Source of the DNA: Eledone cirrhosa
Lineage: Eukaryota
DNA length: 64,000 nt
Reading direction: 5' to 3'
Assembly (NCBI GenBank): GCA_964016885.1
Contig: OZ024742.1
Location: forward strand, 218,798,001-218,862,000
Shown here: positions 1 through 64,000 of the stretch, piece by piece
Position numbering within the stretch: the stretch's first letter is position 1
Layout of the letters: every line of letters begins with the position of its first letter
Position numbers and translations under genes: made by a program
Notes under the pieces: generated by a model
Told to the model about the DNA's origin: nothing
The model's input: the letters and a program-made list of their open reading frames with translations, nothing else
Databases searched by the model: none

Positions 1-795
1 TTACCTCGCTTTCTGCTGAAATTCAATATAAGCGAAAACATATAGTTTTGACGCTTATGTAGATGGGCTGATTAGCCTCATTTGCATATTGGAAGCTGAT
101 TGAGAGAGCTTATGTTGTTGTGGTGTATGCGTGTATATAATAATCCAAAAGATGGTATTTACAGTGGTGTGTAGACTGACCTTTGTTAAAGTGCCAATGC
201 AAGAATTGCTGTCGGGCCCTTGTCGAGAAGGCCGGAGAGTTTGGCTTGGTGCTACACATATCTGGTTGCTGGAGAAATGCTGTAACGTGTGTCTTCGGAG
301 AAACGAGTGCAGAATGTTTTTTAACAAAGTGTTAACTTGAATAAACTGCCAATGACCTTATTTGGATGTTTCTCCAGAATGGATGACGCCAAAATTTTGA
401 AACAAAGGAAAATTGAACATCGTGTTGCCCAGGGGTCAGCATACGTGGTGACACTGACCTACTTTGCTGACATCATCACAAGAGTTCAAATTACTGCTGC
501 ATACACACACACACGCGCGCACACACACATAAGTGTGTGTGTATATATAAATGTGTATGCATGTATATATACATATGCATATATATGCATGCGGGCACAC
601 ACGCACGCGCGCACACACACATAAGTGTGTGTGTATATATAAATGTGTATGCATGTATATATACATATGCATATATATGCATGCGCGCACACACGCACGC
701 GCGCACACACACATAAGTGTGTGTGTATATATAAATGTGTATGCATGTATATATACATATGCATATATATGCATGTGCATATACACACACACACA

Positions 796-858
<63 letters not shown>

Positions 859-1278
859 GTATATATATACATGTATGTATATGTATGTGTGATGTATGTG
901 TGATGTATGTGTGTGTATGTGTGTGTGTGTGTGTGTGTGCATATATATGAAAATAAGGAAAAAATCATAAAATATGATAAATTCATATGTTGAGGAAATG
1001 AATTAAGGGTGCAGTCTTTCTTGGAAGAAACTAGAACACCTCGTTTCTTTGAAGAAAGAATTCTCCAGGAATTCCACAGCCCACCTCTTTTTACAACACA
1101 TCAAATTACGTTATAAATGTTATTAATTACACTTTATTAATACTTCCGTCGCAAATCGTCATTAGTTTTCTCAGTCTTTTCTGGACATAATTACATAGTG
1201 AGGGCTAATTACATGTTTATTAAATATATGGATAAGATTTCGCACGCGTCTGTACCTATTTACACACGCACACACATA

Positions 1279-1343
<65 letters not shown>

Positions 1344-1595
1344 AACAAATGAGATATTTCAGGTGCTAATAAATTAAGTGACATCGTGTAAGTATTTTAA
1401 CCTATTTTATTATCCAGCCACATGGAAATCTTTTAGAGTTCATTTTAACGTCATCTTTTAAAGAAATGTCAAATCAACGAAGATATTGCCCGAGGTGGTA
1501 GTTTGTTTGAAATATTATTAGAGGAAGCACGTGATTAATCATAAAATTACGACCTTACATTCTTTCCCGTCAACAAAGACTTAAATTTTATTTCA

Positions 1596-2458
1596 TCTAT
1601 ATATCTAAAACAGAGAATGTCTGGCTGTCTATCTCCCTAAAACTCGAGAACCGCGCAACCGATTTTTTTCAAACTTTACTCATGTAATACTTATGGTTGT
1701 GTGAGTGTTTTGAGCAAAAAATTTCAAATTTTCAATGCTCTAGGGACCGCATTAGGCGAAAAACCGCATATTTTAGGCTTTAAAGGCTATTTTGAGGCAT
1801 AATGGAACAATAATCTAGGTGATTTCTTCAAAATTTGCATTACTTATGTCATTTAAAGTGTTTTGAGTAAAAAAGATTTTCTCATTTTTTGCCCCAGCGA
1901 CTGCATTAGGCGAAAAACCGATTTTTTGAAGCATTTTGGTTGCGTTAGGGCCTGAAACTCGTGAAATACTCAACCAATATTTTAAAAACTTTGCATATAC
2001 ATTACTTATGTTTCACAAATTTTCTTGACTGAAAAAGATTTCAAATTTTTGCCCGGGTACCGCATTGATTAGCATTTTGGTTGCATTAGGGCCTGTAACC
2101 TTAAAAGTAACCAACTAAATTCTTTCATGCTCTCCACCACTGCAGTCCCACATGCTTACTGCTCTGTAACTATTGCTTTCATTGTACCATAGAACAACAA
2201 ATACATGTTCGGTTTGTCGAATGCCTTTTTACTTAATAACCCTATCGTCTTGGCTTTCGTGGGTTGAACATTTTACTCTCAGGCACCCTATTAAGTTAAA
2301 CCCCTGGTAATCTACGATGAATTTTTTTTATAAGCACAAAATGTAGACACCATCCCCAGGCCGAGGTATTCCGTACTTCTCTGTGGTGTTTCAGAAAGGA
2401 GGGATAAACATGCCAATCTATGTTTAGAATCCCGAGCAACGCCGGGCCATTCTGCTAG
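1596..2458 (+). mobile_element. Non-autonomous Helitron (863 bp)
   Basis: 5' A|TCTATATATCTAAAA; 3' hairpin CCCGAGCAACGCCGGG followed by ...TCTGCTAG|T (A/T target); same 3' hairpin as the autonomous Helitron at 18728; internal imperfect tandem repeats (GCATTAGGCGAAAAACCG). Confidence 0.85.
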
Positions 2459-2596
2459 TATATTTTAAAACGTCTGCTGTACTACTTAGTTGGCTAACTA
2501 TTCACTAATATTAGTTTCTTATATAGGCCACATTTTGGGGTGGAGTAGTGAGGTGGTGTGGGGACTGATGATTCTATTGATCTAGCACCTAACTGG

Positions 2597-2791
2597 CAGA
2601 CCAGTCAATTTTCCCCGTCCGACGGGGAAATATCCCCGTTTTGGCTCATTTCTCCCCATTTCCCCGTTTTTGTGAAAATGGGTATAGCATTCATTATGTA
2701 AAATCTCCCAATTTTGCCACATTTCTCCCCATTTTGAGGAACTTTTTTTCTTGGTAGTCCCCTTTTGGGATTTTAGAGGTAGGCAGGTCTG
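2597..2791. mobile_element. MITE-like DNA element
   Basis: Imperfect TIRs CAGACCAGTCAA ... TAGGCAGGTCTG flanked by AACTGG on both sides; related partial copy at ~34690-34812. Confidence 0.55.
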
Positions 2792-3439
2792 AACTGGTAT
2801 TTTATTTTTTCGACCCTGGAAGAGTGAAAGGCAAAGTTGCACTCGATGAGTTTTGAACTCAGAAAGTAGAGAGCCGCGATTAAATGCCATGTGGTATTTT
2901 GTCCGATTCTCTAATAATTCTGTTAATCCATTTATCTATCTTTTGTTTGGCTGCAAGGTTTATGTATGCTTTAAAGGAGAAGAAATTGGTTGGGGCGTAA
3001 ATGGTTAAACTTATATCTGTTTACTGAGAGTTTATCACTTGTCATGGTGCTCGCCATCTTTCACTAATATTGGTTCTTAATGTTGGCACAGACCACAAAG
3101 GGAGGTTATAATCAATTTGATCGACTTGAGTATTTCACTGGTACTTATTTTATCGACTCCAGAAAGATGATATCAGTAGGATTTGAAACTCAGAACATAA
3201 AGGGACACAATTAGATACTATAAGGCAGTTATCGAACCGACAAGAAACTTGTTTGGTTGTTTGACAAAAGAAATGACCACATACATTTCCCCCAAATCAC
3301 CCTACAGTATTAACAAATTAAGGGCACATTTAATTATATAATCCTGCATATAAAAACAGGATGATCATGGATGGAATTATTGCACACACACATACACACA
3401 CGCAGCATACACCACAACAACATAAGCCTATTCAATCAG

Positions 3440-3765
3440 ACAATGAAATTGCATCGCTTTGTGCTTAGGGTGCTCGGTTATGATCTCAAAGTTGAGAGTT
3501 CGATTCCTGGCGGCGCATTGTATCCGTGAGCGAGACATTTTATTTTACGTTGTTCCAGTCCACTCAGCTACAAAAATTGAGTTGTATCTGTAATTTGAAA
3601 ACCAATCTTGTCACACTGTCTCACGCTGAATCTTCCTGAGAATTACGTTAAGCATTTCACTCCTGACTTTTAAATGCTCAGCTACTTGCACGTTAATTTT
3701 ATGAGCAAGCCGTTCCATTGATCGAACCAACTAGAACACTGGTAGTTGGAACCGACAGAATGTCA
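3440..3765 (+). mobile_element. Degenerate tRNA-derived (CORE-type) SINE
   Basis: B-box-like GAGTTCGATTCC followed by TGTATCCGTGAGCGAGACATTT, similar to the heads of the SINEs at 28041 and 31236. Confidence 0.55.
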
Positions 3766-5187
3766 GTTAATACATTTTCCAGTCTAACAACACCATCTGA
3801 TCCCCAGGTTGCTTTAACAGAGTTCACTTTGTTGCAAGTATTTGGGCAAAGTCTCCGTTTTAAGCACATTACCTACAAGTCGTTCAGTTTTCTTTTCTTT
3901 CACCTCCACTAAACGTGAAGTTCTGGTAAAACATCAAAAAGCGATACCATTCTCTTTCTTTTGATTAAGCTATAAAACAAATTTTAAAAAGGAATGGCAG
4001 TGTTTATGCATGAGAAACGAGTTCACTCATGCAAGCTCTTTCTCTCTTTAGTATCCCTAAAGTTCTCTCTTTGACTTCATTATTACTTCACCAGTCAGTA
4101 ATACTAAATATTTCTCTCATCTAATAGTTACTGTTTAATCTCAATTAAACACAAAATATTGATTTCTTATATAGGCAAACACAAGAAATAACAATTTATC
4201 GTATTGACACAAGGCTAAAAATGATAGGAGAGAATCGTTGATTTTTATTGATCATAGTACTTGACTGGTATATATGTTATCGACCTTGGAGGAATGAAAG
4301 GTAAAGTCAACTTCGATTTTATTTCAGAACTTAAAGGGTTGTAACTAAATACCGCTACAACTATTGTCCAAACCCACCACCCTAATGTAATACAAAATAC
4401 TGAGACGTCTGTAAACCACAATCAACAGTTTTTAGATCTAAGACACAAAGGTTCAATATTTTAAAGGATGGGGTATATGGTAAGTTTTTACAGCTATGCT
4501 GATGCTTAACAGGGAATTTTAATCAAGGAATAAACATCCCATCTTTTATTCATATATGTATACAGGACTAAATTGTTCTCACGAGATTTCCTCTTTGTTG
4601 CCTTGTCTTCATGAGTTTAAACAGAACTCAAGATTTGTGGCTAGGTTTCATCCATTTACACTTGAAATTTCTAGAAGTAATCAAATTCTATTCTGATAGA
4701 TTCTTCCATCACATATTTTGCTTATTAAATTCTCTTCCGTTATTGCTGTCCTGACCATTACAATTTGTAAAAATTCAAAAGCAACATCAATCGTCATCTA
4801 CTCTTTCCTTGAATTATGTTCTCTGTTTTGTCCTTTTTCTTTCTCATTGTAGTGGCCCTATTGCATTGATTGGGGTGAGTAAAAACAAAAAAACAAACTA
4901 TCCAGTATCTTCTTCCTTATTGTAAAGATGGCAGGTTGTGGTTCGAGAGAGATTTAGTTGCTATTTCTAGTAAGTTGAGAGACTGCGTACAAGCACCCTT
5001 TTAGTGTGTTCGTGTGTTTCTTAAGACCGTTAGTGCCGTAAACGACAGAAACTATGTTTCACTAGAAATGGAAACCAAATAGTGTCGTCGACAAGCTACA
5101 ACTTTACGTGGTGGTGGTTGTGGATCAAAGTTTCCGAATTAGAATTAAATTGTACAAAGAATTGAAAGTATGATGGGAGCCACTTAC

Positions 5188-5733
5188 CTTATTTTCTCTG
5201 TGAGTTTCTTTTAAAGGGAGGCTTTTCCGTAAAAGTTGTCTTGGTGAGGTATCCGCCATTATAGGATCCTGTAAGATCCTGTAAGAATCTGACCGGCTAT
5301 CACTGCCGCATTGATACATTGTATCAACATCATCGAATGCCAGATCTAACGAACCATTTTGTTTCCTGCGTGAAATAAGATGAATCACACGTTCGGACTC
5401 TGGCCGATGAATTTGTCCATTAGAAGGCCAAGGAAAGTTTAGGGGTACTTCATTATAGTTTATTACATCAAAACATTGTGATCTCCCTGATTCACTGCTA
5501 TCTGAGGATGTTAAATACTGAAGCCTCTGTAAATTAAGCTGCTGTGTTGAATTTTTCAGACGTTGATGTGAAAACGTTACATAATCGTTTTGTCTGGTGC
5601 GATTGAAAGACGGTTTGGTAAAGGGTTTTATGGGCTGAATATTTACAGTAACCTCTTTCGATGATGGCATCGTCACTTTAGAAGAATATCCACCATTATT
5701 ATAATAATTATGTCTCGGTATGAGATATGACAT
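5188..5733 (-). CDS. Probable first coding exon of an unidentified host gene (182 codons, Ser-rich)
   Basis: Non-repetitive ORF MSYLIPRH...THRENK ending in phase 0 at a strong donor AAG|GTAAGT (5187); pyrimidine-rich acceptor TTTTAG at 5866 upstream; in-frame stop between acceptor and ATG 5733. Confidence 0.6.
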
Positions 5734-6700
5734 ATTTTGTATTTTACTTTTTCTGTTATATTGTAATCCAATATTAGGTTCCACAATGTTGGAAAATTCC
5801 ACACCTCCGTTTCTTTCTTTTCAAACCAAGTTTATTCATCAGAACGAAACCAAAGTTGTACGTGTCTAAAATATATGAAATAAAATAAAATAAATTGTTG
5901 TTGATATTTTAAAGAAAGAGAGAGGGAGAGAGGTGGTGGAGGAGAGATGAGAGAAAAAAATAATCCTATAGTTGTTTAGCTCCAGGTCAACACATACGTT
6001 ATCAAATGTGTCCTTTCATTTCCAAAGACATTGTGGTATAATTTGAGGAAGCTGTGACTGTCATTTCTAGCATCTTGAATGACCAGGTAGAGGCTCTCTC
6101 GTTAGCTCCAGAGTTCTACAGGTAATTGGGTAGGAAAAGGTACCACTGACAACTTTGTCTTCAATCTTGCGTATCAAGTTCCGATCATTTCGACGGAATC
6201 CAATCGCTCTGAAGCACTTCTGCCAAATTCGTTTTTAATTTGGTGTATCAAACCCTAATCAGTTCGGTGGATGCTAATCACTCTCAGTATTTCTGCTCTA
6301 CCAAATCAGGGTAGGAATCAATCGCACCAGCACCAGTTAACGAACCACTCTTCAATGTTACAGTGCTGTTACTTCTGTGTACCACTAGAAACCTGCTCTA
6401 GTCACCAGGAGGGGTAAAGTAGACAAGAGTGAAGTTTTAAACTCGTTAGACCACCACTCAACTGAGTACGTGATACAGGGATAGTAAGGTATGGCTATAT
6501 TAGAGTCGAAGCCTGACGGCTGAACTCTTGCCGTTTAAACAGCTAGTTCCAGACTATATATATATATAGAGAGAGATCAGGAGTTTATATAAGACCATTA
6601 TTCAGCAGAGTACTCGATACTTGGGATAGTAGAGTATGACTATATTAAAGAGAGTCGGGGCCCGACGGCTGAGCTCTTGCCGACGACAGCTAATTCCAGA

Positions 6701-6761
<61 letters not shown>

Positions 6762-7129
6762 TATTTATTCTTTATCATTAATATTAATATAAAAAACAAT
6801 AATTATATTTTTTAGAGAAGGGCTTCAAATTTCCCATAGCTTAGAGCCCCACCAGGTGAAAGTCGGACCCTGTGAAGGGGCGCATAAAATGACATTCAGT
6901 AAGATTCTTATTCTATCTTTAAAATAAAAATTTTAAGTAGCATGTAGTCCAAATAAAAAAAATCGAAGTGCATCACTTAAATGTTGCGTAATCTGCTACT
7001 TGTGTTCTAATCTGGCATCCGTATGTATGTATGTATGTATGTATGTATGTATGTATGTATGTATGTATGTATGTATGTATGTATGTATGTATGTACGTAC
7101 GTACGTATGTATGTATGTATGTATGTATG

Positions 7130-7161
<32 letters not shown>

Positions 7162-7600
7162 CTTGGTGGGGTTGCCGGTTTAGTCGCCGACGACCCGACC
7201 ATGCGACAGGTTGTACTGGGTTACATGTTACCAGTAGCACTCAAGAGTGACCCGACATAGTTTACTTGGTGAGGAGAGTGATTTTGGACACTCTGCAGGA
7301 CAACAAACAAAACCTGACAAAGGGCGGAAGAACTCATAATATATATATATAGGAACACGTATGACCCCGACGGCAGAGCTCAAGCCGTTTCGAGTCCAGA
7401 ATTAGCCGTCGAAACGGCTTGAGCTCTGATGTCGGGGACATACTTGTTCCTATTACCCACTCTACTACCCTAAGCATTGAGTACTTTGGTGCGTTATGAT
7501 CCATCTGGTTCCTTGCCACATTTCCTTCGTTATATATATATATATATATAAGTATGTATGTATACGTACATACATATATGTGTACAGACGTACAGTAGCA

Positions 7601-7682
<82 letters not shown>

Positions 7683-7847
7683 CACATATGCATACAGGTA
7701 CACATACATATATGCACGCATCAGTTTAGCCGACGTTTATTATAACGCAGCTTTGTTCGCTTGTTTGTCAACAAATCGAACAGCCTGAATTTATGCCATA
7801 CGGTGTTAGGGCAACCACGTCACCTTTTTGTTCAACACTGACACAGG

Positions 7848-7892
7848 AACGATGTACTAGTTTCAAGCTTGTTAGCTATCATCAGCACCGTT
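7848..7892 (-). ncRNA. Minimal type I hammerhead ribozyme (inverted copy of 8190-8234)
   Basis: Reverse complement of the 8190-8234 motif. Confidence 0.85.
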
Positions 7893-8189
7893 TACCCATC
7901 TGCCAGATAGTTGAACGTTCGAAAGTATATACTTTCCTTATGAAAATTAACGGCTGCTACTGTACGTCTGTATACATATATGTATGTACGTATACATACA
8001 TACTTACATTTAAGTAAGTGCCATACTAAGAGTGAGAAATGAAATTTCGTTTTCATTTTTTTTTCAACTTGTCGTTTTCGTATGCCTGACCGATTTAACT
8101 CACTCAATATGCAAATTAGGCTGCTCAGCCGTTAACTTTCATAAGGAAAGTATATACTTTCGAACGTTCAACTATCTGGCAGATGGGTA

Positions 8190-8234
8190 AACGGTGCTGA
8201 TGATAGCTAACAAGCTTGAAACTAGTACATCGTT
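8190..8234 (+). ncRNA. Minimal type I hammerhead ribozyme
   Basis: AACGGTG-CTGATGA-tAGC taacaa GCTt-GAAA-CTAG-TA-CATCGTT: 7-bp stem I, palindromic stem III ACTAGT, GUA site. Confidence 0.88.
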
Positions 8235-8399
8235 CCTGTGTCAGTGTTGAACAAAAAGGTGACGTGGTTGCCTTAACACCGTATGGCATAAATTCAGGCT
8301 GTTCGATTTGTTGACAAACAAGCGAACAAAGCTGCGTTATAATAAACGTCGGCTAAACTGATGCGTGCATATATGTATGTGTACCTGTATGCATATGTT

Positions 8400-8451
<52 letters not shown>

Positions 8452-8687
8452 TGCTACTGTACGTCTGTATACATATATGTATGTACGTATACATACATAC
8501 TTACATTTAAGTAAGTGCCATACTAAGAGTGAGAAATGAAATTTCGTTTTCATTTTTTTTTCAACTTATATATATATATATATAGAAAGGATAAAAAGGA
8601 CGATTGATTATTCCTTCATTGCATTTATTGATAGGTGACGAGCGTTTCGCCACTGATCAGCTCAAGGTATATATTTATTTATATATA

Positions 8688-8851
<164 letters not shown>

Positions 8852-10143
8852 AGTCAACGGCCATCCAAAAGTGTGTAAATATGTATATACACATGTACCG
8901 CGCGGTTAAACGACTGGGAGTGAAGGACCCCTCGACTTTGTCAGGGCATTCTTCTAGGAGAAGGCAGCTCAGGAAACTGGGATAACTCCGATATAAAACC
9001 TGCGGCTCAGTAGTTACCAATGATGTTGATCTTTTCTTCTTTTCAGGTTATAGCTACTGTCGCTCAGAGAGTGGGATTGGCTCAGTGCACAGTCTTTCCT
9101 CACTTTAAAAAATATCTTCACGCACAGGCATTGCACGATAGAATTAATTAATAATTATTAATAATGGTATATCATGCAATGGCCATACTCGATAACGAGG
9201 GGGCAGCCATCATGTATGTATGTATGTATGTATGTATGTATGTATGTATGTATGTATGTATGTATGTATGTGTATATATGTGTGTGTGTATGTATGTATG
9301 CATGTATGTATAAACATACATGTATGTATATACATGTATATATGTATGTATGTATGTATGTATATGCATGTATATACATGTATATATGCATGTATATATG
9401 TATGGGAGAGATGACCCCTTAGCCTTTGTCAAGGCAGAATTCTAGGAGAAGGAAAACTCTGATATAACACCTGCAACCCTGATGGTATCCAATGATGTTG
9501 ACTTGTTCTTCTTTTTGGTAAATATCGTCTTGGTTAAGAGAGTGGGACTGGCTTTGTGCAGTGCCCTTGCTTACTATAAAAGCTTCACGGCACAGGCATT
9601 GCTTTATATCTGGAGATCTCTCTGCACTTGTCGTCACATGGTACCATGGGCCCAGCACTATGTGTCAATAATTGTCACAGGTGTAGTGTTTGTACCAGGG
9701 TTTTCAAGTCGCTGGCTGGACTAAAAAGACACACTCGTTCAGCGCATCGGTAGGGGTTCTCCTACATGGATATAAAGTAGTGGCCGTACTCGAAAACGAG
9801 TTGGCAGCCACCATATATGTATGTACATACATGTATATCTATATAATACTAAAAAGTCTGTGATTGCTTGCTTGATTACTTGTCTGTAATGTAATACAGC
9901 CAAAAGGGCGCATAATGGGAAAATACTTTGAAAGGAAGTTGCCCCTGAAATGGGAATACACAGGAAATAAAACAGGTTTCGCGTAAATCGGACCACGGGT
10001 TCCCGAGATATGGGGTTTTTCCGGGTACCTTCTAAAGCAAAGAGAGAGAAAGATAGAGAAGAAGAGATAGTGGTTGTGACAGAGTAGATTGAAAGAGAGA
10101 CAAGGAGAGGAGACAGAGAAGGAGAATGGAAGAGAGCTGGTGT

Positions 10144-10214
<71 letters not shown>

Positions 10215-10432
10215 ACAAATACACATTTATATATACACACACGTATATATATGGGCCTTCCAGTTTCATTTCACATTATATACATGTCTGTGTATATTTT
10301 AAATTATTTAAAAATTATTTTTAAGTGAACATGATTTAAAAAAAATATTTTGAAGTGAATGTGACCCAAATGGGTCACGGGTAGTCTAACATATATTAAA
10401 ATTGACAAGAATTATTAATTCTTACTTCCCTT

Positions 10433-10556
10433 TACAATCTGAGTTCAAATCCCGCCGAGGTTGACTTTGCCTTTCATCCTTACGGTGTCGATAAAATAAA
10501 GTACCAGTAATACACTGGGATAATTGCTGGCCTTGTGCCTAAAGTAGAAACAATTA
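10433..10556 (+). mobile_element. tRNA-derived SINE, 5'-truncated (family also at 16378-16587, 27525-27730, 29168-29356, 30750-30850)
   Basis: GAGTTCAAATCCCGCCGAGGTTGACTTTGCCTTTCATCC...GTCGATAAAATAAAGTACCAG...AAAGTAGAAACAATT, many near-identical copies in window; central part resembles the Meta-SINE domain. Confidence 0.8.
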
Positions 10557-10948
10557 TTAATTCTTACTTGTTGAGTTTTGCTGTTTAGTATACTCCTATT
10601 TATCATATAAGCGTGAGAATAACTTCATAATCGATCACAAAATTTCTCATCACCATGTTCAATTATATCACCACCACCACCACCACCACCATCACCATCA
10701 CATTATCATTATCATCATCATTATCATCATCATTAAGATCTATTCATACATAGTACTGAGTACTGTCAAATATTGCCGTATATATTTACAGAGGACGTTA
10801 GACTAAACTAAATCATCAGCGAGTTTCTGATTCGTCTTCCTTTCTTTTCTATATTAATTCTTCTAATTAATCATTTCCTTTCTTCCTGTCATGCTTTCTT
10901 GAAAAAATCCCCTCTCTCTTCAATTCCCCCTCGCTCTCTCACTCTTCA

Positions 10949-11008
<60 letters not shown>

Positions 11009-11329
11009 CTATCTATCTCTATATGCCCCTCTCTCTGTCGTTTCTTACTCGTCATGGAATGCTGACATAATTATTTTCCCTTCATATGTTTATGAGTTAT
11101 AATTTCGTCATTGTATCTCATACCTCTTGACCACAATACTCTCTTGACCATAAATACATAAGCAATAATAATTTAGTTTCTATCAACAGTGATGTTTAAG
11201 TGTAAATCTTTAAGTAACTCATTGAGTTATTTATACAACTGTGAATAAAATGTCTGTGTGGTAAATACATATATACATATGTACCAGGTCCGAGCACAAA
11301 GGAACCAAACTCCCACTGTCACTGCCTCC

Positions 11330-11630
11330 GTCCCTCCCGCTCTTCCCATCTTTCACTATTATGAGCAAATGGGGCCCCACGCACAGGCCGCCCCGTGACC
11401 CCGGCGGACAGAATTGAGGAGTTTTCCCGGAGGATGGTGAGGGAGACGCACTGGAAGAGCCATTCCAGCTCGCGAGGCTTACACTTGCTGGTAGCCAACT
11501 CTGTGTCGATGGTGGTGAGTAGGGAAGTGGTCATAGAGCCAGGGACACCAGAAGTCTCCACTGCTACGGGCTCGACCGCAAACCTGTCAGAGAGCGACCG
11601 ATACAACATTGGTGACCCGCTAAAAATAAT
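11330..11630 (-). mobile_element. 3' fragment of RLE-type (CRE-like) non-LTR retrotransposon
   Basis: Translates VAVETSGVPG...PRELEWLFQCVSLTILRENSSILSA, matching the AVETxG...WLFQRxSxAxxRGN C-terminus; homologous copies at 32325-32550 and 39540-39775. Confidence 0.7.
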
Positions 11631-13589
11631 AACCAAATTTTCCTTAAATCATACAGTACTGATTTGGGAAAGGAAAGACATATTGGAAGAAGTAGCTCTA
11701 CATGATTCTATAAATTCGGGATGGTCAAAGCTGGAATCCCGTTGATCACAAGTCTACTCTGCAATACTAAAAGTGTATGCAGGCCTCTGTAACAAAATGC
11801 TAACTTTGTGCTCTAAAGAAGCTATAAAAATGGGACAAACGGTAGTATTAGGAACCATGAAGTAATGCTACTAATCAATAACTTGATGAGTGTCAGTTAC
11901 GTCTATAGATTTAATCTTTTAATGTTTTAAAAAATCTTTATGATTGATTAGCTTTGCGGTCTTCCAGATCTGGATTTGTGTGTAGAACGTGTAAAACGGC
12001 TTTTGCTTTTGCCTGTTAGAAAAGGAATTTCCAGCCAACTGGAGTTAACAGGGGGGGGGGGGGGAGAGAAATGCTGTATAAATGATTAGAAACAAATCTA
12101 GTGAAATATTGGGTGGAAACTCATGAAAAAGGAAAGGAATTTCAAAATATTAATTTCTTACGTCACGTGGATGCAAGATCAGACACAAATCAGTGATACC
12201 CCACCATCCCACTTCACTGCCACCCCCCTCCAATACTCACCATACAATAAATATACGAATGATTGAATCGCCAAAATGTCGGTATTTTATATTTTCAACT
12301 TTGCTTTTCACTATTTCGGAGTTGATAAAATTTCAAGCCCTTCATTATCAGACTCGGCTCCTGGCTGGTGTTTTCTGTCACCTCTCAACGTATTCCCATT
12401 CTTTACTCTTCCCTAATATACCCCCCCCCCCCAAAAAAAAAAAAAAATAAAAATAGAACAAAATCCGCTGGAGAATTCCCATTCTTCCATAATTCCCATG
12501 GTCTCGGTTCAAATTGAACCCTACACATCACATCTTTCCTGCAATCCATACATCCTATTCCCTATTAAGACTCAAATTTCTCAACCTCTATCTACAATTC
12601 ATCTCAGCTGTCCAGGATGCATTTATGTAGACTCACCTTTTCCATCTATATTCTATCAACAACAACTTCTTGTTATTCTGGTTCAAAGTAACTTTTCCTT
12701 ATTCCTCCACGTATTTTCGCTTCATTAACCACTTTCCAAACTTCTCAAACCACCAACAACTCTTGGACTATATCCTCCCCTGCATTTAAGACATATACCT
12801 CTCTTATCTCACTCCATAGTCATCGTCCTCAGTGACGTCATTGAACACAGCTCTTCGTGGTTATCCTTGTTATCCCATACCGGTGTACAAAATGGAAACT
12901 TTTACAATCCTGAATTCTTTACACCAATTTGCTTCACCCCACCCCACACACAGACTTATATCCCTGACCAACATACAGGCAATCCAAACACTTGATGTTT
13001 CTCACTTCCAAACCTAACCTTTACAAGACCACAATTGTTTCTGTCTATACCACGTCGTTCGACCACCCTACAACCAAAATACACAGGACCAAGAGAACCC
13101 CCCCATAAAGTCACATTCAGTACTTACCCCGGGGGTCAATACGAGTAATGGTATGTTGTTTCATGTGTAATTTGCTAAGATCATAATGATATGCTACTAA
13201 TTAGCCAAACAGATAATTCAGAACGATAGATCAAGAAACCATGTTGGTCCTGCGGAGGACATTTATTCTCAAATGTCTAAATTATTGTTTTTAAATGTGG
13301 TCAAGGCGTAATTTTAAACTAACTGCAGAAGATAGCCCCAATTACTAAAAGAGGCTGTCAAGAACTAAGATTCCAATCAATATCTTTGAACAAAACTAAA
13401 TGCAGAATCTTCCAAAACAGAAACAAAACACTATTATCAGAAAAATAAAAAGAACAAAAAAAAAACCTAACAAACTAAAATACTGCCAACAGCACACATT
13501 CGATTGCTATTGCACTGCTCGAATCGAAAACATATAATCTCCAAAAATGCATGAAGACTATCATCAATAACCAAAGATATGAGAAAATC

Positions 13590-14470
13590 AAACTCTACCC
13601 CAAAGTGTTCTTTTCATTTGCGGAAAAAAACACAAGGTCACTGTCTCCACTGTTGGCCCTCTGATTAATGAAAACAGCACTCTCCGAGACGTTGCTAAAA
13701 CCATGGGTGAGATACTGCAGAAACAATACTGCTCTGTTTTCAGCAATCCTGATATAACTATATCTGACATTACGTTTGGCACACCTGATATCTTAGCGGC
13801 AATAAATGAAATTAAATACAACTCAGCAGCAGGCCTCGATAGGTTCCCTGCCCGTGTCTTGAAGGTGTGTCGACACCTACTTGCATCTCCTCTAGTCGAG
13901 GAACTCACTGGACGCCGGCTATATTCCTGAAAACTTTCTGTCCCAGTCTGTCGTTCTAGTTTTCAAAAAGTGAAACAATTCCCTCCCGGTGAATTACTGC
14001 CCGATCTCACCTACATCTCATATCAATACAGGCCTTGACTACTGGGGTCGACTAGAAAAGCTCAAACTCTATTCTCTCCAACGCCGCCGTGAGCGCTACA
14101 TTATCTGTATGATGTGGAAAATATTCCATCAGCATTGCCCAAATGATGTTGGCATCATCTTCAAAATACATCTAAGGCTTGTGCCCGTGCTATCCGCCCA
14201 GAAAATTCAAGCTCACAAATCATAACAACATTACGGCACAATAATTTCACATCAGCTGGTCCCGCTCTCTTTAACATCACGCCAAAACACATTAAAACAG
14301 AAACAGATCCCATAAAATTCAAAACGTCTTTGGGCAAATTTCTCCAAAAAATAAAACAATAACCCTCTTCTTGGGTGGACTATGGTGCCCAAATCATGAT
14401 TTGAAAGACTTAACCAGGTGATGCTATTAAGTTAGACATGGCCTGGGCCAATACTAGCCGAAACCTATCA
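13590..14470 (+). pseudogene. Decayed CR1/L2-group LINE ORF2 with the RT core deleted
   Basis: ILQKQYCSVFS, AAGLDRFPARVLK, NYCPISPTSHI joined directly to the C-terminal DYWGRLEKLKLYSLQRRRER motif; stops and frameshifts. Confidence 0.75.
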
Positions 14471-14497
14471 AAGTTATTAAGTTATATATATATATAT

Positions 14498-15310
14498 ATC
14501 TCACGAAAGGAGGGTGGCCGGGGCCTAAAATTCATATTAAAATCATACAAGACCCAGATAATAACACTGAAGCAACATCTTTTGCAAAAGAAGATCAGCA
14601 GCCATCTTACCCAGATTTATGAGCATGAAAATAATGATATCGTTAGGATAACCATTGATCTAGAAGAGCGACATGAAATAAAACTTGATGCAAATCTGTC
14701 TCCCAGGTCCATTGGAAGACTCCATTCAATGCTTTAACAAAATAAATGGACCAATTCTCTGAGAAGATTGTATATGGGTACTTGAGACGAATAACATAGA
14801 CTGTAGAGGGTATAAATCATACTAAACCGTCTGACATGGGGTTCAAACAAGTTCATTACATACCACCTTTAAGGATATTATCACACAATACAGGAACAAG
14901 AAATTCCCACCAAGTACTACTGCACGAAAGAGGAAGGCCATCAACTGACAATTAATGTAGGCTGTGCAAAAGAAAGATTGAAGATGTTAGCCACATTATT
15001 GTCAACTGTGAAAGAATGTCGTCTTGTAACTACCTCCCTATGAGGTATGATGTGATAGCTAAAATGATGTGAAATGCATTATGGAAGACGAAAATCAAAT
15101 CAAAGGAGTGCTGGTGGAACTATAAAAAAACAGCCACAAAATTAAACCACAAGCAGCCTCATTTTGTTGTTTGGGCCCACAAATTAAAATATTCTCTGTT
15201 GTATAAGTCAGCTGTCCACTTGATGTCAATGTGGCAAGAAAATGCAAGAGAAGACGGGTATCTAAGGACCATTGATGAGGAGTTTGCAGATTCAGTATCC
15301 AAGATACACG
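14498..15310 (+). pseudogene. Decayed R4/Dong-like (RLE) retrotransposon 3' part
   Basis: SRKEGGRGL, QEQEIPTKY, CRLCKRKIEDVSHIIVNC zinc knuckle, RYD and KQP motifs across broken frames; starts in a (TA)n tract. Confidence 0.7.
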
Positions 15311-15651
15311 TTCAACACCATAGCCTTGTTATGCTGGACTTTCATCTGCGTACACGCAAGGTCGATGACCCTGTGTGCTCGCAGGTGAAACTCCAGAGTA
15401 ACAAGATCCACTATTTAACCATAATAAATGAATATTTATACCCTACTTCGGCATTGAGTACTCTTTTCTCTAATCCGCCAACTACCCACGAATATATATA
15501 TATATATATATATAGTGTGTGGGTAGTAGAGTGAAACACTGGTGGTGGTAGCAAATCAAGCACTCTATGCACAGTAGAAAGTATATAATAGAAAACACGA
15601 GGAAGTTTCGTTTACATATGAACATTTCGTTTACAAAAATATATCTTTTGT

Positions 15652-15757
15652 CGCATCACCAGTCTGAGGAGCAGATCGATACTGGAGTCGGGTCCATAAC
15701 TTCTATGGGTCACTTTGAGCCAATCCTCTGCGAAACCCGCGTAACAGGTCGATACGC
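15652..15757 (+). ncRNA. Hammerhead ribozyme with long stem II insert
   Basis: CACCAGT-CTGAGGA-GCAGA...TCTGC-GAAAC-ccgc-GTA-ACAGGT; imperfect stem I; enclosed by ~40-bp inverted repeats (15586-15625 / 15768-15808). Confidence 0.65.
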
Positions 15758-15892
15758 AATAAATATTGTTCATATGTAAACGAAACTTCCTCATTTTTTC
15801 TATTATATATATACACACACACACACATGTATATAAATATATACACACACACACACACATATATACACACATATATATACACACATATATAT

Positions 15893-15938
<46 letters not shown>

Positions 15939-15993
15939 CACACACACATACCACACACACATATATACACATATGCATATATGCACAAACGCG

Positions 15994-16089
<96 letters not shown>

Positions 16090-17284
16090 AAGTAAAACAA
16101 TAAGTAAGAATCAGACGGTTTACCAATGAGCGACAATGCGAAATAAAAGCTACCAATGATAACACTGATAGTATATTGCCATGATTAACGATGATGAGGA
16201 AAATCCTGTCTGCCGTACCTTGGGGCATAAATTCCTGTTAGGTGTGACGTTATTGTCAGTTATTTTACAAAAGGAAGTTATAGCTGAACTTCAATATTTA
16301 CCTGCAGCGTTGCACGTTCACCAACAAGCAACACATCTAACGACTCGACCCTTTCCCACTTATTATGTAAATCATTTAGGGCGGTGGATTGGCAGAATTG
16401 TTAGAGCATTGGAAAGAATACTTTGTAGTTAACGTTTTTTATGTTCTGAGTTCAAATCCCGCGAGGTCAACTTTGTCATTCATCCTTCTGGGGTCGATAA
16501 AATACAGTACTAGTGAAGTTCCGAGCTCGGTATAATCGAATCGTCCCTCCTCCAAATTGTTGGCCTTGTGCCTAAATCAGAAACAATCTCCTCTGCAAGA
16601 TCGGAACGTCGGCGGTCCGTCTGAGGAAGAAGCCCCTCAAGGTTGGGTGGCTGTTGTAGCGCGTGTCACTGGCCATTGTCCGCGGGAATGCTTTTGCTGC
16701 CTTGTCTGCGAAGCGCAGCCCTTCTGCCCCCTTGCCCTAGGACCAAAGCCCAATCACCCTCCCCACTTCACCCCTCCTCTCTCTTCTGCCACACCAGAGT
16801 TCTTGCCATCCTCTCCCCTTCCCGTTCTTTTTTCTTTCTTTTTCTCTTTTTTCTCTATATTTTCCTATTTTTTTCTTTTGTTTCGTTTCTTTTTTTTTAT
16901 TATTGCTGTTATTATATTTGTCATCATCATCATTATTATTATTACTGTAAATAGATTATATAAATTATAAGCGCGTCACCTTAGGTAAATGGGTGTATGT
17001 TTGGGTTGGCGAGTGTTAATGTCTTTTGATAATCCATTGGTATAAGTATCACGAGGAAAGATCAATCTTAACGGTTCGGACAAGGCTTTTTGTCGGACAA
17101 GAGATTCCTTTAATCTTATTTTACGAAAGATCCAAGCAGAGAAACTAGAATCTATCTATTTTCAGGCCATTCGAATTCAATCAATGTTGTTGATTAATTG
17201 GTTGGTTTCTGTCAGTATAGACCATCAGTAGTTTCTGTCGGATCTTTAAGGGATGATGGCATTGTGCTCATATAATATATTTCT

Positions 17285-17498
17285 TTGGATCGACTTTCGT
17301 CAAATCGGACCGAGGAAAATGTTTCCGTCGGTCTTTCCAGTTGCTAGTACTATCTATCGGTCGCAACTCCAGGTAGAAGGAACAACGTGAAATAAAGTGT
17401 CTTGCCCAAGGACATAACGCATCGCCCGGTCCACGAATCGAACTCACAACCTCAAGATTGTGAATCCAATTCTCTAACCACTCAGCCACACGCCTTCA
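17285..17498 (-). mobile_element. tRNA-derived CORE-type SINE (family also at 28041-28300, 29450-29652, 31236-31545)
   Basis: Head GAAGGCGTGTGGCTGAGTGG (A box), GAGTTCGATTC (B box), TGTCCTTGGGCAAGACACTT core-like block. Confidence 0.8.
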
Positions 17499-17660
17499 TA
17501 TAATATATATTATATAATTGTTTCTACTTTTGGCAATTATCCCAGTACAAAATGTGTATGAACATAAATAAATGATATATCAGCTCTCTTCACGATTGAG
17601 CACTGTTTTCCTTTTTCCTTTTTCACACCTACTGATATTTTCTACACACACACACACACA

Positions 17661-17759
<99 letters not shown>

Positions 17760-17833
17760 TTATATATATATATATAAACATTGAAAAAGTGAAGAATAAC
17801 ATGGTCAACAGTACAAAAAAGGGGAATTTATTT

Positions 17834-17945
17834 ACAATCTAACAATTGTTTCCCTGATTGAGTTCTCTAAAAATTGCTGAACAATAGAAGCAGTGCCACT
17901 CAATTTTAAATACGATGCTAGCTCAATCATGTCATCAGAAACTGT
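17834..17945 (-). ncRNA. Hammerhead ribozyme with long stem II
   Basis: Minus strand ACAGTTT-CTGATGA-caTGATTGAG...CTCAATCAgg-GAAA-CAATTG-TT-AGATTGT; palindromic stem III, GUU site; lies in a ~300-bp island between (TA)n tracts. Confidence 0.75.
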
Positions 17946-18077
17946 TATAAAACATATATAACCGGCAAATTTACAAATTCAAATTACAGCATCAATAATA
18001 GCCGTATGCTAAAACTATCCATAATAAGAAGTATTCACAATCTTTAACTGGATTACCTATAACGATATTTTGTTATC

Positions 18078-18163
<86 letters not shown>

Positions 18164-18178
18164 ATTTATATATATATA

Positions 18179-18292
<114 letters not shown>

Positions 18293-18456
18293 TAAAATCC
18301 CGACCGCGGCACCAAATGAGAGAGAGAGGTGTGTATAGTCAAGTGAACCAACGATTCTAATACAGGGGGGTGCGACCGGAAAAACCTCCCATATGTTATA
18401 TGATCAACTGTTAAAATGTTTGAGGTATTTTTGTTGCACTCTATATATTGCTGATA

Positions 18457-18504
<48 letters not shown>

Positions 18505-18629
18505 TCCGTCTTATTCGGGAAACCTCTGGTAATGAGGTAATTATATTGTATTGTTTATTATACATTAAATATTTAGCTCTATAACTTACATAGAGCACTC
18601 TTCATTCCTCTGACCTTTTCAACGGAAAC

Positions 18630-18727
<98 letters not shown>

Positions 18728-19567
18728 CTAGCAGAAGTGCCCGGCGTTGCTCGGGGCTGAATTGCTTGAAAGTACTGTTAATGATTGCACTGAATTATGA
18801 TTATTCAGGTAAAGATTGATATAAGTTTACGCCGAATGAATCTATTTGTAAGTGTATAGAAAGCCCTGTAAAGGGGTTCCTACCCCCTCGTAGAATGGTG
18901 TAAGAATTGAATGTGAGGTTGCCTTGAAAAGGGCCATGTTATTGTTCTCATAATTGTAAGAATTTGATAGTCGTGGAAGGGGGTGTAAAACGTTCGCAGG
19001 TGAATAGGGCCTCTTCGTTTTCCACGAACGGCAGCGGATGTGCTGTTACAAAACTTCATGGTGTGTTAAAAAAGAATCGATGCCCTATGTAGGCAAGAGG
19101 GGAATTAAGTATGGGTAAGTAAATACGGGTAATTTATAAAATCTAGAACAATAGCATCTACTCACCATATGTCAGACCGGCAAGACTGTAGTGGTACTGA
19201 ATAGATGAATCGCAACACGTCTGTGGTGGAGATGTTTTCATTGATCGGCGTTATGAGTAAATTTGTTGTTGTATAAAATGATCTGTTGCTTAGTTTTGAA
19301 AGTGTATGTTGCGATCGTGTTGTCGCTGATGTAAACTTTAAATAGTGAGAGTGTAGATGTAGGGGTAGATGTCTCATGTACGTTGGATATAGAAGATGAG
19401 GCTGCTGGTTTGATGACGAATGGATGGAAATAGAGGTGAGCGGAGGACAGGTGTTGGTTAAGTGTGAAGTAATTTCAGGAAACGCCTAAAAATGTAAATG
19501 CCATCATAAAAGAGAGTCGTAAGTGAAATACTAACGTGTTGTTCCAAAATGATGAAGCGTAGTAATC

Positions 19568-21303
19568 CTATAAAACCTCCTTGTACACAATGTTTTTCGT
19601 TTTTCGTTGTGGAACGAACGCGAAAGCATCACTGTTGCTGCCGACACGCGAGCAGCCAACGTAAAGCTGACCATGAGAGAAACATGGCTCCCCCAAATGT
19701 ATTCCCGCCACAGACAGTGTTTGACCCTGCGCTTTGTTAATTGACATAGCGAAACATGGCCTTACTGGGAACTGGGACCTCCGAAATGTGAAAGGTAGGT
19801 CTGCTCCTGATGGGAAAAGATGCATCCTAGGTATGAGCACAACGTTGCCTCGACCGCACCCTGTGATAATCGTGGCCTCAATCAGATTGGGATATAAGGA
19901 CTTAACGATCAAACGTGTGCCATTGCATTGTTTCGGGGGAACCAAATTTCTAATGAGCATTATAGGGGCACCAACTTTAAGTTTGAGAATGTGTGGGGGT
20001 AGTCCGGGGTGCTCAAAGGAATTGAGTACCTCTATTGGATAGTTGATGACGTCCTCTGGGTCAGGAGTTGTATCGATAGACTTATATACATAGCCATCCC
20101 CAGGAATGAGTTTTAGCATTTGATCATTAATATGGTGAACAGTTTTATTCCTCGGGGCCAGAATAGCCCTTTGGCCAATCCAATCTATATTCTGATAATT
20201 AGCTTGTAGATCTGGGAACACTGCATCTGTGAGATCAGAAGGCGTATTAACAATGGTACAAATGGAATCGCTGGCAATATTACCATTTTCATCCCCGGTT
20301 ATTTTGCCTTCGCCAAGTGCAAGGAGGGTGTGAGAAAATGCTGCTGATGCGATAACACCTCACATATGAGCACGCATGTTAGTGTGAAGTACAGAGTCTT
20401 CACCAGTGGCCACAATGTGGATGACTTAAGACACGCACTTACTGCATCAGCTCTAGTCCCCTTGGGAATAACGGGAAGTGTTTGCCGGAAGTCCCCTGAA
20501 AGAAGAAGTGTTATGCCTGCCATGGGAGCTGTAGAGTGTTTGATGTCTCTGAGAGATCTATCTAGTGCCTCAAGAGCACCTCTGTGGGCCATCGTGCATT
20601 CATCCCAAATGATAAGCTTGCATCGTCTGAAGACTTCTGCCTGATCGGAGCTGTTACTGATGTTGCAAGTTGGTGTCTCAGTCTTCGCTAAGTCAAGCGG
20701 GAGCTTGAAAGTGGAGTGAGCTGTCCTGCCACCTGGCAACAAAGGAGCCGCAATTCCAGATGATGCCACAGCTAGGGCAATGCCTTGTGTTCGCCTAATC
20801 TCAGTCAATATTAATTTGTTGACAAAAGTTTTCCCAGTGCCCCCAGGAGCGTCCAGGAAAAAAATCCCCCCAGCTTTGGCCCGGACTGAATTAACAACGG
20901 AGTTGTAAGCGAACTTCTGTTCAGGAAGTAACTTTGGCTCATTCTCGGCTATGTACTGTGCAAGCTCGTTAACATTAAAACATGTCTCACGCAGCAAATC
21001 TGAAGACAGAGTGTTTATGCGTTCCCGGTTTGTTGAAGGTAGGCCATATACCGCCAAGGCACTACCGCCCATATCAAGTACAGTATCTTCGATTTCAAGC
21101 AGCGCCCTGTTGTAAATGAGGTCACTGTACCCGACCTCCATTGATGGATGTAGCCATTGAGCGTGACGCAGGAAATCTTCAGACATATAATCTTTGTAGG
21201 TAAGCCATAAAGAGGCGGGATCAGCCAAGTCACACCATAGGAGTAGAATAGCGAAAAGCGATCTGATTTTTTTAGGAGATTTTAACGAAACACCCTCCGC
21301 CAT
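19568..21303 (-). pseudogene. Helitron Pif1-like SF1 helicase domain (two frames)
   Basis: FLDAPGGTGKT, IIWDECTM, GDFRQTLPV, QFPVRPCFAMSINKAQGQTL, HGQLYVGCSRV. Confidence 0.93.
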
Positions 21304-21315
21304 AGTGGCGCCCCA

Positions 21316-24296
21316 TTATGAATCGTCCTCCAAAAGACCACGCCGAAAGCAGGCTTCCAGGAAAGTATCACATAATCCACCGTCAACAGTTCTTATGTCT
21401 CGAAAGCTTTGTGGGCCAAAAACCTCATGGAGGTGAAGGCGCAGGTGAAAACACTCATGCTGGTTGGGAGGTACAGTGTACACTCTTCCTAGACAACTGT
21501 CAAACTTGACACCAGGATGTCCTTCAACATCCTGACCCGACTTCCTACGCACCCAATTGTTGTTTGACCACACGTAGTAGGACGGGACCTGAGGGTATAA
21601 AAGTGTTTTGGCAAATGTGTCAAGTTGGCAAAGCCTAAAGAAACCGGTCAAAGTTGTTTGTTTGGGATTTGCCGCCAATTGAGCAGCAGTCTGTTCAGTA
21701 AAGTAAGCTCGCTGGCTATTTTCCAAATGAACCGCTAGTTGTATGATGGCGGGGTGCCTTTGGTGAAGCGGAAACCCGAATATCCGCCAAAAAGCTTCAC
21801 CACTGCTTATGTAACGACTTGCCAAGTACTCCGACACCTCGTCCCTGCTATTGTCCTTTTGAAGGCCGAACATGGCAGCGTCAGAACCCTTGTTAACATA
21901 TTTACATATATACTTTATAGACTTTACTGAATGACAGAACTCCACATTTATGTGAGCGTTAAAAGTTTTCATCAGAAATGGACAGTACGGGACTACCCAC
22001 CTATTATCCACTTGATGACCCCGTAACGTCATAGTGAATCCACCATTGTCAGGGTGCCTTCGTCTGTACAGTGGGTATCCGTCGCGGCTTGTCTGGGTCT
22101 CCTCCACGAACCTCTTTGGGTATCGTTTAGTGCACACATGGTCTTTGTGGCATGAGGAGAACTTTTGAAAACCGGGACCACACGGACCGTGCACCATGTG
22201 TGCCTTCACAATGTCGTACAGCTGCCGGTCAACAGTTGGGTCCGGGATTTCTGCTGCGATGACGTCATCAAGAACTGTCGGGTCTATTTTGTTGACCAAC
22301 CAAAGCAAAATGTGCGCGTGTGGCAACCCTATTTTCTTCCACTCAACAGTATACATGTGGCACTTAACAGGACCAAAAACCTGCCCTTTTTTAAATTAAA
22401 TCAATGAGCTTAGCGAGCTTCTGCCTGAAAACCCTTGCAATAATATCATGGCGATGGCAGTACTGCTGCCCTGGGAGAAGTTCTCGCGTTACCTCAAGCC
22501 ACTTTGGGTTACATGTAAAGGTGATGAATAAATCGGGTCGCCCATAATGCCGAACGTAAGTCATAGCGTCTTGTGTTCGCTCGTGCATGTACCGTGGGCC
22601 CCCTGTATAGGTTGAGGGGAGAATGCACATCTTGCCGATGTTGCGGGCGTCAGTGTCATTCCTGATGCCGTCACGAAAATGTATTTAGGAGTCTGAGCGC
22701 AGCTGCTTCTGATTCAATTTGATGAAGCACAGTCTCTCCGACTCCATCTTTGCAGCCATGTCAACGGCAAACTGGTGAAACAGTTCCCGTGAGCTGTGCA
22801 GGGGGCTAAAATCATTATGCCTTGTCATGAAGCGGTATGAGTAGAAAGCCATACATGAAACAGTTTTAGATGTCGCAGCAGTGGGCTCGTTTGGTTTGTT
22901 TGAGGAATGCCGAAATGGTACCCGTCTTCTCCGTACGGAAAAAGAAGGGGATACTGCAGGGCGTCATATGAACGATGCGTCTCATTAATACGTTGAAGAC
23001 CACTGTCGCGGCTTTGAAGAACTATGTCTCGCTTATTGTGCTGTCCACCATGGAGAACTACGGCCACTTCATTGCACGAAGGAGCGTTATATCGGCGTGC
23101 GTGCTCCCCAGAAGGTCTTTTGTCAGCATCGATGACAATGGTGAAGTTTGGTGAAGGGGCTGTTTCCAAGGCGTATTTGAAACTACGAATGTAACTGTTG
23201 TGCTCATGAAGCATGTTTTGCAGACTGAGCAGCACGTCCCTGTCAAAATTGTCAGCGTCAGTGTTTGCAGGTGGTGGAATAACGCCGAAACGCACATCAA
23301 TTTGCGTATTGTAGTTTGAAATGAAGTAAATTTGAAGGAACGAAGGTTTGGAATTTTGTAGTGGCTGAGTGACCCAATAAGGTGGTACACCTGGCCCTGG
23401 ACCTTGAAAGTAGGCATCCAACCAGTTTCTCTGACAACGTTAGCCCCGAAAGAAGTCATCTGAAATGCACAATTGTACTTCCTGATGAGTTGAAGGAATT
23501 TTGATGACCTTGAGGTCGAACCAGTAAGTAATTCCTTCAAAGGGTCTGGCAGCTCCCGAAGAGGGGGGAAGGTGACCTTACCGTTTAAGCAGCACATTGC
23601 AGGTGGTTCCCCAGCCCACTTTTTAGCATTGCAGAATTGGCAATTGAAGCATATTTCCCCAATATTTATGTCGGCGCGCATCGAGTAATTGAAGTTGGGC
23701 TCATACTTGAAAGCCGGTAGATGCCAGTAAGGGCTGTGTGGACTCGTCAGACCGCGGGTAGCCTCGCGCCGTCGACTGTTCCGCTGGAATGTAGAACGTT
23801 GCTGGTCTGAGTCGTGGGTAGGTGTCGCATCAGTAGCAGAAGCGACTTTTGCAATGGTAATGAACCGGCCGTCTGCATCTTGAGAAGGCATGGAAGCAGT
23901 GAAAGCCGCCTTGTTCCTATGAAGGTGAGTGGTCGGTAGTTCGAAACGTTCCGAAAATCTTGAAGCAGCAGTAACCGCAGCGCTTTTAGCCAGTCGAGTG
24001 GCCCTTTGTTGTGGGCCCTCTGAAGCCCTTGAAGCAGCAGCAGCCTTTATAGCCATGCGATTCGACCTTGTTTCCGGACGCTCTGAAGCCCTGGAAGCAG
24101 CATCGTATGAAGTCTTTTTTGCTCGGCGTGCGTTGCGCTGTTGGAAAGTTTCAGCAGCTCGTGATTCCACTAAACGTAAGGCGCTCTGTGAAAGTCTGAA
24201 ATCCTTTTTGTCGGATGACTCGTTTGCGGTAATTGCCTTTTGCGCGACTGCTGCTGCCGTATGGCGGCCGAGGCGACTTCTCTTTTTCGGTGGCAT
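21316..24296 (-). pseudogene. Helitron N-terminal Zn-finger and HUH Rep domain (four fragments)
   Basis: CQFCNAKKW...CCLNGKV; FKVQGQVYH; YDALQYPLLFPYGEDG; PDLFITFTCNPKW (motif I); GLPHAHILLW (HUH); KYICKYVNKG (Y2). Confidence 0.93.
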
Positions 24297-27200
24297 TTTA
24301 TGTGAAAAATAAAGGGTGAAAGTTACTTAAAGATAGAAATTGTAATTAGAATGAAATGTGGAAAAATTTTGACCGTGGAAGGAAAAGAAACAAACATTTG
24401 GAGCTGAAAGAAATTGTTTAGGTAAGTATAGCGACAGAGTGTGTAAAGTGTATTGAAACGTGAGTTAAAAGAAAGAAAATGAAGTGAGATTTGTAAGAAA
24501 GGAAGTTGTTTACGTACATGTGGCAAATGGCAAATGTTTTAGTTGTTTAATAAAATATTTGTGTAAAGTGTATAGAAACGTAAATTGAAACAAAGAAAAT
24601 GAACTTACATTTTTAAGAAAAGAATTTGTTTACGTACATGTTGCAAATGGCAAATGTCTGTGCAGTTGTCAGAAATCTAACCAGGGTACATTTGTGGAAC
24701 TGATGTATTATAATGAATAGTCCATCTCGTTCAGGGTACATGAAGATTAACAACCGAAAATGAAAATAATTGTCGTTTGATTTTACGATTGAAAGAAAAT
24801 AATTGTCGCAAATTAGAATTTTTATTTGTTAATGAAGTGTGTATGTGTGGTTAGAAATCCGGCACGTGGTTAAATTGATTTAAAGTTTAATTATTCATTT
24901 GATGTGAGTGTGTGTTTGTATGTGTTTGCAAATAAATAAATCAGTTTGAAGACTCACATTTAGAATAAACGAAATTGTACGTTAATGTGGCTAATGTTTT
25001 TGTTGTTTAGTCTGTAAAGTGTATGAGTGAGAGAGTAAAACGGACAGTATCACCATCAACATGAACAATGTAAAATGAAAAGAATAGTTGTTTCAGCTTG
25101 GAAAGAGAAAGTAGCAGAAAGTATGAAGTTGTATAGATTTTGAAGGGTAATGGAAAGAGTTTAGCAGTTTAAATGAGAGAGGTAAATCGTAAAATATTGA
25201 GTTTTATCGATTTATTGCGTAATTGTGGGTGAAATTGAAAAAAATATATGTGCCATGACCCAATAAAAGCTATTTCGAATACTGAATTGTAAATTTCAAT
25301 TGAACAAATTCTATATCGTAGATTTCTATAACAAAGAAATGTGACCATACACTGAGCTTTATAGATTATGATATATATATCTTTCTTGGAAGAATGAAAG
25401 GTAACATTGATTCTAGTGGAATTAGAATTGACAACCAATTGGAATGAAATGAAACACCGCAAGAAATGTTATTCATATCCCCTCTTACTGTTTCGGTCAA
25501 CTGTATTTTTCACAACCTTTTGCGGAAAGGGATTCTCAAAATTTATAAGAGAAACTCAGTGGACCACCAAATATAAATATTCTTTTAATTGCATTATGCT
25601 TGCCGTCAATTATCACAACTTTATTTCTCGTTGCTCCAGTTTACTCAGCTAGAAATGAGTTGCGACGTCACTGGTGCTAAGCTGTATCAGCCTTTGCCTT
25701 TCCCTTGGACAACATCGGTGGCGTGGAGAGTGGAAAGTGGTATGCATAGGCGCCTGCTGGTCTTCCACAGACAATCTAGCCCGGACTTGTGCCTCGAAGG
25801 GGAACTTCGTGACCGAAGGCGGTCCACATGAACCTCGTTGCGCATCACTGTCCTGGTTAAAGCGTCATCATGTCACTTTTAAAAGAATATAAAGTTGAAT
25901 TTATATAGTTTTTAAAACTGGTATGACAACTAGTACCTCATATTAACGACCCCTTTACTTCAAGGGGGAGGGTTTATTGTTGGCCCAATAAGCATATTAT
26001 TTAAGGGTATTTATTTTATGGGTCCTGGCTAGTGGGGGGAATGAAAGTCAATTTTATTCGGAGCTACTTTATATGGTGGATTCTCCGTCGGTCTCCACGA
26101 TGATCATTCAGTTGTTCAATTAACTGAATTCCTACTCATGAAATTAAGGTATACTTTGTCGAGTATTCCACAGACACTTGTACCCTTAATGCAATATATA
26201 TTTTCCGGACAAATCAGCTTGACACAATGTAACAAGGTTAGACTTTGAGTTACATATACACTTCAAAGAGAAGAATCGAACCCAGTTCTGGATTGGTAAT
26301 TCATTTATCAACCTCGAAAGGATGAAAGGCAAAGTTGACCGCGGCGAAATCTCTCTCTCTCTCTCAGCGAATTCCCCGTCTTGCTAATTCGTATAACTTA
26401 CGGATATTACGAAAAGTTACAGTGGTGGGTCTAAGATTTGAACTTCTAGGGACGAGCTTTAATTATCACATGTCATTTAATCCAATGATATATTGTTTCT
26501 GCTAGCTTGCTTCCCTCACTTCATAAAATATAAACGGTTTAATCTATTTAATTAAACCACTAAAAGTGTACGAGAGAATTCATAATACTTATATTAATAT
26601 TGCAGTTGTAACGAATTAATGAGAAAGATAGGGAATATGTTATATTAATGATAATAAAGAAGTGAAGCAATGAGACGGTACATTTTTATTTTTATTTTCT
26701 TCACAGTAATTATACATTACATTTCACGTTTCTTTTTTGAGTCTCTTCTATAAATTAACGGTAAATTTCTTCCGAAATTACCTAAAGGCTACATGTATCG
26801 CAAAGTAATTAGAATTATGCCTACTCTACATTTCCACTGAGCCGCTTATCAAATTAATATAAATCTATGAAAACATATAAACAAATTCTGGAACATTTGG
26901 AAATTTGTAATTGATATTTCTGTATACGAAAACAAAAAATTCTGGAACATTTTGAAATGTGTAATTGATATGTCTCTATATTAAAACATTTAAGAAAATT
27001 CCAAAACATTTTGAAATTTGATCTACCTTAAGTCTAGAATATTTTAGGTAAAATCAAATCTTAGTCTATATCAGAAATACTGAAATCTTATGTGTGTGTG
27101 TGTGTGTGGTGGGAGGGAAGCTCGCTATATTCTCCTTTTCTTTACATCTACCTGCGCCTCATCTGCTTCTTGCTACTTTACAGAATTGCGTAGGAAAACG

Positions 27201-27796
27201 AGTCACACAAAACTGGAGAAGATAACAGGAAATTTCAAGGTGATAATAAATCCAACTAAGATCACCAAAATACCAACATCTGCAAGTTAATCCATCTCAG
27301 AATACACCTTTAACACTATTTCAAACATCTACATAGGAACAGTAATTTTTACTCTCTGACTGAGGCGAACAATGGTCACCTTCATTGTGGCCTCTACCAG
27401 AATCTACAGGTGTATAGACGTACCCACAAGGAGGATGATACGGGGTTGTTTGACCTATTAAAAATAACAGCCAAATCATTTATCAACTATTTTAAAAAAG
27501 GGCATGTTGGACAATCTTGTTATAATAATTTCTAGTATAGGCACAAGGCCAGTAATTTAGGGGAAGGAAAAGTCGATTAAATCAACCCCAGTACATTACT
27601 GGTGCTTTATTTTATCGACCCCGTAAGGCAAGGTTAACTTCGGCAGGATTTGAACTCAGACGGTAAAGGGCCGTAACTCTATGCTGCAAAGCATGGTGTC
27701 CGACTCTACCGATACTGCCAATCCACCTCCCTCGGACAATCTAGTTATAATGATAGGAGTATATAGTAAAGGCGCGTGGCTTAGCCATTAGAGAGT

Positions 27797-28663
27797 TACA
27801 TTATTTTATATCCTGCCGAGGTTAACTTTGCCTTTCATCCTTACGGGGTCGATAAAATAAAGTACCAGTAATACACTGGGTAATTGCTGACCTTGTGCCA
27901 AAAGTAGAAACAATTATTTTATATAAAGTATTGTAATATATTGTATTGTAATATATTGTATTATATCATATCATATAAATATTGTAACATATTATATTAC
28001 ATCATATTATATAAATATTCTAATATATTACAGTATATATGAAGGCGCATGGCCGAGTGGTTAGAGAATTGGATTCGCAATCGTGAGGTTGTGAGTTCAA
28101 TTCTGAATGATGTGTTGTGTCCTTGAGCAAGACACATTATTTCACGTTGCTCTTTCTTCCAGGAGTTGCGACCGGTATATAGTATTAGCAATAAAAAGAC
28201 CAATGGAAACATTGTTTCCTTGGTCCGATTTGACGAAGTTCACCCCACACGGCAAGCGAATGAGGTTTGGGTACTTGACTATCGATCAGAGCGATATGTG
28301 AACACATATATTTATGCGTGAGTGTTATGTGCTTAGATATTGACTCTGTGTGTGATTGTATCTTCAGCCACGCTGGCACCACAGAAACCTGTGTTATGAT
28401 GCTCCTCTCTCTTCTTAAGGAGCAATAGTGGGAAGGCACATATCTATCTATATGTATTTAGCTTAATAAACTATTCAGTACCTCTGTTATACCTAGTTCC
28501 TCACCAATCAAAAGTCACCTTTCAGCCACCAACCACACAGAAACGCTATACACTCACCTTTAGTATCTCACCAAAGTTAACTAAATAAAATATATATAAA
28601 TAAAATTCTAGTCGACTCGCATGTCACTTACATACTTACATAGAACAGATGTAAGTGCAATGT

Positions 28664-28699
<36 letters not shown>

Positions 28700-28720
28700 T
28701 TACATGCATGTGTACATAAT

Positions 28721-28767
<47 letters not shown>

Positions 28768-29897
28768 TAATATACATACACACAAACACACGCACACATA
28801 TATATATATATATTTATGTGTGTGTATGTGTAGATACACACACACACATATATATATATATATATGTGTGTGTGTATGTGTAGATACACACACATATATA
28901 CTTACACTTTTCTTATCTGATTTTATCTGTAGATATTTATTTCTGCAAGAATATAACACTTAGAGTTTTAGCAGTCGATATTGATATCAAGCATGGCAGG
29001 TACATAAGTACTCTTAAATGATAAATATATTACAATATTTATATAATATATATTATAATATTTATATAATATGGCATAATATATTAGAATATTTATATAA
29101 TATAATATAATTGTATATAATATAATATTAGAATATTTATATAATATAATATATTATAATATTTATATAATTGTTTCTACTTTAGGCACAAGGCCAGCAA
29201 TTACCCAGTGCATTACTGGTACTTTATTTTATCGACCCCGTAAGGATGAAAGGCAAAGTCAACCTCGGCGGGATTTGAACTCAGATCGTAAAGGGACGTA
29301 ACTATGCTGGAAAGCATGGCGTCCGACCCTCTACCGATACTGCCAATCCACCGCCTTATATATAATATTTATATAATATGGTATAATATATTATATTAGA
29401 ATATTTATATAATATATTATAATATGATATCATATAATCGACAGTCGATCGACTTTCGTCAAATCGGACCGAGGAAACAATGTTTCCGTTGGTCTTTCCA
29501 ATTGCTAATACTCTCTATCGGTCGCAACTCCTGGTAGAAGGAGCAATAAAGTGTCTTGCTCAAGGACATAACACATCGCGCGGTCCAGGAATCGAACTCA
29601 CAACCTCACGATTGCGAATCCAATTCTCTAACCACTCGGCCATGCGCCTTCATATATACTATAATATATTAGAATATTTATATAATATGATGTAATATAA
29701 TATGTTACAATATTTATATGATATGATATAATACAATATATTACAATACAATATATTACAATACTTTATATAAAATAATTGTTTCTACTTTTGGCACAAG
29801 GCCAGCAATTACCCAGTGTATTACTGGTACTTTATTTTATCGACCCCGTAAGGATGAAAGGCAAAGTTAACCTCGGCAGGATATAAAATAATGTAAT
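27797..29897. repeat. ~450-bp inverted duplication of a SINE/AT-rich/SINE composite (arms ~27797-28235 and ~29452-29897)
   Basis: Arms are near-identical reverse complements including the AT-rich linker between two different SINEs. Confidence 0.8.
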
Positions 29898-29919
29898 CCA
29901 ATATCATATAATATATGAC

Positions 29920-30560
29920 AATGCAGAGGAGCAGAGACCGTTGTAGTTCAGGTAGAAGATTCAAAGAAAAGAAACATTGGGTTCGGAGACAGTGTTTAAA
30001 GCGCGTTAGTATGTCCTATCACGTTACATATAAACAGGATGGAAAAAGTTCAGGAAGCTACCATCTCTGTTGAAAACAAAACGTTTTCTCTACGAACGAA
30101 AGACTGGCTGTATGATGCCTGCGTGCGAAATGCGATGTTGCATTGGCGGAAAACACGGGCAGGGAGTACAGAGGATATATGAAGGTTGGAGAGAAGTGAA
30201 GTTAGCATGATTCCATAAATGTGTGGTGCATGAAATATGAAGCATGGATAAACTGAGAGAAAAAAACCTGGGTATAAGAGGAATCAGATGTAGTGTGCAA
30301 GAGAGAAGACTACTGGTATCAAAATGTAATGTGTATGGATGATGATCGTTGGGAAAAGAAGTGCTATGAGTTCCCAGTGGAAGGAAGCTGCAGGAGAGGA
30401 AGACCAAGGAAGATCTAAGCAGAAGTGGTCAGGGTGGATCTCAGAACACTGAACCTCTCAGAGATGACGAAAGAACGCAGCGAACAGAGTGAAGCAATGC
30501 TGGAAAAAACCGTCCGACCCATGCAAATATGGAAATACGGACGTACAAGGATGATGAAGT

Positions 30561-30601
<41 letters not shown>

Positions 30602-30623
30602 GTGGTGGTGATGGTGGTGGTGA

Positions 30624-30657
<34 letters not shown>

Positions 30658-30710
30658 GATGATGATGATGATGATGATGATGCTGGTGATGATGATAATG
30701 ATGATTGCTA
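29920..30710 (+). mobile_element. Decayed RTE-like LINE 3' end with (GAT/GGT)n tail
   Basis: LGIRGIRCSVQERRL and degenerate RGRPRK region followed by trinucleotide tail 30550-30705. Confidence 0.55.
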
Positions 30711-32039
30711 AACTGGAAGAATCTTCTGTCATTAAATGTATTATGATTAATCGAGGTTAACTTTGCCTTTCATCTTTACGGGGTCGATAAAATAAAGTAC
30801 CAGTAATGTACTGGTTAATTGCTGGCCTTGTGCCAAAAGTAGAAACAATTAAATGTATTATGATTATTTTAATAATTCCAAAATACAGCTTTTCTCCAAT
30901 TTTTGTTTTCCAAATCAGGCCTTCCATATTAAATGATTGGTGACGACTGCATCATATTGTTTGATTGTGTATTGATTGTACCTCGAAGTTAACTGAACAG
31001 ACTAAACACTCATTTCTCTATTGAAGTATAATGCCATTGTTCATTGTTCGTGGAGCTGTGTATGACTGGCATGAGAAGTTTAATGTTTTATCTGGATGAC
31101 ATTTGTATGATGATGAGGATATTATCATTTGTACTGGAGTATGGCTGAGACATAACGAAACCCTAACTAGTTGTTAGAGTGGTGGTAAATACAAAGAGAT
31201 AGTGGTCGTTATACTCTGCAATGCTTCCAACTGACGGAGGCGCGTGGCTTAGTGGTTAGAGGGTTGGATTCGCAACTGTGAAGTTGTGAGTTCAATTTTC
31301 GGATCGGGTGATGCGTTATGTCCTTGAGCAAAGCACTTTATTTTACGTTGCTCTTTCTTCCAGGAGTTGCGGCCGGTTGACAGTATCAGCAATGGAAAAA
31401 CCAATGGAAACCTTGTTTCCTTGGTCCGATTTGACGAGGTCCACCCAAATAGGCAAGCGAATGAGATCCATGATTTTGTTGATCGATCAGAGTGAGATGA
31501 TCCAAGAGATGAGAGACGAATGAAGACCATAATCGCCTTCCGTATCTCGAAGATATTTATGCTAGATCGTTCAAAGATTTAAATCTCGTTAAACAAAAGA
31601 TGACAATTGATTTTATCTATTTTTTTTTTTTTTTAGTGCTTTATAAACTTCTGAGCTTCTGGACTTTTGAATTTGACATCATTGTCGACACCTTAACCAT
31701 TGAAGGAATTTTACTGCTTTAAATTGTTAATAATTCTAAAGACCTAAAACCTAGAAATAGCAGCTAAATTACAGTAAATCATACACTACTGTTTTAAAAC
31801 GGAAGGACACACTGGTAATGTGACCTGAGATATAAATAGGATGAGATGGTCGTGGCTGGAACGTTCAATTAGGGCTAACCTATGACTAAACAACAATAAC
31901 TATGATATGTAATTTAATCCGTTGCTCTACCGTTTCGATCAATTTAGTGAAGTTTAACTTTGATACAATCCCACCAAACTGGAAAGAGTGTTTGAAGACT
32001 CTGCCATCACGACCCTCTCAGGAAAAAGAAGAAGAAGAA

Positions 32040-32086
<47 letters not shown>

Positions 32087-32324
32087 AGAAGACGAAGAAG
32101 AAGAAGAAGACTCTGCAAATAAAAAAGGTTAAACAGATCTCGGTTTGATTTGAACTCAGAATATACAAGGAAGAAATATTTGTCTGTGAGTGTGTATTTT
32201 TGTAAGTGTGTCTGTGTTTGTGCGTTTATATTTATATACTCATATATATAAAAGTATGCATATGCACATATACACACGCGACAGCGTGTTGAAAAAAATC
32301 CTGGTTATCTAAAATTCCAATTTT

Positions 32325-32550
32325 GGCAGTGGAGACTTCTGGTGTCCTTGGCTTTAGGGCTACCTCCCTACTCACCACCATAGGAACTGAGCTGACCAGC
32401 CGCAGGTGTGAGCCTCGCGAGATGGAATGGCTCTTCTAGCGCATCTCCCTTACCATCCTCCGAGGAAACGCTTTCTCCATTCTGTCCGCCAGGACGAGAG
32501 AGATGGAAACAATGACAGTGGGATTCGGCTCTTCCACGTTCGGACTATAT
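32325..32550 (+). mobile_element. CRE-like retrotransposon 3' fragment
   Basis: GCAGTGGAGACTTCTGGTGTCC...GAATGGCTCTTC...CGAGGAAACGC, homologous to 11330-11630. Confidence 0.7.
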
Positions 32551-32759
32551 CCTTGTGGTTGTGTTTAGAAATAATTCTATACTAAGAACGTGTGTTGCCT
32601 CTATATATATATATGTGTTGCCTATATATATAATAATAAAAATGTTGCTTTTATCTATTTTTAATGGTGATTCTAAAATCAAATCTACTCACTGCGCTCC
32701 TGTCACCACCATTAGTTGGCAGATACTGATTTTATTATCAGAACACGAAGTATTTTGAA

Positions 32760-33830
32760 AGAGTTAATGTACACATGCTGATTTTACTGTCAGAACACTG
32801 AGTTTTGGAAGAATTGGTTGGCACATGTTGTCTTCACTATCAGAACATGAGGTCAAAAAGTGCAAATCTATTACTGACTTCCTGGCCAGACATCAGCATC
32901 AATATGATAGAGAGAGGGATCATGCTGCTCTTGATAACTAAACAGTTGGACCAGGAACAGTTACAGTTACAGAACGTAATACTTCAAAAGAAAATGATTG
33001 TATGCTGATTAAGCCACTATTGCCAACTGAAACTAATGAAAATGTTTCCACAGCTGGAAAAGTCTTCTTATCACAAATCGTCTTTGGGCTTATTGGTAAG
33101 AGGAATATGTTTGATATTGAATCATTTCTAAAACTTTGCGACTTTAAACTATCAACTGATATTTGCAAGAATAAAGATAATCATTTGTTTCCAAGACATT
33201 TATAATGACTCCTAAAATGCTGAAAATATAAATGAGACAGGTGTTGGAGTGGAGTGAGGCAATCACTAAATGCCTGGTATTTGGAGAGTTTGAGCAACGT
33301 TGTGGCTTAGTTTAGAGAAATTACAAATTTGACGGCAGAATATATGTCTGATTTCCAGAGCATCAAAAATGCTTAAATCACTTTGAATGAATATTGATGC
33401 TAGATATTTGGATTAAAGTCTCACTGATCCATGAAGTTAACTTGGTAATAGATTATCGTGATGCCACATTAGATATAGCGAAAGAAAACATTGGTCAACT
33501 CCGGACATATATCCTGCAACTGGGAGAAGAATGAAATTATATAGTTGAAGAACCACAGTATGTTTGAATGCAAATTGTGTCAGGTATATCCATATGGGTT
33601 AACTATCCCAAAGTGACGCCTAAAATTACTTGAGAGTGAAATATTTCGGTGAGATATTGAAATTAAGATTGAGTAATGGTTTCCAAAATCTTCTCATCGG
33701 GTTGAGCATTTTTGTATCATTGCCAGCAACAGTGGAGCTTAAGTGTCTGAAAACAAATTAAATTGTGCTTTCGGTCCAGAATACCACAATCTCGTTTGAA
33801 TGGATTACACGCTTTGAACATTAACAGTGG
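32760..33830 (+). pseudogene. Highly decayed hAT-type transposase
   Basis: C-terminal dimerisation-domain-like FQNLLIGLSIFVSLPATV...LKCLKT...RSRIPQSRLNGLHALNIN at ~33680-33830; 5' boundary uncertain. Confidence 0.55.
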
Positions 33831-35345
33831 AAAAGTTGCTATTTTGTGTATAATTGGTGAAAATATTTCTGAATGTGAAAAAGTTGAAAAGAATTTCTGA
33901 ATGTAAGGAAGTTAACTGATATGTAACAAAGAATTCTAATCACTATAACAATGGTAAATTTTTCTATGATAGCGATAATGTATTAAATGGTTTTATATTC
34001 CACAAATATGCATTAAAATCGTAAATTTTATGTTTCTGGTACCAATATCGTTACATGATGTTCACAAAGAATGGTCACGCCTGGTAGATTCTCCTTACAT
34101 CGGAGGGCATATCCACCAAAACATGACTAAATAGAGCAATATTTGACAAGGAATAATCAGAAAATAAAGTTTACATTGGTATATTGGTTTTATGTTTTAG
34201 CTTGGTAGAAATTCACACAAAGGTTTTAATTGTTGTAACAATAATACAAATAATACAAATAAAACTAAAAATACTACACAGACTACCACCATCACTATTA
34301 CAAAGATATATATCGAGTCAATGTGGGAGAACGCGCACTGACGGGCAGAACCTCAAACAAATGCCGCCTATGGCCCCCAGCGGACAGAATAGAGAAAGTG
34401 TTACCTCAGATGACAGCAAGGATGGCGCGTTGAAATATCCATTCTAACTCATGGTGCTCACTCTTGCAAGTGACCAACTTCATCCCGATAGCATTGAGTA
34501 GGGAGGTGGTTCAGACGTCTGCACCGCTATAGGATCAACGACAAACATAACGAAAAGCCACCGGTACTACAAGTTTGTCAGGCAACGAAATCTGGGTCTG
34601 TCATCGAATGCACCAGGTTGCCGCTGGAGAAAGTATCGGTGCATGTTGCGTCCATGACAGACTTTGGGCTGGGTGAGAGATGCCTTCTCTAGTGAAAATG
34701 GGTATAGCTTGCATTATGTAAAATCTCCCAATTTTGTCTCATTTCTCCCCGTTTTGGGGCACTTTTTTTCCATGGTTCTTCCCGTTTGGGTTTTGAGAGG
34801 TTGGCAGGTCTGCCGAGATGACGAGCTAACCACCGCGGAACGGGAAAATCATGATGTAATCTGGCCTTTTCGCGTCCAATGGATCTAACCTCAGCGATTT
34901 CAATCTGCGATGGGAAACCAATAGCGTCAATGATCTCGTTGAGAGTGGAAAGCTGTCAACATAATTTATGTCCTACCTTGTCAGGTGGTCTTACAATTTT
35001 CTTTCAGATTTTGCATCATCATGACACATAAATCATTTGTGCCCACTCCAATGGCGCCCATTCTCTGTTCTTCCACTCATTTTAGTAAATTGTCTTCCAA
35101 TCTTCAGACATTTTAGTCACTGAGAGTGCACGAAGATTTAACGGGAAATTGTTGCTAGAAGTTTATGTTTATATAAATTAAACAACCAGGAAGAAGGGAC
35201 TTCAAACATATACCACACAAAGAAAATATATTATATTTACCTCAAGTTACTTGTAATGATTAAGTGTGTGTGTGCGTGTGTCTGTGTGCGTGTGTTATGT
35301 ATGTATGCTTCTATATATACATAAGCATATATATATATATATATC

Positions 35346-35390
<45 letters not shown>

Positions 35391-35443
35391 TATTGTGAGC
35401 GTGAAGCCAACAGTATTTCATAATATATATATATCTTTGCGTA

Positions 35444-35483
<40 letters not shown>

Positions 35484-36364
35484 GGAATACTGTTGGCTTT
35501 TTGCTACAATGTTTTCTATACCTTTCATTTATATATATATATATATTATATACATATATACGCACATGCACACACACGTACATAGAGTTTACATCCATAC
35601 ATATATAAATACACACGCACATATACACACACATATATATATATATACAGCGTGTGTGTGTGTGTGTGTAATTTCCTGGATAGGATTGACATGCGAGATG
35701 CTTCTATTTTCTTCAAGCACATTTATTGGCATTCTCATGTTTCATCTTCTTTCTCATCTGAATTATTTTTAGCCTTATCTAACATTCCTGTGGTGTCGGT
35801 GTTATTGAGGTGGGGAGGGCATATAATAAACTCTGTCAGTGCTGTCTGCCCAGGTTACTACTGTCATAATTACCAACATTTTACTCTTCTTGAGACCAAC
35901 GTATACAGTTAAGCTATTTTATTTTAGAATTGTACGTTAGTATCTTTTTTTTTTTTAAATTACGTTTCTCACTATTTTGTTTTTTATTTAAAATTTATGC
36001 TAGTGAAAATTATATTAAATTATCAACTAAGTGAATTAGAACCAATCTTCTGGCAATACTATACCATTCTCTCTCCCACACACACATACAAACACTAATA
36101 CAGTATTATAAGAAATAATCGTTGCTCAGAGTTTCTGTCTTATTTTATTGTATTAATATATATAAATATATATTAGGTATTAAATTAACAATGAAAATTA
36201 TAACAACAAAGTCGAGTTATTTTACCTATTCATACCATTGTTTTACGATCGTTTCGGAGGGTTGGTCATATTCACATATTGTCTAATCTATAGCAGTTAT
36301 ATAACTGTATACTATCAGACCTCATATATAGGTTCAATCAGACCATCTTCTTCGGACCACACTG

Positions 36365-36411
<47 letters not shown>

Positions 36412-36636
36412 GTGTGTGTGTGAGTGTGTGTGTGTGTGTTGAGCAGACCAACCAGTATATACGTACATATGCTTTGTAATGACGATCGCGAGAATGATCA
36501 CTCAATACCACGGTTAAGAGTCTTGTTACTCTGGAGTTTCTTCTGTGTACTCACATAATTATAATTATTATCATCATCTTAATTTGTTATATTTATACTA
36601 ACTTGAATAAAGAATCATGCCAAAATTGCTTAAAGT

Positions 36637-36756
36637 TCACTCATACGACCGTTTCGTGAAATTCCAGAGCATGATGCTTAAAACCGATTTTAACGATTAG
36701 GCTCAATCAGCAATTATCGACATTAAAACCAAGCAATATCATTTATCAGTAAGTGA
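36637..36756 (-). ncRNA. Degenerate long-stem-II hammerhead (core CTGATAA)
   Basis: TCACTTA-CTGATAA-...-GAAAC-ggtc-GTA-TGAGTGA; paralogous to 37735-37889. Confidence 0.6.
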
Positions 36757-37091
36757 TTAATGTCTCACTCTGCATATTAACTAGTTACATGCAAGACGCT
36801 CAAATAAAACCATATGGTGCTAAATTAACGTTTTACGGAAGGGCAGATATTGCTGGACTGATCATAATAAGTGCTGAAGATAGCAGCAAAAGAGTCCCTC
36901 TATGGCAATTCTATAAATTTAACATTTGGAGCAGTTATACGATAATAAGGTTTAATATATACATATGGATTATATATTGATTATGTTACTCAACAAAAAA
37001 AGCTCAATGAGTATTAAGCTCAGAGCATAATTTATACAAATTTAAACGATATACAATTTTTTTCCGTATATCTAGTTGAGAAACATTATTT

Positions 37092-37670
37092 GGCATGGAT
37101 TGGCAGTATCGGTAGAGGGTCGGGCGCCATGCTTTCCAGCATAGTTACGTCCCTTTACGATCTGAGTTCAAATCCCGCCGAGGTTGACTTTGCCTTTCAT
37201 CCTTACGGGGTCGATAAAATAAAGTACCAGTAATGCACTGGGTAATTGCTGGCCTTGTGCCTAAAGTAGAAACAATTATTTGGCAGTATCGGTAGAGAGT
37301 CGGACACAATGCTTTGAAGCATAGAGTTACGTCCCTTTATGATCTGAGTTCAAATCCCGCCGAGGTTAACTTTGCCTTTCATCCTTACGGAGTCGATAAA
37401 ATAAAGTACCAGTAATGTACTGGGTAATTGCTGGCCTTGTGCCAAAAGTAGAAATAATTATTATATAGAACGACAGTGTGGCGGATTGGCAGTATCGGTA
37501 GAGGGTTGGACGCCGTGCTTTGCAGCAAAGAGTTACAGCCCTTTATGGTCTGAGTTCAAATCCTGGCGAGGTTAACTTTGCCTTTCGTCCTTACGGGGTC
37601 GATAAAATAAAATACCAGTAATACACTGGGATAATTGCTGGCCTTCTGCCAAAAGTAGAAACAATTATTA
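37092..37670 (+). mobile_element. Three tandem copies of the tRNA-derived SINE
   Basis: Units at ~37092-37279, 37280-37461, 37479-37668, each TTGGCAGTATCGGTAGAG...AAAGTAGAAA(C/T)AATT. Confidence 0.9.
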
Positions 37671-37734
37671 TATAGAACGACAAATAATAAATGTACTCAC
37701 TTAAATAAAGTATCATGCAAAAATTGCCTAAAGT

Positions 37735-37889
37735 TCACTTATACGGCCGTTTCATGAAAATACGGCCGTTTCATGAAATTCCAGAACATGATGCTTATAA
37801 CCGATTTTAAATATTGGGCTCAATCAACAATTATCGATCTTAGTAATAAGCGACATTAAGACCAAGGAATATAATTCATCATTAAGTGA
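37735..37889 (-). ncRNA. Degenerate long-stem-II hammerhead (core ATGATGA)
   Basis: TCACTTA-ATGATGA-...-GAAAC-GGCC-GTA-TAAGTGA, perfect 7-bp stem I, palindromic stem III ACGGCCGT; GAAACGGCCGTA segment locally duplicated. Confidence 0.6.
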
Positions 37890-38017
37890 CTAATGTTTTG
37901 TCTATATATATCTCACTCTGATTATGTTGAGTAACATAATCAATATATATGTTATATGTATATTAAACCTACATATACAAATACATGTATATACATATAT
38001 ATATACACACACACACG

Positions 38018-38055
<38 letters not shown>

Positions 38056-38232
38056 GTAATAATAATAAATCTGTTATTTTAATAAATATATATATATATG
38101 CAGAGGTTATATTTAATTTGTTGGGAATCAACAAGCTTAAACATTTTATAACTGATATAAAGCACTCAACGGTTTAGTGGAGTAAATACACAATATATTA
38201 ATAAATGGAAACTATATTTATAAAACCATATT

Positions 38233-38298
38233 TATTTTATTATACATATTTCAAGGGCCACCAAGGCAAACTATGGTGCGCTTTCATCAGATAAAATA
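38233..38298 (-). ncRNA. Hammerhead ribozyme
   Basis: TATTTTAT-CTGATGA-AAGcGCACCA...TGGTGGCcCTT-GAAA-TATGTA-TA-ATAAAATA; 8-bp stem I, AUA site; truncated inverted copy at 38410-38500. Confidence 0.8.
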
Positions 38299-38339
38299 CA
38301 GATTTGTTTTATAAATAAATATTGACATACCCGGAAAAA

Positions 38340-38406
38340 AGACAACCTTAACGGTTGGAGCTTCCTGGATAGTCTATCCAGGAAGCTCCAACCGTTAAGG
38401 TTGTCT
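38340..38406. repeat. Perfect 33-bp-arm palindrome with 1-nt spacer
   Basis: AGACAACCTTAACGGTTGGAGCTTCCTGGATAG-T-CTATCCAGGAAGCTCCAACCGTTAAGGTTGTCT. Confidence 0.95.
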
Positions 38407-38495
38407 CTTGAAAGCGCACCATAGTTTGCCTTGGTGGCCCTTGAAATATGTATAATAAAATAAATATGGTTTTATAAATATAGTTTCATTTATTA

Positions 38496-38895
<400 letters not shown>

Positions 38896-39539
38896 GTTTC
38901 GAAAATGTAAGAGAAACACAAACATAAGGACAATTTCCGCTCTTCGGATGTCTGCTGTGGGTCGCTGATGTTTCGACGCATTAAAGACAGTACATCTCAC
39001 CACAGTGCGTAAAATAACTACAAGGAATAGTCATTAGGGAAGAAAACAACAACAAAAAAACAAAACGAGACAGTAGTACATGTAAGCTGCAGTAACCAAT
39101 GGGAGAGAGGGAGAAGTTAAAAAGGAGACCGAGCGTAAGCCCTGAATCCGTATTAAAAGCACGAGAGAAAGAGAGAGAAGAGAAAAAGGTCTGATCATAG
39201 CGAGAAAAGGCGCAAAGAGGGATAGACGAAGGAAAACTGAAGTTAAAGGGGAGAGGGGGAAGTGGTAAGGGAGCAGAAAGGAGATAGATGGTCACTGCAA
39301 CTTACATGTACTACTGTCTCGTGTTTCCTCCTCTCTATTGGTACGTTTTTCTTCTATTTATTTTCTTTTTCTGTCGTTCTCTTCGCTATTGTCTCTGATT
39401 TTTGTTCTTCCCTAATAATTATTCCTCGTAGTTAGTAACCCACTGTAGTGAGATGTACTGTCTTTAATGCGTCGAAACATCAGCGACCCACAGCAGACAG
39501 CTGAAGAGCCGGAATTTTCCTTATGTTTGTGTTTCTCAT

Positions 39540-39775
39540 GTGGTCCCACGTGCTGGCCACCCCACGGCCCCGGCGGACAGTATGGAGAAGGCGTTTCCCC
39601 GGAGGATGGTAAGGGAGATGCACTGGAAAAGCCATTCCACCTCGCGAGGCTCACACCTGCAGCTGGCTAGCTCAGCGCCTATGATGGTAAGTAGGGAGGT
39701 AGCCCTAGGGACAAGGACACCAGAAGTCTCCACTGCTAGGGTCACGACCGCAAACCTGTCGGAGAGAGACTGTTA
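39540..39775 (-). mobile_element. CRE-like retrotransposon 3' fragment
   Basis: LAVETSGVLVP...PREVEWLFQCISLTILRGNAFSILSA. Confidence 0.7.
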
Positions 39776-39943
39776 TTGAAGAGCGACCAATGTTATCGAA
39801 GGCTTTCTTATAACCAATAAAACCTAAACAAAATGGTTGCCGATATTCTTCATGTTCCTGAATAACGTGGTTCACGAACTATAAATTGTCTGTTCTCTTG
39901 ATTGGTTGAATTCAGAGAGAATACTGGTGCAAATTTGAAGTTA

Positions 39944-39995
<52 letters not shown>

Positions 39996-40005
39996 TATCA
40001 TTGAA

Positions 40006-40069
<64 letters not shown>

Positions 40070-40078
<9 letters not shown>

Positions 40079-41099
40079 TAAACAAATAATGAATAAACAA
40101 TTCCTTATATTAAACAAAAAAAGTTCATTATTTAACGATCGTTTCTAGGATATATATGTGTTAGAATTGGTATGCATATTCAACAGATCTATGTACAAAA
40201 TTATACAAAATTATACAAATTATCAAGATTAAATATACATACCAAACACATATATACGCCGTCTTCAGAAATAATGAAGTATATTTATTGATAATAACAA
40301 CAATTCAAAATTTCAGTTCAAAATTGACCAATGAAAACACAAAGGGTTAAATGCAGTTTGGTGTGTGTATATACATGTAAAACCCTTACACATATTTTAC
40401 AAAAATGTATGTATAATTTGTATACGCATACTAAAAAGATGGATGCAAATACAAAATTTCAAGGTTAATGTCTCTGTAAGCTTACTTTGCGCAGATAAGA
40501 TGCGCATTGATACTTATGAAATCAAGTATATAAATATATTTTTTCATACTCACACATATCAGTACAATCACACATACACGCGCGTATATGCATAAATATA
40601 CACATAACCACGAACATACAAACACACACACACCCCCACTCACATTTATATATGTGGATATAAAATCATAAGCACATGGATATTAATTCACTCACATAAA
40701 ACACTGGTACACACATTTTTAGATCAAGACACAGAAATTAGGTGGGAGGGGGGGAAGGGTCAGTATTCAATTGTCTGAGCAGACTGCCTAATATAAATGT
40801 ATCTATAAATTAAGAAAAATAAAAAAATAAAACAATAAAATATAATAAATATAATATAATATACATACACATACAGATATATACACATACATACATGTAC
40901 ACACACATAGAAATATTTACGCATACACACATACACACATACATATATAGTCATACACACACATACACCTACACGAACATACACATACACATATATAAAG
41001 ATATATATATATACACACACACACGCACGCAACACATACACACATACACATATATATAAAAAAAATAAATAATAAAGATATATACCCATATATATACAT

Positions 41100-41138
<39 letters not shown>

Positions 41139-41213
41139 CATACACATACATCTAAATATACATACGCATACACACACACATACATGTACATACATGTACA
41201 TATACGCACATCG

Positions 41214-41252
<39 letters not shown>

Positions 41253-41523
41253 TAGACATATAGATACATACACACACAACTTACATACACACATATATAT
41301 ATACATGTATATTCATACATAGAATTAGATATATAATCATACATACATATGTACTTACTTATACTCATATATACAAATACATACGCATCCATATATGCGT
41401 ATATACATAAAAAACCGCTACAACCTCACATAAACTCAGACATACAAATAAAAATAATAATAAAAAGGCATATGTATATACATACACACACGCATTAATA
41501 GAGATATACATATACACATACAT

Positions 41524-41562
<39 letters not shown>

Positions 41563-41698
41563 TATATATATATATGTATATACACACACATACACTCATA
41601 CATATATATAAATATATATATATACACATAGATATCCACACACTTATACCACCATAAATACACATACAAACACCCACATATACATATATATACACACG

Positions 41699-41730
<32 letters not shown>

Positions 41731-41849
41731 TAAAAAACAGACATGCACATATATATATATTTTTTTACACTTATATTTATACATATTATATACACATACA
41801 CAACCTCACTTATACACACATACACATAAGTTATATTATAATAATGAAG

Positions 41850-41889
<40 letters not shown>

Positions 41890-41952
41890 TATATACACAT
41901 ACACAACCTCACTTATACACACATACACATAAGTTATATTATAATAATGAAG

Positions 41953-41991
<39 letters not shown>

Positions 41992-42097
41992 TATATATAT
42001 ATATACATACATACATACACACACATACATACATATAAACATATACATACATAAATACACACGTACGAATATAGACATATATTCACACATAGACACC

Positions 42098-42147
<50 letters not shown>

Positions 42148-43293
42148 TACACACATACATATACACAGACACATATACACATTCACATATATATATATAT
42201 ATGTGTGTGTGTGTACACACACATATATACACACACACACACAAATACACATAAACACATACATATGCATACATGCACACACACACACATATATCACATA
42301 GATACGAAGATAAACATATAAATAGAGAGACATACATATATATACAACACACATACACACACATACATACACGCGCATATACATATACATATATTTATAC
42401 ATATATATATTCCTATATATACATACATACACATATATACACATATATACACATACATACACATATACGTATACACATTCACATACACATACATATATAA
42501 TGCATATATACACATATATACATACATATACACACTCATATATACACACGCAATCTTACATTCATATTTGCATGCGCATATATATATTTTTATATTTAGA
42601 TATAAATACCCAAACCTATATAGACACCTACCTACATATATATTCATACATAGACGCTTACAATACAGATGATAATAGTATGGGGGAAAGGGGGGGTTTG
42701 GAGAAGGGGATCAAAGTAAATATATGTTTCAAGAAACATAAAATATTTTCCGTATCTTTATCCAATGTATGTTCTTATATATTTTCAGTGTTAGGAAACA
42801 TAACCAACAAGAACTAAGGCAAAATCTATGCATCTCAAAATAAATAAGTATACCATTAATCATATGTTAACTAAACCAAAAATAGTCAACATATTGACTT
42901 CTAAGGTGTAAATTAGTTAGGTTTATAATATTTGAAGCAGAATTTTGAAGTTAAACAGTAGTAGATTATTAATTACAGTATAATTAAATTAAAGTTAATA
43001 ACGTTATGGTATCAATATTAGGAAATGAATTTAGTAATAGGGAAAAAAAACACAAATAAAAATAAAATAAAGTATTACATCGGTAGTAGAATATAAATTA
43101 TATGTTAACTAAATTAAAAATTATATATTTATTTCAATAGTATATGTTAGTTAGGTATACAATACATAAAGTAGATATTGTATTTCATCAATAGCATAAT
43201 ATAATTATATGCAAATAGAAATCAAAATTAATACGCATACATATACATAAACATACACATACACATACATATACATATATATACACACACATA

Positions 43294-43325
<32 letters not shown>

Positions 43326-44273
43326 CACATATATATATACACATATATACATACATACACATATACATACACAACCACACATACACATACACATATACAT
43401 ATACATATCTTTTTCAAAAAATTGCATAGAATATATTAACTAGGTATATATCCAAAACACATCCCATTCTATGATTACATGACATTCTGCAATTCGTCTG
43501 TATAAGGATACTAATTTTAAGCAAATTAAAATTAAAATTTTAGGTTGATTAAAACTAAAACCAAATAATAAATATATTTCTAAAATGTATATTAATTAGG
43601 TCTATAATACTAAAAATTATTTCTCTGTCATTGGATACACGATATTATTTTGTTATATTTTATCTGTAAAAGAATTATAATAAAAGGTTTAAATAAGTTA
43701 AAATTAATCTATAAATTAAATTACTAAGTATATATTAGTAATATTTAAAGGTTTTTCACAATTTATGATTACATAATATTTTATATTCTCATCTGTAATA
43801 AAATTAAATTTATAGGTTAAATTAATTTCTAAAATAATGTTATTAATTAGGTTTATAATATTTAAATGTTTTTTTTAATTTATGATTACACGATATAATT
43901 AATTCCTGTCGTTTATTTAATAAGATATCCTTAGACTTCATTATTTCAAATAGTTCTTGGGAACATAATCTACATTCATTTCTATTATTTTGATAAGGGG
44001 TGGCTCTTTTGAGCACACTCCAGGTCAAATCATATTTTATATTCTTATTTTTATAACTATTGATTTTTTCTGCTAGAGATGTTGTATTAGCCAGTGCGGC
44101 ATTTTTAAAACTATGCTTGTGGGTATTAAACCTTGTCTTAAAATTGTTAGAGGTAGCTCCTATATATGAGCAAATAGAATCTTTAGTTTTAACATTACAT
44201 TTATAGACTATGTTGTTAACGAGACAATTCCCTTTTAATGGGCAGTTTGCTTTGTTTCTACAGTTACATCCTT
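40070..44273 (-). repeat. Inverted copy of the element's 3' half (= reverse complement of 46634-50844)
   Basis: Junctions read directly; mirror-image ORFs in the track are identical (e.g. 43843..44028 equals the ORF C-terminus; 42097..42549 equals 48358..48810). Confidence 0.97.
40124..40278 (-). ncRNA. Hammerhead ribozyme, inverted copy of 50636-50790
   Basis: Within the inverted arm. Confidence 0.7.
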
Positions 44274-44276
44274 ACA

Positions 44277-44470
44277 GAACTTTTTTTGTTTAATATAAGG
44301 AATTGTTTATTCATTATTTGTTTAATATTTTATCTTGACTCTGTATACCGTTTATCTTTCACCGAAAGTGGTTTTTCATTACATCTCTTCTTTCCATGAT
44401 ATCCGGAATACATTGAGTTCTTCATACGGATTGGACACTACCGTAAACTCTTGGTAGATTTATCTACATA
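44277..44470 (+). repeat. 5' pseudo-LTR (194 bp)
   Basis: GAACTTTTTTTG...TATCTACATA matches 50788-50981. Confidence 0.95.
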
Positions 44471-44622
44471 ATTTTGCTCCTATTTTCACGGAAATATTCG
44501 TATTTTTGTACTGTATGTGTGTATTAATTTTATATTTATGTATAAACATATATATATGTATGATTTTGTAAACCCATATACATTTAGTTGAGCTCTTTCA
44601 ATTGTCCATCATCCATATCACA

Positions 44623-47064
44623 ATGGAAAAACAATATTTAGGAACCTCCTTAAAAAACATACCAATACCTTCTAAGGACGACTTCTTACTCCTTATGATT
44701 CAGAAAACTAATAATTTTATCAGAAGGGTTAGATGGAGAGCCTACCACTTCGATAGAAAATCTAAACAAGCAGATCGGAAATATATGTATGATTTCAATA
44801 CTTACAAGAATCCACCACACAATTTTTTACTTGAAGACTTCGAGAAAGACCTTTTTAATTTAATTAAACACCTCAAATTTAAAAAGTATAAATCCGTCTT
44901 TCAAAAGGACCTTGACTCTACCCTATTGGACCTAAAAAAGTCTAAAAAAATCCATGTCCACTCGGACAAAACTGGTAACTTGTATCATATGGATATTGAA
45001 CATTATAATGAGTTCATATATAAAGAACTCAGAAAAAATTATAAAAAATCTAATAATGTGTCACTCACCAACATCAACAACAAAACACACAACATAGTAA
45101 AAAAACTAAACATTGAAGATAGAACTGAACCTTTGGCATTGAAAAGACCACACTTCAACCTGAAAGATCACAAATCTAACTTTAACTCAAATCCTTCTAT
45201 TAGACTTATATGTCCCTCCAAATCAGATATTGGAATAATTAGCAAAAAAATTTTAGATAGAGTCATCCCACAAATAAGAAAACACGTTATTTTACCACTC
45301 TGGGAAAACACCTCCCAGGTAATTAACTGGTTTAAAAATATTAGGTGTAAATCTTCTGCTTCTTTCCTACAATTTGATATAGATAATTACTATTCTTCTA
45401 TATCACCTATACTCCTGAACAAAGCATTGATATTTGCTAAAAATAGATCTAACTTAACTTTGGATGACATTAACATTATTACACATGCTAGACTAACACT
45501 TATTGAATTTCAGAATGAATACTGGACCAGAAACACATACAGTAATCTTTTTGATATTACTATGGGTTCAAGCGATTCCGCCCAAATTACTGATCTTGTG
45601 GGCCTCTTTCTCCTTTTCAACATAAATGCCTCTTTTCCCCACCTCAAAGGTGGTTTATATCGTGATGACTGTCTTCTTCTTTCTAACAACCTTAGCCTTT
45701 CAGAAATCGAAAAAAACAAAAAACATATTAGAACTTTCCTTAAAGACTATTATAATCTTAATATTACTTTTGAAAAAACAAGTAAAGTAGTAAATTTCCT
45801 AGATATAACTTTAGATCTAGCTACGGGTATCTACCAACCTTACCATAAACCTAACCAAAACTTACATTACATACACTCACAATCTAATCACCCTAAATCT
45901 ATCCTTAAAAACCTTGCATATAATATATCACTTAGAATTTCTAACCTTTCTTCTAACCAAGATGTATTTGATAAAAATGCGACCTTCTATAACGAAGCTC
46001 TAGATAGAAGTGGCCACAAAAATAGATTAGAGTATATACCTTCTACTAAAAATACTGAAAGCATACAACATAATATTACCAACAAACACCAAATGAAAAC
46101 TACACACCTAAATGCCACCCACACTATACCCCAAAATACTAAATCTTCTAATATAAAGTATAGTAACTCTCAAAAAACTACTCATCATACAACTATAATA
46201 AATATTAATAATAAAACTCCTAATAAAAAAGATAAAACACCTAAATCTACAAATATAACTAAAAATAGTTGTGGTGAGATCATTAACATTAATCCTCCTA
46301 GTAAAAATCACGATACAACCTATAAAAATAATAAAAATAATAAACAACATAGAAACCGTAATAGACGGGTTACTTGGTATAATGCTCCTTTTAATTTACA
46401 AGTTAAGGATAATATTGCTAAAAAATTTTTTTATATCCTTGAGAAAAACTTCCCGCCAAACCACAAATACCATCAAATCTTAAATAGGTCTACAGTTAAA
46501 TTCTCATACTCTACAACAAATAACATAAAACAAAATATAAGTGCATATAATGCATATAAATGTAAGAAAACCATAAGTATACCACCAGTACATCAAATTA
46601 ACCATAATATCTCCTCAAATACAGAATTAACGAAAGGATGTAACTGTAGAAACAAAGCAAACTGCCCATTAAAAGGGAATTGTCTCGTTAACAACATAGT
46701 CTATAAATGTAATGTTAAAACTAAAGATTCTATTTGCTCATATATAGGAGCTACCTCTAACAATTTTAAGACAAGGTTTAATACCCACAAGCATAGTTTT
46801 AAAAATGCCGCACTGGCTAATACAACATCTCTAGCAGAAAAAATCAATAGTTATAAAAATAAGAATATAAAATATGATTTGACCTGGAGTGTGCTCAAAA
46901 GAGCCACCCCTTATCAAAATAATAGAAATGAATGTAGATTATGTTCCCAAGAACTATTTGAAATAATGAAGTCTAAGGATATCTTATTAAATAAACGACA
47001 GGAATTAATTATATCGTGTAATCATAAATTAAAAAAAACATTTAAATATTATAAACCTAATTAA
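44623..47064 (+). CDS. Penelope-like reverse transcriptase + GIY-YIG endonuclease (Naiad-type), intact, ~813 aa
   Basis: SLKNIPIP N-terminus; FLQFDIDNYYSSI, ITMGSSDSAQI, GLYRDD, VNFLDITLDL RT motifs; CNCRNKANCPLKGNC Zn linker; IVYKC...YIGAT...FKTRFNTHKHSF nuclease; CRLC...LLNKRQELIISCNH end; first ATG at 44623. Confidence 0.95.
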   Translation: MEKQYLGTSLKNIPIPSKDDFLLLMIQKTNNFIRRVRWRAYHFDRKSKQADRKYMYDFNTYKNPPHNFLLEDFEKDLFNLIKHLKFKKYKSVFQKDLDSTLLDLKKSKKIHVHSDKTGNLYHMDIEHYNEFIYKELRKNYKKSNNVSLTNINNKTHNIVKKLNIEDRTEPLALKRPHFNLKDHKSNFNSNPSIRLICPSKSDIGIISKKILDRVIPQIRKHVILPLWENTSQVINWFKNIRCKSSASFLQFDIDNYYSSISPILLNKALIFAKNRSNLTLDDINIITHARLTLIEFQNEYWTRNTYSNLFDITMGSSDSAQITDLVGLFLLFNINASFPHLKGGLYRDDCLLLSNNLSLSEIEKNKKHIRTFLKDYYNLNITFEKTSKVVNFLDITLDLATGIYQPYHKPNQNLHYIHSQSNHPKSILKNLAYNISLRISNLSSNQDVFDKNATFYNEALDRSGHKNRLEYIPSTKNTESIQHNITNKHQMKTTHLNATHTIPQNTKSSNIKYSNSQKTTHHTTIININNKTPNKKDKTPKSTNITKNSCGEIININPPSKNHDTTYKNNKNNKQHRNRNRRVTWYNAPFNLQVKDNIAKKFFYILEKNFPPNHKYHQILNRSTVKFSYSTTNNIKQNISAYNAYKCKKTISIPPVHQINHNISSNTELTKGCNCRNKANCPLKGNCLVNNIVYKCNVKTKDSICSYIGATSNNFKTRFNTHKHSFKNAALANTTSLAEKINSYKNKNIKYDLTWSVLKRATPYQNNRNECRLCSQELFEIMKSKDILLNKRQELIISCNHKLKKTFKYYKPN

Positions 47065-47581
47065 TAACATTATTTTAGAAATTAATTTAACCTATAAATT
47101 TAATTTTATTACAGATGAGAATATAAAATATTATGTAATCATAAATTGTGAAAAACCTTTAAATATTACTAATATATACTTAGTAATTTAATTTATAGAT
47201 TAATTTTAACTTATTTAAACCTTTTATTATAATTCTTTTACAGATAAAATATAACAAAATAATATCGTGTATCCAATGACAGAGAAATAATTTTTAGTAT
47301 TATAGACCTAATTAATATACATTTTAGAAATATATTTATTATTTGGTTTTAGTTTTAATCAACCTAAAATTTTAATTTTAATTTGCTTAAAATTAGTATC
47401 CTTATACAGACGAATTGCAGAATGTCATGTAATCATAGAATGGGATGTGTTTTGGATATATACCTAGTTAATATATTCTATGCAATTTTTTGAAAAAGAT
47501 ATGTATATGTATATGTGTATGTGTATGTGTGGTTGTGTATGTATATGTGTATGTATGTATATATGTGTATATATATATGTG

Positions 47582-47613
<32 letters not shown>

Positions 47614-48759
47614 TATGTGTGTGTATATATATGTATATGTATGTGTATGTGTATGTTTATGTATATGTATGCGTATTAATTTTGATTTCTATTTGCATAT
47701 AATTATATTATGCTATTGATGAAATACAATATCTGCTTTATGTATTGTATACCTAACTAACATATACTATTGAAATAAATATATAATTTTTAATTTAGTT
47801 AACATATAATTTATATTCTACTACCGATGTAATACTTTATTTTATTTTTATTTGTGTTTTTTTTCCCTATTACTAAATTCATTTCCTAATATTGATACCA
47901 TAACGTTATTAACTTTAATTTAATTATACTGTAATTAATAATCTACTACTGTTTAACTTCAAAATTCTGCTTCAAATATTATAAACCTAACTAATTTACA
48001 CCTTAGAAGTCAATATGTTGACTATTTTTGGTTTAGTTAACATATGATTAATGGTATACTTATTTATTTTGAGATGCATAGATTTTGCCTTAGTTCTTGT
48101 TGGTTATGTTTCCTAACACTGAAAATATATAAGAACATACATTGGATAAAGATACGGAAAATATTTTATGTTTCTTGAAACATATATTTACTTTGATCCC
48201 CTTCTCCAAACCCCCCCTTTCCCCCATACTATTATCATCTGTATTGTAAGCGTCTATGTATGAATATATATGTAGGTAGGTGTCTATATAGGTTTGGGTA
48301 TTTATATCTAAATATAAAAATATATATATGCGCATGCAAATATGAATGTAAGATTGCGTGTGTATATATGAGTGTGTATATGTATGTATATATGTGTATA
48401 TATGCATTATATATGTATGTGTATGTGAATGTGTATACGTATATGTGTATGTATGTGTATATATGTGTATATATGTGTATGTATGTATATATAGGAATAT
48501 ATATATGTATAAATATATGTATATGTATATGCGCGTGTATGTATGTGTGTGTATGTGTGTTGTATATATATGTATGTCTCTCTATTTATATGTTTATCTT
48601 CGTATCTATGTGATATATGTGTGTGTGTGTGCATGTATGCATATGTATGTGTTTATGTGTATTTGTGTGTGTGTGTGTATATATGTGTGTGTACACACAC
48701 ACACATATATATATATATATGTGAATGTGTATATGTGTCTGTGTATATGTATGTGTGTA

Positions 48760-48809
<50 letters not shown>

Positions 48810-48915
48810 GGTGTCTATGTGTGAATATATGTCTATATTCGTACGTGTGTATTTATGTATGTATATGTTTATATGTATGTATGTGTGTGTATGTATGTAT
48901 GTATATATATATATA

Positions 48916-48954
<39 letters not shown>

Positions 48955-49017
48955 CTTCATTATTATAATATAACTTATGTGTATGTGTGTATAAGTGAGG
49001 TTGTGTATGTGTATATA

Positions 49018-49057
<40 letters not shown>

Positions 49058-49176
49058 CTTCATTATTATAATATAACTTATGTGTATGTGTGTATAAGTG
49101 AGGTTGTGTATGTGTATATAATATGTATAAATATAAGTGTAAAAAAATATATATATATGTGCATGTCTGTTTTTTA

Positions 49177-49208
<32 letters not shown>

Positions 49209-49344
49209 CGTGTGTATATATATGTATATGTGGGTGTTTGTATGTGTATTTATGGTGGTATAAGTGTGTGGATATCTATGTGTATATATATATATTTATA
49301 TATATGTATGAGTGTATGTGTGTGTATATACATATATATATATA

Positions 49345-49383
<39 letters not shown>

Positions 49384-49654
49384 ATGTATGTGTATATGTA
49401 TATCTCTATTAATGCGTGTGTGTATGTATATACATATGCCTTTTTATTATTATTTTTATTTGTATGTCTGAGTTTATGTGAGGTTGTAGCGGTTTTTTAT
49501 GTATATACGCATATATGGATGCGTATGTATTTGTATATATGAGTATAAGTAAGTACATATGTATGTATGATTATATATCTAATTCTATGTATGAATATAC
49601 ATGTATATATATATGTGTGTATGTAAGTTGTGTGTGTATGTATCTATATGTCTA

Positions 49655-49699
<45 letters not shown>

Positions 49700-49774
49700 C
49701 GATGTGCGTATATGTACATGTATGTACATGTATGTGTGTGTGTATGCGTATGTATATTTAGATGTATGTGTATG

Positions 49775-49813
<39 letters not shown>

Positions 49814-50635
49814 ATGTATATATATGGGTATATATCTTTATTATTTATTTTTTTTATATATATGTGTATGTGTGTATGTGTTGCGTGCGTGTGTGTGTGT
49901 ATATATATATATCTTTATATATGTGTATGTGTATGTTCGTGTAGGTGTATGTGTGTGTATGACTATATATGTATGTGTGTATGTGTGTATGCGTAAATAT
50001 TTCTATGTGTGTGTACATGTATGTATGTGTATATATCTGTATGTGTATGTATATTATATTATATTTATTATATTTTATTGTTTTATTTTTTTATTTTTCT
50101 TAATTTATAGATACATTTATATTAGGCAGTCTGCTCAGACAATTGAATACTGACCCTTCCCCCCCCTCCCACCTAATTTCTGTGTCTTGATCTAAAAATG
50201 TGTGTACCAGTGTTTTATGTGAGTGAATTAATATCCATGTGCTTATGATTTTATATCCACATATATAAATGTGAGTGGGGGTGTGTGTGTGTTTGTATGT
50301 TCGTGGTTATGTGTATATTTATGCATATACGCGCGTGTATGTGTGATTGTACTGATATGTGTGAGTATGAAAAAATATATTTATATACTTGATTTCATAA
50401 GTATCAATGCGCATCTTATCTGCGCAAAGTAAGCTTACAGAGACATTAACCTTGAAATTTTGTATTTGCATCCATCTTTTTAGTATGCGTATACAAATTA
50501 TACATACATTTTTGTAAAATATGTGTAAGGGTTTTACATGTATATACACACACCAAACTGCATTTAACCCTTTGTGTTTTCATTGGTCAATTTTGAACTG
50601 AAATTTTGAATTGTTGTTATTATCAATAAATATAC

Positions 50636-50790
50636 TTCATTATTTCTGAAGACGGCGTATATATGTGTTTGGTATGTATATTTAATCTTGATAATTTGTA
50701 TAATTTTGTATAATTTTGTACATAGATCTGTTGAATATGCATACCAATTCTAACACATATATATCCTAGAAACGATCGTTAAATAATGAA
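50636..50790 (+). ncRNA. Hammerhead ribozyme of the Penelope-like element, ~115-nt stem II
   Basis: TTCATTATTT-CTGAAGA-...TATATATGTGTT...AACACATATATA...-GAAA-CGATCG-TT-AAATAATGAA; perfect 10-bp stem I, palindromic stem III, predicted cut after 50780; base of stem II is mismatched. Confidence 0.75.
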
Positions 50791-50975
50791 CTTTTTTTGT
50801 TTAATATAAGGAATTGTTTATTCATTATTTGTTTAATATTTTATCTTGACTCTGTATACCGTTTATCTTTCACCGAAAGTGGTTTTTCATTACATCTCTT
50901 CTTTCCATGATATCCGGAATACATTGAGTTCTTCATACGGATTGGACACTACCGTAAACTCTTGGTAGATTTATC

Positions 50976-50981
<6 letters not shown>
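50788..50981 (+). repeat. 3' pseudo-LTR (194 bp)
   Basis: Direct repeat of 44277-44470, runs into (TA)n. Confidence 0.95.
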
Positions 50982-51015
<34 letters not shown>

Positions 51016-51023
<8 letters not shown>

Positions 51024-51421
51024 TAACAGATTAAGGTTTAAGCAAAGAATCGCTGCTTTCACCCTTAACGGGATCTTCTGAAACTAACAAAGTCAATCTG
51101 TAAACACAGAACTGGATATTTCAAAACACGTTGCAACCGGAGGAAGACAGGAAGACGATACTTTGGTTCGTGGAAACGTTCACCAAAGTATCGTCTTCCT
51201 GTCTTCCTCCGGTTGCAACGTTTTTTGAAATATCCACTTCTGCGTTTACAGATTGACTTTGTTAGTTTCAGAAGATCCCGTTAAGGGTGAAAGCAGCGAT
51301 TCTTTGCTTAAACTTTAATCTGTTATTTTAATAAATATTTGCTCAACAGTTCTTATATATTTGATATATATTTATCCTTATCGAGCCCTCTTTGGATTTT
51401 AGTCTTTAAATTTATTATTAT

Positions 51422-51484
<63 letters not shown>

Positions 51485-51549
51485 TAACAGATTAAAGTTT
51501 AAGCAAAGAATCGCTGCTTTCACCCTTAACGGGATTTTCTGAAACTAAT
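51016..51549. mobile_element. Fold-back mini-element with variant HHR
   Basis: ~150-bp arms 51016-51168 / 51182-51331, third partial copy 51478-51549; AGTTT-CAGAAGA-tCCC gttaa GGGt-GAAA-GCA...TGC-TT-AAACT at 51264-51314. Confidence 0.7.
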
Positions 51550-51550
51550 G

Positions 51551-51616
<66 letters not shown>

Positions 51617-51624
51617 ACACATAT

Positions 51625-51680
<56 letters not shown>

Positions 51681-51685
<5 letters not shown>

Positions 51686-52517
51686 GGTTGATCGCGAATA
51701 GATGGCTGTCGTTTATTTATCTACTATTTCTTCATAGGTGCCTTTTAATCTTATAGCCTGGTTTAATTGATTCTTTGTGTGGTTGATTTTGATAATTGGG
51801 AGAGGAAATGGTGTATATATATTATCAAATGATTCTATGGACATACTTTATAGTTTATTGCTCTGATTATTTAATTTATTAATTCATCATTGAGCCACAT
51901 CGTGAATGGTTGCCAAAACATATATATCTGTGACTTTGTCTAGTTTGTGTATATGTAAATCTTTATATTTGATAATCTCCCATAAGGTTGAGATGCAATT
52001 TAGGCAATATTGGGCTGCGTTTTCTAGCAACCAGCCCACTCGCCGTAAGGCACCAATCACATTCTTTCTGACTTGACCACTGCCACGTCATAGTTCTTAG
52101 CCATTTTGAATTCATTTCTGGAGGGGATCATTTATGAAAAATCTTTGTCCAAGTGAGTTTGTTTCCTGATGAGTTCGAAGCTCGAGAATTTATCCTTGAT
52201 AGGATATTTCCGAAAGTGAACGAAACCCTAAAGGGTAGAAACGTAATCCTGGTATGTGTATGTGCATTTTTTCTTCTAACTTTAATTTTATACCTATAGA
52301 CGGTATATTTAATCGATTTCCACGTGCTATTTAAATGTTAGGTAAATATTCTATGGCGGTTGATCGCGAATAGATGGCTGTCGTTTATTTATCTACTATT
52401 TCTTCATAATCTTATAGCCTGGTTTAATTGTTTTTTTTTGTGTGGTTGATTATGCTAATTGGGAGAGGAAATGGTGTATATATATTATCAAATGATCCTA
52501 TGGACATACTTTATAGT
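51681..52517 (+). mobile_element. HHR mini-element, ~672-bp unit with ~170-bp terminal direct repeat
   Basis: 51681-51855 repeated at 52353-52517; (TA)n flanks; diverged relative at ~56495-56790 ends at the same position. Confidence 0.82.
52161..52242 (+). ncRNA. Canonical hammerhead ribozyme
   Basis: GTTTC-CTGATGA-GTTC...GAAC-GAAA-CCCT aa AGGG-TA-GAAAC; all three stems pair, GUA site. Confidence 0.88.
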
Positions 52518-52596
52518 ATATATATATATATGGTTCAATGACAAACAAACAAACGCAGGAGTCAAAGGTACAAATTGTTATTAGCTTCACGCTAGG

Positions 52597-52711
<115 letters not shown>

Positions 52712-52713
52712 GC

Positions 52714-52807
<94 letters not shown>

Positions 52808-53347
52808 CATTACAAATTGCTCACAATTCCTTCAGAATAAAATTACAAACAAACGGATATAACAAATACAACCAACCATCGCCAGGAACCCCACAAAATC
52901 AACACCAAAACACAGAGCGAGAGAAAGAAAAAAAGTGAAAAAAAAGAAAAAAGAAAAAATATGGGGGAAGCAAAAACAAAAATGGAAACGACCAACAATT
53001 GACCACCAAGTGTGACAATCGGTCACACATCATAAGCGCTTTAGGAAATAGTTTCTACAAGTTTGACAGGAGATTGGAGGATCTGTAGTTTTTAAGATCT
53101 GTATTATCACCATTTTTGTATGCTGATAGTATTTTCCGAGTTGCTGGGGATTTCATATTATTCGATGCATTTTGCAAAGGGATCTACTACTTGCCTACAA
53201 ATTGGATCCTCTCTTTCTTCAGGAATTCAATTGTGTATTATATCTTTTTATATCTTTCAATGCATTCCTAGTTTTATCACTTGATATATTTGGTACTATT
53301 TCATCAACTACATTACTTTCTGGAACCAATAAATATGTCTTGTATTA

Positions 53348-53514
53348 ACGTATTTCCCGGCGTCGAAGACGCTACTTTTTTCCTAAAATAAGTCTAAAAA
53401 ATCTACCATGCGTCCTGGAGCCCAAAGTTTGTTTATTATTTTTTTCAAATTTTTGGTTGTCAAAATTAGGGTGCGTCCCCAAGGACGAAGCGTCTTCGGC
53501 GCCGGGAAATACGG
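53348..53514. mobile_element. Tc1/mariner-pogo-type MITE
   Basis: TA|(a)CGTATTTCCCGGCGTCGAAGACGCT ... AGCGTCTTCGGCGCCGGGAAATACGG|TA, ~26-bp TIRs with TA duplication. Confidence 0.85.
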
Positions 53515-54449
53515 TAAATTTTCCTATTTCCTCTGCCATCCTTCATCTAATCGTTTTACAAGTTTCTGCATATTATTCAACCTTCTAAGTATTGATTTCT
53601 TTTTATTTTCATTTCCGTCCTTCTTTTCATCAATTTGAATGTTTTTTTATACTGTCCACCACCTTTAGACACTATGAGTCTACATTTTAGTTTTCCATTT
53701 CATCATTTAACATTTCAAAATCTATTTTGTATTTCTTTATTTATATTTCTGTTTGATATTCATTTGGAGGACTTGTACATTTACTTATGGCCTCCTTTTT
53801 TCTGACTACTTTAGCTTTTCCTATTTCACTACAATACTTTTTACCTTTACCAAATAATTGTTTCTACTTTAGGCACAAAGCCAGTGAATTACTGGTACTT
53901 TATTTTATCCATGGGACTGCCTGTTTCTTTAAAATTTCTAACCACCTTCCCCACTGTGGAAAAGTCAATTGGGGTCCTTGTGGGATGACATGCATTAAAA
54001 ACATCTGCTATCTTTCAATATGACCATCCTTCACATCAAGTGAGAAGTACCAGTTCAATCCTTTCTTCTTTCGACAAACTCATATTTAATCTATGAGGGA
54101 AAACATTCTAGTTAGTTATAAATAGTGATATTTCTTGTGTCTAGACTTTAGGGACACCATGTAGTGTAATGGTGATTCGGCCTGCTAACTACGAGATGCA
54201 ATACTCAGTTAACTTCACGTTAATCTAACAAGCAGGTATTTCAGTTGAACGAAATACTGAATGCTCATCATCGAAACCGACGTATGACCCACCATATATA
54301 TATATATATATATATATATAATGTAGGAGGTGAGTTTTATTGTAGTACAATAAAGCAATGCAGATATCGGATAAGAAGCACTCTACAGTTTGTAGGACTG
54401 GAGTATATATAATATATAAGAACAAAAGATGGTTAAAAGAGTTCCATGT

Positions 54450-54518
54450 ATTTTATTATGCGCATTTCAAAAACAAATATCATCATGCAATAATATTTGT
54501 GTTTTCATCAGATAAAAC
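54450..54518 (-). ncRNA. Hammerhead ribozyme (inverted copy of 54624-54692)
   Basis: Left arm of the fold-back 54413-54555 / 54588-54730. Confidence 0.82.
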
Positions 54519-54623
54519 AGGAAGACATGATATGAAGATTAAAAAACACTTGTGATAGTGGATATGTTGATTTAAAACTGCACTATCCACAAGTGTTTTT
54601 TAATCTTTATATCATGTCTTCCT

Positions 54624-54692
54624 GTTTTATCTGATGAAAACACAAATATTATTGCATGATGATATTTGTTTTTGAAATGCGCATAATAAAAT
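54624..54692 (+). ncRNA. Hammerhead ribozyme
   Basis: GTTTTAT-CTGATGA-AAAcACAAATATT...GATATTTGTTTTT-GAAA-TGCGCA-TA-ATAAAAT; palindromic stem III ATGCGCAT, AUA site. Confidence 0.85.
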
Positions 54693-54722
54693 ACATGGAA
54701 CTCTTTTAACCATCTTTTGTTC

Positions 54723-54792
<70 letters not shown>

Positions 54793-56233
54793 ATGCATAG
54801 AACAATAAAAAACAGTAGTCAGACGTAAACAGTTCTTAAAGCAATGAACTAACTTTCTCCCTACGTCCGACTTCTGTTTTTTTTTTCTTCTATGCACAAA
54901 CACATATATGTAAATGACTGTAACCCGGACGGATTTTGTTCGAGGATGCCTTAGGCGGTGATCATCTACCACAAAAACTACTGGTCACACTACAGAATCT
55001 TGCAGCAACCATCCTGCCAAGGACACAGTGAGTTCTAACAACGTTATCAGCCCCACCACGACCAGGTGAATTACGATATATATATATAAATGTCGAAAAC
55101 TCCTCCACTTCCACCAAGCGTGAACCTAATATAACTGTGTAAAGATTGCCTCCTCTGTTTTGTTTGTTCATTTTTCAACTACACACGCACACACACACAC
55201 ATGTATATATGTACACACACACACACACACACACACATGTATATATATGTACACACACACACACACACATGTATATATGTACACACACACACACACACAC
55301 ACATACACATATATATATATATATATATACAATTCAGAAGGAATTACCAAAGTCGCTACTCAGTTAAAACCATTATTTATTTCGCTCTTTGAACGCTTGC
55401 TTATGTAATAACATAATGAGACGAAGGGACTCACATAATTAATCCATGTTTCCTTCTGAGATTATGAGCAATGTTTATTCAATATAAATAATTAATTAAG
55501 TGATTAATTCATTCATTTTATTAGTACTATATCTCTCGTAATCGAAAAGGTAGTAGAAATAAATGGCTTTAACTGAGTAATGACTTTGGTTATTCATTCT
55601 GAATTTAATATTTATGCTCTATAATTTCCACAGTATCAAACCCAATTGATTAGACTCTGGATTTTGATTCCTCCATGGTTTGGCATAAAAAAACACACTG
55701 AGCTTCAACTCACCTTGGTAAAATACGAGTGGATTTTGCTACTTTCAATTACACTCTTTATATATATATATATATATATGGAACGCCTAAAATTAACAGA
55801 TTGTCTTGCCTCAGAAAAATTTCTATAGAATTTTGACTGAGGAATGTTCTCACAACTGACCAATGGGATGCAAGCGTGTCCTATGACTCCGAAATTCGTT
55901 TGTTCTAACTCATATGATTCCGGTTCCTCAGAGAAATAACAACACAACCAGGAGCTGGACATATCGATGTACTGACGGAGTAAAACACACTTCAACAACA
56001 TGTGTACCTGCCTTTCCCACACCAATTCGGACTGCCTGAATAGGTCATTGCCAATGATGGCTGTCACCGAAATATATATAGCAGTATATCTATAATTTAT
56101 AATAAACGAAGCCAAATTTTACATATTTGACTTAATTATTTTACATTACTCCGGAGTAAACAAACCAACCTGCGTACTTCGTCGAGTGCTCCAATCTGCA
56201 TACTTAGGTGTCGGTAAACAACCAACATATACT

Positions 56234-56327
<94 letters not shown>

Positions 56328-56781
56328 GTACACAAACTTGTTTGAAAAATTGTTTTAATGAAATATGATACGTTCCCTTATGTACAGTTTATTATAATAA
56401 ATTACTGTATTTTGAGTTGATATAACTTCTCCACCTACTCCTTTCCAGTTTTTATATTTGAAAATGAAATTATATATATATATATATATATATGATGATT
56501 TTGGTAAGGTTTATGTACATTTTTTTCTTCTAACTTTGATTTTGTACCTAATTACGTATGGTTAACTATATATCTAGTCAATTTCTACAGGGTATTAGAA
56601 ATATTAGGTAAATTTTTTGTAGCTATAAGTCGCGGATAAAAAGCTATATCATTTATCTATTGTTTCTTCATAATTATGTTTTAAACTTATAGCCTCGTTT
56701 AAATAATTTTTTGTGTGGTTGATCTATGCTGATTGGGAGAAGAAATACTGTATATATTTTATCTGATGATTCTATGGACTT

Positions 56782-56830
<49 letters not shown>

Positions 56831-56943
56831 TATTTGGCAATACACCGTATGTTTAATTAAAAACATTTTGAAAACCTTGCGCTATCATTTTAAAGTAGTG
56901 ACTATGTCACTTACTTCTTTTTGGGGCAAAGGAAGGGAGAGAA

Positions 56944-56984
56944 GCTGACAGATTCTGTTTCACACTGTTGGTGATCCTCAGAGC
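56944..56984 (-). ncRNA. Hammerhead ribozyme (inverted copy)
   Basis: GCT-CTGAGGA-tCAC caaca GTGt-GAAA-CAGaatCTG-TC-AGC. Confidence 0.75.
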
Positions 56985-57296
56985 AACGTACTCCCGGCCT
57001 CTGCCGAAAATTATAGAGGCTGGATTCTTATAGAATTCCAGTAATAATCAGGAACTGATTATATAGAGCGATTGGCGATCCAGCAAAAATTAAAAATTAG
57101 GATTGGTGCTCTGAAATAGTATATTGCCAAATATACTATACATACATTCATGTTTACATCGCTATTTCAGAGCACCAATCCTAATTTTTAATTTTTGCTG
57201 GACCGGCAATCGCTCTGTATAATCAGTTCCTGATTATTACTGGAATTCTATAAGAATCCAGCTTCTATAATTTTCGGCAGCGGTGGGGAGTACGTT

Positions 57297-57337
57297 GCTC
57301 TGAGGAACACCAACAGTGTGAAACAGAATCTGTCAGC
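57297..57337 (+). ncRNA. Minimal hammerhead ribozyme
   Basis: GCT-CTGAGGA-ACAC caaca GTGT-GAAA-CAGaatCTG-TC-AGC, GUC site; stem I only 3 bp. Confidence 0.8.
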
Positions 57338-57500
57338 TTATCTCCCTTCCTTTGCCCCAAAAAGAAGTAAGTGACATAGTCACTACTTTAAAATGATAGC
57401 GCAAGGTCTTCAAAATATTTTAAATTAAACATATGGTATATTGCCAAATATACTATACATACATTCATGTATACATCGCTATTTCAGAGCACCAATCCTA

Positions 57501-57550
<50 letters not shown>

Positions 57551-57678
57551 ATACGTAAATATATATACATATATATAATGGCTGACTGAATATACACGTG
57601 CTTTTTCTCAAAAACTTTTTTCTATTCCTTCTATTTTTCAATCTCTATCTTTTTATTTCATCTTTTATTTCTTATTTA

Positions 57679-57714
57679 TCTTCTGGTGAAAGACAACTGT
57701 CCGAAACGTAGAGA
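57679..57714 (+). ncRNA. Degenerate minimal hammerhead (core CTGGTGA)
   Basis: TCTT-CTGGTGA-aaGACA ac TGTCc-GAAAC-GTA-GAGA; ACGT palindromic stem III; in a ~200-bp island between microsatellites. Confidence 0.5.
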
Positions 57715-57824
57715 CTCTTTTCCTACTATATCAAGTGTTAAACTAATATATTTCTTCGTTGTACTGTGTTGTTTGCTTTGCTGTTTCCGTTCAACTTTTG
57801 CACAGACACACACACGCGCACACA

Positions 57825-57883
<59 letters not shown>

Positions 57884-57909
57884 TCATGCAAACACACACG
57901 CACACATAC

Positions 57910-57959
<50 letters not shown>

Positions 57960-58358
57960 ACGTGTGCGTATAAAGTTTACTTAAGAAGGTTTAAGCTTAT
58001 CTGGTGCACGTAAGGCCACCAGAATGTATGTGAGTCTATATGTGAATGCGAGTTGGTTTACACTAAACAAGACTTTTATTTAAAAAGCAGAAATGGGATT
58101 ATCAAAAGAACCTTTCTTGTGTTATTTGTGTTATTTAAGCAATCCCCCAGATGGCAATAGAACTTACATTCCATTTTTCGGTGTCTTCCGTTTAGTCTGA
58201 ACAACAAGCTTGAGTCACTAATTAGTTTTTCTCGTACAACCTTGCAAGAACAACTAATTGCCTTAATTACACGCTCACATACACACATACACGCGCGCGC
58301 ACGCGCACACACGAACACATACACAAACGTGCGCTCACATACACAAATATATAGACGC

Positions 58359-58425
<67 letters not shown>

Positions 58426-58450
58426 AATATATATATAGATATAGATATAA

Positions 58451-58487
<37 letters not shown>

Positions 58488-58494
58488 GATATAA

Positions 58495-58673
<179 letters not shown>

Positions 58674-59229
58674 TATACATATATGTAAACATATATGTAT
58701 ATATATAAATATATGTGTGTGTGTGTGTGCGCGCGTGTATGTGTGTGTGTGTGTGTAATGTGTGTATTTGTACGTATAATGAGTTATATATTGCATAACT
58801 CCTCGTCCCACACAGATACACATACACATTTCTATATATATGTACATGCACTCAGACACATACTGCCTTATATTTACATACTTATATGTATGAATTCCTT
58901 TGTACTATGTATAGCAAAACCTTTTCCCTCACTACTTCATGATGAAACTTTAATATTGCAAGAAACCTTCTAACCTTAATAGATAAACACTTCTCAACCA
59001 GCCATAAATATAGAAAGCTATTTAACAAATATCATTTTTAAATTGTTACAATTAGATAACATACATGAAAGCATAATATCGAATATATTCGTAAAAATCT
59101 GAAGTCACATGCTCATGCAGAAATACCAACACGTGCTCATTTAAAATACTCTGCAACGCACAAATCGCTATTTAAGAAGCAAGGATTATCTCCCATTATA
59201 CCAAATCTTTACATAACACGTAATCAATG

Positions 59230-59603
59230 ATTGAAAATCATTATTGAAAACTATTATTGAAAACTATTATTGAAAACTATTATCGAAGGGGATGCTTTTC
59301 AATAATGGTTTTCAATAATTGGTTTTCAATAATAGTTTTCAATAATTGTTTCTACTTTAGACACAAGGCCAGCAATTACCCAGTACAATAAAGTACCAGT
59401 AATGTACTGGGTAATTGCTGGCCTTGTGTCTAAAGTAGAAACAATTATTGAAAACTATTATTGAAAACCATTATTGAAACGCCGAGGTTGACTTTGCCTT
59501 TCATCCTTACGGGGTCGATAAAATAAAGTACCAGTAATGTACTGGATAATTGCTGGCCTTGTGCCTAAAGTAGAAACAATTATTGAAAAGCATCCCCTTC
59601 GAT
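59230..59603. repeat. Rearranged SINE 3' ends in inverted and tandem orientation with 12-bp target-like repeats
   Basis: SINE tail inverted at 59340-59386 / 59403-59450, another tail 59480-59585; (TATTATTGAAAAC)n; ATCGAAGGGGATGCTTTTCAATAAT inverted at 59282 and 59580. Confidence 0.75.
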
Positions 59604-60083
59604 GGTTAAGGCAGGTAATGTAAAAAAAGATACCAGGGATAAGAATGCCCCCAAATCTTAAACTCTAAACCTTCAGGCGGTCGTGCCTAAACGGTGCCTC
59701 GAAAAAAACATTTTCAGGGTTCAATTAAAGGAATCAACCCTTTAATCAACACCTAACCTAACAATTGGGCTAATGTAATTGCATGTAAATATAGAAAATG
59801 CAGGCGGGCTTACAAAGAAGGATCCATTGCTGTAGATCACGTTTGACACCAACAAGCCAAAGAAAACAGTGCCAGGAAAAAAACCAGAAAAGAACTCAAC
59901 AACAACTGCCAGGACAAGGATTATTATTATCATCATCATCATCATCAAACTCTTGCAACTGGTGTCCCCATTCTTTGAGTTTCACTCTAGACGTATTGCA
60001 GTCAGCAGTTGCCACTGGCTCATATGCGTGTGTGTATGTATATTTATATACACACATATTCGAAAAAGAAATTTGTGTCCGAG

Positions 60084-60143
<60 letters not shown>

Positions 60144-60298
60144 ATCAGACCTAGCTGTCGAAACGGCCGGAGCTCAGCGGTCGGGGTCCTGACTCTTTTC
60201 CTATTACTCACTCTACTACCCTAAGGATCGAGTACTATGGTGCGTTAAGGTCCACCTGGTTCCTTACCACACTTCCTTTGTTATATATATAAACATAC

Positions 60299-60380
<82 letters not shown>

Positions 60381-60796
60381 TAAACGGACGGTAGTCCGTT
60401 TAGTAATATTGTTGTGGTCGTGTTTTCGTTGGCAATCGTCTGTTTACGACAGTACAGCGCGGCTCTACTTTATTTAACTGAGATAAAACTTATATGAGCA
60501 TGAACAGTAGATCATTACGCATCTTTTGGCTTAAAAATCTAGAAATTTGGTCCAGCGGGAAAAAGTTTATAATCAAAGTTTGCTGATAAATCTTGTGTTC
60601 AAGTGAGTGAGTAGTAAGCGTGACGCTAGGGGAGGTAATCCAGAAATGACGCAGCTTTGTCATTAAGCCAGTTGCCTCAACTAGATTGCAATTATACTCA
60701 AAAGAACTTTAAAATGTCAATCACTTGTCAGTAATTCACTATGATCATTTAATTATTAGATAGTTGTTGCTTGCATTGCCTTAAAAAATAGTAGAT

Positions 60797-61820
60797 CAGA
60801 TAGAAAAATGCGTACAACAAAAAAAAAGTAATATTGTTGGAATATAAACCTTTAAAAATACAGGACAAGAAACTAAAATAAAACTTTAAAAGAATAGGAC
60901 AAGAAACTAAGATAAAACTTTAAAGAATTGGACAAGAAATAAAACATTTTACAACAATATTAGTGGCAACATTTTTTTATTCGTTTCCTGTGCTATGCCC
61001 CAGTATCTTCTTGATTAGTGCATAATAATTGTCATGCTCTCATTGTGTGTTGCCCCTGAGCGGTTGGTTCTGGTTGGGGTTGGTTGGCTGAGCAGTTCTG
61101 CTCCGTCAGAATGACCATTGCAAGAAGAATTGGCCGATGCAGCTGCAGGTCTCCTCCAAGAATGCACTTCTGGTCCCGCAACACCAGACGAAGATGGAGA
61201 AGACGACCGGGACAAGATGTCGACTCTGACCACCGACTACGGCACCTCCCTCAACCACCGGTCCTCCCTCCCTCTGTCCCGTCATCCCTCCAGTCCTCCT
61301 GCTCCCCCTTCCTGTACCAGAAAGCTGTGGCACGCATTCATCTGGATTGCCGGACTTGAACTCAAGGACAAGATGCAAGAAGAAGATGGACGGGTTGGTC
61401 AAGATCAAGGATGAGCGGGACGACAAGACCGTCCGCTGCTGCTCAAGATCTGTGCTCATGGGCCCATGGGTCCATTCACATTATGCATGACACATGAGGC
61501 GTGTCGCCGAATGATGAAATAGGGGTATGGTTATGGCCCATTGGTGTTCAAACCAGGATCAAATGAGCCCCCTCGGTCTGATGACGACCTCTGAATGTGG
61601 AACCGAGAGCCTATGAATGTGGAACTCGATTTTTTACCAATAAAAATTTTGCCACTAATATTATTGTAAAATTTTTTATTTCTTGTCCAATTCTTTAAAG
61701 TTTTATCTTAGTTTCTTGTCCTATTCTTTTAAAGTTTTATTTTAGTTTCTTGTCCTGTATTTTTAAAGGTTTATATTTCAACAATATTACTTTTTTTTTG
61801 CTGTACGCATTTTTCTATCT

Positions 61821-61821
<1 letters not shown>
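60797..61821. repeat. ~185-bp inverted repeats (60797-60980 / 61638-61821) around a GC-rich core
   Basis: Arms contain three ~33-bp subrepeats GGACAAGAAACTAA...; direct reverse-complement match. Confidence 0.85.
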
Positions 61822-61894
<73 letters not shown>

Positions 61895-62209
61895 ATTATT
61901 ATCATCACATCATCATAATATTCTTGCAACTGGTGTACCCAATCTTTGAGTTCCGCTGTAGACGTATTGGAGTCAGCAGTTGCCACTGGCTCATATTTTC
62001 TCGGTGTGAGTGGTGATGATATGGCCATTGGTGGGATTCGAATCTTGAGGTGGAATTTGAATTAAGAATGCAAAAAGCCGGAACAGATACTGCTCTAACA
62101 ATATCGCGAATCCACTAGCCTGGCACTTTATTAACCTAGAAAGGATAAAGATAAAGTGGATCTCGACAGGATTTGAACTCAGAGCAGAGAATCGGAACAA
62201 ATACTAGTA

Positions 62210-62255
<46 letters not shown>

Positions 62256-62266
62256 ATTTCTGGGCA

Positions 62267-62388
62267 TCCACTGATGATTTATAAGTGCCCACCTGCATAT
62301 ATTCCTATAGACTATGTGTAGGCTTCTACAAAACCTGGACATTATTTTCCCAACTTGTAGAAAACTTACAATGAAACGATCGTTTGGA
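62267..62388 (+). ncRNA. Hammerhead ribozyme with long stem II
   Basis: TCCA-CTGATGA-tTTATAAGT...ACTTACAAt-GAAA-CGATCG-TT-TGGA; stem III identical to that of the autonomous element; ~290-bp island between (TA)n tracts. Confidence 0.78.
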
Positions 62389-62546
62389 AAGAGGAATGTA
62401 TTTGATTATGTCTCATATAAAACAATACAACTGGCTATCCACAAAATAAGTATAGTTAGCACCCCAAACGTATAATTGGGATTATACTTAGGTATACCCT
62501 AATGTTTGTTGAGTGAGACGGAAGTCGGGTGGAGTATATTTATATA

Positions 62547-63233
62547 TATATAAGTATGTATACGTACATACATATATGTATACAGACGTACAGTAGTATG
62601 TATATATATATACATACATGCACACATATATATATGTACGTATGGATTCACCGAACATTTATTATAATGCTCGGTGTGTTTGTAAACAAACACACCGAGT
62701 ATTATAATAAATGTTTGGTGAATCCATACGTACATATATATATGTGTGCATGTATGTATATATATATACATACTACTGTACGTCTGTATACATATATGTA
62801 TGTACGTATACATACTTATATTTAAGTAACAGCCGTACTAAGAGTGAGAAATGAAATTTCGTTTCATTTTTTCCGTTTATTGTTTTCGGTACCCCGGCCG
62901 ATTAACTCACTCGATATGCAAATTAGGCGGCTCAGCCGTTAATATGCATAAGGAAAGTATATACTTTCAGACGTTCAATCATCTGGCAGGAAGGTATATG
63001 TTGCTGACGATAGCTAATAAGCTTGAAACTAGTACAGCGTTCCTTTGTCAGGGTTGAACAAATGAGCAATGATGGTTGCTAGACACTGTACGGCTTAATT
63101 CGGGATGTTTGTTTACAAACACACCGAGCATTATAATAAATGTTCGGTGAATCCATACGTACATATATATATGTGTATATATATACATACTAATGTACGT
63201 CTGTATACATATATGTATGTACGTATACATACT

Positions 63234-63237
<4 letters not shown>
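62547..63237 (+). mobile_element. HHR mini-element family A, copy 2 (inverted fragment + ~429-bp unit with ~130-bp terminal direct repeat)
   Basis: 62547-62692 inverted; 62686-62820 repeated at 63115-63237; homologous to 7549-8567. Confidence 0.85.
62998..63040 (+). ncRNA. Minimal type I hammerhead ribozyme (family A)
   Basis: ATGTTG-CTGACGA-tAGC taataa GCTt-GAAA-CTAG-TA-CAGCGT. Confidence 0.85.
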
Positions 63238-63287
<50 letters not shown>

Positions 63288-63359
63288 CATATATAAATAT
63301 ATATACATATATAAATATATATACATATATATATATATATATGAATATACGTCTACATA

Positions 63360-63403
<44 letters not shown>

Positions 63404-63414
63404 ATATATATTTA

Positions 63415-63527
<113 letters not shown>

Positions 63528-63543
63528 GAGCGAGAGAAAGAGA

Positions 63544-63582
<39 letters not shown>

Positions 63583-63707
63583 TATATGTATATATATATA
63601 TATATATATATGATTCCACTTCATTTACTCTCATCTCGGGAATAATTTTGAATAGCGCCAGTTCGTAATTTGAATTCAGGAATTTTATATTCTTCAAATG
63701 AAAAGAT

Positions 63708-63789
63708 CCTTCTGACGAGAGTATTTCTTTGCAACGGATGCCGTAAGGACTCCGTTTATTTTTGAGACTCGAAACCGATTCGGTAAAGG
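63708..63789 (+). ncRNA. Canonical hammerhead ribozyme
   Basis: CCTT-CTGACGA-GAGT...ACTC-GAAA-CCG att CGG-TA-AAGG; GUA site; ~370-bp island between (TA)n tracts. Confidence 0.88.
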
Positions 63790-64000
63790 TAACTATAGTA
63801 AGTAAAGTTAATTTTTTAAAATTTATTTTAAAATTTATTTTGAAACTTTTTCTTATTTGCTAAACCTTGATTATATATGTTCTGGCTCGTTAATTTATTA
63901 ACCTGCCATTGAACCACATTGGCATATGGTTGGACAATACATGTGTCCCTTAGCTCCTTGTGCGTGTAGGAACATATACACTATTATATATATATATATA

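Follow-up and report, generated by a model that had tools for sequence, protein, structure and literature searches.

Family A, a repeat of Eledone cirrhosa, carries the footprint of a Penelope-like element (PLE): its copies show a fixed 3′ end with an optional tail, 5′ truncation, an inverted arm and a (TA)n target. Retrozymes are the right family for this repeat and, judged by its genomic sequence, we add family A to the metazoan non-LTR retrozymes as a new member whose genomic copies give evidence of mobilisation by PLEs. The copies were very likely made by PLE-type twin priming on a template of several units. The whole reading towards which we incline, with moderate confidence, is that the reverse transcriptase (RT)-endonuclease of a PLE, probably of the Hydra clade, uses a single RNA, probably a circle made by the ribozyme, as the template on either side of the DNA cut.

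The window, which is the whole stretch of 64,000 nt of contig OZ024742.1 that was analysed, holds two copies of family A, both flanked by (TA)n on each side. They consist of the following parts, where S and L are the two sites at which the 3′ ends lie.

7549 to 7956, minus strand: inverted, 5′-truncated arm of copy 1; its 3′ end (left) is at site S and is joined to (TA)n at 7531-7548
7855 to 7885, minus strand: hammerhead core of the inverted arm of copy 1
7955 to about 8568, plus strand: forward arm of copy 1, covering the 497-nt unit 1.23 times; its 3′ end lies at site L, then (TA)n
8166 to 8251, plus strand: type I hammerhead of the forward arm of copy 1, core 8197-8227; predicted cut after 8227
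8452 to 8567, plus strand: terminal redundancy of copy 1, equal to 7955-8070
8504 to 8568, plus strand: the 'tail', which separates site S (after CATACTTA, 8503) from site L and contains a hairpin
about 62551 to 62685, minus strand: short inverted arm of copy 2, without a hammerhead; its 3′ end lies at S, and it turns over within a local palindrome
62686 to 63237, plus strand: forward arm of copy 2, covering the 429-nt unit 1.29 times; its 3′ end lies at S
63004 to 63034, plus strand: hammerhead core of copy 2; pair 3 of stem I is U-G where copy 1 has G-U

The starts, ends and periods given in the original prediction were reproduced. In copy 1 the unit starts with TGCTACTGTACG at 7955 (again at 8452) and ends with TTCAACTT at 8567, with a period of 497; in copy 2, ACAAACACACCGAG stands at 62686 and 63115, the end CATACTTATA is at 63237 and the period is 429. 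The hammerhead lies mid-unit, once per unit, and is read through in both copies, as had been described. The second, inverted and 5′-truncated arm of each copy had been missed. The inverted arm of copy 1 runs into the forward arm with a 2-nt overlap (7955-7956), and the redundancy of this copy extends over 116 nt at 100% identity. Three of the four outer ends of the two copies lie at one place, CATACTTA followed by (TA)n. Copies 1 and 2, members of different subfamilies, share about 77-81% identity. Their direct repeats are partial tandems, and LTR architecture is absent. No frame of at least 120 aa overlaps them except microsatellite read-outs, and they are thus non-coding. The octamer ATGCAAAT (8109-8116), about 80 nt upstream of the hammerhead core, is kept in six of eight aligned monomers; it may be linked with the snRNA-type promoter of newt satellite 2, for which our literature search turned up no paper.

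Each unit appears to carry a type I hammerhead, a predicted self-cutting motif recognised by its core and by stems I and II, which show covariation. In the fold, stem I is long and bulged, stem II has 4 bp and a short loop, and stem III is reduced to a single pair with a palindromic CTAG as its cap. Pairs 1-6 of stem I are standard in 121-131 of 135 distinct contexts. Pair 3 is UG in 72 contexts, GU in 40, AU in 11, CG in 3 and UA in 2, and the five standard types cover 129 of the 135. Double-sided changes were seen at 6 of 118 consensus pairs in eight monomers. The predicted stem I would also pair the two ends of a monomer running from cut to cut. Rfam gave no matches in the window at gathering scores; at E ≤ 1 it gave a weak HH9 match (18.5 bits against a gathering score of 52) amid microsatellite-driven miRNA matches. 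As a monomer, an axolotl motif with a similar one-pair stem III cleaved by 6% in an hour (PMC7229834), and one of nine Xenopus elements cleaved (preprint 10.64898/2026.07.22.740005). Circular folding of family A gave z-scores of −7 to −10; these are inflated by the internal TA run and were set aside for that reason. A different hammerhead family is present in the window at 56805-57476 as an inverted pair between (TA)n runs, with cores at 56981 (minus) and 57300 (plus), and was also found at locus L182. A third hammerhead-like family occurs at L185, L208, L231 and L232, and at the first two of these it forms inverted pairs near Hydra-like frames.

The 31-nt pattern of the hammerhead core of family A has 24,001 exact matches in the 3.0-Gb genome and its reversed control has none, so the feature is not due to chance. 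A generic repeat finder was also run on the window, and its output was dominated by microsatellites. We studied 107 loci, 55 of them taken in order of position (first 22.6 Mb of contig 1) and 52 chosen by similarity to copies 1 and 2; 130 loci had been fetched, of which 23 overlapping or redundant ones were left out, and 12 array loci and eight exception loci were added later. The units are mostly 420-510 nt long with a GC content of 36-38%, form at least three subfamilies, and occur in up to nine units per arm. In the position-ordered sample, 78 of 97 arms hold no more than one hammerhead, which indicates heavy 5′ truncation. Among contigs of four out of six sequencing runs, which by nature cannot show RNA ends, the unit was present in three runs (three organisms), and one run gave none. 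In alignment A1, columns 55-61/282-288 and 293-299/362-368 are long-range helices that flank the S-L tail and show double-sided changes between subfamilies; they are a candidate binding site for the mobilising protein.

The 3′ ends of the arms lie at site S or, about 60 nt further on, at site L, and (TA)n follows. Counted by exact patterns over the genome, S ends joined to (TA)n number 5,473 against 19,826 read-throughs, and L ends 8,345 against 13,667. Automatic calling of ends by BLAST alone or by motif alone was noisy owing to low-complexity extension and to the palindromic tail hairpin; the ends were therefore curated by eye and checked by exact patterns. With one insertion counted per locus, a head-to-head second arm was found in 63 of the 107 loci. 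The outer ends of these two-armed insertions lie at S or L in 110 of 126 cases, and 15 insertions have at least one end elsewhere. Where both ends could be called, one was S and the other L in 47 of 48 insertions; L+L did not occur and S+S occurred once (p=1.7e-13), and this sole exception is copy 2 in the window. The check by exact patterns, which covers 74 S and 100 L places listed for the first 56.7 Mb of contig 1 and partly the same loci as the curated set, gave S+L for 20 of 20 head-to-head pairs within 3 kb and for 24 of 25 within 7 kb. From this near-absolute rule, a short end paired with a long one, we would expect two priming events to be coordinated on a single template.

These ends change how the relation between the copies is to be understood. 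The two copies had been described as circular permutations of each other; their 5′ ends indeed differ, but their 3′ ends are fixed at S or L, and the two 3′ ends then quoted are the only two common ends of family A. Free circular permutation is accordingly rejected. The original prediction had set fixed termini across copies against its own circular interpretation; such termini do occur at the 3′ end, whereas the 5′ ends vary. Fixed 3′ ends are still compatible with a circle, because they mark internal initiation sites.

The 5′ ends behave differently. We placed 173 of them approximately, in a sample that favours hammerhead-bearing loci, and they are scattered over the whole unit with none at +1 to +4 of the cut. 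Variation of this kind is what ordinary PLE 5′ truncation produces. In a count free of the bias towards hammerhead-bearing loci, 26,922 places exactly matched the 25 nt following the cut, and 22,705 of them kept the preceding 10 nt exactly as well. Ten of the first 100 listed places lack the exact 10 nt; eight of these are point or indel variants that read through, and the other two break 3 and 9 nt upstream of the cut. Seamless read-through of the cleavage site means that the template was longer than one unit and, together with the exceptions inspected, that run-off on a cut linear monomer was not the usual course. Thus the earlier suggestion that cDNA was copied more than once around a circular or multimeric RNA stands with respect to a template longer than the unit, but permutation itself is not a sign of a circle. 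Terminal redundancy does not need a ribozyme-made circle, because autonomous PLEs in which no hammerhead was detected form tandems as well.

Such PLEs are found in the window itself, as one intact element and as a small terminal-repeat insertion directly to the left of copy 1.

40070 to 50981, plus strand: autonomous PLE of Hydra-clade type, family 1; frame of 830 codons at 44572-47064, 137-nt tail at one end
40070 to 44273: inverted arm of this element (4.2 kb)
44277 to 44470: its terminal repeat, equal to 50788-50981
7349 to 7536, plus strand: two-armed insertion of the terminal repeat of Hydra-like PLE family 3, in whose (TA)n end copy 1 sits

The Hydra clade is characterised by RWK-like, DKT, CxCX5C, CxxC and CxH motifs, a C-terminal endonuclease and a (TA)n target (PMC8557442), and the motifs RWR, DKT, CNCRNKANC, CRLC and CNH of family 1 match this set. 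Its protein had no Pfam match. Hammerheads have been called universal in Hydra PLEs (PMC8557442). A pattern scan found no hammerhead core in 39000-52000 or in the whole tandem unit of family 1, and for this reason we call it Hydra-like. It has at least 144 matches in the genome at 99-100% identity, some in tandems of 3-5 units. The genome contains three Hydra-like families with open frames; families 1 and 3 had no hammerhead core over the whole unit in the pattern scan, yet they occur as tandems of 3-5 units. The two Hydra-like families other than family 1 have left pieces of their terminal repeats at 7349-7536, 60146-60287 and 51011-51548; the insertions at 7349-7536 and 51011-51427 have two arms, with a short end and a long end. 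Ends of these two families lie near 20 and 26 of the 130 family A loci (overlapping loci included), which suggests that these elements nest in each other's (TA)n. Family 1 and family A have the same architecture. Among the 144, 71 and 64 candidates scored out of 38,000-87,000, we found no sequence shared by family A with the three Hydra-like families. The long end at L218 (Hydra-like family 3) resembles site L of family A over about 15 nt by eye, which is below BLAST significance. A fragmented Helitron-like element with Pfam matches to Pif1 2B and STPR lies on the minus strand of the window at 19568-24326.

We suggest the following course for the mobilisation of family A. Tandem units would be transcribed, cut by the hammerhead and ligated into circles of one unit, as inferred from known retrozymes. 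A PLE protein would then cut both strands within (TA)n, the target that is observed. Reverse transcription may then start within the RNA from each DNA end, at S from one end and at L from the other, in line with the observed pairing. Both cDNAs would be extended upstream through the cleavage site, over as many as about nine units, and stop at variable points, as seen in the read-through and in the 5′ ends. Finally, repair may link the two cDNAs by their 5′ ends, or attach a single arm to the flank, which would leave the junctions we observe. We give a circular template about an even chance or slightly better, considering the read-through, the uniform long arms, the conserved ribozyme and the known retrozyme circles, which occur in coral, mussel and axolotl (PMC7229834). 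Against this course, no autonomous partner with shared sequence came to light among the candidates scored for the three Hydra-like families, families without hammerheads also form tandems, and the periodicities of two units (L116) and three units (L161) are not produced by a monomer circle alone. The poor cleavage of the axolotl and Xenopus motifs, the dispensable hammerhead of Poseidon in vitro, tandem duplication at the DNA level (L170) and the S+S ends of copy 2 tell against it as well.

The arms and the multi-unit arrays bear on whether a single template served both arms. The arms overlap sufficiently for comparison in 46 two-armed insertions; their median difference is 2.2% from each other and 6.4% from other loci. 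In only 15 of these insertions was no sequence closer than the partner arm, which ranked within the top tenth in 27. All seven units in both arms of L129 share three variants that are absent from the nearest neighbours, and such variants are also shared by the four units of L167 (three variants), L097 (one) and L016 (one). Young arrays are nearly uniform, with no differences in 435 nt at L097, 404 nt at L095 and 436 nt at L166, and 0-3 per 400-450 nt at L129 and L091. Over 45 multi-unit loci there were 24 shared and 278 private variants. The shared variants fit expansion from a single unit, and unsampled subfamilies could give the same, as 105 loci of many thousands were compared. L116 alternates two units that are 3.5-4% apart and L161 has a three-unit periodicity; circles of two or three units were not accepted from these loci, because duplication in place explains both equally well. 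Tandem duplication at the DNA level does happen, since L170 is a 2.2-kb tandem duplication that spans a copy of family A and its flanks. Two copies 1.3 Mb apart (L063 and L064) have identical flanks. There was no excess of A-to-G editing scars in 210 units of 105 loci (A>G against T>C: 14 and 17 at single-unit loci, 4 and 2 among shared variants, 22 and 17 among private ones), and editing is therefore uninformative as a test of circle against multimer.

An alternative that we judge to be rather unlikely, although it is the strongest of those considered, is that the templates of PLE twin priming were multimeric linear RNAs, transcribed from genomic tandems and left uncut. The arrays would then be renewed by duplication at the DNA level or by whatever builds the tandems of autonomous PLEs, and the hammerhead would be a passenger or act in another step. 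Read-through and S+L pairing fit this equally well. It is also favoured by the full-length tandems of the Hydra families without hammerheads, by the existence of ABAB and ABCABC arrays, by the inclusion of flanking DNA in the tandem of L170, and by the Poseidon PLE, for which uncut RNA was the main substrate and the hammerhead was dispensable in vitro (PMC11167929). However, truncation as heavy as that in the position-ordered sample would shorten the arrays in each generation. Uniform multi-unit arrays in several subfamilies would need repeated bottlenecks of one unit followed by re-expansion, and compensatory pairs have been kept in the hammerhead. Circular RNA as the template remains the reading we favour.

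It is improbable that the template was a linear monomer cut by the hammerhead, on which the enzyme, having reached the 5′ end, jumped to a 3′ end, either of that monomer or of a different one, while stem I held the two ends together. The predicted pairing of the monomer ends by stem I would suit such jumps, and jumps between different RNAs could yield mixed arrays, for example at L116 and L119. On the other hand, the 5′ ends do not pile up at the cut in our sample, which is biased to loci with hammerheads, and just two of the ten inspected exceptions break within 10 nt of it. Template jumps by R2 leave junction scars, and none were seen in family A. An origin at the DNA level, as a satellite, MITE or Helitron-like element with inverted arms and redundancies from recombination in (TA)n, is very hard to credit: the microsatellite on both flanks, the lack of a discernible target duplication and the occurrence of DNA-level duplications speak for it, but it is already largely refuted by the S+L pairing, and the fixed-3′/variable-5′ polarity, the conservation of the ribozyme fold and the occurrence of this architecture in elements of the window that encode an RT also argue against it. 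A plant LTR retrozyme is ruled out by the type I topology and by (TA)n on both flanks, in place of a type III hammerhead in LTRs with a 4-bp duplication.

The metazoan non-LTR retrozymes have tandem units of about 150-450 bp (families to 972) with GC below 50% (PMC7229834; preprint 10.64898/2026.07.22.740005). Family A resembles them in its non-coding tandems, units of a few hundred bases and one type I hammerhead in each (PMC7229834; preprint 10.64898/2026.07.22.740005), as well as in its thousands of copies, its range from monomers to multimers and its compact predicted fold. It differs in that its ends are mapped, with two fixed 3′ sites, an inverted arm, (TA)n and S+L pairing. Circles and self-cleavage have been shown for some of these retrozymes (PMC7229834; preprint 10.64898/2026.07.22.740005) and are predictions for family A. 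Plant LTR retrozymes are likewise non-autonomous and hammerhead-bearing, and circular RNA belongs to them (PMC7229834; preprint 10.64898/2026.07.22.740005), but their type III hammerhead, LTRs, primer site, purine tract and 4-bp duplications were not seen in family A.

The closest likeness in architecture is to PLEs. Their insertions have been described with a tail often at only one end, an inverted 5′-truncated arm, 5′ truncation and (TA)n targets, so the one-sided tail is already in print for PLEs (PMC8557442). With the Hydra clade (PMC8557442) and the Poseidon element PAc (PMC11167929), family A has in common the partial tandem, the inverted 5′-truncated arm, the tail at one end, two internal initiation sites and a type I hammerhead upstream; insertion into (TA)n is as in Hydra. 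In vitro, a Poseidon PLE cut and extended both strands, and two internal initiation sites bound its tail (PMC11167929). Unlike these PLEs, family A has no reading frame, its tail is about 60 nt rather than 30-40, and its hammerhead has a long stem I where that of PLEs is of the minimal form. Chlamys elements such as MRC1 are also non-autonomous PLE derivatives with pseudo-LTRs and multicopy head-to-tail insertions (PMC8557442); in contrast to family A they occur in green algae, most are without hammerheads, and their 3′ sequence is common with a known partner (PMC8557442). In our literature search there was no report of S+L pairing or of such a family in cephalopods, and older Penelope papers may anticipate the pairing. 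A term search of the main text of the Octopus vulgaris repeat annotation (PMC13282606) gave no occurrence of 'hammerhead', 'ribozyme' or 'retrozyme'.

On the basis of co-occurrence and sequence trees, retrozymes have been proposed to depend on PLEs (PMC7229834; preprint 10.64898/2026.07.22.740005). How animal retrozymes enter genomes is a stated open question, and so is the origin of the tandem, inverted and tailed insertions of Penelope (PMC7229834; PMC8557442; preprint 10.64898/2026.07.22.740005). Family A puts the full Penelope footprint on a retrozyme. Because the genome has many identical intact PLE frames, circular and linear templates could be compared in vitro with an RNA of 0.4-0.5 kb. 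We tentatively raise the possibility that twin priming by Penelope-type enzymes is coordinated on one ribozyme-ligated circle, on which two subunits would use two different fixed sites and never the same one, each travelling around this circle from its own end of the broken DNA. If this is true, one mechanism would cover the pseudo-LTR, the inverted arm and the one-sided tail of PLEs as well as the concatemers of retrozymes.

Follow-up and report, generated by a model that had tools for sequence, protein, structure and literature searches.

A Hydra-Clade Penelope-Like Insertion in Eledone cirrhosa With a 5' End Close to the Predicted Cut of Its Hammerhead

Introduction

The Hydra clade of C-terminal EN+ Penelope-like retroelements (PLEs) is characterized, in the available text of its description (Craig et al., 2021, PMC8557442), by a single ORF with RWK-type, DKT, CxCx5C, CxxC and CxH motifs and an unconserved CCHH, by a (TA)n target, by a type I hammerhead with a palindromic stem III, and by an arrangement of partial tandem plus inverted 5'-truncated arm. 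Neither the 5' junctions relative to the hammerhead cut nor the twin motif reported below is described in that portion of the paper. The consensus of Hydra-1_Obim has a start that differs from its own cut.

The mechanism of insertion is best seen in the Poseidon element PAc of Anolis (Frangieh et al., 2024, PMC11167929). As far as the available text goes, two internal starts downstream of the hammerhead, together with cutting of both target strands, were shown in vitro; the starts define a “tail” and lie at an AC-rich stem-loop inside the ORF, without homology to the target. Uncut RNA was the main substrate, mutation of the hammerhead left insertion in vitro normal, and the cut coincided with neither the start nor the end of any RNA-seq read. 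The sole in vitro system found PLE hammerheads dispensable, and their in vivo role is described as an open question in the accessible parts of PMC8557442 and PMC7761336. Low cleavage was found for metazoan PLE hammerheads (PMC4209133), and ribozyme processing of PLE precursors has been proposed (PMC4209133). In Penelope of Drosophila virilis, a member of another clade, the portion of Schostak et al. (2008, PMC2377424) available gives a partial tandem with large flanking inverted repeats as the commonest form and reports a retained 75-nt intron in the 5' UTR. Transcription there starts 46 nt before the intron and hence upstream of the hammerhead, since the ribozyme lies at the intron 3' end (PMC4209133, in part). 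Outside the PLEs, the HDV-like ribozymes of R2 and L1Tc and the non-LTR retrozymes indicate, in the sections available (PMC6765202, PMC7761336), that self-cleaving RNA can make a template 5' end; in these systems the ribozyme stands at the element 5' end, or circles are the rule.

Structure of the Element

The window is a 64,000-nt stretch of Eledone cirrhosa DNA (GCA_964016885.1, contig OZ024742.1, forward strand, 218,798,001 to 218,862,000), and all positions refer to it. Judged by its sequence, the element that it contains is a young, intact Hydra-clade PLE of a known animal family. A single intact ORF of 813 aa (44623..47064, plus strand) encodes a putative PLE reverse transcriptase with a C-terminal GIY-YIG-type endonuclease and Hydra-clade motifs, including YRDD and a C-terminal VY..YIG. 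It has 118 homologues at E<=1e-10, and a Pfam search of the 813 aa gave no family. The protein (P0001) carries RWR and DKT where the consensus of 34 proteins has RWK and ADKT; the RWR variant is also present in Hydra-1_Crog. CNCRNKANC, CRLC and CNH, at least 90% conserved, correspond to the CxCx5C linker, CxxC and CxH of the clade around a conserved E and N. The conserved CCHH is absent from the ORF, and the two Cys between VY and YIG are 8 residues apart and unconserved.

Two further features of the clade, (TA)n insertion and a canonical hammerhead, are present as well. The unit of 6511 nt differs from the general length of the clade, which is below 3 kb and does not define it (PMC8557442, in part), owing to an unusually long, microsatellite-rich 3' region of 3.6 kb (47065..50635, plus strand) that is present in both arms. 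The long arm consists of one complete unit plus 194 nt. Its terminal direct repeats, the pseudo-LTR or tail, lie at 44277..44470 and 50788..50981 (both plus strand) and are identical across 194 nt. The second arm (40070..44273, minus strand) is an inverted, 5'-truncated copy of 4.2 kb, the reverse complement of 46634-50844 at 99.8% identity (1 substitution, 2 small gaps). The outer ends of the two arms fall within (TA)n, that of the inverted arm at start site 1 (+64 from the predicted cut) and that of the 3' repeat at start site 2 (+201). The right side of the target occupies 50980..51018 and matches a left run at ~40010-40071; no target duplication is readable in these flanking runs. The arms are joined head to head by a 3-nt filler (44274..44276), for which templating from 46620-26 was considered and rejected (P=0.31). 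Inspection by eye suggests a possible intron of 75 nt with GT..AG borders within the 5' UTR (44513..44587, plus strand), inside the loop of the second twin motif copy and reminiscent of that of D. virilis Penelope, with which the insertion also shares its overall arrangement.

The Hammerhead Motif

The initial annotation had placed a hammerhead here with a cut after GTT at 50780, and a scan bears out the motif; cleavage itself is predicted. The type I motif (50636..50790, plus strand) contains CUGANGA, in the form CUGAAGA, at 50646-52, GAAA at 50769-72, the UH position as U17 at 50780, and three helices. Stem I has 10 bp (50636-45 paired with 50781-90), stem II is long, and stem III is formed by the palindromic ACGAUCGU at 50772-79. 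The 10-bp stem I and the 116-nt stem II arm set the motif apart from the clade as described (PMC8557442, in part). The region folds strongly (z=-6.4), with stem I pair probabilities of 0.6-0.84. The base of stem II is weak (C.A, G.U, G-C, C.C, G.U from its start), the lowest-energy monomer fold is an inactive register lying 3.1 kcal/mol below the active one, and Rfam gave no match at gathering score over the whole window, so that cleavage at 50780 stands as a prediction. Published Hydra hammerheads, in the rows available of the supplement table of PMC8557442, likewise include cases of a mismatched stem II base, of a palindromic stem III and of GUU triplets; for the relatives L013 and L090/L096, the hammerheads agree with the entries printed there for Penelope-1_NV and Hydra-2_aMil. 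The copy in the inverted arm (40124..40278, minus strand, predicted cut 40134) is passed through unbroken.

The 5' strand of stem I recurs exactly at 50821..50830 (plus strand; +41..+50), where it provides an alternative partner for +1..+10. As a conserved feature it was discarded: although all 10 bp pair perfectly in this element, the hairpin has z=-0.96, the copy is not conserved in relatives, and the mean match over 41 hammerheads is 2.27 against 2.28 in shuffled sequence.

Internal Start Sites and the Twin Motif

The outer (3') ends coincide with a duplicated motif of the 5' UTR, GCTC..TTGAGCAC. Copy 1 (GACTCT..GAGTTCT, 44337..44421, plus strand) is preceded by start site 1 at 3-4 nt, and copy 2 (GCTCC..GAGCTCT, 44476..44596, plus strand) by start site 2 at 5 nt. 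All 17 informative outer ends (17/17; 13 found by regex and 4 by eye, from 27 rows) lie 2-8 nt before either copy, and in 6 of 7 two-armed insertions the arms use different copies. The downstream half of the motif occurs at least once in 30 of 33 UTRs and at least twice in 22, compared with 1.1 and 0 in shuffles. This association is firmer than that of the 5' ends with the cut, and the twin motif is a concrete candidate for the signal at which reverse transcription starts in the Hydra clade.

These observations fit a model in which reverse transcription starts at two internal sites, both downstream of the ribozyme, and the resulting cDNAs are joined head to head. In this insertion both arms start downstream of the hammerhead and each crosses an uncut one. 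The inverted arm had been taken for a later addition at the 5' end; a motif-linked start of its own within (TA)n favours a second cDNA instead. As in PAc, there would be two internal starts, both target strands would be used, and uncut RNA would be the main substrate. Unlike those of PAc, the starts are 137 nt apart, stand before the duplicated motif and pass into (TA)n over a short match of TA.

The 5' Junction and Its Relatives

The identity between the direct repeats ends precisely at 44276/50787, and the 3' strand of stem I covers +1..+10; the unit therefore begins at +8. The repeat alignment thus agrees with the initial annotation that the unit start, 44277, is equivalent to 50788, 7 nt beyond the predicted cut, and that the pseudo-LTR begins within the 3' strand of that stem. 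The unit lacks the first 7 nt after the cut.

Mapping 5' junctions against the cut, the check proposed for the idea that the ribozyme defines the template end, went against it as a rule. The census covers 39 hand-mapped junctions from window remnants and related loci, mainly of relatives, with only 3-4 from the element's own family. They range from -4146 to +225, and 34 of the 39 arms cross a cut site, 4 stopping well short. In four other copies with two hammerheads (L082, L037, L016, L029), the second cut is crossed too. Only 2/39 junctions fall at +1..+10, namely this copy and L090, a head-to-head insertion of an independent family (L090:10607-10780) whose arm starts exactly at +1 (L090:10683) with 1-base microhomology. 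Within -300..+100 these are 2 of 23, against 0.58 expected (P=0.11), and 1 of 22 when the discovery case is left out (P=0.43), so junctions lie near the cut only slightly more often than chance would predict. One fold-back junction of the same family lies at about -141/-139. The R2-like pattern, with complete copies beginning at the cut, is not found: in contrast to R2, L1Tc and the retrozymes, most copies here retain the ribozyme in full and continue past the cut. As most related copies run through, the hammerhead probably does not fix the 5' end in general, and templates ending at the cut probably exist as a minority.

Five of 23 5' ends gather 6-15 nt ahead of the core, at a possible transcription start, but this is suggestive only: the fixed-window P=2e-4 becomes 0.03 after scan correction, 0.18 with paired arms counted once and 0.36 in cut-relative coordinates.

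Origin of the 5' End

For this copy, cleavage of the RNA template by its own hammerhead keeps roughly even chances; a rough calculation puts the posterior of an end set by the cut at 0.27-0.94 across the priors assumed, and at 0.27-0.65 when the prior is the 3% taken from the census. The full account to which we lean, given just under an even chance, is that of a young Hydra-clade insertion into (TA)n produced by a minority route. Two reverse transcriptions were likely primed from opposite sides of one (TA)n break, at two internal start sites that the twin motif would mark, and the long one likely ran off an RNA end predicted to be hammerhead-cut. The upstream hammerhead would have cut this particular RNA, while the downstream one would have been uncut or re-ligated, as in most templates. 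This account is favoured by a unit start only 7 nt beyond the predicted cut, the L090 arm at +1, the intact catalytic core with its parallels among published Hydra hammerheads, the public-read copies that keep both core halves, the outer ends at the twin motif and the two internal starts of the Poseidon element. Against it stand the many arms that cross a cut site, the end at +8 rather than +1, the inactive monomer fold, the four public runs with neither a depth step nor a listed loose end at the cut, the findings on PLE hammerheads in PMC11167929 and PMC4209133, and the Hydra-1_Obim consensus. The 7 nt may have been held in stem I or trimmed in end joining.

Ordinary 5' truncation, the arbitrary stopping of a cDNA on an uncut, longer-than-unit RNA with proximity to the cut a coincidence, is a doubtful but substantial alternative. 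The wide scatter of junctions among relatives and window remnants, the crossing of second cuts and the P of 0.11 all agree with it, and heavy truncation is typical of PLEs (PMC8557442, in part); the exact +1 relative and this copy together exceed an assumed 1-2.5% per copy for a 10-nt window, not significantly. If instead the enzyme had stalled at the hammerhead foot (stem I, +1..+10) on uncut RNA, structure and not cleavage would have set the end. The junction 2-3 bp into stem I, the pair probabilities and the strong folding would suit such a stall, which is nonetheless unlikely: in making this insertion the same enzyme twice got past an identical fold, 34/39 arms pass such folds, and the L090 arm starts at +1 rather than at the foot of its stem of 5-6 bp. 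A family-wide rule by which the cut defines the template end, with the inverted arm a later addition, is very improbable. It would explain the junctions at +8 and +1 and recalls the processing proposed in PMC4209133, but relatives contradict it by reading through, as do the same-family fold-back and the motif-linked (TA)n start of the inverted arm.

More broadly, it is possible, though well short of an even chance, that such junctions record hammerhead cleavage in vivo, a minority ending at the cut (L090 at +1, this copy at +8) and others at a transcription start immediately upstream of the ribozyme; the clade-wide twin motif would then place two reverse transcriptase molecules, one per target strand, and so give the head-to-head inverted structure. 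Because head-to-head insertions in (TA)n preserve where each cDNA started and stopped, counting such junctions across one host genome would measure the share of cut templates directly.

Public Sequencing Reads

Reads of four public runs were placed on 50060-50981; among the 18 runs listed, none was of RNA. In these runs there was no depth step at the cut, and none of the 24 loose ends listed, of 365, fell at 50781-90. Viral contigs contained neither relatives of the element nor a match to the pattern. RAD library pile-ups match ATGCAT and AATT sites, with the exception of one pile-up of 390 molecule ends at 50790. Here DNA fragments in plus orientation terminate after extending across the cut, and the pile-up is tentatively read as a variant site in other copies, with no bearing on the 5' junctions. 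The public reads also include copies of the element's family that lack 84-86 nt of the stem II arm and keep both halves of the core.

Structure and Clade of the Insertion

The main element, a Penelope-like element (PLE), consists of a long arm starting at 44277 and an inverted arm (40070-44273), which are separated by 3 filler bases and bounded at both outer ends by (TA)n. The inverted arm is the reverse complement of 46634-50844 (99.8% identity), and 44277-44470 is an identical copy of 50788-50981. For the intact ORF at 44623-47064, 7999 candidates were scored and yielded 118 homologues at E<=1e-10. Its motifs agree with the Hydra clade as defined in section 11 of PMC8557442, but the unit exceeds the usual length of that clade because of its 3.6-kb microsatellite-rich 3' region; the element is a new member of this known clade. 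Two diverged tandem copies of ~120 nt (47011-47254, 72% identity) span the ORF end, and a further pair lies at 47674-48060.

A descriptor scan of the window placed a type I hammerhead at 50636-50790 and a mirror hammerhead in the inverted arm. The former has an intact core, its stem I measures 10 bp, and its GUU ends at 50780, where the initial annotation had predicted the cut. Counting from the first base after this cut (+1), the unit starts at +8, which bears out the claim that the pseudo-LTR begins at the equivalent of 50788, 7 nt past the predicted cut. Rfam gave no matches in the window at gathering score. In fold prediction the monomer's best fold is 3.1 kcal/mol more stable than the active fold, and an 8-nt palindrome in stem III would permit a hammerhead dimer. 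For metazoan PLE hammerheads such a dimer is described, together with low in vitro activity, in PMC4209133, and in the Hydra-clade table (PMC8557442 supplement) stem II bases can be mismatched, stem III palindromic and the triplet GUU, GUA or GUC. Additional hammerhead-like motifs of uncertain status occur at 2565, 17938 (minus strand) and 52166.

Position of 5' Junctions Relative to the Ribozyme

Relatives were sampled in 78 metagenome loci (drawn from the top 80 among 408 confirmed stretches) and in 18 loci from genome bins that resemble host contigs. Hammerheads were located in the fetched loci, and the 5' junctions of the arms were mapped by hand against same-family references. The resulting census comprises 39 junctions: the window contributed 8, a set of 6 bin loci 21, and 9 metagenome loci the remaining 10. 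It was not blind, several of its arms belong to the same family or host, and short-read contigs are possibly collapsed. A tangled remnant at 62.5-63.2 kb, a remnant near 17.9 kb, arms with no visible 3' part or ribozyme, and non-Hydra elements were excluded. Four 5' ends abutting (TA)n at start sites were set aside (L084, +43; L009, +32; L014, +93; L010, +123). At these loci (L084:7842-10451, L009:981, L014:3168, L010:629) the 5' end, too, adjoins (TA)n close to or exactly at a start site, reflecting either about one full round between both sites or a nested insertion into a TA motif.

At least one cut site is crossed by 34 of the 39 arms; of the remaining five, one ends at +1 and four fail to come within 10 nt of the cut. 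Five copies were seen to reach a second hammerhead, where the main element stops and four relatives (L082, L037, L016 and L029, the last with its inverted-arm junction at +51) pass it. The check proposed in the initial annotation, a comparison of 5' junctions with the cut site, applied here mainly to relatives, placed two of 39 at +1 to +10, the main element (itself one of the crossing arms) and locus L090, without a clear excess: under a uniform spread over -300 to +100, P=0.11 (2/23), P=0.43 when the discovery case is left out (1/22), and P=0.10 for an exact +1/+2 match. L090:10607-10780 is a clean supporting case for a cut-ended arm, a head-to-head insertion in (TA)n with one arm starting at the first base past the predicted GUA cut and one base of microhomology at the junction; a later deletion inside the palindromic insertion could also have produced it.

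The weights given to explanations of the +8 end come from a rough calculation with assumed priors and are judgement rather than measurement. A cut-ended template is tentatively preferred, at close to even probability. Ordinary truncation is possible and rather less probable, and a stall at stem I is unlikely. The end expected from a stall is almost identical to that expected from a cut, since stem I spans +1 to +10 in both cases. That the cut sets the template 5' end throughout is very improbable, given how many arms cross a cut site. The proposal that the ribozyme defines the template 5' end, already made in general terms in PMC4209133, is plausible for the main-element copy and is not the rule. 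A literature search, mostly of openly available papers, turned up no study in which PLE 5' junctions are placed relative to the cut.

Some 5' ends possibly cluster at 6-15 nt ahead of the core, a position that may correspond to a transcription start, although the cluster is non-significant once corrected; in Drosophila virilis Penelope, transcription starts upstream of the ribozyme (PMC2377424 and PMC4209133).

Other families have left short hammerhead remnants, arranged head to head, at 54318-54730 and 38200-38500; their four arms all start on the upstream side of the ribozyme (-104, -124, -131, -131). A 497-nt non-coding hammerhead unit (7530-8568), forming a partial tandem plus inverted arm in (TA)n, repeats the main structure in miniature. 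Its 5' junctions map to +225 and -101, and a related but tangled copy lies at 62537-63235. At L091:1996-2006, two copies are joined tail to tail, one of them ending 10 nt past its ribozyme cut; the join is probably a deletion.

Read Coverage of the Family

Four public runs were surveyed over 50060-50981, and depth over the ribozyme and tail is far above that of the upstream UTR. In run X1, depth increases by a factor of about four near 50618, and the bins on the two sides of the cut, at 780k and 799k, reveal no step. One contig from run X3 has its fold-back point near 50639/50641, where the ribozyme has its 5' foot; a single joint between opposite strands (50718/50846, one start) is ambiguous. 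Both core halves are retained in read variants whose stem II is shorter by 84-86 nt. Loose ends across the four runs number 365; among the 24 that are listed, none falls at 50781-90, a weak negative with 341 others outside the list.

Twin Motif and Proposed Formation of the Insertion

The 5' UTRs of relatives bear a GCTC..TTGAGCACT motif, whose downstream half occurs in 30 of 33 UTRs, with two or more occurrences in 22; shuffles give 1.1 and 0, respectively. The main element has two variant copies. Element-to-(TA)n ends were found automatically (n=27), and in the 17 with a Hydra-type reference continuing into the element, the outer end always falls short of a motif copy by 2-8 nt, as recognized by regex in 13 cases and by eye in 4. 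The other 10 comprise 4 uninformative ends, a 5' end and 5 from other repeats. Read by eye, six of seven two-armed insertions use copy 1 for one arm and copy 2 for the other (main element, 54.3-54.7 kb, L083b, L083c, L089 and L090d), and in L083a both arms use copy 1. The same search, with the same reach, found no paper describing the twin motif.

These putative motif-linked starts resemble what PMC11167929 shows for the Poseidon PLE PAc, in which there are two internal starts and both target strands are cleaved. Two cDNAs would each be primed from one side of a single (TA)n break, and would then be joined head to head. With both starts downstream of the ribozyme, an arm can exceed 64-201 nt only if the ribozyme is uncut or re-ligated, so that read-through is the norm. 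The motif-linked twin starts are a better-supported mechanistic result than the cut-defined template end.

A possible 75-nt intron lies at 44513-44587, and its excision would leave motif copy 2 with a smaller loop, close in size to those of relatives. Adjoining the right (TA)n flank, a palindromic non-coding element (51019-51548) contains a degenerate hammerhead-like core, and its outer end likewise lies before a GCTC..GAGC motif.

Other Features

In loci L083, L090 and L095 several Penelope-like families are nested in one another's (TA)n ends; these contigs are filed under bacterial genome bins and are likely host contamination of the bins. On the minus strand of the window, 19568-24326 holds a broken Helitron with PIF1 helicase, Helitron_like_N and STPR matches.

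Follow-up and report, generated by a model that had tools for sequence, protein, structure and literature searches.

A miniature retrozyme-type insertion in the Eledone cirrhosa genome suggests mobilisation by Penelope enzymes

A short insertion, here called the mini-element, occupies positions 56786-57526 of a 64-kb stretch of the Eledone cirrhosa genome (contig OZ024742.1 of assembly GCA_964016885.1; the whole of the stretch analysed is referred to as the window, and all positions are counted within it). Between a left (TA)n target tract of approximately 21 repeats (56786..56827) and a right tract of 13 repeats (57501..57526), which gives way to (TG)n up to 57550, lie a 294-bp inverted arm on the minus strand (56826..57119) and a direct arm on the plus strand (57119-57502). 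The direct arm consists of one 317-bp non-coding unit (57186..57502) and a 67-bp terminal repeat, 384 nt or 1.2 units in all, such that an upstream, pseudo-LTR-like copy of the repeat (57119..57185, plus strand) recurs downstream (57436..57502, plus strand) at a period of 317 with 1 mismatch in the 66 positions compared. The inverted arm, a partial copy of less than one unit, aligns without gaps to 57162-57455 in reverse complement, 14 of the 294 positions being mismatched; at its outer end it shares about 4 nt with the left (TA)n. This order of parts had been proposed in a preliminary description of the locus, and both the coordinates and the alignment agree with it. Missing from that description was a tail of 45-49 nt, its length depending on how the TA overlap is assigned, which is present on the direct arm alone (57456..57502, plus strand) and by which the inverted arm stops short; following excerpts of a biochemical study (PMC11167929), it is interpreted as the tail typical of Penelope-like elements (PLEs). 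The left (TA)n doubles as the 3' end of an older repeat fragment (approximately 56500-56790), a diverged piece of the element at 51683-52516 that supplied the (TA)n for the insertion of the mini-element. No second copy of the mini-element was found in the 64-kb window and, as expected, a 30-nt stretch of it has no exact match in prokaryotic genomes.

The inversion junction (57116..57139) is spanned by a perfect 10-bp hairpin with a 4-nt loop, the outer base pairs of which exist only after joining, and the microhomology there amounts to 1 nt in the strict sense (57119), or to 4 nt on the assumption that the hairpin took part. Counted from the end of the inverted arm to the start of its direct counterpart, 42 nt lie between the two arms. 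The tail is mildly AC-rich (0.60 vs. 0.50), a level matched by 47 of 317 overlapping windows, and the AC content of six other tails in the window ranges from 0.43 to 0.54; an AC-rich tail was rejected as a general rule, being weak in the mini-element and absent from these six. An 8-nt stretch of the tail (57484-57491) is antisense to helix I and the core of the hammerhead described below (57296-57303), a match which may turn the ribozyme off in a monomer or may be due to chance.

With a GC content of 36.6%, the unit falls below the limit of 45-50% associated with retrozymes, and stop codons interrupt all six of its reading frames. No trace of a PLE protein was detected in the element using tblastn with 118 PLE homologues (nothing better than E 1.9), a pattern search found neither Pol III promoter boxes (A/B) nor an octamer, and neither a tRNA head nor a tRNA was present. 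A tRNA-derived SINE was ruled out on the lack of A/B boxes, of a tRNA and of similarity to the SINE-like repeat of the window. The unit RNA is predicted to fold as a chain of hairpins (z -4.8 for 57186-57502; z -4.2 for the permuted unit 57162-57478), and of 50 control windows only two reached z -4.2, these being the 3' end of an autonomous PLE and an inverted repeat. Folded as a circle, the RNA is predicted to pair tail and unit start through a 6-bp helix (p about 0.6). The period of 317, as read from one locus, falls within the retrozyme range of 150-450 bp, and a locus with 1.2 units and one hammerhead per orientation corresponds to a "monomer" in the scheme of a preprint on Xenopus. At the level of sequence, the mini-element would thus pass for a non-LTR retrozyme monomer, and the existence of a true 317-nt unit is regarded as quite probable.

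Both arms carry a predicted, canonical-looking type I hammerhead ribozyme. That of the direct arm (57272..57360, plus strand) has its core at 57300-57306 and a predicted cut after 57334, while the core of its counterpart in the inverted arm (56921..57009, minus strand) starts at 56981 with a predicted cut after 56947. In the direct arm, helices II (57307-57319) and III (57323-57333) have 4 bp each, closed respectively by a 5-nt loop with A as its last letter and by a non-palindromic 3-nt loop, and helix I is extended, through an internal loop, with a T at position 1.7 (57341). Pairing of an unpaired U1.7 with the last A of loop 2 is described as a contact of full-length hammerheads (PMC11875169, in part), and metazoan PLE hammerheads as typically of the minimal form (PMC4209133 and PMC6155905, each in part); given that T1.7 and the final A of loop 2 match the full-length contact, the form is read as canonical rather than minimal. 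Rfam returned no hammerhead match over the window at the gathering score, nor at E values up to 10, and hence the ribozyme call rests on a descriptor of our own, the relaxed version of which gave 15 matches in the real window vs. 2 in total in 15 locally shuffled windows. Rfam matches at E values up to 10 to microRNA-type and other hairpin models were rejected as effects of the palindrome and of simple repeats. Constrained folding placed the catalytic fold 4.6-5.5 kcal/mol above the minimum-energy fold, and pair 10.1-11.1 is A-T or T.T, where G-C is usual (PMC4209133, in part). The cores had been described as staying intact while the arms differ. Their conserved letters are indeed intact in both (57300, plus strand; 56981, minus strand), but each arm has helix damage of its own: helix II of the left arm has a T.T mismatch at its base, and helix I of the right arm a broken G-C pair beside loop 1 together with a broken A-T pair further out.

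The 14 differences between the arms (4.8%) comprise eight transitions and six transversions and are somewhat clustered (57281-57285 and 57203-57206). With 1 of the 14 a CpG transition and 3 of the 14 A/G changes, they bear no signature of CpG decay or of A-to-G editing, and both were rejected as their source. Neither does the divergence of the arms (14/294) differ significantly from that of the terminal repeats (1/66; p=0.32, and p=0.21 in a second test). No compensatory pairs were found among the 14 and, because the changes are private and non-compensatory, selection keeping both ribozymes was rejected. The simplest reading of this pattern is that the arms differ through neutral decay after insertion; arm divergence among the other fold-backs in the window spans 1/4201 to 4/43.

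Outside the insertion, at 40073..50981 on the plus strand, lies an autonomous PLE with an open reading frame of 813 aa (44623-47064). This 10.9-kb element consists of (TA)n, an inverted arm (40073-44273), a direct arm (44277-50981) and (TA)n; the terminal repeat measures about 195 bp and the tail 139 nt, and over 4201 positions 1 substitution and 3 gaps separate the two arms. In its hammerhead (core 50646), which would cut near 50780, helix II is long and helix III palindromic. The open reading frame encodes RWK-like and DKT motifs, a CxCX5C linker, a C-terminal GIY-YIG motif and, near the end, CxxC and CxH; a CX2-5CxxC finger is absent from it, as in the Hydra clade. By these motifs, and by comparison by eye with the supplementary alignment of PMC8557442, it is assigned to a Hydra-clade PLE. 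Pfam gave no RT match in this frame, and 1 of the 118 homologues of its protein carries a name. The element is young, and its unit of 6.5 kb compares with less than 3 kb reported for Hydra, the length being due to a 3' region of approximately 3.7 kb in which simple repeats abound. The direct arm starts approximately 7 nt past the cut site of the element's own hammerhead, as though the RT had run to a 5' end made by the ribozyme.

The layout of the mini-element was correctly recognized in the preliminary description as a copy of that of the 10.9-kb PLE and of a second small hammerhead family, termed family A and taken here as the loci 7551-8566 and 62553-63233; the same order recurs at all three (40073-50981, 7551-8566 and 62553-63233). 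That their sequences are unrelated is likewise borne out, as BLASTN at a word size of 7 found the mini-element itself and simple repeats only. In 20 local alignments against neighbouring stretches, the best scores were z 3.2 (family A, antisense) and z 2.4 (the 5' end of the large PLE), and the unit aligned to the large element with z -0.1 and 0.6 at its 3' end and z 2.4 and 1.2 at its 5' end. Homology to the large element, to family A and to six other neighbouring stretches was rejected, z 3.2 and 2.4 being nominal among 20. An origin of the mini-element as a derivative of the family with the 44623 frame was also discarded, there being no shared 3'-end or pseudo-LTR sequence and the hammerhead being of a different type. 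The proposal that the same enzyme moved both finds no support, given the lack of shared sequence, the other hammerhead type and tails of 45-49 vs. 139 nt, and it is unlikely that this family specifically was the mobiliser. Since Hydra and Naiad families both favour (TA)n (PMC8557442, in part), the candidate mobilisers extend beyond it.

The same arrangement was found at further positions of the window, namely 7351-7530, 38100-38501, 51019-51424 and 54321-54723, which together with 7551-8566 have tails of 63-98 nt; 62553-63233 has none. With the autonomous Hydra element included, six other insertions of the window thus have tails of 63-139 nt. The inverted arm lacks the tail in seven of the eight cases that could be parsed, and all eight are arranged head to head and read outward to (TA)n. 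The ends of the insertions overlap (TA)n by 1-7 nt, several of these overlaps having been read by eye. The units of family A are approximately 0.5 and 0.4 kb long and differ by 53 mismatches in 409 aligned positions; the copy at 62553-63233 has a fold-back junction with a 2-nt loop. The two family A loci share the order of tail to start, with local divergence at that point, which indicates that small units do move in this genome. Their proximal site is used by three ends (7551, 62553 and 63233), one of them direct, and hence behaves as a fixed start site. The loops between fold-back arms, measured at 11 of 13 loci (the other two gave no seed), range from 1 to 2360 nt, with 1-33 nt in six of the 11 and 142-2360 nt in four, so that tight snap-back and independent truncation both seem to occur.

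The preliminary description had held that its inference would fail if such inversions were equally common next to (TA)n with or without a hammerhead. A fold-back accompanies 8 of the 27 (TA)n sides that lie within 700 nt of a hammerhead and 6 of the 69 that do not (p=0.02), a heuristic comparison of 96 sides of 48 clusters and 12 retained cores in which sides sharing a locus are counted and so are not independent, and which misses the left end of the large element. Enrichment is therefore seen, contrary to that refuting condition, but a hammerhead is not a requirement: none was detected in six of the fold-backs next to (TA)n (7351, 15.6k, 38.9k, 51.0k, 55.3k and 60.8k), which are probably truncated PLE-type 3' ends, and at 59310-59479 the SINE-like repeat is folded back in the absence of both a hammerhead and (TA)n. 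From the other direction, the 15 hammerhead matches fall at 11 loci, six of which are fold-backs (6 of 8 if three weak matches, at 2565, 5502 and 17938, are dropped). On these counts, the ribozyme marks this class of element and does not cause the inversion.

Several other repeats share the window. The element at 51683-52516 has a 672-bp period, a strong hammerhead (core 52166), a terminal repeat of approximately 170 bp and (TA)n on both sides, with no inverted arm, and at 63612-63985 approximately 370 bp with a hammerhead core at 63712 lie between (TA)n tracts, again with no inverted arm. The short palindromic (TA)n insertions at 38100-38501 and 54321-54723 carry similar hammerheads with a palindromic helix III and have tails of 93-98 nt; a deletion of approximately 50 nt in the inverted arm of the former takes out the hammerhead core. 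The (TA)n fold-backs lacking a complete hammerhead extend over 7351-7530, 15515-15803, 38891-39537, 51019-51548, 55331-55758 and 60797-61821; that at 51.0k abuts the autonomous element and includes a third short inverted piece, and 60146-60281 is a relative of the fold-back at 7351. The SINE-like repeat, so labelled for the look of its A and B boxes, has many copies, among them those at 10422-10566, 27587-27912, 29173-29896, 30752-30851, 37100-37670 (a 182-bp tandem at 37100) and 59310-59603, where the fold-back of 59310-59479 sits among 13-bp repeats. An inverted pair (27796-28237 and 29455-29896; 93% identical) also belongs to these SINE-like repeats. Also present are a Helitron-like element in several frames on the minus strand (19568-24326; Pfam PIF1, Helitron_like_N, Pif1_2B and STPR), a possible decayed piece of another Hydra-type open reading frame on the plus strand (58952-59244; tblastn E about 1e-4) and, away from (TA)n, a short inverted repeat with 29-bp arms that is perhaps MITE-like (53345-53517).

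The integration footprint of PLEs, as set out in parts of Craig et al. (2021; PMC8557442), comprises a partial tandem that forms the pseudo-LTR (pLTR), next to it a truncated copy in inverted orientation, and a tail that only one end carries. Almost all Hydra families are stated there to insert in (TA)n and canonical hammerheads to be readily detected in them, and Naiad families likewise to prefer (TA)n. The mini-element has a pseudo-LTR partial tandem, an inverted truncated copy abutting the upstream pseudo-LTR, a one-end tail and a (TA)n target, and with its hammerhead it resembles Hydra-clade and other endonuclease-bearing PLEs; it differs from the elements of those passages in having no open reading frame and in the length of its tail (45-49 vs. 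30-40 nt). Non-autonomous, pLTR-forming elements of the Chlamys group are known, such as MRC1, and in the same excerpts they generally resemble the 3' ends of their autonomous partners, which the mini-element does not with respect to the local Hydra element (PMC8557442). Purified PLE protein was observed to nick and extend both strands of AT-rich DNA in vitro, with two internal start sites downstream of the hammerhead bounding the tail and with ribozyme cleavage unneeded for insertion (Frangieh et al., 2024; PMC11167929, in part); the PAc Poseidon element of that work belongs to another clade, provides an autonomous RNA and was primed without homology, unlike what is seen here.

With metazoan non-LTR retrozymes, as portrayed in sections of Cervera and de la Pena (2020; PMC7229834), the mini-element shares a non-coding unit of approximately 300 bp, a GC content below 45%, a canonical type I hammerhead and a strongly self-paired RNA. 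The base of helix II is likewise occupied by a U.U mismatch in HHR_Amex2 of the axolotl, and PLEs were proposed there as the mobilisers of retrozymes. These retrozymes are described as tandem dimers to multimers, in contrast to 1.2 units with an inverted arm in (TA)n, and against them the helix III of the mini-element is to be set, with its 4 bp and non-palindromic loop (PMC7229834, in part); the word "inverted" does not occur in the main text of that paper. According to the preprint on Xenopus, retrozymes borrow the PLE machinery and dispersed monomers are common; 24 of 57 retrozyme families matched Repbase elements, PLEs accounting for 21 of 22 matched, and 8 of 9 predicted retrozymes did not cleave. 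Its evidence is that of co-occurrence and pLTR homology, mainly in vertebrates, whereas the mini-element offers a footprint and no homology to the local PLE; the words "tail" and "junction" are absent from its text, and "inverted" appears in a reference only. In excerpts of Arkhipova et al. (2013; PMC3846280), the cargo of an Adineta vaga Penelope element had the pLTRs of the mobiliser itself and target-site duplications, unlike the mini-element. Also comparable are the opposite-strand minimal hammerheads of Schistosoma, pairs of which lie 100-700 bp apart (319 bp in the mini-element); in the relevant part of that account (Cervera and de la Pena, 2014; PMC4209133) they are ascribed to truncated PLEs, in contrast to the canonical form seen here, and a circular-template model for copies longer than a unit was already proposed.

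Taken together, the locus is best explained as one insertion of a non-autonomous, retrozyme-type element, copied into (TA)n by a TA-targeting PLE reverse transcriptase with its GIY-YIG endonuclease. This reading as a whole is considered likely, and that PLE machinery was responsible is held with high confidence, the Hydra clade being the most likely source. The template would have been a tandem or circular RNA of the unit; as both arms cross the predicted cut site and the junction of tail to start, it should have been circular (re-ligated) or an uncut multimer, with a circular rather than a linear multimeric form given slightly less than even chances. The endonuclease is envisaged to nick both strands of AT-rich DNA, as another PLE does in vitro, and the reverse transcriptase to start at two internal sites on the RNA, near 57455 and 57502, thereby making the tail. 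Measured from the cut site, these putative starts are 121 and 168 nt downstream. The direct arm, assigned to the distal site, covers 1.2 units (384 nt), which gives the 67-bp terminal repeat, and the other arm covers 294 nt; the inner ends would then have met at a natural hairpin, sharing 1-4 nt of microhomology, and the arms would afterwards have decayed independently to their 4.8% difference. Some observations sit less easily with this explanation: the mini-element is known from one locus in the window; it shares no sequence with the local autonomous element, whereas PLE-linked retrozymes of Xenopus often match pLTRs; Rfam is silent on the hammerhead, the catalytic fold of which is not the minimum-energy fold and pair 10.1-11.1 of which departs from G-C; 8 of 9 predicted Xenopus retrozymes failed to cleave; the tail is only mildly AC-rich; promoter boxes are lacking; and PLE priming in vitro used no homology (PMC11167929, in part), whereas ends in the window overlap (TA)n by 1-7 nt.

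How the inverted arm arose is a matter of mechanism within this explanation, and the two accounts considered are versions of it rather than additions to it. The preliminary description had named snap-back or twin priming; the layout is a documented footprint of PLEs, while one copy separates neither mechanism from the other. In a snap-back, priming would occur once, at the distal site, after which the cDNA would fold on the hairpin 57116-57139 with a 4-nt slip, copy itself and join the left (TA)n through microhomology, leaving arms identical at birth. The perfect 10-bp hairpin that spans the junction speaks for this, its outer pairs, which exist only after joining, fit a fold-back with such a slip, the left end overlaps (TA)n by about 4 nt, loops are as short as 1-33 nt in 6 of the 11 measured fold-backs, and palindromes at inverted junctions of rotifer PLEs were read as self-priming (PMC3846280, in part). 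This has to be set against the reuse of a proximal site at fixed positions, also by a direct arm of family A, the priming of both strands in vitro (PMC11167929, in part) and the loops of 142-2360 nt in 4 of the 11, and a snap-back is entertained as a possibility of less than even weight. Fold-back may also merely close an intermediate that had been doubly primed.

In the twin priming of L1 elements, a single target site supplies two primers and the product is inverted head to head, with microhomology at the junction; the inverted 5' segment there is non-overlapping, whereas the arms of the mini-element duplicate 294 nt. Applied to the mini-element, twin priming would take place on two RNAs, or on neighbouring units of one multimer, and much of the 4.8% difference would pre-date the insertion. 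Terminal repeats that differ less (1/66) than the arms (14/294), the clustering of the arm differences and a direct arm that reaches only about 19 nt past the preceding unit's proximal site are in keeping with this, as are the heterogeneity of retrozyme RNAs (PMC7229834, in part) and a predicted PLE dimer (PMC11167929, in part). The contrast in divergence is, however, not significant, compensatory changes are absent with each arm carrying its own defect, one mismatch lies inside the 19-nt overlap, where both arms would have had the same template bases in a single multimer, and the spread of divergence among fold-backs is as ageing would give; we regard an origin from two templates as doubtful.

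Three further accounts would dispense with some part of the preferred explanation. The locus could hold no 317-nt element at all, being instead two stacked, 5'-truncated pieces of a PLE 3' UTR (317 and 67 nt, joined through a template jump) with an inverted arm made by snap-back. The single locus in the window would suit this, as would the equally strong folding of the autonomous element's own 3' end (z -3.7 and -4.0), the common occurrence of short truncated PLE ends in the window (7351, 38.1k, 51.0k and 54.3k) and the fact that a snap-back copy would repeat the junction without lending it independent support. It is nevertheless improbable: two unusual events would be needed, a predicted helix crosses the junction of tail to start, family A provides real units of 0.4-0.5 kb with the same tail-to-start order, and the hammerhead is of the canonical, monomer-competent kind known from retrozymes, those of metazoan PLEs being mostly minimal or with a palindromic helix III (the hammerhead of Hydra-1_oBim has a 4-bp helix III; PMC8557442, in part). 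An inversion at the level of DNA, in which an ordinary direct insertion was followed by a break at (TA)n and its repair through fold-back synthesis, with no reverse transcriptase involved, gains something from the six (TA)n fold-backs with no detected hammerhead and from the folding back of the SINE-like repeat. It appears very unlikely given that fold-backs are absent from 63 of 69 (TA)n sides with no nearby hammerhead vs. 19 of 27 with one, that the inverted arm lacks the tail in 7 of the 8 parsed cases, matching the published geometry of PLEs, and that all eight are head to head and read outward to (TA)n. As for a fold-back chimera of sequencing or assembly, palindromes are frequent in the window, but the arms show 14 differences and do not end at the same template position, where a chimera would be near-identical, and this account is hardly credible.

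The layout, the opposite-strand pairs of hammerheads, mobilisation in trans and the link between retrozymes and PLEs have all been published already. Use of the integration footprint as evidence for the last of these was not found in the literature searched, a body of work from which most subscription papers and Repbase were absent, and such elements may already be catalogued. With the parts known and one aged copy at hand, the value of the locus lies in its testability rather than in surprise. The mobilisation of animal retrozymes has so far been argued from shared ribozymes, co-occurrence and pLTR homology; an insertion that keeps a PLE-specific footprint is evidence of a different type, and it predicts the starts of reverse transcription to within a few bases. 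A 317-nt RNA would also make a convenient minimal substrate with which to approach both recognition by PLE proteins and the origin of the inverted arm (second RNA or fold-back). The mini-element thus joins, as a small representative, a class of hitch-hiking elements already described, and the findings suggest that Penelope enzymes move it. More speculatively, and with a probability that we would place on the low side, PLE proteins may recognise passenger RNAs by structure, in this case reverse-transcribing an unrelated circle of a canonical-hammerhead retrozyme for 1.2 rounds, with two internal start sites, and integrating it on both strands. If this were true, the inverted-plus-tail footprint would assign animal retrozymes to their PLE mobilisers genome-wide, and the several small (TA)n palindromes of the window would represent a guild of such passengers.
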